This document shows, piece by piece, positions 1 to 64,000 of a stretch of 64,000 nucleotides of DNA. Source of the DNA: Podarcis liolepis. Its lineage: Eukaryota. A program made the position numbers and the translations under genes. Under the pieces are notes generated by a model that saw only the letters and a list, made by a program, of their open reading frames with translations, made no database searches and was not told where the DNA came from. The DNA is taken from NCBI GenBank assembly GCA_965112155.1, contig OZ218101.1; one strand, given 5' to 3'. Positions within the stretch are counted from its first letter, which is position 1. Each line of letters starts with the position of its first letter.

Positions 1-6
1 GCTCAC

Positions 7-84
7 CGCACACAGAGCTGCCATAGAAGTCCCAGGACAAGCCAGGGTCATCGACACTTCGACCTTGCAGGTCAGTTAAGTACT
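7..84 (-). CDS. BCOR: BCOR exon 13 ([26 protein letters not shown])
   Basis: 78 nt. Acceptor CTAG (AG at 86-85), donor GTGAGC at 6-1. Missed by the ORF track; translated by hand. Confidence 0.95.
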
Positions 85-429
85 CTAGGGGCAGCAACAA
101 TAACAACAAATTTAGTCAAAACAAAATGTCGGCAAGTTTTGCAGACAATCTTGTCATAAAGCATCACAATATTCATATTCCAAGAAGTTTTGCTTTTGCA
201 AAGCTCTCGAATACAATGTAATCTGTTTTATTGATCAGACCACTACAGATGCCCAAATGAGACACTATCTCTCATCTTACTTCCTTTCTAAAACCCTTCT
301 CCTGTTTCCACCTACTTATCTCTTCTGTCCTTTTCCATTCCTGTCCTCGGCATTCTCATTTGGCATACTCCTAAAACAGACTCTGAACACAGAGGCTACA
401 ATGACCTTAGATTAATCTTGCTATAGATT

Positions 430-815
430 ACATGTGCTCTATATGAACTCACCCAGCCTCAGAGACACTTTTCCAGACATCCCTACATTATTCTGAGGTT
501 AGAGGAGTAGCTACGAGAGAGGGGACCTTTTCAGTGGCTGTGCCCAAACTTTGCAGGTCACTCCCCAGCACATGTGCTTAACATCTTCCTTATTATCTTT
601 TAGGTACCAGGCAATATCAAGTCATGTTCCTTAGGCTTTTGAACAGCGTCTGATTTGACCTTTCAGAGTATCAATTCCTTCTGCTTGTACCTTGTTTTAT
701 TGCTCCAGGCCTGCTTTTCTTTGATTTTATACTGCTTGTTATTTATTTATTTATTATTGCTGGTTTTGATTAGGTTTTATTATTTTGTTTTGTTTTAATT
801 CTTAACTGCCTCAAA
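430..815 (+). mobile_element. Degraded L2-like LINE 3' fragment
   Basis: GGGACCTTTTCAGTGGCTGTGCCCAAACTTTGC motif followed by a T-rich tail; resembles ~60560-60660. Boundaries approximate. Confidence 0.45.
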
Positions 816-1970
816 AGTAACCCTTGGAAGTAACATTTTGAAACAGGCAAGATTTTATTTTATTTTTTAAAAAAGGAAAGGAAACAAAGCCTATTACAGT
901 GAGCTGGGCTGCTCTGTAGAAAACGGTTCAAATACTCCCAGCTGCATGAAGCTTTGATAGGCAGGAAGGAAAAGAAGCATATGGACCATAGTAAATCTCT
1001 GCCTTCTTGCTGTAAAGTCCCCTGAATTTTGCATTTCATCCCACCAGAGCCCCAAAGGATTGTAATTTTACCCTCACCACTTTTGCCAGATGGGTGGGAA
1101 GGACCCTTTGACCTACTAGCAAGACCAAGCTGTTGATACTGCATCTTTTAATGCAGCTAACAGCACAATCCTGGGTCTTGCTCTCTCATAAATGTATTGA
1201 TGGTTGCAGCCTAAATCCAATGGCATATCATTATATAACATAGTGGTTATGTTTTCATAAGAGTGCTTCTGAAGTCCTAAAAGACCTGTATTTCTGTTCT
1301 AAACTAGCCAATTAACGGACTAAATTTTACAGCCTGAGTTTGTATTGCTGTTCCCTAAGATGAGTCATCGACTTTGGTAGAAAATTATTTATTTACCTGT
1401 TGCATTTATTAGTTGCGTTTTTCACCAAAAAATGACCCAAAGAGACTCACATCGCAAAGCAAACATTAAAACAAAGTAGAAATAAAAACCTAAAGAGCAC
1501 ACCATGTATGTGGCAGATGAACTCAATCCACTAAGATGAGCAAAAAAGAGAGAGATACCTAATGCCCTCCATATTAAGAGGCAAAAGCTTGAGCGAATAG
1601 ACATGTTTTTGCCTAGCATCTCAAAATGGATATTGACAGCATCAGGCAGGCCTCCCTTATGACAGCATTCCACAAGCAGGGAGCCACCAATGAAAAGGCC
1701 TGTTCCCATGCTGCCACCCTCCACACCTCCCTCAGAGGTTTGCCTCAAATGTCAAACACAGGACCAGGTAAGTTCCTCCACAGAGAAGCAGCAATTTGGG
1801 TACTGGGATCTTGAGTAAAAACAAGCACTTTGAACTGAACCCAGAAACTAATTGGTAGCCACTGCAGTTATACCAGAATTGGCTTTTCTGGGCTTCAACT
1901 GTCTTGCCCTGGTCAGCAGTCTGACCAATGACTTCCATAAACAAAGAAACAAAGTAATAATGTTGCACAC

Positions 1971-2116
1971 CTGTTAGAAACGTTTCCATTAGTTCGCTGT
2001 GTGTCATTTTCACAATCGTTCGACCAGAGTACGTTGCAAGCGTTGGATCAGCACCATACGAAAGTAGTAATCGGACAATTTCCAGGTGATCGTTTTCCAC
2101 AGCATCATGAACAGGC
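1971..2116 (-). CDS. BCOR: BCOR exon 12, ankyrin repeat ([49 protein letters not shown])
   Basis: 146 nt. Acceptor ctgcccccAG (2118-2117), donor GTGTGC. Overlaps ORF 1732..2100. Confidence 0.96.
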
Positions 2117-2522
2117 CTGGGGGCAGAGAGGGGGAAAGGACACCTTCATTTCAAATTCACATACTGTACTGAGACACGTTTTGTTTCCATTTGAAGCAAA
2201 AACACCATTATCTTTATCATAAGGTATGGTGGGTGACCATCTACTAATTGCTTTTCTCAACATTTTAAAATCAAAAGTTAACTTCAGGAAGTAAACAAAG
2301 CTTACATGGCAAATAAATACACATACAATATTAAATGGCATGCTCCCTTAAAGATAGGCATCAGCAATTAATCACTACTGTGATCACTTTGACCAAGTAA
2401 CTTCAATCTTATCTTTTAAACAAATTCCCATTTTTAACAACCACCGAATTCTATTCAGCTTCCATGTTTGGTACTTTGAGGTCACTTAATAAAATTGTTG
2501 TACTGGGCTATGTATGGTGGTG

Positions 2523-2524
<2 letters not shown>

Positions 2525-2554
<30 letters not shown>
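2525..2554. repeat. (GT)n microsatellite
   Basis: Direct reading. Confidence 0.97.
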
Positions 2555-2556
<2 letters not shown>

Positions 2557-2756
2557 ATAATCATCAGTGTTAGACTTGGATATGAAGCTGGTTATGATGA
2601 TACAATTGCAAGGGGAAACACTTTCAACACTCAAAATTTTTTTTCTTAGTTTTCCCCATATGTCTGATAACAAAATAGGACTGGAAGACTCTACTGCCAG
2701 CCTCCTTCCTGCACATAAAAACCTGGAGCTAGCTTAGGAGAGCAACATTCCTGAAT

Positions 2757-2895
2757 TCATAGAAACATAAGAGTTGGAAGGGACCACAAGGGTCATCTAG
2801 TCAAACCCCTTGCAATGCTGGAATCTTTTGCCCAACACGAAACTCGAACCCAGGACCCTGAAACTAAGAGTCTCATGCTTTCCAGCTGAGCTATT
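2757..2895 (-). mobile_element. Short SINE: tRNA(Lys)-derived head + CR1-like 3' tail
   Basis: Minus strand reads TAGCTCAGCTGGAAAGCATGAGACTCTTAG...GGTTCGAG, followed by GACTAGATGACC...GGTCCCTTCCAAC...TTCTATG (CR1 3' end). Confidence 0.8.
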
Positions 2896-4981
2896 TGAGA
2901 ACATAACATGCCAACTCTAAATGCACAATAATTCCTAAGATTTTCACACACACACACACTTTTATTTAGGGCAGAGGTCTTAAGCTTCAAATGCACAAAA
3001 GTAGGAAGTTATGAGCTATATACAGATTTGCTATAAGCAGAGCAGCACAGGTTTTGAAAGCCACCAACTAGGGAGACAGTAAAATTCCTGCTCTCACTGT
3101 TTGCCTAGGATAGTAAAAACGGGATTGTGAAGAAATTGGCAGGCAGCATGCAGAGCTGGGGGGCTGCATTTGTTTGGGAATGGCAAATTGTTCAGGGCTG
3201 CTGTGCACTGAATATACAACTGTCTTCCACACATTTGCTGTGTAGGAGGCAAACACAGCAGCACAGGGAGCTAAGCAGACAACCTTAATGGCCTGGCAAA
3301 GCATCTACACCAGTGCAATGAAGCAGCAACACACGTATTTTGCACAAATTCCCCCCAGAAGTGCATATGGGCATTATGCCATTCAGAGAGAGAGAGATGC
3401 CTGCAACCATTTAGATTGGTGACCAGCAAAACAGTGTGGAGGATAGCAAAAACTGGATGCCCCTATGAACTGGGGAACGCTTTAGAAATCCCAGTCCTTG
3501 CCACTTCTAGAAAGGGCAAAATTTATCCAGCAAATCTGTGCAACTCTGATCTAGCGAGTGCTTGCTCCCAGTTTTAAACGAGAGAGCAGGTTTTTTTCTG
3601 GTACAGAAATCAGGAGCACCTCAAGACCACAAGGCATGCACACCTGCTCAGGCTTAAGAGAGGGGGAGATACTGAAAGACCCTGCTGTGCTCATATCAAT
3701 TCCTCTGGGGGAAGACTTGGCCTGAGTTCCCATTACGGCTGCGGCACACAGAGTCGGTTCTACTGCAGTCGCTCCCCGGCTCCCTGCCTATAGAGATCAC
3801 ATCACTCTCAACAGCAGCTGCCTTTCCTAGGCTGTAGCTTCATTCATCCTCCCACCAGCCTCACGACCTGCAAGAACTGCTTCCTATCTCAGCTGTTGCA
3901 GGCAGCCAGCACAGGAAGCAGCTGCTCTTCAGGCCTCATAACCCAATCTCTCTCTCTACACACACACACACACCAACCAGTGGCTAACCAAGTTGTCTGG
4001 GTTTCCAGACCCCATTGACAGGCTCCATCTTAGTGTATGAGAGCCAGAGGACAGGAAAGAGGCTACGAAAAACAGAATGGGGAGCAAACTTAGAAGTAAT
4101 GGAAAGCGACAACAGGAGCAAGGGGGCAAAGGAGAGATTATACTAGTAAACATTTTATATATCCAGCAAGTAATAATAAAGCCACAATAAAGTAAATATA
4201 AGACTAGTTAATATTGGACCACATAGCTAGGTAAACTCATTTTAAGTTTCTTAATGGTTGAGATTACATGCACAACACCATCTTTTGGTTCATTTAATCT
4301 ACAACAGCTACCAAGCACCAAAGAAGCACAGTGGTCTTTGGGGGCATCAAACAGGACAGGGCAGCTTCAGTATCAGGTTGCAGAGAAGTTAAATATCCAT
4401 ACAGAAACAGAAATTGAGCAATGGTTGTGCGAGTGAGATGAAGTTCACCATAGTTTAAGCTGTGGGGAAGCTGAACCTTTTGATCTAGAATCCAAATATA
4501 TATAGTGGGAGAGGGAAGTCACTGAGTGCTGAGGGAAAGGCACTCTGCATATGCTCAGATGCCATACAACTTCCCATGCCCCTGGCATCCAAAACAAGTT
4601 TCTCAAGCTAAGTTCTTCCCATGAAGCTCTACACACACCAGTAGTTGAATTGCCCTGGTCCATTTACCGGGCAAGATATTTCACATGACATGAGTGACCT
4701 CTTGATTCAGTTGGTGGTTTTTAATATCTCAGTGCAAGGTTTCCCCTGAAGAACATTAGGTTAGGTGTAACCTAGTGGCAATGTCCCACCCCGCTCCTCT
4801 CTTAAAAATTAGCTGTTACAGGATGTCGGCTCATGAGCCAGCAGACCTACAGTAAGAAAAGAATGTGAAGGCGTTTTGCCATGTTCCTCTCTTAAAGGAA
4901 AATGGGCTAAATCTATCTGCCATCATGATTGCTGTGCAGAGATATTAACATGGAAGGTCAGGGCAACAGGATCATATATTA

Positions 4982-4982
<1 letters not shown>

Positions 4983-5030
<48 letters not shown>
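4983..5030. repeat. (ATT)n microsatellite
   Basis: Direct reading; source of the poly-Ile ORF. Confidence 0.97.
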
Positions 5031-6469
5031 GGCATAATAAATGGAAGAGTATTGCCTAGAAAAAATATATACCAATATATAAAACGAGTCTTACATAGTT
5101 GTAAGTAAGCAGAGTATGTATACTTTCCTGTGAAAAAGTCTAGTTCCTTGGGGTGGCGTGGGGTGGGGTGAATTGAAGACACTTTTATGATGCCCAACTT
5201 TTAAGGTGAGACCTGCCCCCCACAAGCTGCTTGAAAACTGCCCATTAAAAAAAAATCACATTCATCTTCCTAACCCTTAACACACACAGCTGCCAATCAC
5301 AAAGTGAAAATGGCAAGAGGGAGGCTGAAGAGGGAAGCAGTCCCTGACTCTTAAGATTTTTTTCCAAAACGCGCTGCTGGCTTTTTGCTTTGGGTAGATT
5401 TTGTTTTATATGGCACTGTGTTGTCGTTTTGTATTGTACAATACTAGTTTTTCCAGGTTCGTTGTTTGTTATATATATACATGCTGTCATTTGTTATTTT
5501 GTAAACTGCTTAGAAACTGATTTACTATTAAGCAGTTTGCAAATATATGAATTGATAACAATAGGTTATTTCACTGAGGAAATGGGAAAGGGGAGGAGGA
5601 GAAGCCAGTGGGTCAAATGCAGCCAAACCTGCTCCCCTCCAGATGTGTTTGGCAGTTGCAGCTGCAAGAGGGAGGGACAAGGCGGCAGGGGAGCTCAGTG
5701 TGGATGCAGATGTTCCTGATGCTGCAACCCACACCACACGCGCACACACGCCTTACTGCTCCTCTTCTCAGGAACTGGCAGTGAAGTGCAGTGTCTGGAA
5801 GCAACACAGCCCTGTCCTGCCAGCCACAAATGTGTTTTGGACTACAACTCCTGGCTGGGGCTAATGAGTTTTAATTCAAAACATCTGGAGGGCACCAGCT
5901 TGGGGGGAAATGAAAGGCACAAGTAGTCTGGCGTGGTGAGTCGTGGCTTTTCAGCATGTGTAGCCACATCAATGTGAATCTGAGTGAGATGGTAAGCTCA
6001 TTCCAAGCACATGCATTTGTTATTGTGAAGTGAATTAGGAATTTCATAAAAACAAATGCATCTCGACAGCAAATTTTAAAACGGCATGGAAGGGGAGTGG
6101 ATTGTAAAAGTAGGGAGCGAGAAGCTGGGGGTCCTTCCACTTCCCAGCCTGATAAGTGCATGAAAGGTTCAAGATTACAGATAAATAAATAAAAATCCGA
6201 TGAGAACTCTCAAGGACACTTACAGAGGACAGATCAAGTTGCACATCAGATGGAACAGGGCAGAAAACCCTACTGGATTTTCTCCCAGCTCCTATATGTG
6301 GATGATTTTGGGATGCAATCCTACACACACTGTCCAACACACCAGCCATGGAGCATGGGAGGGTGTTTCTGCTTCAGCATATCCTAGGGGCAGTGACAAA
6401 TTGTTGCAAGGAGCCTAAATTCATTTCCTGTTTCTTTAAAATTCAGAACAGTCAAGGACCTGATAAGAT

Positions 6470-6555
6470 TCTGATTGTATTTTATATACATAATCTCTGC
6501 TGAACGAGTGAATCTGATTGCATTTTATATACATAATCTCTGTTGAATGAGTGAA
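6470..6555. repeat. Tandem duplication, 2 x 43 bp
   Basis: tctgattg(t/c)attttatatacataatctctg(c/t)tgaa(c/t)gagtgaa occurs twice, with 3 mismatches. Confidence 0.95.
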
Positions 6556-7108
6556 TTTGTACTATCTAAAAACAATCGAAGTGCAACAAAAGCCATACTT
6601 GGAAGACCTGTCTCTAAAGAAAGAAGACAGCCTTGATCTGCTCCTTCACAGACATTCCCCCTTGAAATGATATTAGCTTTTTAGTAGGGTAGGGCCTCTT
6701 TGGCAAATCTTGAGAGAGAGAGAAGTGTTTTATCGGCCTGCTGGGCCCAAGACAAAGAGGACTTAATAGGTCAAGGTAAACTGACTACTAGCAGCTCTTT
6801 GAAGGCTAATACTGATGCCTTTCTGTGCAAGACATCACTGCTACACACTTAAGTCACAAATATGAGAAGAGGTGCCAGCCTGGAGAACATAGTATGCTTG
6901 CTAGGCTCATTCTCAGGAGATGGCAGCTCCCAGAATACTATAGTTCTAGGAGACTAGCTGTTGTGGGGATGGCATGTGAATCATGGAAGACAAACTCTCA
7001 CCACTGAAAACAGCGCATGGACACAGGATTTCTATACCACAGCTGGTGGACGTACAAAACCTTGCAATGTGGTTTGCACCAAGTGGTCCCATTGCATGGA
7101 TTCTACAG

Positions 7109-7244
7109 CAGGCTTCCTCAACCTCAGCCCTCCAGATGTTTTGACACTACAATTCCCATCATCCCTGACCACTGGTCCTGCTAGCTAGGGATCATGGGAG
7201 TTGTAGGCCAAAAACATATGGAGGGAAGAGTTTGAGGAAGCCTG
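7109..7244. mobile_element. hAT-type MITE, palindromic, 136 bp
   Basis: Perfect 13-bp TIR CAGGCTTCCTCAA / TTGAGGAAGCCTG; perfect 8-bp TSD ttctacag (7101-7108, 7245-7252). Related fragments at ~5625-5905 and ~17430-17500. Confidence 0.9.
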
Positions 7245-8692
7245 TTCTACAGAGTTGTGCTGAGATCTCAAAGTACCCTCTCCCCCTGTTTTAAATTTTG
7301 TGGTTGCTGGGATCCCCAATCCAAACATGCCCACTGATAATTTGCATCTCCTTTCCTTGTCAACATCAAATTACAGAGTTTCCACAACCTTGTTCTATGC
7401 AATGCTAGCACTGCAGATGCCATATTCACTTTGCCATAGGATGGTTCATACATTGGTTTTCCATAGCAAAGCAGTGATTCGTGGTAAAAAAAAAAACCAG
7501 TAATGCAGAATACCATTGCATGCTGCGTAAACTAAGGAGGTCTGAATGGCTTGACCCGCTCAATAAAAAAAACCCACACAGGGGGGGCCTGCCCAGCCTC
7601 ATAGACTCTTATTTAGTTAGATGGGGAGAAGGGACAATTTCCACCCTCCCTTCCCCACAGGTGGGCGGGGTTTGCGGCACTGAGTGGGGCTCACCTGGGC
7701 GGGTGCCATCCACCTACCTGGGCAGGCCTTTGACCCACCCTCGGCCAGGGAGGACAATGGACAGCCTGCCAGGGGGTGGGCGGAAGGCCAAAGAAAAGAG
7801 GCTGACCCCCTTGTCCAAGCCTCTTTCACTGTTCTTCCTTTCAGGAAGCATGTTCCTATAGACCTGATAAGGTGATAATGACAGAGTGCTCAAGAGTAAT
7901 AGGCCACCTTAACCAAGATTAAATCTTTTGTGTGTGTTTTCTTGAAATCTTTTGACTATTGCAAGTTGATAGGCAAAGACCAATAACTTAAGAGCTCTTG
8001 GCTCACAGACATGCTAATTTAATGTCCTTGGGCTGTCAGGCTTGGTGGTAATTGATAAAACATTCAAATGGAACAACTCCAAAAGGCGCCCTCCATTTTG
8101 TATCTTAGTACAGTAAAAGCACCAATTATCAACATTATGCACAGAAATGTTTGGTGAATCAAAAAGAAAAAGAGGAAGGACTTAATAATTAGAAAAAGAT
8201 AAGAATGAGTAAAATTAAGCAATGTTGTACACTAAATTATAAGGTGTACAAATTACTTGAACTTTTGACCAGTTTGATATTTAAAAAGATATTTAGAAGT
8301 ATAAGTAAGATATAAACAGGACAAAAAAGTAATATATTTCAACTGTTCAGTAAAACTGCAAGAGATCCTATTCCTATAACAATTATAGCCGGTTTCCTAT
8401 TGGAGAAAGAGTTAGGCACATAACAAAGAGAATTAACACAGAAAATTAAAGCGCACAAGGTAGGGTGAGGGGAGGAATATATTAGAAATTCTTAGCAGAA
8501 TGTTATTGTCCAGTATAGTTGCTCAAATATCAGAACAAGAATTGTGAGTGGCTAGCCACCTGGACCTCCCACAAAACTAGGCTGTATTGATTCCAGCAGG
8601 ATTTAAATGTGGCTAGATATGCAGCCTAAATTTGCAAAAGGAGGACACAACATTTTTTGAGGAACCAAATTTTATGCATTAGAATGCAATTA

Positions 8693-9085
<393 letters not shown>

Positions 9086-9851
9086 TTACTTTAACATGCT
9101 GGGAATACCCTTCTCATTGGGCTATTAAGGAGTAACAAAAGGAAGAAGGGAAGAAACCACACAGCTCTTCTCTCCGTTGAAGAAGTCAAAACTTAGAAAA
9201 ACAAAACAAGCCACTAGCCCCCAAAGGAAGATTCGGAGAACCCAACCAGCTCCGAATCTCAACCCATTTATTTATAAGCAACTCTCAGGAGCAGAATGAA
9301 TATGCCAATAACATACTTAAGACTGTGATGTAGGGTGTTCACATCCAACAAGTAACTTTCAAAACTAACAGAAGGATGCCTTGGCGATGTCAACATTTTA
9401 CAGCTGCCATTGTAACTCTGAATATTTCCTCTATGGCAGAATGGAACTTTGGTAGCCGCTGAAAGTATAATCATAAGCCTTCCTCTTCTTTTAGATTCTG
9501 AAGAAAACAGGTCAGCTTCTGCTTTTGTTCGACTAAACCTCTTTGCAACATCCTATATATTAACTACAGAAATCTCAATTCCTTCCAAATAATGTTAGAG
9601 CTGATCTATACTTTAACTTATCCGTACCTCAACTACTCCCTGGGGTCACAGGTTTCACACCAGCACCACAATGTGTACAAACACCATGAAGACATGGAGC
9701 CATCATGTTGTGAGTTTCCCTGCCTTTGCTCCGTGCCAATGGCGTGGACAAAGAAACACAACATCATGATGCTGGACTACACAGTGTGTGGTCTGTGCAC
9801 ATTGCAGTGCAAGATGGAAATTGGACATGAGGTAAGGTAAGGTAAGGAGTA

Positions 9852-10206
9852 AAGGTAAAGGGACCCCTGACCGTTAGGTCCAGTTGTGGATGACTCTGGG
9901 GTTGCGGTGCTCATCTCGCTTTACTGGCCGAGGGAGCCGGCGTTTGTCTGCAGACAGCTTCTGGGTCACGTGGCCAGCACGACTAAGCCGCTTCTGGCAA
10001 ACCAGAGCAGCGCACAGAAACGCCGTTTACCTTCCCGCCGGAGCAGTACCTATTTGTCTACTTGCACTTTGACGTGCTTTCAAACTGCTAGGTTGACAGG
10101 AGCAGGGACCACCAAGCAACGGGAGGTCACCCCGTCGCGGGGATTCGAACCGCTGACCTTCTGATCAGCAAGCCCTAGGCTCTGTGGTTTAGACCACAGT
10201 GCCACC
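9852..10206 (-). mobile_element. Sauria SINE (Squam1-type)
   Basis: tRNA-like head (GGTGGCACTGTGG...GGTTCGAATCC), typical body, ACCTTT tail. Perfect 18-bp TSD aaggtaaggtaaggagta at 9834-9851 and 10207-10224. Confidence 0.92.
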
Positions 10207-12407
10207 AAGGTAAGGTAAGGAGTAGACTAGTCTAACTGCTGTGTCCTTTGTCCACATTTTTATCACTGATTTGAGATGCCTTTATGGAAACAAGAACCAT
10301 CAAGATAATTGATTGGGAGTGTGTGTGTCTCACATACACACTCCTTACATTTCACAGGATTGTAGGGTTGGGAGGGATCCCAAGGGTCATCTAGCCCAAC
10401 CCCAGGATTTATATCTTTCCTTTCTTGCACCATGGAACCCAAGGTAGTGCTTTGGCAGTAGTGATAACACAATCAAGCTCACAGGCAAATTTCCCAAGCT
10501 CTTGACAGTCACGGAAACATTTCATTAGTTCTTTTATTTCATAAAACGTGTATACCGCATGACTGTAAGGGGCAGGGGAACCAAAGCGGTTTTGCAAAAA
10601 TGAGACTGTGATCCTTCAGTCACCTGGAACAAAGGCCTGGAATAGCAGATCCTGTTCTATTGGCCCTCAGTAGGTGACAAAGTGCTGTGAAAGGAACCCG
10701 ATACAAATGCTGTCAATTTAGCAGGACCCTTCACAAGTTCAGTTAACCATTTCGTTCTCAAGTAAAGGCAGAGAGAAGAAAAGAGAATAAAGAGCATTGT
10801 GATGCCTATTTTGTTACGGCATAAGCTTCCGCGGACTAGAGTCCACTTTGTGAAATGCAGGGAGCCCATTTTCCCAGCGCCGCAGACTTATCCTTGCAGT
10901 TCCAAATCTGCCAGAAAGCCCACAGTAATCTGCACTCTTCACATACCTGACCTGAGGAGTTGGTAGCTAGGATACAGCATGAAGCTGTTCGTGTAGCAGG
11001 CCTTTGCTAACCAGGTTAAAGTGGATCGCAGGAATCTAATGAACTGGCTGTCCAAGCTAAAGAAAGAAGTCCAGTCATATGACTTTTAGGTAGGATTAAG
11101 TGCTTCAGCCACATACTATGAACAAGGTCTGTCTTGTCAAAATGGGGAAGACTTAAAAAGGCTCTCCCAGATAGTGTTCCCTGCCCACTCCACCCCACCC
11201 CAATGCCAGCCATGATGGAATCTGTCAGTCTGGTACCTAGGCTATTCTCTGCTGGTCCAAACAGCAGGCTGGGACTAATAGCACCGACATGAGCAACATA
11301 ATTCAATTAAAAAATAAAAATCTGGGAAAAGTTATTTCATACATTTCCTTCCATTTCTGGCTTGCAGAAACAGTACCAAATCATCTGTGAGTGGGCAGTT
11401 TGTTAGTACAAACAACTGCCACTTGTTTAATTTTAAACTGAACTAAAAAAAGGGTGCTTTTAAACATATGAAAGTGCCTTGTAATGAATCAGGCCATTGG
11501 TCCAGCTAGCTTGCATCATCTACTCTGCCTGGCAGAGACTCTGCAACAGAGCTAGGCTCGACAACTAACTCTTTCTCAGCCTTGCAACCCAAAATCCATT
11601 GCCTGGAAATCCCAGGGACTGACAGTGTTGTGGGATCAATGGAGCTCATGCATGCAAGCATTTCACACCGGCCACACAATGTCATTGGCATCTAATTGCT
11701 CAGCCCTTACTTTTCTCCATTTAAGCTGGATTTATCCCTTCTGCAGAAAATTCATTAAGGTTGCAAATGAACCATTTGTAGTGTCTAAATGATCCATTTG
11801 AGATTGCAAAACCTTATCTAGATGCACCCTGGGCCTCTTTCTGTGCCCAATCTGTGCACTGTGCCACACTGAGCTGTGGACCATCCAGAGTTCTGGCTTT
11901 CAAACAAAAAACATTAGCACAGAAAACTTGGGACTAATTGTTCAATTTTAAATCAACAGGTAATAAGCATTTGCCTATATTTAAGTGACACATACGTCAG
12001 AAATTGTCAGGGCTAGTTGTCATTCCCCCAACCCCACCCCATAAACCCCCAGCACATGCCTTTGCTTAACTCCCATTCGTTCAATCTGCACAAAGGTCCC
12101 TGAACGAGGGCACCCATTCTGCGTACACTCAGCCTCTTGCCACAGAACTAGAGAAGTTCCCAGTGGATTTCATCCAGTGTCATTAACCACGAGATGTAAC
12201 AATGTAGAGTTTTATGGTTAATTAATTAAATGCCTCATTAACTCTTTAAACATGATTTATTCAATTCATAGAAATCTCAGCCTTCTCTGTCGAATTCCAC
12301 AACATGTGGCTGATAGCACATGACTAGTTTGGATCTGAAATTGGGAATCCTGGAAAAAAACACATCGCAGAAGCTTGTGAAGAACAATTAAGATTGATGA
12401 ATATAGA

Positions 12408-12564
12408 CATGGGTGTAGCCAGGATTTATTTTAGAGGGGCAGGCTTTATGTTGGGGGGGGGGGGGCAGAACAGAATTTTCTGTGATGCAATTGGCCGGCT
12501 AGTTAAGTATTTCTATTTATTTACCTGGTTTAGGGGGGCAGCTGCCCCCCTTGGCTATGCCCAT
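12408..12564. mobile_element. Short non-autonomous DNA transposon-like element
   Basis: Imperfect inverted ends ATGGGTGTAGCCAGG / CTTGGCTATGCCCAT; no clear TSD. Confidence 0.5.
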
Positions 12565-13597
12565 TAATTCCCTGATTCCCCATTGTGATGCCCTCAGGCA
12601 TCATGATGCCCACTTGGTGACCATCATAGCCCCCTGACTCTCCTAATTTTTCTATTAAAAAAAAAGGCTTCTTCATTACTATTGGTGATGCTAAATTGAC
12701 TGGAAAGGCACCCTATCCTGGCTCTTTTACCTTCCTTTCCACTAGGGAAAGCCTCTGGGTCCCAAATGATGGCACTTTGCCAGCATTTGTTTTGTTTCTT
12801 GGTGTGTCTTTCACCTGGTTTTTGTGTTTGTATGTTGAGGTTACCTGCTTTTTGGAGGGGGCTCTGTGTGTTTGTGGTACGGACTCACTGTTAAAACCGT
12901 GTTTATGGAAGACAATCTTACTCAGCTACGAGTGATCGCCAAAGAGAGAAAGAGAGAGAGAGAGAACTCTTTCTTTTGCTTGGATGCAGATTGCCTTGCC
13001 TGGTTTTGTCGTTGGATTGTGAGAATTTTGCTTGGGAGAGGGAGAGCCCAGCTTTTTGTGTTTTATTTGTTTTAGGAAGTATGTGGGTTATTTGTCAGAT
13101 TTTGGTGTATCACCAGCTTTTCTTCTGCAACACGTGTATTTTGCCATCACATGGCAGTTTCTAACATTTTCCAAATGTGCCCCTTAGCCCAAAAGGGTTG
13201 GAAACCCCAATATAGAGAGTTTAAAACTGCATTCACCATGACACCTACTGGCCAGTTCTAGCCCATATGCCATTTTCATGCAACTGTGTGCTGTTATTTA
13301 TAAGATGCATAGTTATTTATAAAGTCATCTCAGTTTCCACCAACCAAAGCACAGAATTATTTTCAATGCTTCCGTGACAGCTAGAAAGTGATGCATTCTA
13401 GCCTAGTAGAAACGGGAATCCTATTTAATGTGTGTGTCTGCGTGTGAGAGGGGTGTGTGCATGTCTCATTTGCTGCTTTAGTACGTGTGGCAGGCTGCCT
13501 CTCTAGATCCATGTTCCATGAGTACGGATCCACAGAGCATTCTGTGCATCATCCTCCGTCCAAGTCAGCAAAGGAAATCACTGAAAGAATAATGTGC

Positions 13598-13684
13598 CTA
13601 AAGTCTCTTTACAATGCAACAGCCAGCCCTGTCATAGTGATTTACATCACAGACCTTGTTTTCCAAACAATGCAGAACCACTTC
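13598..13684 (-). pseudogene. BCOR: Partial duplicate of BCOR exon 11 inside intron 10 ([28 protein letters not shown])
   Basis: 59 of the first 69 nt match exon 11 in an ungapped hand count. Preceded by tttcttttctccacccttcctgcctttctccAG. In-frame TAG at 13600-13598. Confidence 0.9.
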
Positions 13685-16600
13685 CTGGAGAAAGGCAGGA
13701 AGGGTGGAGAAAAGAAACTGTTTGTTGCTATGGAGATATTTTTAACACCAGAGGTTATCACTTAAAGAAAACAGGAGGGAGGGGCACAATTCATCTGGGA
13801 AGTGTTTCAATTGGGGAGGGGGAAGAGAAGAGGAATGTTCCAGGGGGAGTCCTTCTATAAAGCAGTCAGATAAGAAGGGCATTTGGAAACGCAACGCCTA
13901 TGAGCAAATATCCCTCGCAGCCAAAGTATCATGGCAGCCAACAGACTTTCCTAGGCTGAGGCCTGCAATGCATTCTACCAGCAAAACCCCATTCCTCTGG
14001 GGAAACCATGAAGAAAACCTCGGATTTCCTGTCTACAACCCTATCCACAATGCACACACACCCCTCACCACCGCTCACAAATTCACTGACTTTTCTAGCA
14101 TGTTCCTGTACAATAACAGGGAAAAAGTTGAGAGCACACACTTGGGTGAGAAATTTTATTTAAAAAACAACAACAAGAAAACTAGAAAGGTCATACAAAA
14201 ACCACCACAAAAAACAAGTTATTTTAACATCCCTCTAGATAATATATTCCCTGTCAATTTATATTTAAAAGATGAAGAAAACAAGTTTTTCAACAAATCT
14301 CAAAACATTGTTGTATTGTGGGTCTGAGACACTTTTCTGGCTGTCTTACGGACTATAGCATTTCAGCTGATTATGCCTGTCACATCAGAGAGGTCATTTG
14401 AAAGGTTGCCAGCTGCACACCAGTGTAGGGCCAATCTAGTCCTGACAACAGTTGTGCATGTTGTAAACACGTAAACTGTCCAAATCACAGAGAGAGAAAA
14501 GAGTGTGCATGCCTGACTTTAAAGCAATGTACAGGTGTTGAGTACAGACTTTCCCTCACCTATGGCTTATCTGCCATTAACTTCTGCCTACACATCTGCA
14601 AGGTGATGGGCGGGAGGCGGGGGAGAGAGAGTTAATTTATTACTCCAAAGAAATAAATAAAACATAGTTAGCATCAAACTAGATCTGTTGACTGAGTAGT
14701 GGCAAAGAGACCTGGGTAGATATGGCCTCTGGAAAAATTGGGCTCCAGGTCTATTTCTCTGTTGTTTTTCAATTTATACATCCGACTTTCTTCTAGGCAA
14801 CATCTTTCCACTCACTGCTGAAACCTGCAATTCTTTCCCTGCTCCTTTCACACACCTCCAGCCCTTAATGAATGGCACTGCTGCTATAATCAATTTCACA
14901 ACCCTCCCTGCCAGCTGCATCTCTCTCTAAAAAAATAAACCGCACACACCAGGATAGCACTGGACAACATTTGAGGGTTGACATGCACTACACAAAATCC
15001 CTCCAAAATAGGTGCAACAACACTTTGCACAGCTGGTGTAGCTTATTGCTCTCTCGGCTACAGCCATAGTCCTGCAACATGGGTATAACAAGGAAGGACT
15101 TTTATCTGCTTGGTATTGGGCAAACTGCTTTAAAAATTGTTTTAATTTAAGTAAGAGTTTTCCCAAGTTCAAAAGACAATGAACTCCTGGTTTTGCTGCT
15201 GCTTTTGACTTGATACACTATTCCCCAATCACAGCTACACTCGAATCCTGGATAAATGCATTGTTTTCTATAGGGCAGCAACCCCTTCTCCACCAGGGAA
15301 GACCAGAATAAAAGGTGGAAAAGTGAAAAGCAAGCAAAGGTGTTTCTTCTCTAGAGTTTCCACAATCGGGCTGCACATTTTGGGTTCTAAAGGTGCTATA
15401 AACTTTCTTTTTCCTTTTTTCCTTAATGGAAGTGGGTGATCTGGGCATTACGGTGCATCTCTTGCCCACCCCAGCCCCACAGGCACCCATATCTTCACAG
15501 CCAAGCTCTGAAACACAACCAAGCAAAAAGCTTCTGGAGAGAAGGTCCATGAAGAGGTAAGCAATAGGTACACAGTGGAGTCGGCACCCAACCTACTACA
15601 CTCACATTGCTATTAAAATCCTCCTCCTAACAGAGTGTTTCAATAGACAAAACTGAGCTGAAACAATCACATCTCCTTTGGCCCTGAGCTGACATGATTA
15701 AGGAAAAGGAGACATGTAACTGATATCTCTAAGTCAAGACACAGAGAGTACCACCTAGGAATGCCTCTCCCTTTCCCCGTCAAACTGTGCATTCAGTACA
15801 GCTGTTTCAGGAGGAGTTTTAATCTGGTATTTGCCGCTGTTTACTCTGGAAAGGGCCTTCAGCACTGTCCTTATTTGTTTTCCTTGAAGCCTCGTGGAAT
15901 ACAGTTTGAATTAATTAAGCTATGGGACACCTCGTGAAAGTCAGAGGCAATATTCCCAGTGGCATGTGGTAGCTATAAAAGCAGAACGTTTCCAAGGGCG
16001 TCTCATGTAAAATGTTGTTACATATACAAATAAGGTGGCGCTGAACTCTTGTTGTTCGTGCTCAATGTCCATCCTCAGAAGTCCAATGTGGCTGAAGAAC
16101 AGAGGTTCAGAACTATCTCCACTACTAACACCTATAGATCCTACAGAGACAAGTGGGTCCTGCAACAAAATGCTGCAGCATGGGAGTGCTCCTAGTCAGC
16201 CAACCATTCCTTTTCTATTCTGTTCCTACACACCCCATTGGCACTCAGCAGACACAACTAACATACATAAAAACAGCTCCAGATCCACCACACCCTGCTA
16301 AAATTAAGATCCCAAGGCCTAGGTGAATAAGAATGGCTCTGCCTGGTATCTAGAAACAGGCACTGGTGTGCCTCCCTGGAGAGCACACCCCATTAAGAGG
16401 GGAGAGGGGCCACCATGGAAAAGGCTCCTTCTCCTGTTGCCACCCTCCACACCTCCCACAGCAGGTCACACAGAGTAGGGTCTGGGTTGCTTCATGTGGG
16501 GAGAAGAGGCCCTTGAGGAATTGGGGTGCTGAGCCACATAGGTCAAAGCCAGCACACGCCACCCTCTGAAAACAACCATCCAAGTCAGATTGGTAGTGGT

Positions 16601-18321
16601 GCTACCTAACCCCAGCTCAGACAGTCATTCCAGAGGCATAGAATGACCAATGGTGTCAAAAGCCCTTAAGAAATAAATTAGCGGCAACAGGAACACACTC
16701 TTCTGTCTCTCTCCTAACAGGGTAATCCAAAGCAAGCCTACATCCCAACTGAAATGGAGCTAAAAGATTGGTTTCACCCAGGATACCCAAGATCTGTCCT
16801 GCAACCCCACAAGAACCTTGCCCAAGAAGGAAACATTAGTGACTGACCAATTTCTAAGGAGATTTTCTGAATCCATAGAGTGTTTCTTAAGGAGTGGTCT
16901 TAACACTATCTCCTTTAGACAGGTGGGGGGCCCACCCCCTCTTGCAAGGAGGCTTTAATCACCTCTCTGATGTGGTCAACCCTGCTGTTTTAAAAAACCA
17001 TGAGCATCAAGGGAGAAGAGCAGAAGGAGTTGCCCAAACCAAGTCAAGCACCTTGTCCATGTCCATAAGTCTTGCTAACCGAAACTCATCCAACACAACA
17101 AGACTAGAAAGTGCTCCATGATGCGTTGGAGGATGAAATTGTCTGATTGTGACTTTAATCACTGGACTTTTCCCATATACAAGATGCCACCTTGCCCTAC
17201 TACACAATAAGTTAAATGCACCATATATAACCACTACCCATATTTCAGTATGCCACATTGCTATCTAGCCCCTCAACACAGGCTTCAACATACTGAACTG
17301 ATTCTCTTCTCTTTTTCATCAAGGAAAAGGGGTACAGCAAGTTGACTGCTTCTTGATTAAGGATCAGAACAGGTAAAGTTCTGATTGACCTGTGCTTGAC
17401 TAAGCTCTAGAACCACCACTGGAAGCAAGCAACTCCCATCATCCCTGGGGTTTATGGGAGCTGGAGTCCAGTAACATATGGAGGGCCACCGGTTCCCCAG
17501 TCCACACCCCTGCTTTTGAAGATCTCACATTTTATTGCTACAGGTAGAAGTAAACAAAACCTTTCCATAAAACAAAATTAACAGAAGGATTCGTCAGGAC
17601 CCATCCCCCCCTCTCTATATATATAGCATTTTAAGGATGGCAGCATTCTTACAAGCAATGTCTAAAAATGTAGAAAGGAAAATAAACCCAAAGACATAGG
17701 CACCTATAGAGCTGCTTTGCTAATAAGTCTGATCTCCAAACTATTTGTACATATGACTATTTTCACCTGAAGTCTGTAAGTCCCGTCCCAGTGATTTACC
17801 AGCTCTAAATGCCAGTTTGTTTTTCAAATATGGGAATGCATCACAAAATATATATTCATAACATTAAAATGCGAAGTTCAAAAGCAGCCCTGAAATGAAG
17901 CGTGTCCACACTCTCACACTGCCAAAGCTGTGCCGCTAACTAACCTTCCAGAAATGGAGCATATATGTTAACTTTGGCTGTGTATCAGGGTATCTATTCC
18001 CACCCCCCACTACTTACTCACGATCCCCATCCTGCAAAGCACATCAAGAACTGACTTCTTATTGAAAATGACTGGCACCTATTCAGGCTCAAGGTTATTA
18101 ACTTACAGGGGTTTATATTGTTTCTTTCCTCGCCCTGCTCACAAAATATACTAATTGCACGCTTGAATAAAGAAACAGAACAGAGAGCCTGGAGATATTT
18201 CGACATGTTGAGAAGGAACACAAAGAGAGACTCCAACCACGTGCACAGTTAGAATTATGTGTGACACCAAGCATCTTCCACATTGTAATTCAGAGTAGTG
18301 AACTTCAGAAACAATGCTTGC

Positions 18322-18459
18322 CTCGTATCCCAGTCGGGCTGCCCTTTGCAGAAGAGTTTCTCCAGCGTTCTTATTGACAATAAGCCTTCGGGCTTCTGGC
18401 GGCATGGGACGACTTGGGGGAGTCTCCTGAGGGGCACTTGCAATCTGCAGCTGTGAGGG
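18322..18459 (-). CDS. BCOR: BCOR exon 10, intact 3' part ([46 protein letters not shown])
   Basis: 138 nt in frame. The 3' boundary is fixed by phase and homology at GAG|GCAAGC (GC donor). The 5' boundary is inferred from the internal acceptor tgcctgtctcttcAG (18461-18460) and is less certain. Confidence 0.75.
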
Positions 18460-18593
18460 CTGAAGAGACAGGCAATAATGAGGGACTCTGCTGCTGCAGG
18501 CGATTGTACAATGCCTGTTCATGTGATTTGACTGGCGAAGAGTCACAGTCTGAAGGAGTCTCTGGTCGCTTCCAGATTCTCATTAACTATGAC
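18460..18593 (-). pseudogene. BCOR: Frameshifted 5' part of ancestral BCOR exon 10 (VIV / [40 protein letters not shown])
   Basis: Homologous to human [20 protein letters not shown]...LQQLLPAS but with an extra base at ~18584 and another at ~18463. The full ancestral exon 18322-18593 is 272 nt, not a multiple of 3, between two phase-0 junctions. Confidence 0.7.
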
Positions 18594-18925
18594 CTGTCAA
18601 AATCATTACTGGATTCCACACCCCACCCACCCATCCTTAATAATTCATTGAAAATCCATTTTCCCTTCTCTCTCTTTTTAAAAGTGTAGTAGTGTTGGCT
18701 TCTAGATTTATACCATCTAAAAGTTTAAGATCAAAATCCTGAAAGAATCGGAGGAGCCCTCACAGTAAAGTGGATTGAGCGCTGCAGAACAATACAATGT
18801 GTTTTAAAGTAAACAGAAAGGGCTTGGAAGTACCACTACATAAGACAACAAGCTAAGCATTTAAAGTGGCTGATATTAGCCAAACCTGAAATATTAGTGG
18901 GACAACTGGGTTGAAATAAAGATAC

Positions 18926-19254
18926 CTTCTCCTCAGCACTTTCGAGATCAGTGACATCATCTCCTGTCAGGGATGACCTCCTTCTCCTCTCCTGCAGTGC
19001 CAAATGTTTTGTTTTACACTGACGTTTCCCTGGTGGCTTCTCACAGTCGCCATGTTTCTGCAGCAGGGATGCAGCTTGGAAATCTTCTTCCTCGTCTGTG
19101 CACAGCACATCTGTCTTCCAGTTTTCTTTAATTTTCTGCTGCTTGGCAGCCAACCTTGAAACTGGAGTACAGCTTGGCTGGGCTTGCCTTTTGCTGTTTA
19201 TATTGGTAGATGAAAGTGTCTTCATGTGCGGAGATGCTGGGAATGGAGGGATAC
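18926..19254 (-). CDS. BCOR: BCOR exon 9 ([12 protein letters not shown]...ESAEEK)
   Basis: 329 nt. Acceptor atttAG (19256-19255), donor AAG|GTATCT. Within ORF 18836..19318. Confidence 0.94.
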
Positions 19255-21964
19255 CTAAATGGGGAGGAAAGGCATTGTACATTGCATAGTGTGTTGAAAG
19301 GAAAGAGAACACACACACCTAACATTATTTTAAAACTTTTACATTCACATTAAGCAATTCCACATTTGGACTAGAAGCAATAAAAAGTAATTGTATTGGG
19401 CGGGTACATCTGCTAAACAAAGTTTGCTGTTCTGAGATCTAAGCACAGTAAACAACCACACAGTCTAGCACTGCACCATCTAAGCATCGTGGCAAAGTAG
19501 ATATGAATCAGGCCTCCTTCTCAGTGTACTTGTTTATATGGATGCAGATGAGAGAAGAGGCTTCCTTACCTGTAATGACATGCTAGCAAAGTGGGAATAT
19601 ACTGCTCTTTCAGGTATAGAACTGCTGAAACCTTTCCACCTCAGGAAACCCATTTTTGCTTTTTGTAGAGCAGAGTGGAGTGTAAAATTCAAAGGACACA
19701 GAAACGGTTTCCATAATCAGAAACGCTGGTTGAGTGCCCAATTCCCATTTCTGCCTTTGAAAAAGTCTCCCTTTGTGCACCAAAAATGAGGAAAGCATTG
19801 GGTCTGTTTCTTGCAGCATTCTGAAAAGGGATTCATAGATCCAAACAGCAATTTCTCAGTGTTGTATGGCTCTTAACCATTAAGCAGCTGTCTCTCCTGT
19901 TTGCTGCATTGCAAAGACCTAACTTTCAAGAGTTGCCTTTTGCAAGGATGTCGTGTACAGAAACAGGATATAGTGACCTTTTCAGCTTCTCTAAAATACC
20001 AACAATGCATTTCTCATAGCTTCAATGTTCATTCCACTTTTGTAACATTCTACTGACCATGCCTGAAGAGAGAAAAGGATTCCCCGAGACATGAAGGAAA
20101 TGTAAAGAAAGCAAAGAGGTTCATGATGAGTTTGTTTACATGACAATTTTCAGGTAAGAGGAATCAGAACTAAACTTCTACAGAACCCAAAAGGGACCAA
20201 CAGAACAACTGGAATGAATAAAAATGAATGACACGCTGTGGTTTTAGAGTTAGAACAGTATCTGAATTCACAGTGCATCAAATCAAGGTTTCTTAAATTC
20301 TGTTTCTGTAAGATTAAGCAATGTATGAATGGAATAGAAACCAAGGGCTTGACTCATGAGTCTGATCTAATGAAGGATTCTCTTGTCTTAAAAAAACTTT
20401 TAAAAAACGTATAAGAAAGTGGTGAATCCTCCAGCTGTTGTAGACTTAGGCCTAGTTTTCACCAGGGTGAAACTTGTGGCTTTACTTTTCAAGTAGGAAG
20501 TAGGGGCTTGCACTTCAATGTTCCTCTGTTCCAAAAATAAATAAATCTCCCCATACCTGGAAAACTAGCATGTTGCAAAGAAGGCTCGTTTTCCATATGA
20601 TTGCTTTCCGGGCGCAGGGAGTCTTTTTGTATGGGAGAACATTCAACGATTCAGATCTCTGCTCTCAATAACAGAATTTTCTCCCATATAAAAACAAAAA
20701 ACCAAAACTCTGCCTATCACGGTCTGAAATGGTAGAGGCCAAACTATGTGTTACATTAAATGCATGATTTGATTTAATATGTTTCAGGTTTTGTTTTTAT
20801 TTTAAGACACAGCAGCTGCGATCTGGAGTACAGCACATGGGAAGGGCATTGACCCTTTCCCCCTGCACCACGGTCCTGATTAAAATCCCTCCCTTCTCCA
20901 GCTGCTATTTGCTCTTACAGGGAACCTGCTGTTGGTACCTATAGCAGCTCTGAGGAGCGATATTAGTCAGAACAACAGTGCAAGGAGAAAGGGTTAAACA
21001 AGAATTTAACATAACATATAATTTGACCCTCAGAAGCTCTTTCCCAAAGACCTGCTCCCAGTTGGAGATGAAATCTTATATTTCAATGTTATAGTAGGTT
21101 TCTACAGATTTTTATTGTGTATGACAGCTACGTTGCTTGTCATTATATTTAAATTGTCATTTTATTTCCTGTGAACTGGTTTTTAATACAATCTATGTGT
21201 AGAAGATGCAGCACATACAAAACTGACGACGACTAATTAGGAAAGAGAAGAAAGAAGTGGTAAAGCAGGCTAGGTAGAAGAACTCAGCTAGTCTGCATTT
21301 AACCACAAAGCGGAAAAGATTTGGGAAAAGACACCTGTGCACCTTTCCTGTCATAAAGAGAATGGAACACAAGGAGACCTCTTTCTTCCCTCCAGCTTTC
21401 CAGAGCAGGAAAAAATTAACTCAGAAGTTCAAACCTAATGGAGCAGTGAATTCCCACAAGTGGTTAAAAGACGCAGTACTCTTCATACTATCTTCCTTAA
21501 TCTACACTCATTCATATGTGTCAAAAATTGTTATGAAATCAAAATCATTCCTGACTGGTAAAGATGAAGGGGGGACTGTTATGAAGTCAAAAACTGTTAA
21601 GAATATCAAAAAGCAAAAATGACCAAAAAGAACCTACAGACAAAAATATTTTAGGTTTTTGGTATTCTCTCTCTCCCCCCCCCCCCCAATTTGAAGCGGG
21701 GAGGGAATCACACGACACAGACAGCACACACATCTAGGATGTGGCATTAAAACACAATTAGCACCACACACTACAGATTTGGCAAAACAAGCATAAGTGG
21801 TTTAATAGTGGCACTTTAAGTCCTTTATATGATCATAGTAAAATTTTATATTATATATAATATAATATAAAACTTCTACCCAAAAAACTACTGACAGCTT
21901 CTTAGCACTGGTGGCAGCATGCGTCACTAAGTAATGCTAGATTTCCCTAGTAATCTCTGCATAC

Positions 21965-22318
21965 CTTGTTCATTGTCACTTGTTTTGAGGGACTCTTCAG
22001 ACCAACTTCTATTGCTTTTGACCTCTGACCTTTTCTTGGTGTGCCTTTCTTCTGTGCAGTCTTTGACCTTTGCAGTGGCCTCTGGCTGAACAGCCTCAGC
22101 TAAATCTTTCCTGCTTTGCCGGCCCAACTTGCCGGGTGGGGATCTCTCTGGTGACACCTGCTGCTCCCACAGTTCCCTAAGATGCTGCAGGTGACGCTGC
22201 TTTTTGGGATGGAGCCCTGTTAATTCAATGCACACCTTCAGGTTGGTCACCTCATTACAATTGGGCTCTTCTAAGTGGTTAGAGGAATTGTTTGTCATTT
22301 CCCTCTCAGGCCAGTCAT
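21965..22318 (-). CDS. BCOR: BCOR exon 8 ([11 protein letters not shown]...SDNEQ), including the AF9/MLLT3-binding motif NLKVCIEL (22221-22244)
   Basis: 354 nt. Acceptor ttccattAG (22320-22319), donor GTATGC. Overlaps ORF 21927..22298. Internal alternative acceptor at 22218-22217. Confidence 0.95.
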
Positions 22319-22650
22319 CTAATGGAAAAATAACTAAAAATTAATCAAAAGGCCCTCAACTTGAAACAAAAGCTATAGTTCACTTGTGGGGCAGATTGTT
22401 TCAGCTTCACCACCACACTATGCATTTTTAAAAGATTAGCTCAGGAGGGGTTTGCATGCACTACAGCAATTTGCATTGGCCAAAGATTACGTTGTCCAAT
22501 GACTATTCTTGTACCTTGTAGGTACCCAAACATAATTCAGGTGAGGATTTGGGATTGGCACAACACAGGTCATAAATGGACATAGGTTAATCCAAAGAGT
22601 GTTCACTTCACAAGCCATGCCTTAAAGAATGACCAACTTGGCCGGGTTAC

Positions 22651-22929
22651 CTTTGGAGTTTTTCCTCTTTTTTGCTTTTGATGCAAATTCATCTTCCTGC
22701 TCCTCTACAAAGTTTTCTTTAAGGCTTCCATCGTTCTGCATTTTCTCACCAGAATGTTTACGCTTCCTGTCCTGGTGGGGGCACAGGGCCTGGTTGACAT
22801 CTTCTGCAGACTGGTCGCTGGCCTTTTCATATACAGTAAGTCTTTCCACACAACTGTCTGCTGGAGGACCTTTCTCCTCAGGAACTTCAAAACCGTGGTC
22901 CTGGGTGCTCTCTGTATTATGAAAATCAC
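22651..22929 (-). CDS. BCOR: BCOR exon 7, with basic NLS-like clusters DRKRKHSG and KAKKRKNSK
   Basis: 279 nt. Acceptor after a T-rich tract, aatgaAG (22931-22930); donor GTAACC. Within ORF 22622..22969. Phase 1-1 fits the neighbouring exons. Confidence 0.9.
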
Positions 22930-24973
22930 CTTCATTTAAAACAAAACAAAAAACAAAAAGGGTTACCACATCACTAACTCAACGAGCATCTTGTGCAATT
23001 GCTTCCATCTCTTCGGAGCAATTGTAGCACCAAGTGCGTGCTTGTAAAGAGAATTTACGAAGTAGATGAAAAAGTTTAGACACAACTATGGATTTTGGTA
23101 AGGATGAATATTATTACATCAAGGACCAACAGGAAAATTAGACGTACACTAATATTGCTGGTATTTCACTAGGAAAAGTAGGTATGATGCAAAATATTGT
23201 TTTTCTCATGATGCAAAATAACCAGTTGTCATGAATTAATTCTAGTGGCTCCAAGTTCAATTTGCAAACCCAGGGAATGAAAGACGTGTGACGATACACC
23301 ATAACCTGAACTGCTGGACACACTTATTGCAGGGATGGGAAACCCTTTTCTGTTGAGAGTCACGTTCCCTGGAGAGTAATTAATCAGGGGCCACATACTG
23401 AGGGCCAGAGTGAAAAGGGAGAAGGGCCAATCCGATTTGCTCACTCTCTCTGCTTCCCGCCCCTGCAGCCTGCATGAAATTAGGCTGACGCTGAAGGTGG
23501 CCCTCTCTGACCTATGACCCCACCAGTATCCACGTATTCGGGGATTTAGTAGTGCAGTTAACATACTGCAATGCCACTCGTCTTCAAAAAGTCTACAACT
23601 CTCTTCCTTTTGTGCAGCAGGCCTTGAAAACCTGGCTGACATTTTGTATCCTCAAGGTTATGCTTAACCTTAGTCAAGGATATATACAATATAACAAAAA
23701 CCACAGTCTTCAACCAACAGACAAACATTTCTGAACTAGACCTAAAAAAATCAAAGTTGTTTATCAACAATGCATAAGAAGGATCCCATGCCTTGAACCT
23801 TGAATTTTTAAATTTTAAAAACTTTTTCCCCCCTGTGCAATCCTGTTAAAGCTTCTTTGCCCTTCCCACATTATCTTTCTCTGTAGATAAGGATTTTTTA
23901 AAGGATGCAGCCGGAGCCCTCTTCTCATGTATCTGCCTCTGGTCTCCTTTGTTCCCACCCTCCCGCACATTCCTCCTCTAATTTATCCCATCAATCTTAT
24001 CACCCGCTTAACTTCCTCCTCTTCCATTTTGCTGCCTGCCTTATCTTCTCCTTCCATCAGCCCCCTTCTTAAAAGTTTGCCTGACACCTGCTACTTCAAA
24101 AAGCAGACTGAAATGAGTTTTGAAACCCAGCAAAGGAAGATTATAAAACAGTGAGGGTTAAACTGAGCCAATTTACAGGAGCAGCTCGTTTACATTGAAA
24201 CTTGATGATGTCAAAGCACAAGAATCTACACAATATTTAGTGTTGTTGCTATTATTATGAGTTAGATTTACATGCAGATAAAACTGACAGTAGATTAATA
24301 GGACTAGGTTACCCTCCTATCATAATATTTTTAGTTACAGTACATTGAAACAAGGTTTGCCTGGGACTGGTTTATAGGAAGGGTTCAACATGTATTGAGA
24401 TTATAGGGTGAAGAGAACAACATCATGCTCCAAACATTAGCTTTGATGAACTCATGATGACCAGCAATCTAAACAGGTGTTTCCCTTAACACAGTTCTAG
24501 GCGGTTCTTAGTGTGATTTTTTTTTTTTAAAGGGGGTGTATATCTCAAGATGCCACACAAAATGAAACTTCCTTTTTTTAGCATGTGTGATTTTGCTGAA
24601 ATATAAGATCTTTTACAGATAATGAAGAAAATGAGGTATAAAATTTTGTTTGCATTAAAAAATGATGAGCAAGGCACACAACCCTGGATCAAATCTACAA
24701 AACGTTTGGATCTGCAAACTTGGAAAGAAGGAAAATACTAAGACTTATTTTTCCTCTGGTATAAAGACTTGACTGGTGGTATTTCATAGTCTTTATTATT
24801 TGATGTTCTATTGATGGATGCTGGAAGAAAGCATTCGCTCTAATTTTGTATAAAGCCTCATTAGTGAATACAAGCAAGCTTCTTGCAAATATTTAGAGGA
24901 TTGGGATGTTGCTAGCCCAGAGAAACGTTCATGATTTGAAGATTATAAGTAAACCTGAAATATGACTCTAGAG

Positions 24974-25222
24974 CAGGGGTCAGCAAACTTTTTCAGCAGG
25001 AGGCTGGGTCCACTGTCTCTCAGACCTTGTGGGGGGCCGGACTATATTTGGGGGTGGGATGAACGAATTCCTATGCTCCACAAATAACCTAGAGTTGCAT
25101 TTTAAATAAAAGGACACATTCTACTCAGGTAAAAACACACTGATTCCTGGACCGTCCGTGGGCTGGATTCAGAAGGCGATTGGGCCGGATCCAGCCCCCA
25201 GGCCTTAGTTTGCCTACCCATA
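24974..25222. mobile_element. hAT (Charlie-like) MITE
   Basis: CAGGGGTCAGCAAACT ... AGTTTGCCTACCCATA ends; 8-bp TSD ctct(a/g)gag. Confidence 0.8.
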
Positions 25223-26361
25223 CTCTGGAGTATTAATTCATAGTTACATAAGAATTTTGCAAACCAAGCTTAAACTAATAGACCAACCATTTAAACGAAA
25301 CACTAAGGCATACAACCATCAAGCACAGCTCCCATATAACTATCATTAGTTCCAATGGGTCTTGAATAACAAGAGCTCCAGTGGACCTCAGATGGATTAC
25401 ACTCCAGGCTGTTAACCTGTTTTTGACCTGAACCATAACAAAAATCTGCTGAATAGGTTCTCTACCATTTCCTCTGATGGCACCACCTTCTCACTTAGGC
25501 TGATTCACATCTCTAACCCAAATCCTAAGTCCAGTTTCTAAAACAAGTTCAGGTGTTTGGACCAACCCCTAACCCCCATTCTATCAAGAGTGGATTTTTA
25601 GAAAACACATTATGCCCACATGTGTGCTACACTTGCAGTTCAGAATCAGCAGTAACAGAAGGGCCCAAAGGGAGTGGGGGGGGGGGCAGGAATACACACA
25701 GGGATTTGGTCAACAAACCAGTCTCTATGTGAAATTGAAATAGGGCTAAAAACAAAACAAAACCCAACTGACTGACTGATAAGTCCAGCAACCAAGAAGT
25801 CAAATATAGGGGGAAAGTTTCTGTTCTACCACAAGAGCCTGATAGAAGATGACTTCACTAAACTTTTTTATTAGCATTCCGTACCAGTTTGCTACCTACT
25901 GAGAATCTGTTTGGGGAGGAGGGGAGCTTTAAATCAAAGACAGTTCTTCTTACAGATAAGAAAGCACACAGGAATATCAGCCTAAAACAAGGTCATTTCC
26001 CTCCTTTAACAATCTGGGAATTCCCTACATCTAAAAACCAGGCAAAAAGGAGACCCTGAATTTACAGAGATGGTGAAGTCAAGTAACCATCTGCTGCATG
26101 TGTGTGTTTCATGCAAGCTTTCCTTACAACTCCTCAGGATAAGGCCATTTCAGGTCTTTCTTGCATTCCAAATCTACCACCACAAATTGCATGCATTTTC
26201 CAGCTTCAGTCCAACCATGATAACACAGAAACTAAAATACGACCTTGCATTCCACAGCAAGAATGAAAATAGTCTACTTCAAGGACTGTTTATTGCCCAG
26301 AGTACACTTATCATACTTGGAGCAACAAATAATTTGTAACTTTGCCTTAAGTATACGTGAA

Positions 26362-26725
26362 GGGGACGCGGGTGGCGCTGTGGTCTAAACCACAGAGCCT
26401 AGGACTTGCCAATCAGAAGGTCGGCGGTTTGAATCCCCACGACAAGGTGAGCTCCCATTGTTCGGTCCCAGCTCCTGCCCACCTAGCAGTTCGAAAGCAC
26501 ATCAAAGTGCAAGTAGATAATAGGTACCACTCCAGTAGGAAGATAAACAGTGTTTCCGTGCACTGCTCTAGTTTCGCCAGAAGCAGCTTAAGTCTTGCTG
26601 GCCACATGACCTGGAAGCTGTCTGCGGACAAACGCCGGCTCCCTCGGCTTATAGAGCGAGATAAGCGTCGCAACCCCAGAGTTGTTCACGACTGGACCTA
26701 ATGGTCAGGGGTACCTTTACCTTTA
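26362..26725 (+). mobile_element. Sauria SINE (Squam1-type), full length
   Basis: Starts GGGGACGCGGGTGGCGCTGTGG, ends ACCTTTACCTTT. 13-bp TSD aagtata(c/t)gtgaa at 26349-26361 and 26726-26738. Confidence 0.92.
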
Positions 26726-29700
26726 AAGTATATGTGAACAGAAAACAAGCAAGTTCACTTCATTATAAAAATGCCCTTTATCTTCTTCAAACATGGTAGC
26801 AGACATGTTTCCTTTCTTCAGTTTAGTTCTGACCCGGGGAACTTCTTTAGGAAATGTTATTAGACCACCCAGACTCTAAAATTATCCAGTGTCCTCATAC
26901 AAAAGTATATAACAATTGGCAAAAGCCAGCCTATGTTAGTCACAGCTAAGCCCAACGTAGACTACATTCCTATGGGTCTGAATTTAATGGAAGTTACTTC
27001 TCAGGGAAACTTACACCAGAGTAAATACCCTAGGACTACATACCATTCACATGCACTCGTATCTGCACTGGAAATAAACGGGACCCAAACTGCAATCCTA
27101 TGACACTTACCTAGAAGTAAGCCCCATTGAACTCAATAGGGTTTACTTCAGAGTATGCACTGAAAGTCACGTCTTATCTATCGAATAGGTATAATAAATA
27201 TATTACCCAGGTCTAGGGATAGGGGAGAAATTTGTTTGGTTTGAAACTAATTTTCACTTCCTGAATCCTTATGAAAACCAAAGCACAACTACTCATGAAA
27301 TTTCATGCTTTTCTGAATTTTACAGTGCAGCTCTCCAACCAAAATATGCATACAAAAATGTGTATTGAGAAAAGCACAAACAAAAATGCTTACGTTAGTG
27401 AAGATAACATTAAAAATGTATTACCTGTGGGGAAAGTGCTTGCAAAAAATATGTATAGTAAGATAACTTATTTCTTGCAAATTAAAAAAAACCACACATG
27501 AATGACAACAGAAATTGGCCAAACAGAATTTAAGACTGGAAAAATAAGAAACCGAAATTGACAGAGTAATACATCCCTATTCCAAGCCCTACATGAAGGA
27601 ATACAAACTATCAGCTATCCTATACTTCTGCCACATGCAGGATGTTTCCACTTTTGTTTATTTCTTCCTCCACAACAAATCATGGATTTGGCTTTTTTTA
27701 TCACTTGCAAGCATGCAAGACAAATAAATGTTTGTCACTTTGCATTTTCATGGTGCTTAACAGTCTTGTTCATTCTGAGCAATCTCCCCAAAATGGCCTT
27801 GATCTTCCCAAAATGAGATAAATGAAAAGTATCTGTCAGAGCAATGGAGAAGCACTCAATTAGTCTGTTCCTCCCAAAAGAATGAACAACTTCTGTGTAT
27901 GTCTCTTCCTCATGAACCTTATAAAGCAGCAGAAAGAGAATGACAGCCCTGGAAAAATATTCCTAGACAGGTTGAACTTATTGTAGAATGAATGGAAAAT
28001 ATCAGAGGCACAATGTCAAATGTAAAGATCATAATTTAGTTCCCACCCACTCACCCAAATCTCCTAAATTCTTGGGTTAAAAATAAAGAAGTTTGGGTTG
28101 AGGAATCCAGATATCTCCAACATGCTACGGATTCATTCTCAATATAATTCCTAACAGCCTGACAGATATAAGCATTTCTCTTCTGCTTGTCGTACATTAT
28201 ACCCACTGTTCATAAATTCATTTTAAACAACAAGTGCATTTTAAAATCATCTACTCCAATGTTTTCTTACATCCTGGTAGTTGAACAACACTTATCTCCT
28301 GAATTAAAGTTGATATACATCACCCTTACACCTGAAAAATGTTTACTTCTTTAGGGGTTGAAGGCAGGAGTAACAATTATCCCCCTCACTGGAAACTATG
28401 CCTTTATCTCAACAGGGTCATGAAGCCAGGGGTGCTTCTTGACCAGAAGGGCCAGCTTAGAGCAGCAACTCTTGCAAAGATGCAATTGGTAGCCTCCTCT
28501 TGAGCTTGAGTAATGCTGCTGAATTTCTGCATGAGGAATGATTGAAAGATCCAATGACATCTGAGGCAGAGATGCAAGAGGATCACTTGCCAATCAGCAG
28601 AGGCTGATTGGAAGGAGGCAAGTCCACAGCAGTGAATCATGCAGAGACCCAGCCAGAGCTTCCTCTGCAAATGAGTACTTGGTCCTTGCAAGAGCTTTTT
28701 AATTGGTTAATTTATTTCTTGCAGCAGACAGGTAGTTTAGGAATCATCCTATACTTCAGCACTCTGCTTTCCAAAACAAATAGGAAAAGGGTTATGGATC
28801 TCACTGCTTTTGCTACATGGCCTGCGGGGAAGATTCATTGTTCCACTAGTTGTCCCACTTTAGGTTTCTTTGGTGCAGAAGAGTGGTCATGCTGCAGCAG
28901 CTAAAGCTTTAAAAAGGGTCAGGATGCCTAAAAATTATAGTATTTCTCAAAGAACGAATGACACTTCCTTTTAGCACTATTAAGCCGCCATGCCCATTTC
29001 AAATGGATCCATATCCCAGGCTGCTTAAATCATTCCTCTGCTGAACACATCCCATAATTTATCACATTTGTGGCAAAGAAGCTCTCCATAGCAACGTTTA
29101 CAAGTCTCCTTGGCAACAAAGCAGTTTTTGCTATGGCTCTCCCCATTCCTCCTGATTTTTAAACTCCCTGGAAAAAAGAATACAGAGGCTTGCCTCTCAT
29201 TTCGGTTTTCGCATTTTCAGGTTGGATGTACCTGGCACCATTTGGCCCTCTACCCCCCCCCCCAAAAAAAATTATGCAATTCACCGGTAGAGAATTGCTA
29301 CGCATTTTCAAATGCAGTGGAAATATCCTGGAGGTCAGATGAATCAATTGTTTTAGGAAACTTTCTCTCTGTGCCTCAGTTCTAAGTCCGCTTCAGTACA
29401 TGCTGATGCATGGATAAATATTATTTAAAATGAAATAAATTTGCACCAATCCGTCTGCAGGCAGCACAATGAACATTGCTGTAAATTGTTTTGCACCACT
29501 GCACCAGAAAAAACATTCAGAGCGCACTTATGAGAATGAAAATAATTAACTGATTATTAAGGATGAATCTAGAAAACAGAAATTAATACTTTGACCAATC
29601 CTATGAGAGCCACTGCTTTTATTCAGACCATTTAAACTTAGCAACCAGACCTAGGAGTTGGGCATTGCAGAAACCTGACTCAAACTGCCGGCAAGTGTTA

Positions 29701-31744
29701 CAGCCTTTCTTCCACTATATTAGGCATGTTCTAGGCTGCACTTGAGCAGGCAGATGCTTCGACCTCCCCAGCATTTTGCTTGCTTGAATGAGACTCTGCC
29801 TGAGTGTGGCAGTTCCACATGCACACCACAAAAGACTCCACTCATATAAGTTCACAGTAGCCCAACTACTCTTGCTGTAAGGAAGGGAAGTACAGACAGT
29901 TACCTGCAGACATGCAATCGCTTCCTAGCCTAGACTTTCCCTCTCACCATTTCAGGTCTGCTGCCGTGAGCCAAGTGGCTGGCCTCTAGCACCACCTAAT
30001 CCTAGTTGGAAGATGCTTGAGCAAGTGGCTCCCCAAAGGGTTTACTCAGCCAACACAACTCTGCACTGAAAAAAGGGTTCCTATGGAGTTTTTTTTAAAA
30101 AAAACACCTGGACCTCATAGGTTTCGCGCCCCGCTCACTAATCACTCACGCGGCTGCATGTATAGAGTGGGCCCACAAATGTACGAAAAAGGACCACCTG
30201 TGTTCAGGTAATTAGCAGCACTGAGAACCAATGGGGCACCTTACTTCTCCACAGACTTCCTGCTTTGGCAAGAATCTTCCCTTGGAGAACTTAAGACATG
30301 CCAAAGCCTCAGCTAATTCCACTTCGGTCAGAGATAAGGAAAATCACCAGTACTCAGTCTTTTACTATCACATCTAACTTTGTTTTGCTGGTATTTGGGG
30401 GGGAAAGGTGGAGAAAAGAATGCTTTTTACCAGGATTTTTTATTTTTAACTTGGATTTTTTTAAAAATAATAATAATAATAAAGTTTGCCATAGGTATGT
30501 AAGAGCCCCAAAGGAGGCAGCTAACAGTTCCCATAAGGGCCTGAGAACATTCTGTCCAATCTCAGGTCTATAAACGAAAAAAGCAAAGCAAAGAAATCTA
30601 CCAGTCCAGAACGTAACAGGCAGCAGAATTAAGTGGTAAAGTGGACTATAATATAGCACTTCAGATGGCAAGTGAAGTTACCATTTGTAAATGCCCCTAC
30701 CTCACAGGGGGGGAAAACTAACATAGTAGAGAGAAAGGATTTCACTGGCCTCTATAGTTTTCTAATTGTAGACCATTGTATTTGAGGGTCTTTTTACACA
30801 TAGAAAAACCTTCAAAAAAGAAACCTCACCTCACTGTAGTTTGTGTACAATCCATTCTGTTGTATGTGTTAAACCTCTTTTCCAAGTCACATTGTACATA
30901 AGAATAGTGAACTCTCAGGACCTATCTTTATGTAGCCAAAAGAACCGCCATCCACACACAAGAGGGAGATATCAAAAGGCTTGTGGAAGCCCCAAGGTTT
31001 GTGGACATACAACAAAAATATTTAGGGGGCGGGGGAGGAAGGGACTGAAAAACCACCCAAAACATCCCAACAAGGACAGAGCTTGCTCAATGGCCACAAA
31101 ATAATTAATGTCTGGCGAGGGTCAGAAAATTGGGGAACAGGCAGAATGGAGACCTTTGGGAGAGACATGGCTGGCTGGAATCCTGAATAGGACTACTCCA
31201 CACTGCAATGTTTTGTTAAGCTCCCAGCTATGCTACTAAAGATCAAAATGTTATCCAGATTTAAGGCTCTCAAGGCCGACTATAAACATGGTAACATTAG
31301 ATGTAAGACACTGATCAACTGAATAACAGCAACTCTCCATGGGAAAAGCTGAACCTGAAAACTTTCTGACTATATCAGGTACTTATGCCAATTGGCATGA
31401 TGAATGTCAGGTGCTTGGGTTCAAAATGCCCTGAAGTACCAAAAAACTAACACTAAAGGCTTGCTGCTCAGCTGTCTTGACTAGCTGCTGTTGCAAGGAG
31501 CAAAAAGTGAATAGACGTGGCAAACTTTTGTAGTGATGCTCTGAAAACTTTCCGTGCTTTGCAGGCATAGTAACCATAGACATCACCACATCAAAGAAAA
31601 ATGCACTTTTAAACATCTCGTCTACCACATTGGTTTTAATATGTTTATTAATTTTTAAAAACTTTATGCAATCAGCCTTCCTTTACCACCTTCAGACGGC
31701 TTAGTCTGCAGGAGCCTCATTTTTTCATTTTGCTGGAATCAATG

Positions 31745-31963
31745 CAGTCATACCTTGGTTCGCAAATGCCTTGCGAGTCAAACGTTTTGGCTCCCGAACG
31801 CCGCAAACCCAGAAGTAAGTGTTCTGGTTTGCAAATGTCCTTTGGAACCCGGATGTCCAATGTGGCTTCTGCGGCTTCCGGTTGGCTGCAAGCCAATCCA
31901 AGAGCTTCCTGCAGCCAATCAGAAGCTGTGCTTTGATTCCATTCAACTTCTGAGGTACCACTG
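31745..31963. mobile_element. Tc1/mariner (Tigger/pogo-like) MITE, older
   Basis: Right end GAGGTACCACTG+TA; degraded left end CAGTCATACCTT. Confidence 0.7.
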
Positions 31964-32142
31964 TATGACTATTCCCTAAGGCCTAAGCAGAACAGAATTG
32001 ACAAGATTCCAGCCTTTGTGTGTTGAAACTTTTTTGCAAAGCTAAGCCCTGTGACGTGCACAAAACTTTTATTTTGTAAACACCTTATCAGTCCACACAT
32101 AAACAAAAATCACAAACTGCCACCTCAAAGTAACTTGAAGTT

Positions 32143-33259
32143 TGGACAAAAAAGTTGGTTTCCAGGTGGAAAAATCAAAATTGGAAACAGAATTGCTAGA
32201 TCCAAAAATCAAGAATTTGTCAAGAATGTATAACTTGCTGTTGAAATGGAACACTCAGAATGAAATGGTGAAATCAGCTATGATTAAATGGGCACAAGAT
32301 GTTGGACATAACATAATGATGGCTGACTGGGAACAGTTATGGACCACAGGTATGAAATTTACGGCATGCAATGCCCTAAGAGAAAATTTAATGAAAATGA
32401 TTTATAGGTGGCACATGACACCAGTCAAGCTTGCAAAAATTTATCATTTGCCCGACAATAAATGTTGGAAATGTAACGAGACTGAAGGCACATTCTTTCA
32501 CCTTTAGTGGACATGCCCAAGGATTAAGACATTCTGGGAGATGATTTATAACGAAATGAAAAAGGTATTTAAATATACTTTCCTGAAGAAACCAGAGGCC
32601 TTTCTCCTGGGCATGGTCGGCCAAATGGTGCCAAAGAAGGAAGGAATTTTTTTTTATGTATGCAACAACAGCAGCAAGAATACTTATCGCGAAGTATTGG
32701 AAGACACAAGATTTACCCACCCAGGAAGAATGGCAGATGAAGTTGATTGACTATATGGAACTGGCGGAAATGACTGGCAGAATCCGAGACCAGGGAGAAG
32801 AGTCGGTGGAAGAACACTGGAAAAAGTTTAGAGACTATTTACAGAAATACTGTAAAATTAATGAATGTTAGAAAAATGTTGGAATGAAGTTATATGGCTT
32901 TAGTAGAAATGTTATAAGGAATTAAGTATAAATAGATTAATAGAGTATTAAAGGGAAAAATAAGGTCAGAATGTGTTAAGATAATTATAGGATAGAAAAC
33001 AAGAGGAAGATGGAAAGGAATTGCTGAAACAATTAATAGAAGTGGAATACAAAAAGGGAGGTGTGAGGAGGTCGTTGAAATAAGTGAATGAAAGATAAGA
33101 TATTGAAACTGATGTTGATTTGATGTTGTTTGATGTGTTTTTTTGTTTTGTTTTGTTTTGTTAGTTTATGTAGTGTTTTTGTATTGTATTGTATTGTTCC
33201 TTTTTTGGTAGTGTTTAAATTGTTGGAAAAGTAATAAATATTATTATATTTAAAAAAAA
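32143..33259 (+). mobile_element. 5'-truncated L1-clade LINE (ORF2 C-terminus + 3'UTR), antisense to BCOR
   Basis: Broken ORF with C-terminal zinc-knuckle CWKC...HLxWTC (stop at 32505-32507, frameshift ~32650). AATAAA at 33233, short A tail. Perfect 17-bp TSD caaagtaacttgaagtt at 32126-32142 and 33260-33276. Confidence 0.92.
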
Positions 33260-36103
33260 CAAAGTAACTTGAAGTTAATCACATTACATGGAAGTTAAGA
33301 ACCGAGCTATATAGGACAGTCTCTGTGGGGATCAGTAACCCTATGGCACCTTTGCCTCCCTGCAAGGATAACATTTGATAGTATTTACTATGTGCATCAA
33401 GATAATCAGGTAGTGAGCTATCCTGCCCCTCCCCCTTCAATGGCCACCAATTACGTGGAGCAGAAGCAGGAAGATTCTCCTGATGGCCCTGATTGATGCA
33501 GTGAGTACAGCTGAATCTAATAGCCACAGGAAATGAAGACCTTGCCACAGGATGCCAATCCCCTGGCAACAGCAATGTGTAATCTGGCTCCAAGACATAG
33601 TGTAATCCATTTTATCAACCATTTGCTTCTTGCACACAGGTGTTCTAAATACTGCAGATTTTAAAGAACTGATAAAATCCTCTTAGTTCACAGCAAACCT
33701 AAAAGTGCAGATACTCCACCCCTCTCACCTTTTGCAAAAGCAAATGAAAATAACAGAAAACATACAATGCCCATTTTCATTTTCAGGGACCCTGTTGTAT
33801 GTTCCATCCTCAAGAGAGATTGGTGCGTCCTATTTGTGGCACTCGCTCCCTAGTTTTAGGCAGGCTGTAAAAACTGTTTATACTGCCTGGTGTTCATTGG
33901 GTTTGAATTCCACTCTGATTTTGTTTTGGCCGCTCCGTTTTTTAAAAAACAAACAAACCACCCAATAATAAATAATAATAGTAATAGCAACAACTGAAAT
34001 CTTTGAGATGTTGTTGGTGTTGTCAATAATAATAAATAATTTTAGTAACAACAACATCCCAAAGATTTCATTGGCTTTGAAACAATGGAGCCTTGAAGAA
34101 TGAGGCATCATAGCAAGGAGTAAATGTCAACTTGGAAGAAAAAAATGCCGCTGCTGGATAACGTAAAGTGTCAAGTTACGGTCAATCTTACATAAAGCTT
34201 GACACTTGCGCATGCGTAGAAGAACAGTTGCAGTAGAGTAAATAACCTGAATCGTGTCCCTAGATAACCCATTCCAACAGAATTCGTCCTCACATCCGCA
34301 CCCGCAGGATCACAGCGACATGGTGCTCCCTTCACAAAACTTATGTTTGCCTCCCTGCAGCATGCTATGCACCCAATCAACCTCCATGTTTGTCTCCTTC
34401 CTTCTTTTATTCAAACCCTGATTTCTCCTTCCCTTCCTTCCTCACACCATTAGTTTCTTGGGCTCCAGCTGTCTCTGAAAAAGACAGCTCTTCCCTTCAC
34501 CCTATTGCTTGATGAAGTTGTGTATGACTCGCCCCTCCACCCACCGTATCAGCTGGGGGAATAGACACAGACTGCAACTGCTTTCCTTTTAACTGAACAG
34601 CACTTTTGAGTTTTCAGGGCTCATGGGGAGTGCACTGAAACACAAGCAGTTACTGAAACTGAAGGAAGCCACAAAAAGGAGGAGGAGGAGCAAGCAGAAT
34701 GGGGCATCAGGTCTCCAGGTTCAGAAGGAAGCCTAGGATGCATTCTTCAACTACCTGAACTCTGCTGAGCATAGCCGAGAAGAGAAGACCTTCTTCAAGA
34801 GTCTTAGCCTAGCCAAGCGCTCCCCAACCTTGTTCTATGCTGGATTAACAGTGTTTATCAAATACAGGCAACAACAGGGGTTACGTTCCTGCCTGCCCCC
34901 CCCCCCCACATTGCTGAAGCGCACATAAGCCTGCTCCACTCTGTTATGCCCCCACCCTGCCCCCTTTTCCCAGGCACGCATGCGCAGTTGCGCATCAATT
35001 GGAAGCGCACAAATCGTTGCCTGTAGATCTGGATTTTATAGATGAATATATGAATTTGTGGCCAACCCATTATGAGATGGCAACTTAGCAACTTGTAACT
35101 AACATCTCTTATTGACTCAGTTTACAAGCCATGGCAGACCAGCCCCCACAAAGTTACACACACTCTAAAGAACACCCATTTTTCTATTAGCAAGTTTGTG
35201 GGAAGGGAGAAGTAATAGGTTATCACATCTGAAGAGGCTTGGATACACTGAGGCGGCAAACCCTCCAATCTTTTTGTTCATTGCACACTTACTGCTGCTG
35301 AAATCACTAGAAATTAGCAGGTACTTCTTCCATTCTAATGGTGGGAAGAATACAGCCAAAATCAAGAACAAATCACCCCCAATTTTAAAAGGTAATGGGC
35401 AGCTGTTGGGGCACTAGATTGCCTCCACCAGTATGGCCAGGCTGCGTTGGCGTCACCACTGCCCAGCTCCCACATCACCCTGGTAAGCAGCAAGCAGCAG
35501 TGCTGGCAGGAGTTCAGAACTACGGTGCTGCCACACCAGCTGGCCCTGTTGATTCATGGCATAGTTTTATTCTTTACTAGTCTGATGGAAGTTGACAAGC
35601 CTATGAATGGAAAATTTGTGCACAGAACAGTTTGCTGATATGGAGGGAGAGGGCAGGCTTCTACTACACAATACAGATCACCACACTGCAGTGGCTTTCT
35701 GCAAAAAAAGCAACAAGACACACACAATGTTAACGTTCACACTCTTCAAATAACTAAATGGAAGGTTTTCTGATTATATGACTTAGCTCAACCCTCCCAT
35801 TACCTGTCTTCCTTTCTCCCTGCTTAAGACAACAGAGAAGCCACACTAAGACCGACGCAACTTTTAAGCTACACAAACGATGAGCTGCAGTTGACAAATG
35901 TTTACATGAAAGAAACTTGTTTTCACTTCTTGTCAAGGGAAACTTAGTGGGCGATATGCAACATTAGTCATATTCAGAGAAGACCCACTGACATCTACTG
36001 TTATCAAATGGTCTACTCTATGACTAATGTTGTATATCACCCAGTAGGTATTGCTATGACTGTGCAGCAGCTTTTTGGAGCTGAATGCTTTAACATCTAC
36101 GTA

Positions 36104-36328
36104 CAGTGGTACCTCAGATTAAGTACTTAATTCGTTCCGGAGGTCCGTTCTTAACCTGAAACTGTTCTTAACCTGAAGCACCACTTTAGCTAATGGGGCC
36201 TCCTGCTACTGCTGCACCGCCGCCACAGTGTTCTGTTCTCATCCTGAAGCAAAGTTCTTAACCCGAGGTAATATTTCTGGGTTAGCGGAGCCTGTAACCT
36301 GAAGCGTATGTAACCCGAGGTACCACTG
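36104..36328. mobile_element. Tc1/mariner (Tigger/pogo-like) MITE
   Basis: TIRs CAGTGGTACCTC / GAGGTACCACTG flanked by TA on both sides; internal TTAACCYGA repeats. Confidence 0.9.
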
Positions 36329-36410
36329 TAATGGCATCGCCATGTTTTGCTCTAAATGACTACAGGAGGCACACAGAAATTTCAAAAAGGCATATAAAAA
36401 CTTTGCTTAC

Positions 36411-36594
36411 ATCTGTCATTGTCATTTTGCCCAGCAATGGCATCTTCCAAAGTGACAGACTTAGGTTTCTTTTCATTATTTCCTTTCAAGTTTTCCCAGT
36501 CTGCTTGGTTGAATCTGCAGACCTCCGGGTCTTTGGTTGCTACGTGGCCTTCTCTCTCTTTCATCTCCAACTCTGAGAAGCGCATCATTGCACG
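36411..36594 (-). CDS. BCOR: BCOR exon 6 ([15 protein letters not shown]...NDNDR)
   Basis: 184 nt. Acceptor ttttctAG (36596-36595), donor GTAAGC. Overlaps ORF 36382..36588. Confidence 0.95.
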
Positions 36595-36982
36595 CTAGAA
36601 AGAGAATTGATATGGGGAAGAAAGACACCTCACAATAAGAGCTACTTCATTTACCTTACCTTCTATGAAAAGTATTTCCAAAAGAAAATATCTGCTCAAA
36701 CCCAAAGTTTTGAGATACACACAATTCTATATAAAGTTTTAAAATGCCATGTGTTCAATATGCAAGGCATGTAGTATCTATGCACAAATGATATACAGTT
36801 CTTCCATATATAAAAGTAAATAACATTATATATATATATATTTATTTATTTATATATGTGTATTAAAAAGCATTGTCTTTTGAGAGGTATAACAAAGAAA
36901 CAAAACATAAACTGTACAATGAATAAAGACGACCATGGCCCACAACTTCCCTTTGTGTACTTGGAAATGAAATTTTAACTCA

Positions 36983-37130
36983 NNNNNNNNNNNNNNNNNN
37001 NNNNNNNNNNNNNNNNNNNNNNNNNNNNNNNNNNNNNNNNNNNNNNNNNNNNNNNNNNNNNNNNNNNNNNNNNNNNNNNNNNNNNNNNNNNNNNNNNNNN
37101 NNNNNNNNNNNNNNNNNNNNNNNNNNNNNN
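36983..37130. other. Assembly gap (148 N) at the expected position of BCOR exon 5
   Basis: Run of N between exons 4 and 6. Confidence 0.99.
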
Positions 37131-37716
37131 TCATCCATTTTTATAAGCATCAACTAATTCTTTCTTTTTTTAACAACGCAAAACAATTTGGCTTAACTCA
37201 TTCTTTCACAAATCTAAAAAATAACCTACAATACTTGCCATCATTCAACGTCAAATTCACTACAGCTTCTATTCCTTTAAGCTACATTTCTGCTTGGTAA
37301 AGAAGTTGCATTAAACCGGCTAACATATGGCTGCTACTCCTTTTTAATCAAATGTCCTGTATGAAATAATCATCAGAACTTCTGCCTTTCCTTTGGTATT
37401 TAATAGTGCTAGCCAAACACAGGCAAGCTATAGCAAACTACCTTTAAAAACAAACATGTCATGCATTCTTCAGCTTCCTTTCACTACTACATGTTATGCT
37501 TATGAGATTTAATTATTTGTTACACCAATTAACTACATATAATTCTTATCTATTAACGCTCCAATACCCCTGGCTTCATAGCAGAACCCGATATACACAA
37601 GATTACCACTGCTAGTTAAGTTCAAGATAGACTTATAGAGTTGTACATATTTCATTCTCAACTGTGAACTGTGTTTTTTTTAAAAACTGCTTTGGTAGTT
37701 AAGCCTCAGAACTCAC

Positions 37717-40515
37717 CTGCAGAGCCCGCTGTTCTCGACTAAGTTGGCTAGAATCTGCATACAGTTCTGTCGTAACACACTTGAATCGATCACCTACGTA
37801 ACCAGCAGAGTTTGCGATTCTCTTTGCCAGGTTAGATGGCTTAGGTTTCAGGAATTTGCCATCATTAGGTTCCGCGCCCTCAGTTCCCTCTTTGGCGTAT
37901 GCCTGACTGACTTCCATACTTGACTGCGTGTTTCCCATACAAAGCTGTTTAGCATCATCTGGCATTTTGCAAAAGGACATAGCTAGGCCATCGTTTCCGT
38001 GAGCAGCCTCCAAGAACACAGAGGAAGTGGGAACCGTTAACCTCTCCCTATTCTGGCTCAAGGAAAGGTCCTCTTTCCTTAAGTTGAACATTGATGGGTG
38101 TGGGCTCTGGGCTTGCTTGAAGTTATAAACTTCATGGAAATTGCTTCTCCCACAGTCTTCTCTCATCACAATGAAGTCTCTGTGGGGGAAGCCTTGTTCT
38201 ACCTTGTGCTTTGTGGGGTCGCTTGCTTGATTACTGCTTTCAACAGGAAAGCTAGGTTTCGTCAGGTTCGTTTCACCTTTCACATCTTGCTCCTCTCTTG
38301 GTTCTGCAAACAGGTGCTTGTCACTTTTGGTAGTATTTTTACCATGACTTGAACTTTGGTGCAATTTCACGTTTCTGTCTGCAGGTACTTCAAAATGTAG
38401 TTTTGTGCTGGTTTCCAGCATCTCGGGCAATCGGTTTCTCAAGGCAGGGTCTTCATAACGGAGCCGTTCATGCGATCTAGACCTCCTTTCCGATTTCTCA
38501 TCTTTCAGCTCCAAAGCTGTATGGGGTAACAGCATTGGGTGTACCATACCCATGCCCAAAGCATCCTGGTAGGTCATGAACTCACCTCGGCTGGCTGGCA
38601 GGCTGTATGGAATGGTAGGTTTGGGAGCTAAATGTCCAGGGAAAAGACTCCCATTGGGTAACAGAACAGGGTGAGGATATACAGGTCCTTTCCCATGTAG
38701 AGACAAAGGGCCTATAGCTAAGCCTTCTGGAACTGGATATGGGAGATAGCTTCTCGGATAGGGCAATGGTGGAGATCGGAACGCATCATTGGGAGGGAAA
38801 AATATGGAAGTTGGTGCAAGGGTGTTCTCATTTGCTTTGAAGATAGGTTCTGGATTATTGCATTTAGCTGCCTTATTACTATGCTTTGAAGATGCTGCTG
38901 CTACAGGTTGTCCTATGTGCTGTATGACAGATGCAGTGGTCTCTACGGAGCTAGTCGTCTTAGGGCAATCGACATTGGCATTTGGAGCAGGAGAAGCAGA
39001 TGCTGGGCGACCCCCGCTTGACACAGACCCTGAAATATTACTGACAACTGCTTCTGTACCCCCCATCCTAGGGCAAGAAGAACTCCGCTGTTGTGGCGTC
39101 ACCCAGTCCAATGCTTTGTTTTTCAACTGCATGTTTTTACCACCGTTATCTTCATTGGGACCTGGAACAACCCAGGAGGAAGGCGCCGTGCTGATTATTT
39201 CAGGTCTATAGACAGGGCAACCGCTTCCAGGAGAAATGGTTTCTTTTGGAAGATCACCTCCAGGTAAAACCAAGCCACTTCCGGCCCTGCTATGAACCAG
39301 CACAGTTGGCGCCATTTTCTTAACATGATCAGATTTGGTTGTCTCCATGTCAACAACTTTTGATGACAAATCCAATGGTTTGTCTATAATCTCTTTGGTA
39401 ACAGTCTGTTGTTTTTCTAACAGTGGAGGGGATCTGCTGTCCTTCCTGTCGTGACCTGTTTTCCTTGCATGCACTGTAGGCTGCTGAGTGATTTCGCCTG
39501 GGTCATGTGTTTTAGGAGCTTTCCCCCCGGAGACTCTTGGAGGAAACTCATTGCTTACATTCACGTATGGCTTTGGGAGTGTAACTGAAGAAGGAGACGT
39601 CGAAATCCTGGAAAGGTGTTTCTGAAACTCCGAGTAAGCGTCCCCAACCTGCGTCGGAAGGTGAACTCTAGGTGATGGTCTCGGTGAATGAGACAAGAGA
39701 ACAGTGGGGTCTGTGGGCATATTACTAGCCGCTGGCTTTGCAGATGGGACTCTGGGAGGCTTGCTGTTCTGGATATGTGGATAGGCATGAGAGTCTACAG
39801 GAGTTCCGGGTCCAACTCCCATCTTCCAAGACAAGCTCTTTTCTGGACAGTGTCCTAGAGGGGGAATAGCTGGAGCTGCGGTTGCAGCAGAGATCCTCAT
39901 TGGTGAAGCTAACGATGACGGAATGTGGGGAGCAACGTAATGAGAAGGTGGCAAGTATAAAAAACGTTCACCATTTGTACATACGGGCGAGTAGGTCAGA
40001 TGCTGTGGCAAGCTGTAATTGGACTGCTGAGGTAGCAAGGCCTTATACATGTTCAACGAATACTTATTTGGTGATTCGAGAAAAGGATAAATAGCACCCT
40101 CCATGTAAGGATTTACCCAGGGTAGCCTTAGGTAACTAGCACCATTGACATTGAGAGGACTCGGTTTGTCACTTGAGCTTCTGTCCAAGCCTAAGGTCTC
40201 CCCAGTTGGAAGCGAACTTTTTTGTATTCCAGGTGGCGTTTTGTACATAGCACTGAAGCCATTTGGGGGTTTTCCAGCTGCATTTTCAATTGCTTCAGTG
40301 GGATTAGACTTGAACTGCATCTCTGGATTTCTTTCAGGAGCAAATCCAAGGCCAGCAATAGCACTTGTAGCATCCCGGGGCTTGTCTGAGCCAAGTCCAC
40401 ATAAACTGGAATAGACAATACTGCTGGGGACTCTAAGCCCTTCCCGCATAAGTCCAGACCGGTCCATGCTCAGAGCTGCAAGGCTGTCAATGCGATGCAC
40501 TGCCGTGGCATCCAC
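37717..40515 (-). CDS. BCOR: BCOR exon 4 (giant exon, 933 codons), including the BCL6-binding domain [17 protein letters not shown] (39157-39207)
   Basis: 2799 nt uninterrupted (ORF 37699..40548). Acceptor cacaaAG (40517-40516), donor CAG|GTGAGT. Confidence 0.98.
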
Positions 40516-41035
40516 CTTTGTGAAATAAGAGAGAGGTGACTTTGGCATTTAGTCAAGTACTATTCGAGGCTACAGGTACTTTAAAAAAAAAACATTGCAG
40601 GAAACAAAAGGAAGCAAATACATTGTTTTCATTGTGAAAAACTAATGTGGGCTGATTAAACCGATAAATGCAGAGGAATAAAGTAAATCAAATTTTAAAT
40701 TTTTAGCCTGCTTCATTCTTCTGTCTGTGGAGTCTGAGACCTGCCAAGTTTGATTATTATTTTTTCAGTAAGATTAGTTTAATAGGTCTCTAGATCCTTT
40801 CATACTTAGCAAAACATCTACTCAACCAACTGTCCCATTAAAAAAAAACTGATTTCCAGAACCATGTGTGTACTCGCTTCCAACTAGGGACATTTCATAA
40901 GGTATGCTTATGGGGGGGGGTCCCTCAGATGCAAAGTTATTTATACTCCAAAAATCATTTAAATCAAATAATGACGCTGAGTCTTTTTTTACTTCTGTTC
41001 CTCTGCTTATTGATAGCCAAAATAAGTGATATTTA

Positions 41036-41122
41036 GGCTGCAATCCCATATATACTTACCTGGGAGAAAGTCCCATTGAACTCAATGGGGCTGACTTCCA
41101 AGTAGACACATATAGCATTGTA
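41036..41122. repeat. ~85-bp palindromic interspersed repeat (core CCCATTGA-AC-TCAATGGG)
   Basis: Self-complementary. Related copies at ~27091-27160, ~46135-46222, ~48274-48352, ~55200-55285 and ~58188-58274. Confidence 0.75.
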
Positions 41123-41280
41123 CTGTTAATAACTTTCACAGGCCAGCAGAGGAGCTAAACTGCTGCCTTTCCCAGCATCCTCATATGAACAAAGAGAAGC
41201 TTGCGGGAAAGGAGAAAGCAAGATCACGTCATGTAGCTGTATTACATGAGACCTCTGCGTATAGGGTGGTGTATAAGTTG

Positions 41281-41331
41281 GAAGAAGAAGAAGAAGAAGA
41301 AGAAGAAGAAGAAGAAGAAGAAGAAGAAGAA
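41281..41331. repeat. (GAA)n microsatellite
   Basis: Direct reading; source of the poly-E/K/L ORFs. Confidence 0.97.
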
Positions 41332-42084
41332 ACAACAACACTGGTCTCTCCTTTGTTCCAAATGTTTGCTCCTACACAAGATGAGAGAAAGTAGGCTACC
41401 CAATTCTAGGAAGCAAAACACACTACAGTGAAAACAGGCAAAGGTGTAGGCTCCACAATCTTTCTAAGCCCCAAGAAAAAACAACAGCCCTGGGCAGTGC
41501 TTTTTCCCGGGGGTACTCAGGGGTACGCAGCCCCAACACCTTTTTTTCTAGAATAAAAGCATTGGCCCTGGGGCACTTTCCCTCAAATCTCATTCCTAAG
41601 CACTCAGCCAGCCCCAAACTGCAGATTATACTAGTTCTAGTTCTTCCAATTTTATTATACTTATATCCCACCATTCTTTCAAGGAGCCTGTGACATCCTT
41701 AGGATCATCTTTAGGTGGTTCCTCTCTAGACACTGAAACTATAGCAAAGGCTCACACACCCCATTCTGTCCACCCAAGGCTACCAGCTGTCAGTCACTGA
41801 AATTTTCAGAAGGCTAATTGAAATATGCCAAGCGATGTTATTTAGAGCAATCATGACTTAGTGTGTTCATGATGTGCTATTAAGCATATGACGAAGTAAA
41901 AAATGCTTAAGACTCAGATACCAGAAATATATACAAAAGGATGCAACTGTAACCTAATATTTGAATGCCACCTCTGATTATCAGCAACTTTCATTAGTCC
42001 CAAATAGTTATTTGAAACGGAAGCCATAGCACAAAAATCCAGTGAAAAACCTTTTGTCATCAAACGGAACTATCAGTTTCTTAC

Positions 42085-42163
42085 CACACTGTGGTTCAGG
42101 TGATTTTCTTCCCTTAATTCCAACCTGCTTTTCGAAGCATCTCCATCATTAACTGGGATTTTC
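42085..42163 (-). CDS. BCOR: BCOR exon 3 ([26 protein letters not shown])
   Basis: 79 nt. Acceptor aaatAG (42165-42164), donor GTAAGA. Translated by hand. Confidence 0.95.
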
Positions 42164-42445
42164 CTATTTTCAAGAGATATTTTTAAAAAGTGACTTACAG
42201 ACACAACGTTAATGATTTGACATTTTGATCTGACTGCAGTGTTTCTATTAAATTACCTTTATCAATACATCAGTGCAGAAGAAAATTAACAGTTTTGCCT
42301 TCTAATTGGGCTTTTTCTCTCTCTATAGAGTTCAGGGATGAAAAAATGTTTTTGGACTTTATTTCCAGTTAAGGAGTTTTGCTAAAGCAATACGTGGTGG
42401 TAAATACTCTTTATTTAGAAACAAACAACCCTGTATAGTATCATT

Positions 42446-42447
<2 letters not shown>

Positions 42448-42481
<34 letters not shown>
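42448..42481. repeat. (AC)n microsatellite
   Basis: Direct reading. Confidence 0.97.
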
Positions 42482-42485
<4 letters not shown>

Positions 42486-43807
42486 CAGAGACAGGAAAAA
42501 CCCACACACTTCTAATATCATACAAATGTCAGCTGTTCAATGCTGAAGAAGGAACCATACATCTGTGTGTTAGCAGCGTAGCAGCTCAGGGACTTGTTAT
42601 CACAGAAAACACAGATAAAAGAATGCACCTCAGTGCCAACTTTCAAATCCCAGGGACACAATTGCTGACATACAGCAGAAGGGAAGTTCCATCATTACCC
42701 AGAAGGATATTTAAAGTGGTGGCACTATCAATTTTTAAAGTAAAAGCAACACCCACATTTTTGCCCTGTTTCCAGCTATTATTGTTACAACCCACACCTA
42801 CTAGAATAGCCACAGGATACAATTGGATAGAAACAGAACAATAGCATTTTGCTTATGTGCACCTCCTTCCTTTGACATTTGATAACAATATACACAGCCA
42901 TGGCATTCCCCCTCAGTGTCTCGTAACTCATAATTTTCATGTGCTGTTTTGAAAACTGAGAAAGTTATTAAATGACCCGATGGTGTCCTGATTTTATTTT
43001 CTATAGGGCACAACTCTGACCAAAAGTACTTGCAAACACAAGCAGTGTGCTTGCTTCATTTTAATAATTAGAAGTAAAAAATTATAGCGTTGTCCACTAT
43101 TTTGTAAAGACTCTTTAAAAAACTGTATTTGGTGTGCTTTTACAAGGCCCCAATCCAGAGAAAGTTAGCCTTGCTTTGTCTCATTGCAGCGAATGTGGCT
43201 TAGATTAATCATGACTAACTTGCCCCATTCATTTCAATGAAGAATGACGAATGGTTTCTGAACTGGGGCCAAACTCTGACCTTTGTGCTAGTTTGTGGAA
43301 AGTTATAGAAATATCTAATTGCTGGGCAAATTATCTTAAGTTGCAGGCCACGTAATGTGGACCAATTAAAATTAAAAACCTGAATCCATGTTGTTCTTGT
43401 CTTTTTCACAAATATAAAATAATAAACTTACAGGGACAACCTTAAGCACGCATGCCATGAAATAAGTTTCATTAAAAATCACAGACGTTTGCTTTCCAGT
43501 AAATACACTGAAGATTGGGAGAGAATGTATGTAATATATGTGAGGAAGAGGTGACTTTGGGAGCTAATCTTTTATAAGCCCCCTTCTGGTTTCCTGAGCA
43601 ACACTGATTGTTAAAACAGTACACGAAGGGAGAGTCTGCGCCCATAACATCTCTCTTCTCCAACTCTTGTCTCATAAAAGAGCTCTCCATGAGTTATCTC
43701 CATGCAAGCTATTAAAAAAAAGCTATACGCTAAGACAAATTAACGCTGAAACCCCCTTCTCCAGAAACACCGCGTGGTTTAACTTTCCCAAAACTTAAAA
43801 TATTTAC

Positions 43808-43893
43808 CTCTCTTCGTTAATCCCACACATACGGACTCTCTCATTGCTCATCCAGCTATGAACGTTGCCATACAGGGGAGTTGCAGAAAGCAT
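43808..43893 (-). CDS. BCOR: BCOR exon 2, coding part with start codon ([29 protein letters not shown])
   Basis: 86 coding nt, ATG at 43893, donor GTAAAT. The exon starts at 43938 after ttttttctttcccaccaattAG; the 45-nt UTR part has an in-frame TAA. Confidence 0.96.
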
Positions 43894-44529
43894 GACTTCA
43901 CCTTAAAACAGAGGCTGTTCTTCACACGTGTGTATAATCTAATTGGTGGGAAAGAAAAAAAAGAAGTTGAGAAGATTGACCGGGGAGGAAGGGCAGACAT
44001 CATAGTGGAATCACCGGTCTCCCTCGAGATAATTAACAAGGAATATAGGCTTGGTACAAGGTCGTGAGCAGCCAGAGTTAAAACACATGTAACAAAAAGT
44101 AGGAAGTTGAGGGAATACACTGGTCAGAAACGCTATAAATCGAACGTTGTGAGGGACGGGGGAAGAATGCTACTCCCATTGAGTTTAATTCGAAATAAAA
44201 ACAATTACACACCCATCAGCAAAGCAGACCTTACTTGTAATGAAGCCAGAGATATTTGCTTGATCCTCAAGCGAATTACATCTCAGGAATTCATGGTGCA
44301 CACAGACAAGCAAATGAAAACCAACTGGGACATTATAGTGTTTAGTTACCACACTACTGATTAAAATTGCTTAAGGTGGCATACAAAAAAAGTAGGGACT
44401 TTTGCAAAAACAAAAACACACACACACAACAATATACCCATAAAACTTAGTAAGGAAACAGGACCAGCAAAAACCCACCCAAAAGAAAATGCTTTTGCAT
44501 CCTATTGATTTCACATAGAGTCTAGTGCA

Positions 44530-44732
44530 TTGTTGTGGTGAGATTGTCTGAGTGGGAAACCTGGGTTCCAATCCCCACTTGGCCATGAAGCTCACTTGGG
44601 CACTCACTTTCTTATCTCACCCTAACCTATCTCACAGGGTTGTTGTTAAATGAGGAGAGAGAGAACCATGCATATACCACCTTGAGCTCCTTGGGGGGAA
44701 AGGTAGGAAATAAATGCAATAAATAAATAAAT
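44530..44732 (+). mobile_element. MIR/L2-tail-like SINE ending in (AAAT)n
   Basis: B-box-like GGGTTCCAATCCC, core-like CCTAACCTATCTCACAGGGTTGTTG, tail CCTTGAGCTCCTTGG...AATAAATAAAT. A degraded minus-strand relative lies at ~50850-50990. Confidence 0.6.
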
Positions 44733-47700
44733 TCACTGGGAGTGTTGTGCATCTGCGTAACTTCTACAGGATGTAAGAGTACTCGACTTTGGCGGCATAA
44801 TTCTGTCTGTGTGTTTAACCCTTCGTAAACAGCAATATATCATTTACATTGATACAGACACCAGTGGATGTTCTTTTCCACGTGTAGCTCAACCAGTGTG
44901 TGTGATCCAGCGGCAATTGCGACACCCCCATCCCTCTGAAATCAATGGTACCTAGGGTCACTAAATGTACTTCCTAAGCCTGATTGTCCCCATTATGTTG
45001 AAGTAAGTTTCAATGAAACTTTAAATCCAAATAATGGGGGAGATCCAACCAAAATTAAGCAGGACAAATTCCCACAGGTTTTCATTTATTCACAAAGCAG
45101 GGCTCAACATTGGCGGGATCTTACCCAGTGCACAAAAGAACTGGGTTGTGTTTGAAGAGATAACTTTAGCAAGGAGGAAATCCAAATATGAAAACACAGC
45201 CTGGGAGTGGGAACAGGGCCAGACTGAAGGCAGAGTGATATCCTAACATTCACTTTTTTAAAAAAGCAAAAAAGCAAGGTGTCAAATGTCAGTTTCCACT
45301 TCAAATGAAGTTTCTATCTCTGAAAACAAGCTGAAGTAGAATGCCAGAGACAAACAAGAGCTCCTATTTTGAACAGGGCAACCATTTTCCTAGAAGTTCG
45401 TCTCCCAGCCCAGAAAAGGGTTAAGGGGAGAGAGAAAAAACATTAAGTAGGTTGGTGAGATCCCCAGCCCTTGATTTGATTAAGTAACCCAACCCTGGTG
45501 GCTTCCACCATTGGAGCTGCTGCTGCTGTTGTTGCGCCGCCGCTGCTTTGAGTGCTTTCAGTAATTCAATGACGCCTGCTCACTCCAGGGAAAGAAATCA
45601 TTAGCGGGCTCACTGGAGAAGCATTAGCAGTCCGAAAGGATCGGCGCTGCGTGCAACAGGGAAGGCAGGTGAAAGGCAACCGGATTTTCGCGTCCAGCAA
45701 CAGAAGGGCCTCGCCTGCCTTTCTTCCCTCCCGAACGCGCCATCTCCGCCCGCATTAAATTCTAGTTTGCTGCATGAGTGAAGTGTCAGGACAAGCTGCG
45801 TTTTATTAACACGATTATCGCGGCGCGTGATTTATTCCAGTGCCGGATTTTAATTGCTCTTTGGAGGTTCAGTCGTTTCTTTTGACTGAGCTTCAGCCTG
45901 CATCCCGCTGTTAAATGCTGGGTTAATAAGTAGGGGGAGCCTTTAATGCACAGGATACCCCTTCAGCTCTTCCTCTCACCAAAAAGGAGGGAGGGGAGGG
46001 GAAAGTGCGCGCAGGCACAAAATGCCTCGCCAAGGGGAGGAACGGCGAACGCGGGACGCGCTGCGCTAAATTGCTTTTCTGCAGAGAAGCGAGGCTTCCC
46101 TGGCTTTTTCGGTTTTTTAAACGGAGACGTACTAGGGTGCAATCCTTAACGTAGCTACCACCGAGGAAGTCGCCCTGCACAAATCGGGACCCATTTCTAA
46201 GCTAAACGCGTTTAGGATCGCGCGGAACGGATGGAGACGTTAACCTGTGTATTCCTAATAAGGGGCCATCCTACACACGGTTAATAACTTGGGGATACAG
46301 CACCACTGAAACTAATTCACTATCCAATATAAGTACGTATGCGATTAGGATCGGGCTCTACTGCTGCAGCCCTTCAACCCCTGTGGCTCAACCAAGCCCA
46401 GTGGGATTACCCGAGAGTAAACGGTGGAGGAGCCCCGGGGTCTGGTCGGACCTATCCACGCAGAGGCCAGCGGAGAGCGCCACGCACGCACGCACGCCTC
46501 GCAGTTTAAAAGCCCCCGTGCTCCAAAACAGACGAATTAACCCTTAAAACCGGAGCGGAGGCAAAACCTGGGTTGCGTTTGCGCACAAATGCTCCACCCA
46601 CGATCAGAGGACCTCCGTATAAGCGCCAAGGAAAGCCCTGTGTTCTCTCAAGCATTTCATGAGCCCTTCTTGTTCCCCCTCCCAGCTCCTTGAAGAAGCC
46701 TTTTGTGCAGATCCCCACGCACGGAACATATTTTACTGAAATGGCACCGTCCCCTCCCTCCCTCCGCAGCAGCTAGCTTGCAAGAGCTGACCCCAATTGC
46801 TGTCAAGGAAGAGGAACTGGCCCCTTCTCCTCTCCTTCCTTCTCCTCGCATCCCCCCCACCGCCCCAGTAAAGGCTAGGACGAAATATCGCCCTATCATT
46901 CAAAAGTTGTTGTTCCAGGGGAAAGACGGGTTTTGCTGACCAGATTTAGTGTTTTCCAGATGCACGGCTCGTAATGTTTTCGAATGGAGCAGCCGCAGCC
47001 TGGAGAGTGATTGAGAGTTTTACATACGGTTAGTAGCCGCCCAGAGCGCTGCCTCATCTGTAAGGAATGGAGGGGACACAAAGTCCAAAGAGATAGGGCT
47101 GTCTGCACGGAGGGAGGGGACGCCGCTCCCTCTCCCCTTTCCCCCACCCCTTTTCTGAAAAGCAGGAGACATGCCCGGGAGCCTAATCTTGCTTTTTATA
47201 GGCTGGAACTGAGCTAAGGCTCTGGGTTTCCTCGCGGGGAAATGTATCGTTGGTTGCCATCGGCTGTTGCTCCTGAGATCTGCAAAAGTCGACCCCAAGA
47301 GCGCGATCTGAGTCGACCCCAGGTACTTGGGGCGCTGTGTGGGGAAGGGGAGCCGATGGCTTCCAAAGGCAGATATGCAAACGAAGCTACGCCCTGAATG
47401 CAAAGGTTTCCTAAACTGGGAAGAGAGGAAGGTCAAAGGCAAATTGCCAAATAATCGGCCCAGATTATGATAACTCCCCAAGCGCTACATTGCATATTTA
47501 AAAATAAAACAACAAAACAAGGAGAAAAAGAAAACTATGTTGCCTTCTGCTGCAAGACAACCATCTCTCTTTGCTAGTCCACGCCGCGAAACTCGCCCCG
47601 GGCAAAGGTGTTTGCACAGAAGGGGCCCAGAGCGAGGCTGGGATTGCTTAAGGTCTGCCGCGGAGCTTTTGCAACAGAAGAAGTTGCCAAATTCCCCTTT

Positions 47701-50700
47701 GGAGCGTCGCCGCTGCATCCCAGCGACACGAGGCGAAAGGGAGACGGGATCCGCGGGCTGGGAGAGAAAGGCCTTTTCGGAGGCCCGAAGAAGAGTTGCA
47801 GCAGCCGGGAGCGCGCAGCGCCTGAGCCGGTTCTGTGCAAAAAGTACAACCGAGCGCGCGCGATCCCTTCCCGGGAGGTGGGCGAGGCGAGATGTTTGCT
47901 CGTTTCTGCTCGTTTTCAGGGTCGCGCTTCCCAGCGCATACATACGTTGTTTATAATCACCGCCGCCCTGATGAACTTTTTGTGAACTGTTTAAAAGTGG
48001 AGGTCTGTTGAACAAACAGCGGCGCCACTGCCAGCCATAATTTCATTGCAACAAGCAACAGACTTTTAACCCTTCGGGCTCCAGGAGGAGACGTTGCTGG
48101 CAAAGCAGCAGCCCTCTCTGCTTTGTGGCTGTGAGCCTGGAAGGTTACATATAAGCAACCACTCCGCTTACGGAGCAATGGATCCACAGCTCAGTTAAAC
48201 CCGAGCATTTGGATCTACGGTCCAGAGCAGGCTTCACCCGCAAGTCCCAGTGAAATCAAAGAAATGTGCTCAAGGCTGCAGTCCTACCCACTACTCGTTT
48301 ACCCGGGAGTAATCCCCAGTAACGCATTGGGACTAGAGTAGACATGCACTGGTTTACCCTGTAACTACCCAAACCTTCCTTTACCCTCTTACCTTAAGGT
48401 AAATCCCAAGAGGTCCACTAAAACAAGGATGGAGGACGGGAAGCCCACTCTCCTTAGGCCGCACCCCACTGGCCCTGCCCCCACAAACCCTTCGGAGCGC
48501 TTTTGTCTGGTTTTAATGTGTCCTTGACAGAAGATAATGCCTCTTCGCTTGCCTTGACGCACTTTATAGAGAAATAGAACACAGAAACCTTTTGACTCTT
48601 GCGCGGTTAGAATGTAGGCTACCGTAACATCCATGGAGCCACCGCCGCCACCTTTTGCCTCTGGCCTCGCCCACCGCCGGCCCCGAAAGGCTCCTTCAGG
48701 TGGGACCCTCAGGCTGAAAAGGAGTGCCTCCCCCCCGCATCGAAATCAAGACAGACCCAAGTCCCGCTTGTCTTTAGCGAGGCCTAGTCCCCAGAAAGTG
48801 CGCGCAGAATCGGGGCTGTTCAGGACTGGGTGTTAGCTCTAGGTATTAATCGCCTGCCTTGACCATGCTAATAAAAGGCGACATATATAATGCATAGTGT
48901 AAATAAAAATGCACAAGCGTCTGAGAAAGTCACGCTGAGAGACATTGTCAAAGAAGTGGGGTTTGGGCATAACGAGGGCGGGTAGGCCGTGGCTGTTAAA
49001 GTTTGTTCGTGTTTATTGCGATTATTTCCCACCCCACCCCCAAAAAAATCAGTACATTGAATTAGTGTGTATGCTTTAGCTGAGATTCCGGCTACACTAG
49101 AGAGTTGGAGTTGGACTAAAGACCGCAGTTTTATCTAATTCGTCCTGAAAATTAAATAAACCACCTCCCTGGCTGTTTCTCCGCCTCCGTGGAGCGATTC
49201 AGGGCTTGGCACTTTGCTTTTCCGAGTCCCCGCAAGTCTCCTTCTACCTTCGGGAATCTCCCCGTTATGTAACACTCTTTTGCTTTATTCATAGAAGGGG
49301 GGGGGACGTAAGGAAGGAGACAACAGAAAATAACAGAACTTCACATATCTCACGATTCCCCCCCCCGCAAAAAAAACTTGATTAAAAAGCTCTCTCCTCG
49401 GTGCCTCCCCCTCCCGCATGCTACTTTGGAGAGCACCCCCCCCCTCCACCTCGTTTATATGCTGCTAGCTGGGCGCCAGCACCTCGGCCAGAGTTGCTAG
49501 AAGCTGCCATAGCTGCAGCTTCCGACCGTACCAGCCCGCGACGGAAAGCAAAACCTCCTCCCCGGGGTGGGGATCGCGCCGCGCCTCCTGCCGAGCGAGG
49601 CGAGCTCGCTGGCTGCGCGAGAATGTGACCTAAGGCAGCAGCAGCAGCAGCAGGCAGGCTCCGAGCGCCAAAGAGGCCACGCGGAATTTCCTCCCCGGAG
49701 GTGTCCGGCTGACAAATCCGTCAAGCTCGCCTGGGAGGAAAAGGGGGGAGCTGCACGGCGGGGGTTTCGCTGCAAAACCTGCTCGGTGTCCGCAGCCGAG
49801 AGGAGCCTCCTCTCTCTTCCTCCCCCCCCCCCAAGCTGCTGCGCTCATGTTACAGAGCAGACTCGAAAGGAAAAGAAAAAAGCGGCCCCGGCGCTCGGCG
49901 TGTCTGGCTGAACACCCAGTTCTCCGGGCACCACTGGCAGCCGCCGCAACTCCACATCATTGGGTGGGAGGCAAATGCATTCACGCAGCGCCCTCCTTGG
50001 CTGTTGGATCCTCCTCTGCCCTCCCCGTTCTCGTTCTCTCTCTCTTTTCAAAAAGGGAACCGCTTGCATCGCCCTCGCAACGGCAACAGACTCTTGGCAG
50101 CCACTGGAGGCGGGCGCAGGAGCAAACTTTTGCTCGCACGCTCCTGCCTTCGCAAACTCAACAAACCTGGTGCCCGCGGCCAGGGGAAGCAGCCGCAGCG
50201 CTTTGCGCTTCGCCTCCCCGGGAAGGAGGGTCCGGAGAAACCATGCCGAGAGCGTTGATGGCCTCTCTTTCCCGCCCTCTTTCCCGCCATTCAAGGTGGC
50301 GAAGTAGCCTTTCTTGCCAACCAGGGCACGAAAAAGGGTGCAAGGAGGAAAAATAACCAAGAGAGTAAGCCCCAGCCGGACTCCAGCGAGCCAGGAAGGA
50401 GAGCGAATGCCGCGAGCGCACACGAGTTCCCTGTTGGCGCCTTTCCTCTTTCCACCTCCTGCTCCTTTTGGCAGCCGGCCACTTTCCACTGCATAAACCA
50501 CAGGCCCGCCGTCAGCTGCACGGCAGGCGGGTCGGAGCCGTAGAGCAAGCGGACGTGGATGGCGAATGTCAGGGGGGAATGGCGCTAACCCAGCGGGGCT
50601 TTCGCGTTAATCAGAGAAGGCCCTCCTCTGTAATCAAAACAAGACCATACATAGTTTGCCCATCTCTAGCTCCCTGCCCGTTTCAGGTCTCCCCTAAACA

Positions 50701-52387
50701 AGCTGCAGAGCATCTGATGGGGAGGCAGCCTTTTCTCCTATATTTCAATAACGACACGACGTACACTTAGCCTATTCATGAGCCTGCACATGTACTCAAA
50801 GCCTGAACTCGGGGGCAACTACACGCTTTCTGGCTCTACATTACTGGAAATGTATTTATTGCATTTATATATCTCTTCCAAGGAGGTCAAGGTGGCAAAC
50901 GTTCCCCAATTTTAGCCGCACATCAATCGCGCGAGGTAAGATCAAAGGAAAGGGCAGAGCGTGTCAAGGTCACTCAGGGAGCATCTTGGTCTGCACCAAG
51001 CACTACACTGTCCTGGCTTCCCTTTAAGTCAAACCACCTTTTCTTCCATTTACAATTTCGAATCGGCCAAGCCCTTCCTATCTTATGTCTGAACCAAGCC
51101 CCGCTGTGTTAAACGGGCCTCGCCCTACGGTATTACAACTGTAACCTTAAGATATTAGTGCAGTTTACTATTTTAAACAAGGCTGCACACTTGTGTGCAC
51201 ACTTGCCTCGGAGTAAGCCCCCTTGAACACAGAAGAATTTATGAATAAGCATGCACGGGGTCGTGCAAAATACGGTGGCATAAATTTGAACACGCCGTTG
51301 CGCAGAGGTGGCGGGAAGCTACGTTGTACGAGAGAGCTTGAAGCACGATTGTTAAGCAAAGTAGGAAAGAGCAAACTAAGTATCCACGGCTGGGAGGAAG
51401 GCGGCTGACCTTTAGCCGGGACGTGTGGCATTTTGTCTGGCCACAAAGCTAAGCACAATGTGCCTGCGACGTCTCCAACCCGATTTTCTCATGTGCGTAA
51501 CGGAGGCGCGCAGAACGATGCCCAAGTTTGCCGAAGCAGCGCGCGGAAAAAGAGAAGAACCAGTCGGGTGGCTATTTCAGGGGCTTTTAAACTTCCTCTT
51601 TCTTATGTCTGCGCACGTTCCTCGGGAGGCTTCCTGCGCCGTCACGTGCGCCTTCGCGATCCGGACTTTCTTCTCATGTAAACAAAGCGCTGTGTAGGCA
51701 TTACGGGGCGGCCGCGATCGATTGGGCACAGGCAACGGCATCCGGAATGGGGGATTCAGGACTCGAGACTCGGATAAAACCAAAACGGGACGGGAAGGAG
51801 AGAGAGAGAACGATCTTTCCCCATCTCCTGTTTTCCCTTGGCTTTTGTAAGGAACAGGAGCTCCAAGCCTCGGGGAAAGGAGCCGTGTGCATTGCAAAAG
51901 TGAGGGGTGAGATGTCGAGAGCAGGAGGAAGAGGGGAAGCGAGGACTCCACAAGCCCAGCCAACTGCTGTGTAGCCGCAGGAAAGGAAAGGACTTTCCTG
52001 CCGTTTGCCAGGGAGACCCTGCTTCGAAGGGAGAGAGTGGCTTCAGACAGCCTTTGCCTTCGTTTTCCTGGAAGATCGGGGTTCAAAGGGGGCGGTGCAC
52101 GGACCGGCAGCGCATCCAAAAACCTCTGGCAGCAGCCGGTCGTTTCCTCCACCGCCGTGCGCAAGGCTTCGGACCGCAGCAGCCTCCTTTGCACATCAAC
52201 CGCGAAGCAAAGCGCAGTGACTTCGACTCTTTACCGCCATTTGCCAGGAAAACTTGTGAATAAGTGATGTTTGGGGACGGGGAGGGGCGGGGAGAGGAGG
52301 ACGGCGGAAGGCCGTCAATAAGGGAAAGGTAAAATGGCTGGCGAGCCTTCAAATAACCCTGCCCGCCGTCTCTGTCTCCCTCTCTCA

Positions 52388-52418
<31 letters not shown>

Positions 52419-53444
52419 GTCGTCTCTTGCCAACGTTTTCTGCGCGGTGGAGAAATAGCGCCCCCGCTTCTCCTAGTACGAGACCCGGGGGAAGCTGTGG
52501 GGCCCGTTTGTTCCACCCAAATGAACTCGGAGGTGGGGGAGGTGGAGCGGCCACGGGGGGGGGGATATTGGGGTGTCGTCGTGCGCCTTAATAATCTGGT
52601 CCCTCGTGAAATAGCCCAGGCACACGGGACGTTGCAGGAAGCAGAAACGAAGGCAACAAAACAGAATGAAGGCGAGAGAAGTATTTCTCTCGCGACCTCG
52701 CGTCTCTCCCCCGCCGTTTGATCCGAGAAAGTCCCCGAATTGACTTGTGCCATTAAGGCCCAGTTCCGGCACTACGTACACGGCGAAAAGCACCTTCGCC
52801 TCGGGCGCCGATGTGGGGGTCTCACCCCGTCCCGTGGGGTCCCCTCCTCCCCCCTTCGGAGAGGATTATAGGCTCGGCAGCACCGAGGCGAAGGGCGCTC
52901 GCCTGGCCTGTACGGAGCGCAGGCACCTCCTCGCGCTGCCGCCTCCTGCAACTCTCCTTCGCTCTTTCAGCCAGACCGAATGAGTCATCCCAGCCCGTTT
53001 CGTCTTTGAGATCCCCGACCGGCCGCGCCATTTTAGGCGCGCGCACAGACACGGGCTCGGTTTCCGCTGCTGCTGCTGCTGCTGCTTGGAGAGACAACAA
53101 GCAGGCGGTGACAGAGGCGGAGGAGGGGCGGCGGCGGCGGCAGCAGCAACGGGCCACAGGAAAGGAGAAGGGCCTCCGTGGAGCCTACCCGCTTGGCACT
53201 CAATGGGTCTTTCAGGTACCGAAGCGGACGCCGCCTCCCTGGGTACCAGCCAAGCGAGAGCGGGGGAAAACGCAGGCAAGGCCCCGTCGGCGCCTGCGGC
53301 CCATTAACCCCTCGCACGCCCCCAGCCCGGACAGCAGGCAAGCTGGCTGGCTTGCAAAGACAGAAGGAAGAGGTTCCTCCCAGCCCAGTTTTGGTCTCAC
53401 AAGGGTGTGCTAAGAATCCAGGTTAGGGAGGGAGTAAGCTGAAA

Positions 53445-53796
53445 GGGATGCGGGTGGTGCTGTGGGTTAAACCACAGAGCCTAGGGCTTGTCAATCAGAA
53501 GGTTGGCGGTTCGAATCCCCGTGAGGGGGTGAGCTCCTGTTGCTCGGTCCCTGCTCCTGCCAACCTAGCAGTTAGAAAGCACGTCAAAGTGCAAGTAGAT
53601 AAATAGGTACTGCTCCGGCGGGAAGGTAAACACTGTTTCCGTGCGCTGCTCTGGTTCACCAGAAGCGGCTTAGTCATGCTGGCCACATGACCCGAAAGCT
53701 GTACGCCAGCTCCCTTGGCCAGTAAAGCGAGATGAGCGCCACAACCCCAGAGTCGGTCACGACTGGACCTAATGGTCAGGGGTCCCCTTTACCTTT
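53445..53796 (+). mobile_element. Sauria SINE (Squam1-type) inserted in the CpG island
   Basis: Same head, body and tail as the other two copies; short imperfect TSD ta(a/c)gctgaa. Confidence 0.9.
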
Positions 53797-55661
53797 ACGC
53801 TGAAGGAAATTATTTTTTTAAAAAAACGAAATCGTATTTGTTAATAGGAAAGTTTAAGAAGGAAAACCAACACAAGTATCCAGCTATGTGCGTGACTAGT
53901 ACACATAAACAAACCAGCCCAGACCCAAGGTCGGTTGCTGTGAAGACCAGGATGAAATGGTAAACCCGCTTGGTCCACACCCTCTTGCTTTTTAAGCCCC
54001 ACGGTCTACAGCAGCGCGCGTGCACGGGGGAGGCGCACACCCACAGCCGAGTTTCTCTCCCCCCCCCCTTCGTGATGAATGCGCTCCCCGCCCTCTCTCT
54101 TTCCCCTTGCCTGCCCCGCTTGGGCCGGCGCTGCCCTTTGTGGCTTTTTCGGCCCGGCGGCCGCGCTGCGAGAGCCCAAAGGAGGTCGGCGTCGGCCCCC
54201 GTATTCACCGGGGAAACGAGCAGATATTGATCACGGGCGAGTTGATTTTGCTTAATTGTGGCTGACAGTGCCTGTGGTTTCCTCATTTACGGAGCAACAG
54301 CATCGAGGGTCTGATTGATTGGGAGCGCAGCGCCTCCCACTCCCCGCTCTCCCTCCCGGCAGACACACACACAGGGGGGGGGGGCGGAGCGAGCAGCCAC
54401 CTCCGAGAGGAGCCTGTGTGAAGGCGAGTCCCTCGGGAGGGGAAGGAGCAGCTTCTCATTATTCAGCAAATGGCCGGCGCGCCGGCAGCTAGAGATGCAG
54501 CTTGGTTGGTTCGCTGTCGAGCGCTCGGGCGAGCTTAAGTAGCCTTAAATCCTCCCGCTCCCCCCGCAGGACCGTCTGCCTGCTTTTGCCTGCGTCGTCG
54601 GCCCCTTCGCCTCCACCACCGCCGCCGCCGCCGCCTCCTCCTCCTCCTCTTCGCCCGCCAGCAGATTGGTCCGCGAGTTAAGCGCTCGCGAATGGAGAGC
54701 TTTTAACAGGGCGGGGGGTTGCAATCCTCGTCGCCTAAGCGCTCGCTCAGTCGAAGTCCCCACGCCGAGGTGGCGAGCTCGTCCCCCGCAAACTTAACTC
54801 AGGAGCAACCTCGCTCTCCTTTCAATGAAATGACGCCATAGCAAAGCAGCTTAAGGCGCAATCCAGCGCTCACAAGCCCCGGTTGAAATTAATTGCTAAA
54901 GAACAGCAGCCGTTCCCTGCGCAGCTTTGTCAGCCGGGCTTGCGCAGGAGACCTTCCCGTTGGCTTGCGCCCTTAGCCATCTTCCTGCGGAGAAGCAGCG
55001 AAAATCCAAACCACCAGCACCATCACACTTCGTCTGTACAACTCCTACCAGTAAGGAGTTTTGGTGCCAGCGCTTTCTGGAAAATGTGCATTAAACGTGC
55101 CTTTTAAAATAAAGATGAGCGCAGCAGACTTAAATGTCAGAAAAGGAGCTGTGTGGCAACCATCTGCAAGCCGCTTGATCGAGGATGGCTTCACAATTGC
55201 CCTGCGACCCTTTTTATATCTACTCAGAAGTAAACCTCGTTGAGCTGAATGGGGCTTACTCACAGGTGAGCGCGCATAGGATTGCCGCCTTAAATGTGAA
55301 ATCTGGGTCGAGTCCCTAAACCTGCCTATCAGTTGCAGGAGGGTTTCTTCCACGAATCATGTTCTCCAGTCCAGATTTCCCTACATTAGCATTTCTAGCT
55401 AACTGTCCCATCCCCAGTGCTTTCCGCTCCTTTAACTTTTTTTAGCCCCCCGCCCCAAGTGCATTCCTGCACCCCCGGGGTGGGTTTCATCGTAAAGCAA
55501 ATGAGCACAGGATTGCCAGCGGTCACCTAGGCTCACCTAGAGGAAGACACAGAATACACAGCGACACCTGCTTCCAGGTAAACATACATAGGCTGGAGCC
55601 GAAAGACAATTTATGCGAAGACGACCAGGGCTTGGGCATCACTCATAGGAACAAAGGCTTA

Positions 55662-55812
55662 TCATGAACCAGACCATGGGCCTATCTTGCTCATATTGTC
55701 TGCACTGACCGGCAGCAGCTCTCCAGGGTTTCAGGAAGGCCTACCTGGAGACGCCAGGGATTGAAGCAGGGACTTTCTGAATGCAAGGCAGATGCTCTAC
55801 CACTCAGCCAGG
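55662..55812 (-). mobile_element. tRNA-derived squamate SINE (Squam3-like, family name tentative)
   Basis: Minus strand TGGCTGAGTGGTAGAGCATCTGCCTTGCA...TTCAATCCCTGGC...CCCTGGAGAGCTGCTGCC...CAGACAATA. Related degraded copies at ~62215-62348 (+) and ~11485-11550 (-). Confidence 0.6.
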
Positions 55813-58286
55813 GACTCCCCAAGTCCAAACAGGGCCCCTGGTGGGGATAGGAAGCGCTCCTCAATTCTAACTGTACATCGCCTAGCACCCTAAGGAAAAA
55901 CCCTCCAGTCTCCCAGAGGCATCTTCAGCAGAATCTATTCCGCCTTTACTAAAAGCATCGTACGTGTCCTCAAGCAGCAAGCAGCGATCTAGACGAATCC
56001 TCCGGTTTTAATATCCCAGCAATGCGCAGGGCAAGAACCGGCCGAGGGAGCACAAAGTTTCACGGCGCAGCTGGGATTCCTCCTTTGGCTGCGAAGCTGC
56101 GCGCCCCCTCGGCCTTCCTCGGAAGACTTAAGGACCCCGGCGCAGCCTGCCTTGCCATCTTGAAGTCGTCGGCTCCGAAACGGGAGGGAGGCGAGGGGGG
56201 CTGAGCGCGGAAGCAACTGCGCTGCAGATGGGCGGCTATGAATTTTTGCTGCTGCTTCGAGCCTTAATTACTGGCTCTTGATCCGTGGGACTACGACACG
56301 ACACCGCCAAGGTTAAAATGCCCGGAACAGCTCTGAGCAGATGTGAGCGAGTTGGCAGACGCGCAAATGAGGTCTGCCTCCAAGCACGATAACAAGTGAC
56401 TAATACATTGCATATCGCTGAAAGAAAATTATTTTCCTCTCATTTGCATTAGCTCTCTCTCTCCCCCCCCCCCTTTAAGACCAAAATAAAAAGCCAACAA
56501 CAGCACCACCACTCGCGCGCCCCGCTCAGAGGCAGCAGCCTAATCCGGGGGGGGGGGGCGGGAGAGAAAGAGGCTGGGTGACTTTTAGAAATTTGTGGAA
56601 GCAGGAAAAGATTTGCCAGTGTTTTGGCAAGGCAGCCGTGTTTATCTTTCCGCCTTTGCTCCAAGGCAAAAGTAGTTTCGCAAGCAACATTCCTGCAGAA
56701 AATGGCAGACGTCACGTTAGAGCTCGATTTATTGCTCTGGCGCTTAATGAATGACTGCTGGGGGTATCTTCCACCCAGAGTGCCTCGTGCACAGAAACTG
56801 GAGAGTGACAGATATGCCGCATGAGAGTGACGAGGAATGAAATTCGATGTACAGTTGCCAGTTGCCCTGAAACAAGCCGGCTTTGCCCAAAACAGAAATT
56901 CTATTCACAAACCAGAAGTGCTCGGATTGAAGACGATCGGCGCCACAATCCAAAACAAAATAGAATTATCCTTATTCCCAGGTTTTATATGACTTGCCTC
57001 TCTGCTGCATGCATGTTAATTCCGAAGCAAGTCTCACAGTGCTGAATGGAGCTCATTCGCTTCCAAGCAAGGGTTAGAACTGTATCACTAATGGCTTTCC
57101 GTTGAAATCAAAATGACATATTTCTAAGCTGTTAAGGGGGGGGGCATTTCAGATAGGTTGACCCCTCACTTTAGCGAGACTAATCATCTCGGTCCTAAAC
57201 CAGTTTATTAAACAGATCCCATTGAAATCAATTGATGTGAATCGTACTGGGATCACAGGTTCCTCAAAAAGCATTGAAAGATTTAACTGCCAAGTGTAAA
57301 TCTACTTTCCCGTATACTCGCAATCAATTTGAAAACACTAGGACATTTCCACACAATATTTTACAAGTTTTCTTTTCTTTTTTCTTTTTCCCACATCTTT
57401 AATTCAAATATAAGACCTAAACAGGCTACAATGCCTGTTCATTTTAAACATGGATCTTTTTCTCTCTTTGTCACACTTTAAGTGTTTTTGCAGCCATAGT
57501 GTATCAGTAGTGCAAGAGAATACTCAGAATTATATTTCATGTTGTGTGCATGCGCCCTTATAGGTCTTTCCCAGATGCACTCAAATGGCACAAGTGAGAT
57601 GGAAAAAACATATTGAAAGCTGCTTCAGCTTCGCTTTATGATGTGTGGGAATTCAGACACACTTTTGTACTTCCAGATTAATGTGTGAAACAGGAAATTG
57701 CACGAGTGAGATGCACAGGAAACGTATGGTTGGGGGGGGGGGTTCATGCATTCCATGCAAGGAGAAATTGGGTGTATTCTTCACATATTACACCAAAGTA
57801 TTAAAAGCCCACTTTGCCATCATGTCTCTAGCCATTCTGGGTCATTAGCAATAAGGCCCTGATGCACTTTCCAAGGTGGGAAAGCTGTATAAGCTACTAA
57901 TTGGCTATATTGATATAGTTGATATACAAAGAAGTGCTCGTTCCATTACCTACATAAGGAAGCGTCAAATTTCTGTAGCAGAATGATTCCCACCTAATCT
58001 GAAAAGTTTATGAAGAGGAGTGAAGCTACCTCACTCTGCTAGGGGGACAGGAAGGCTGTGGCAAAGCAGAGTGTTTCTTGCGCATGTGTGATCAAAGAGC
58101 CACTCTTGATAACAGGTTTCACTCCCGCTGAGCCAAAGCAAAGTCTAGGAACCATGTCAATGTGATGCAAGTAAAGCAATAGTCCAGGCCACAGTCCCTA
58201 ACTACATTTACCTGTAAGTAAGCCCCATTAAATTCAATAGGATTTACTGCAGAGTAGACAAGGTTAGAATTGCACATTGCTCAATT

Positions 58287-58425
58287 TCATAGAACTGTAG
58301 AGTTGGAAGGGACCACGAGGATCATCTAGTCCAACCCCCTGCAAGACAGGAATCCTTTGGCCAACCTGGGACTTGAACCCACAACCCTGAAATTAAGATT
58401 CTCATGCTATACAACTGAGCTATCC
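58287..58425 (-). mobile_element. Second copy of the tRNA(Lys)-head/CR1-tail SINE
   Basis: Colinear with 2757-2895. Tail-only fragments also at ~10355-10403 and ~62941-63009. Confidence 0.8.
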
Positions 58426-60667
58426 CTCAGGATTTTGTTCTGTTTACTGTTATGCAAATGTTGGTCACATTGAAATAAGCATTGTGTAACCACCATTTTT
58501 GAGGTCAGTATGCCTCAGTATATCAGTTTCTGCTATTAAACGTATAGCCTGCTTTCATGCTTCCCATAGATATCTGGTGGACCAGTCTGAGAAAAGGATG
58601 CTGTGCCACATGGGCCTGATTCAGCACTCATTTTCTTATTAAACCTGACTCTCAGTCAAGAGAATCAGGAGCAGGATCACACAAACAGGATGTTGTTGCC
58701 CCTAACAAAATTGGTGTACCTCAGTCATTGACATTATTGTTTATGTAAAAGCAGGGAGAAAACCTGCAAACAAAGCATCATGAGATAGATTCCTTTTGCT
58801 GCAAAAGTAGTTTTGCTCCACGTTTTAACACTTAGACATTGTGAGAATAGCAGCCTAGTTTTCTCAGAATAGATTCAGTTTATTTCGGAACTTGATCGTA
58901 CAATATTTAAAAACAATGGAAGGTTAACAGATTTGTTCAATAAATACAATGGAAATTTCCTCACATTACAAACTAATCTAACTCTGTTTTGAATTACCAT
59001 GCAAACCAGAACACACAAAACACACTGTGTGTAGCCCTGATCTTCTATTTCTCTCACTCACACACACATACATGCACGCCAAACCTTATCTTTCTTCTCC
59101 TAGGAAAGCCAGGCAGTTTTGACTCAGTCCTCAGTAAAAAGCAGTTTTCTCCCACTATGTGCAAAAGGTATACCTATCTTGAACTCCTCTATCACTTTTT
59201 AAATACAAATTTGATTATTTCAGAGTGATTAGAACGCAGTATATTCATGGATTTCACTTGTAAGCTTAGGATCACAGCCCTAGACCTCACCCATCTTGGA
59301 CGAGCTTTCCTTGGTATTTTTTATGTTCTGGTTTCAAACAAAGCCATACTCATTTAGCAAGGGGTGTGACTGCATACTGGAGCTGGTCTTGTGCGAGGTG
59401 AAATACTCTTTAATCCTGAAAGAATGTGAAAATTTACTTCCCACTTGCCTCCCACAATTTAATTCTCCCCTTAATAAACCCATTTGGAAAGATCAAATGT
59501 GAGATCTGCCTAAAATTGTGCCGTTTATACTTGGTTTTAGTCCCGAATTATGAAAAGGGTTTCATTTGAACCAGGAATTTCCCTTTCAGCGCCTGCATAT
59601 ATAAATTGCATTGACATTGCTAATTGTGCCTGACATTGCAAATTGTGCCTTGGTATCTGCTGCTAAAGGAGAAGGTCCCAGACATGCCATCTCTTATTCC
59701 AGAAGGAGATACTGGAATAGGTTGGTTCCTACCCAGGGTGGGACAAAAACAGCTTCAGTGCTTAAATTCAGATAGGACTCTCCAGGGCAGAAACCTAGTT
59801 GCATTGACATCTGGAGACAGAATCTGGCGAGAGTCATTTTTCTTTGCACCTGCAAGCTGGCTAGGGACTACAGTTAGCATACACAGAGTGCACCTGGAAT
59901 GAAAAGTGAGACTTTTGGATCAGAGAGTTTGGCTACTACAATTCCTGAGCATTGGCAGACTATGCACTGGAGGCATGTGAAAGCTGAAAGCATTGGGGTA
60001 TTAGTACACAAGTCACTACCTACAGTTCTGCCTTCAAACCATTTCCTCTAGAATTTTAAAGAACATTTCTATCCTGCTTTTCCATTATAGAGTGTCCAAG
60101 GCACTATATAACTTAAGATCCACAGAATGTTAACACCTGGATTTCTTCCTAATGAACCAATATGGTTATCTATCATGCATGTATAAATGAACATACTCTA
60201 AAATCTATGGCTTGAGTATTGCAGCAAAAATATCAAGAAATCGGTGATCATCCAGTCCTGCTAATATGTCCCTCTCTGAATTCAGTTTGAGACACCTAGA
60301 CTACAATAGTCACAATTTGTGAGTTAGAAGGTGGAGCACAACTATTTCCACAACAGAATGAATCCTGCCTAAGTGCCAAACATGCCATGCTCACTGGCAG
60401 GAGGACAAGCAGAGCCTCCCCCAGAGATCTTAAGGCACAAGTTGGCAGGTGTTAGTGAAGGTGCTTTGGCAAATACTTGTAATAAATCATACAAGTTTAA
60501 CAAAAGCACTTAATACTGAACTATTTAGACTGTCTTGAACAACTTTCCAGTATCCTTGAAGGACAGGGGCCTTCTCTGTGGTAGCTCCCAGATTATGGAA
60601 CACTCCCTCCCTGTAAAGTTGCATATGTCTCCCATGTTGGCATCATTTTGCTGACAGTTAAAAAATA

Positions 60668-60836
60668 CTGTATTTTTCGCTCTATAACACGCACCCGACC
60701 ATAACACGCACGTAGTTTTTAGAGGAGGAAAATCCGTAGGCATGCCACCCATAGGCATTCCCTCCAGAACACGCACAGACATTTCCCCTTACTTTCTAGG
60801 AGGAAAAAAGTGAGTGTTATGGTGCAAAAAATACGG
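60668..60836. mobile_element. Tc2/pogo-like MITE at the end of an L2-like 3' fragment (~60550-60665)
   Basis: TIRs CTGTATTTTTCGCTCTATAACAC / GTGTTATGGTGCAAAAAATACGG with TA TSD. The left flank reads AGGGGCCTTCTCTGTGGTAGCTCCCAGATTATGGAAC (L2-type 3' ORF remnant). Confidence 0.8.
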
Positions 60837-62466
60837 TACCCTTCGGGGCTGGGTGACAAGGGTTGGCAGTCTGTTATTCCTTGCCTGCTGTGTTGTGAAC
60901 CTAAACTATATTTTTATATAGAAAATATATGGAGGTGGGGGGAGGGTGCCAAGCAGAAAGCAAAAACACGTCCTTTACTATGTGTGTGTGTGCCCATGGG
61001 CTCCTATTGGAAGGAGGACAGGGTAAAAAATATAACGGGGGGGGGAGAAAATATTGTGGGATGCGTTATTACTAGAGCAGTCAAGTACAACATTTTCTTG
61101 TTGCCTAGAATGGACACACAGCGGAATGTGACTCCAGACAGGGAGGACTTCCTGTCATACCTTCTCTGGAGCTTCTTACCCCTGTGTGTGACCCTAGCTG
61201 ACCAGATAAAAGGGCAAGCCATGCAACCATCTCACTCTTGCTCTCTTGGACCCTCGCTGTCCTGGCTCTTATCCAGCACACAGCTCAACCGTCAAATAGG
61301 ATGGAGCCCAAAAGCAGAAAGTCTGAGATGTAGCTCAGACTTCTTTTCACTGCCGCCACAAGATAAAACCTGCCTTCAGATTACTGCTGTGAACTGAATG
61401 TGAGTAAAACTTTATTCTTACTTTTAAAGAAGACTGTGTTGTGTTATTCTTATTTTAAGAGGGAAATCAAGGGGAAACTTACCAGGAACAATCCAAACTG
61501 GACAAGCCAGGCTGGATTGCTTAATTAAAGGATTATAACGAATCATCAACCTGCTTCCAATAAGTTGCAAAGGAAATGTGCTCTGCTGCTTACTCGCTAG
61601 CGTGAGTGAGGAGGGATAATATTCAAACAATATATACTCTCCTACCTTCCTTAACATTCCCACAAATATGAAAGATTATGTGCCATTTTTAAACGTAGTG
61701 AAACAAGCAGGGATCAACTGTATCCTCAGGACAATTATCCTGGAGAATAGCCCAATGGGCTTCAAGGAGAGAATCCTGAACTAAGCCATTTGTAGACTGG
61801 AGATTGTATGTACAAAAGTAACTGAAGCTGTGGTCCTGAAAACACCTGCAAGATTTTACATCTTCAGATTTTTTTCTTAGATGCAAGTGGAACGTGTCCT
61901 TTGGTAGGCTCCCTCTTCTGTCAGTGGGCCCATGTGGGTTTATCTTGCTGTTGTGGGCAAGGCACCAAGGAGAAGCACTGTGTCTAGCTCTGTCTTAATT
62001 TTCCACAATTGCCTGTAACAATGCTAGGTAGGAACTATTATCATAAAAGAATAGCTAGATCCAGCTCCCTGGCACTGCTTTGAATGCAAGGCCGGGTGTG
62101 GGTGTGTGCGTGCAAGGGGCAGGCGTCAGCAGAGGACCCTGCCAGGTACTTGGATCCTAGCAACTCCCAAGGATGTGGTTGGGGAAGGGCCATAGTTTAG
62201 TGATGAGATGTATGCCTTGCATACCCAGGTATGTCCAGGTAGGACTGGGAGATCCCTGACTGAAAGAGAGCAGCTGCAAATCTCTGTAGCCAGTGCAGAT
62301 CTAGATTTACCCAATGGTCATATTCAGTATAAGGTAGCTTCCTATGTGCTTGTGCCATCCACATCTGGAAGAGACTGCAATCCTTACTTCCTAAAGAACA
62401 GTGTTCCTCCCTGGCTTCAGGTAGGTGTTCCAGGACACTGTGTACTCCATGCATGATTATCTAGCC

Positions 62467-62810
62467 CAGGGGTTCCCAAAGTGTGGTCTGCAGGTTTCAT
62501 TCAGGTGAGCTGCAGCATGCCCACATTAAATATTCATAATGATGTTTTACTGATATTTTTTATTGCTTCTTTTATTTCTTATGTTGTAATTTATTGTATT
62601 ACAGTCTGAGTTCTATGGAATGTGAGTTGTAATATAATAAAATAGAGTATAAGAAATAAAAGAAGCAATTAAAAGGCAATTAAACATCATACAGCTCCTA
62701 ACATGGCACAATACAACAGCTACAAAAGGCAGAATATCATTAAGTGGTCTGTAAAGACCATTAACAATTTTCAAGAGGTCCATGGTCCAGGTGGGATTTG
62801 GGAACCAAAT
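62467..62810. mobile_element. hAT (Charlie-like) MITE, degraded
   Basis: CAGGGGTTCCCAAA ... TTTGGGAACC ends; 8-bp TSD atctag(c/t)c. Confidence 0.7.
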
Positions 62811-63399
62811 ATCTAGTCTAGCGTAAGAGGAGGCCAGTTGTTTGTTTTTAGGTGAATAAACCTTTCAAAAGAGTGAATTCACAGGTGCGTGTTCTCAACT
62901 ACATGACCTCAGTATCAAGTGTTGACAGCCATCACAATTAGAATCACAGAATTTTAGAACTGGAAGGTACCCCAAGGGTCGTGTAGTCCAACCCCCTCCA
63001 ATGCAGGAAGAGGACACACAGCACTTCCTTGGGGTTCCAGGATGGATGCTTTTCAAAGGCGCAGGCTCACACATTTCAGCTGAGGCATGAGATAGGCAGA
63101 AGCGTGTGTGCATGTGTGAATCAACCCTCAGCTAAGCTGCTTACATTCTGTAACATCCTCGCCGAGCGCATACATCCTTTCCCTACTTTCAGAGGAATAT
63201 TATGCAGTTGGGGACGCGCCTGCTAAATAAATGTTGCAGGTGAGGGTCGTCGTCCCCCTCCTCTAACTGGCCCAAAAAAGCTCATTCCTCCCAGTAGCAC
63301 TGGGAGGTGTTGTTCTTTCAGCTCAGCTTTGTGGTTCCTGCAAAACCACCAGACACACTTACAAAGGAGTAAGGGCCATTGCAGCCCGCAAGACTTGAA

Positions 63400-64000
63400 T
63401 TTCCAAACAGGCTGGTTGGGGACTGCGCCGCGAGATATTCAAAGGGGGAGGGGAGAAAGAGAGGCGGGCCTCAAACCCCCATACCAGGAAATCGATGAGG
63501 AAGATGATGCTGGGGTGGATTTCTTGTGTTTAATATTTGTTTTGTTTTTCCCTCGGGCATGCTCGCTACTTTCTTTACTAGGGCCCGGGGCGAAACCGTT
63601 GTCCCCTGTCGCCGCGCCGCCCCCTTTAGTTCTCTCTCCCTCGCCATAGAGAGAGCTTTGTGTAAAAGCCGAAGAGGCGCTGGCTGCTCGCGCTCCAACA
63701 GCTGTCACATTATTTGCACTAGCTGTAAACAGCCTTCGGCCCCCCCCCCTCCGCCTTTCTCCCTCCCTCCCCACACCACATAGTTAAATCCAGACTAACA
63801 ATCCACAGTTAGAGATCAAACCAACAACAGCAGCATTGTGTCTGCCCTTCCTTGCTCTAGCATCACTCCTGCAGCTGGTTTACTCGAAACAAGGAGCCCC
63901 CCTCTCCCCTCCCTACCCCCCCGCCTCCCCCCAGGCCAGGGAACTATTTGTATCAGCCAGTCCCTCACTCTCGCGAACTCTCCTTGGGCAATAAATGGGG
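63400..64000. promoter_or_regulatory. Start of a second CpG-rich region; candidate distal BCOR promoter or first exon
   Basis: CpG-rich with C-tracts, ~19.5 kb upstream of exon 2. Possible minus-strand donor CTG|GTATGG at 63484. Truncated by the window edge. Confidence 0.5.

Follow-up and report, generated by a model that had tools for sequence, protein, structure and literature searches.

Exon 9 of BCOR, on the minus strand of the window (the whole 64,000-nt stretch of DNA analysed here, from a lacertid, Podarcis or a close relative), is spliced to an acceptor inside the ancestral exon 10, and the upstream half of that exon lies within intron 9 with its reading frame broken. The two single-base insertions that break the frame are genuine, and the internal acceptor is used exclusively at the available RNA depth. 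It is very probable that an ancestral choice between two acceptors was fixed in squamates on the internal site, with 44 residues lost from the protein and the upstream half decaying as intron. According to this explanation, the ancestral exon 10 would have been 270 nt long, encoding 44 linker residues and the 46 residues leading into ankyrin repeat 1, and would have held an internal in-frame acceptor (...TCT CAG/CCC TCA CAG..., slashes marking splice junctions throughout), an alternative site that is still seen in turtle gene models. In squamates this site would have become the sole acceptor, joining exon 9 (donor at 18926) to 18459; the protein would be made without the 44 residues, the upstream 134 nt would now belong to intron 9, and this relic would have decayed through two +1 bases, indels of whole codons, a 3-nt indel that sets it apart from two related genomes, and a stop codon in the former frame.

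In partial exon intronization, a single donor can be joined to either of two acceptors, of which the downstream, in-frame one turns constitutive, and the exonic sequence between them becomes intron and decays. BCOR resembles this class, i.e., the fixation of one alternative 3' splice site, with no apparent mechanistic difference from the general case, and would be a further instance of it, in a Polycomb (PRC1.1) gene that is dosage-sensitive. The event is real but fairly ordinary; the acceptor shift adds nothing to existing knowledge of BCOR function, and the short junction is already carried by squamate gene models. Its value lies in offering a clean and datable example of an alternative splice site turned constitutive in a whole reptile order, with the discarded half still readable. 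It also shows that, in a conserved gene with developmental and tumour-suppressor roles, an exon that looks broken can be a genuine state supported by reads, which calls for caution in annotation and in pseudogene calls.

BCOR in the window and the acceptors of exon 10

The window carries the BCOR orthologue, with high identity in the large and C-terminal exons and the same exon order. The exon 4 open reading frame (949 aa; 37699–40548, minus strand) shares 99% identity with the BCOR proteins of Podarcis muralis and P. raffonei, and 97–98% with those of Lacerta agilis and Zootoca vivipara. P0287, the closest full-length model and one from Podarcis, aligns exon by exon and in order in a tblastn search (87–100% identity), with no frame breaks in the other BCOR exons of the window, in agreement with the original prediction that every other exon is intact. 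This model contains the PF15808 (BCOR) domain, ankyrin repeats, and the PUFD domain according to Pfam. The window exons were searched against databases one at a time; their Pfam scan scored a single ankyrin repeat, below the Pfam cutoff, and the exons for PUFD lie outside the window, while isolated pieces (the two halves of exon 10, and exon 4) gave no Pfam match. The exon following exon 4 (36409–36633, minus strand) shows only 87% identity to Podarcis BCOR across 75 columns; the seven residues 992–998 of P0287 are unaligned between these two exons, and the intervening intron holds a run of N (36983–37130). Upstream of the first coding exons, the block of 46000–56000 is rich in GC (54–59%, vs ~42% elsewhere) and probably represents the BCOR promoter region with its CpG island.

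Exon 9 (18926–19254, minus strand; 97% identity to Podarcis BCOR by tblastn) begins after an acceptor AG at 19256–19255 and ends in phase 0 at a donor (AAG/gtatct) with the last exon base at 18926. Facing this single donor are two acceptor AGs, at 18595–18594 and 18461–18460 (both minus strand), of which the downstream one is in frame. The upstream AG (ttgacAG) occupies the ancestral position; the residues VIV that follow it match the VTV opening the long form of turtles, crocodilians, and birds. Its pyrimidine tract is poor, as had been claimed, with pyrimidines at 10 of the 20 preceding positions. The exon-like stretch from this AG down to 18322 measures 272 nt, and the frame from 18593 runs into TGA at 18545–18543 after 16 codons. 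BCOR homology of the stretch is split over three frames (VIV, a 40-residue piece, and the 46-residue PSQLQIAS...RLGYE), all of which reproduces the original description of this region. In comparison with the turtle long form, the frame is broken by one extra base near 18584 (GTT-A-ATG) and by an extra T near 18463 (TCT-T-CAG). A third AG, at 18588–18587, would start the exon at 18586 with LMRIWK... in phase with exon 9. The reading of the first frameshift as a mere 7-nt acceptor offset was nevertheless rejected, in that the VTVT... of turtles places the ancestral acceptor at 18595–18594, and neither AG is used in RNA. Despite the option at 18586, comparison with the turtle long form indicates a genuine +1 relative to the ancestral layout.

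The downstream acceptor (18460–18479, minus strand) has the features originally ascribed to it: a branch-like A at 18479 (cCTCAt), position –20 from the AG at 18461–18460, followed by the pyrimidine tract ttattgcctgtctcttc. Pyrimidines occupy 16 of the 20 upstream positions, and no AG occurs from 18486 to 18461. The exon that starts here (18322–18459, minus strand) is 138 nt long, in frame, and stop-free, and 44 of its 46 codons specify residues identical to those of turtle. Two in-frame CAGs lie 9 and 15 nt further downstream, also as noted before, giving potential exon starts at 18450 and 18444. As spliced, intron 9 is a GT..AG intron of 466 nt (18460–18925, minus strand) that includes the abandoned 5' half of the ancestral exon 10 (134 nt, 44 codons; 18460–18593, minus strand).

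The region 18150–19350 was compared with four sequencing runs: X4, a set of DNA contigs that comes from a different sample and study and is labelled as the same species as the genome best matching the window; X13, a set of DNA contigs of organism G, a sister species; X15, a set of contigs of organism G that are probably RNA; and X23, raw stranded RNA-seq reads of organism G. The contigs of X4 and X13 are derived from short reads. The RNA thus comes from the sister species, whose DNA (X13) has the same structure, and not from the window's own species. In this RNA the downstream acceptor is used and the upstream one is not. The joint from 18926 to 18459 is present in one 1011-nt X15 contig (depth 60.5) and in all nine X23 junction reads, which have nine different starts, bearing out the prediction that about 44 residues are lost by an acceptor shift. 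Exon 9 and the 138-nt exon, both covered by X15 and X23, stand at similar depth, and the RNA depth is zero in every bin of 18478–18641. All first mates in X23 map to the plus strand, in keeping with a dUTP library and a gene on the minus strand. No joints to 18593, 18586, 18450, or 18444 appear above the reporting threshold in X15 or X23; with nine junction reads, however, use of another acceptor below ~10–20% would escape notice. Likewise, at this low depth, no transcript using the upstream acceptor is found among the nine junction reads or the RNA contigs, a result compatible with disuse of this acceptor as well as with rapid decay of its transcripts.

Short and long forms of BCOR among vertebrates

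Three protein searches and a representative search retrieved about 300 BCOR clusters, which were assigned to two forms by how many residues separate GKRQCKTKH, a motif of exon 9, from PMPPEARRL. The spacing splits the clusters cleanly into short (49–54 residues) and long (~88–104 residues). Between 57 and 66 short-form clusters were retrieved from squamates and turtles, representing ~25 squamate species. With the lungfish representative as query, the top 120 matches were confined to birds, turtles, and crocodilians; squamates were reached with the window exon 4, and then with the Podarcis model, as queries. All squamate clusters retrieved are short, covering geckos, skinks, a cordylid, lacertids, a varanid, agamids, iguanids, and snakes: Podarcis (three species), Lacerta, Zootoca, Hemicordylus, Tiliqua, Varanus, five geckos, Pogona, Phrynocephalus, Anolis (two species), Sceloporus, and about ten snakes. 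The 44 residues are absent from every squamate gene model retrieved.

Squamate models (Podarcis muralis, P. raffonei, P. lilfordi, Lacerta agilis, Zootoca vivipara, Anolis, snakes, and geckos) share with the window the exon 9–10 junction AEEK/PSQLQ and the same downstream exons. These models, RefSeq or Ensembl entries, are protein only, and the window additionally displays the recognisable, frame-broken relic of the skipped half. In general the squamate junction reads ...EEK/PSQLQ...; the models of pleurodont iguanians (Anolis and Sceloporus) differ from the window in having EEK/LQT. The latter corresponds to an acceptor CAG located 9 nt (three codons) further downstream, equivalent to the exon start 18450 here (P0227, P0234, P0235, P0302, and P0304–P0306). 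The agamids Pogona and Phrynocephalus have the PSQLQ junction.

Turtle models comprise both the long form and a form exactly 44 aa shorter with the squamate junction EDK/PSQLQ, exemplified by the Chelonia mydas BCOR isoforms X9 (1648 aa, long) and X11 (1604 aa, short). The alternative turtle isoforms are like the window in their internal acceptor and in the product shorter by 44 aa; in contrast, turtles retain an intact long form and the event is alternative there, whereas squamates are modelled with the short form only and the window cannot encode the long one. Both forms are accordingly found in an outgroup, in turtle annotation rather than in reads, which indicates that the acceptor predates the loss. 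Because turtles use the same junction, the internal acceptor was not created by the extra T and is an older alternative site common at least to turtles. Among the clusters retrieved, the long form alone occurs in birds, crocodilians (alligator), a marsupial, and a lungfish; short forms of birds or crocodilians, if in the database, should have outranked the long forms in the search with the Podarcis model.

As judged from annotated protein models rather than DNA, exclusive use of the internal acceptor appears to be squamate-wide, i.e., the normal squamate gene structure already reflected in annotations, and not peculiar to this genome or to lacertids, contrary to its first framing. The switch would then date to the squamate stem. 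A recent intronization specific to lacertids, in which the long form was lost in this lineage alone through new frameshifts and a newly created acceptor, could be favoured on the grounds that the frame breaks are documented here just in Podarcis-level genomes and that the high similarity of the relic to turtle fits a young decay. It is nevertheless a very unlikely explanation, as the models retrieved from geckos, skinks, a cordylid, a varanid, agamids, iguanids, and snakes invariably have the short junction and never the long one, and the acceptor, being used in turtles too, was not made by the extra T.

State of the upstream half

X4 and X13 each cover 18150–19350 in one piece, with 5 and 13 substitutions, respectively, relative to the window. 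Indels in the same region are a 3-nt insertion at 18578 in both, and two more insertions within intron 9 in X13, which are also seen in X15. The 3-nt site (18578–18579, minus strand) lies in the relic; X4 and X13 carry CTC behind 18578 on the plus strand, i.e., GAG on the gene strand, and hence read MRRIWK where the window reads MRIWK. The original prediction set MRIWK of the window against RRFRK of human as a radical change; the relatives have an additional residue here. The 3-nt difference could be a polymorphism or else a minor slip of the assembly, and lies inside the unused relic. Compared with turtle, the relic also has whole-codon indels, namely an extra CAG-type codon (LQQQSPS vs LQQTSS) and, in the window alone, one codon fewer close to the old acceptor.

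When the window, X4, and X13 are compared, the relic shows three substitutions and one indel in 134 nt (3.0%), comparable with the remainder of intron 9 (10 in 332, 3.0%), whereas the used exon parts show 3 in 468 (0.6%; Fisher p = 0.047, with very few sites); the 138-nt exon 10 itself has no differences among the three. The relic would thus be evolving neutrally, as its frame breaks, stop, indel, and intron-like rate suggest, yet the variable sites are very few and the relic still matches the Chelonia long form at 29 of 38 residues, vs 85 of 109 for the coding exon 9 and 44 of 46 for the used half of exon 10. By rough rates, 29/38 is rather high, somewhat more than expected after ~200 My of neutrality. 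It follows that the frame breaks may be younger than the splicing switch, or that the relic keeps some constraint, part of it perhaps because it supplies the branch point and pyrimidine tract for the acceptor in use.

The unexpected preservation invites the thought that the old acceptor is still of use. Any residual use of it would be expected to end in removal by nonsense-mediated decay (NMD): a transcript starting at 18593 meets TGA after 16 codons and one starting at 18586 meets a stop after 71 codons, both well upstream of later junctions, and the 50–55-nt rule predicts NMD for either. BCOR is in this respect like poison exons and other NMD-coupled unproductive splicing, where the old acceptor would bring a premature stop upstream of many exon junctions; unlike poison exons, however, no old-acceptor transcript is seen, nor any sign of regulation or of conservation beyond shared ancestry. 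We regard it as very unlikely that squamates kept the relic and the old acceptor as a low-level unproductive choice leading into NMD, buffering the dosage of a PRC1.1 core subunit, although this, if true, would account for a relic that still resembles turtle about as closely as a coding exon does. Very unlikely, too, is a regulated unproductive extension, with low-level or tissue-specific use of the old acceptor tuning BCOR dosage and the relic conserved on that account; the predicted NMD and the 29/38 match to turtle would suit it, but the relic has zero junction reads and zero RNA depth, follows an acceptor with a poor pyrimidine tract, varies like an intron among Podarcis genomes, and carries an indel. 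Fixation of the internal site, with the upstream half decaying as intron, remains the preferred reading.

No deletion near 18463 or 18584 is found in the X4 or X13 contigs, and both extra bases are present in each. The occurrence of both bases in independent sets of DNA contigs establishes the +1 bases as genuine and rejects the assembly-error alternative that had been left open. The view that the two frame breaks are consensus indel errors hiding an intact 270-nt exon and a long form, to which the typical single-base indels of long-read consensus, the close match between the relic and the long form of turtle, and the possible assembly slip at 18578 might lend colour, can hardly be maintained against short-read-derived contigs that show no indel relative to the window at ~18463 and ~18584, RNA that fails to cover the segment, and the lack of any squamate gene model with the 44 residues.

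Residues lost from the protein and the splicing of intron 10

The match to PF15808 (219 positions) stops at position 197 in the short forms of Podarcis and turtle, whereas the long form of turtle is matched up to position 219. The conserved C-terminal tail of the domain (the last 22 of 219 positions), just before the ankyrin repeats, therefore falls within the 44 residues. In the literature, we found no published BCOR isoforms at exon 10, and no report that the 44 residues act as a nuclear localisation signal or in any other way. Squamate BCOR thereby offers a natural deletion experiment for an uncharacterised 44-residue segment kept by birds, crocodilians, and mammals.

Downstream of exon 10, intron 10 (18321 down to 9023) is a GC-AG intron, with a GC donor at 18320–18321 (GAG/gcaagc, minus strand) spliced to exon 11, which starts at 9022 (ttccag/GAAGTG at the acceptor). 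In both X15 and X23, loose ends at 18321 continue on the gene strand into the start of exon 11, and the GC donor is therefore really used. An old king cobra model (P0282) reads through the start of intron 10, which suggests that snakes have this GC donor as well. Also within intron 10, ~4.6 kb upstream of the true exon 11 (8855–9022), there is an exon-11-like fragment (13616–13687, minus strand) that is identical to Podarcis BCOR at 19 of 24 residues.
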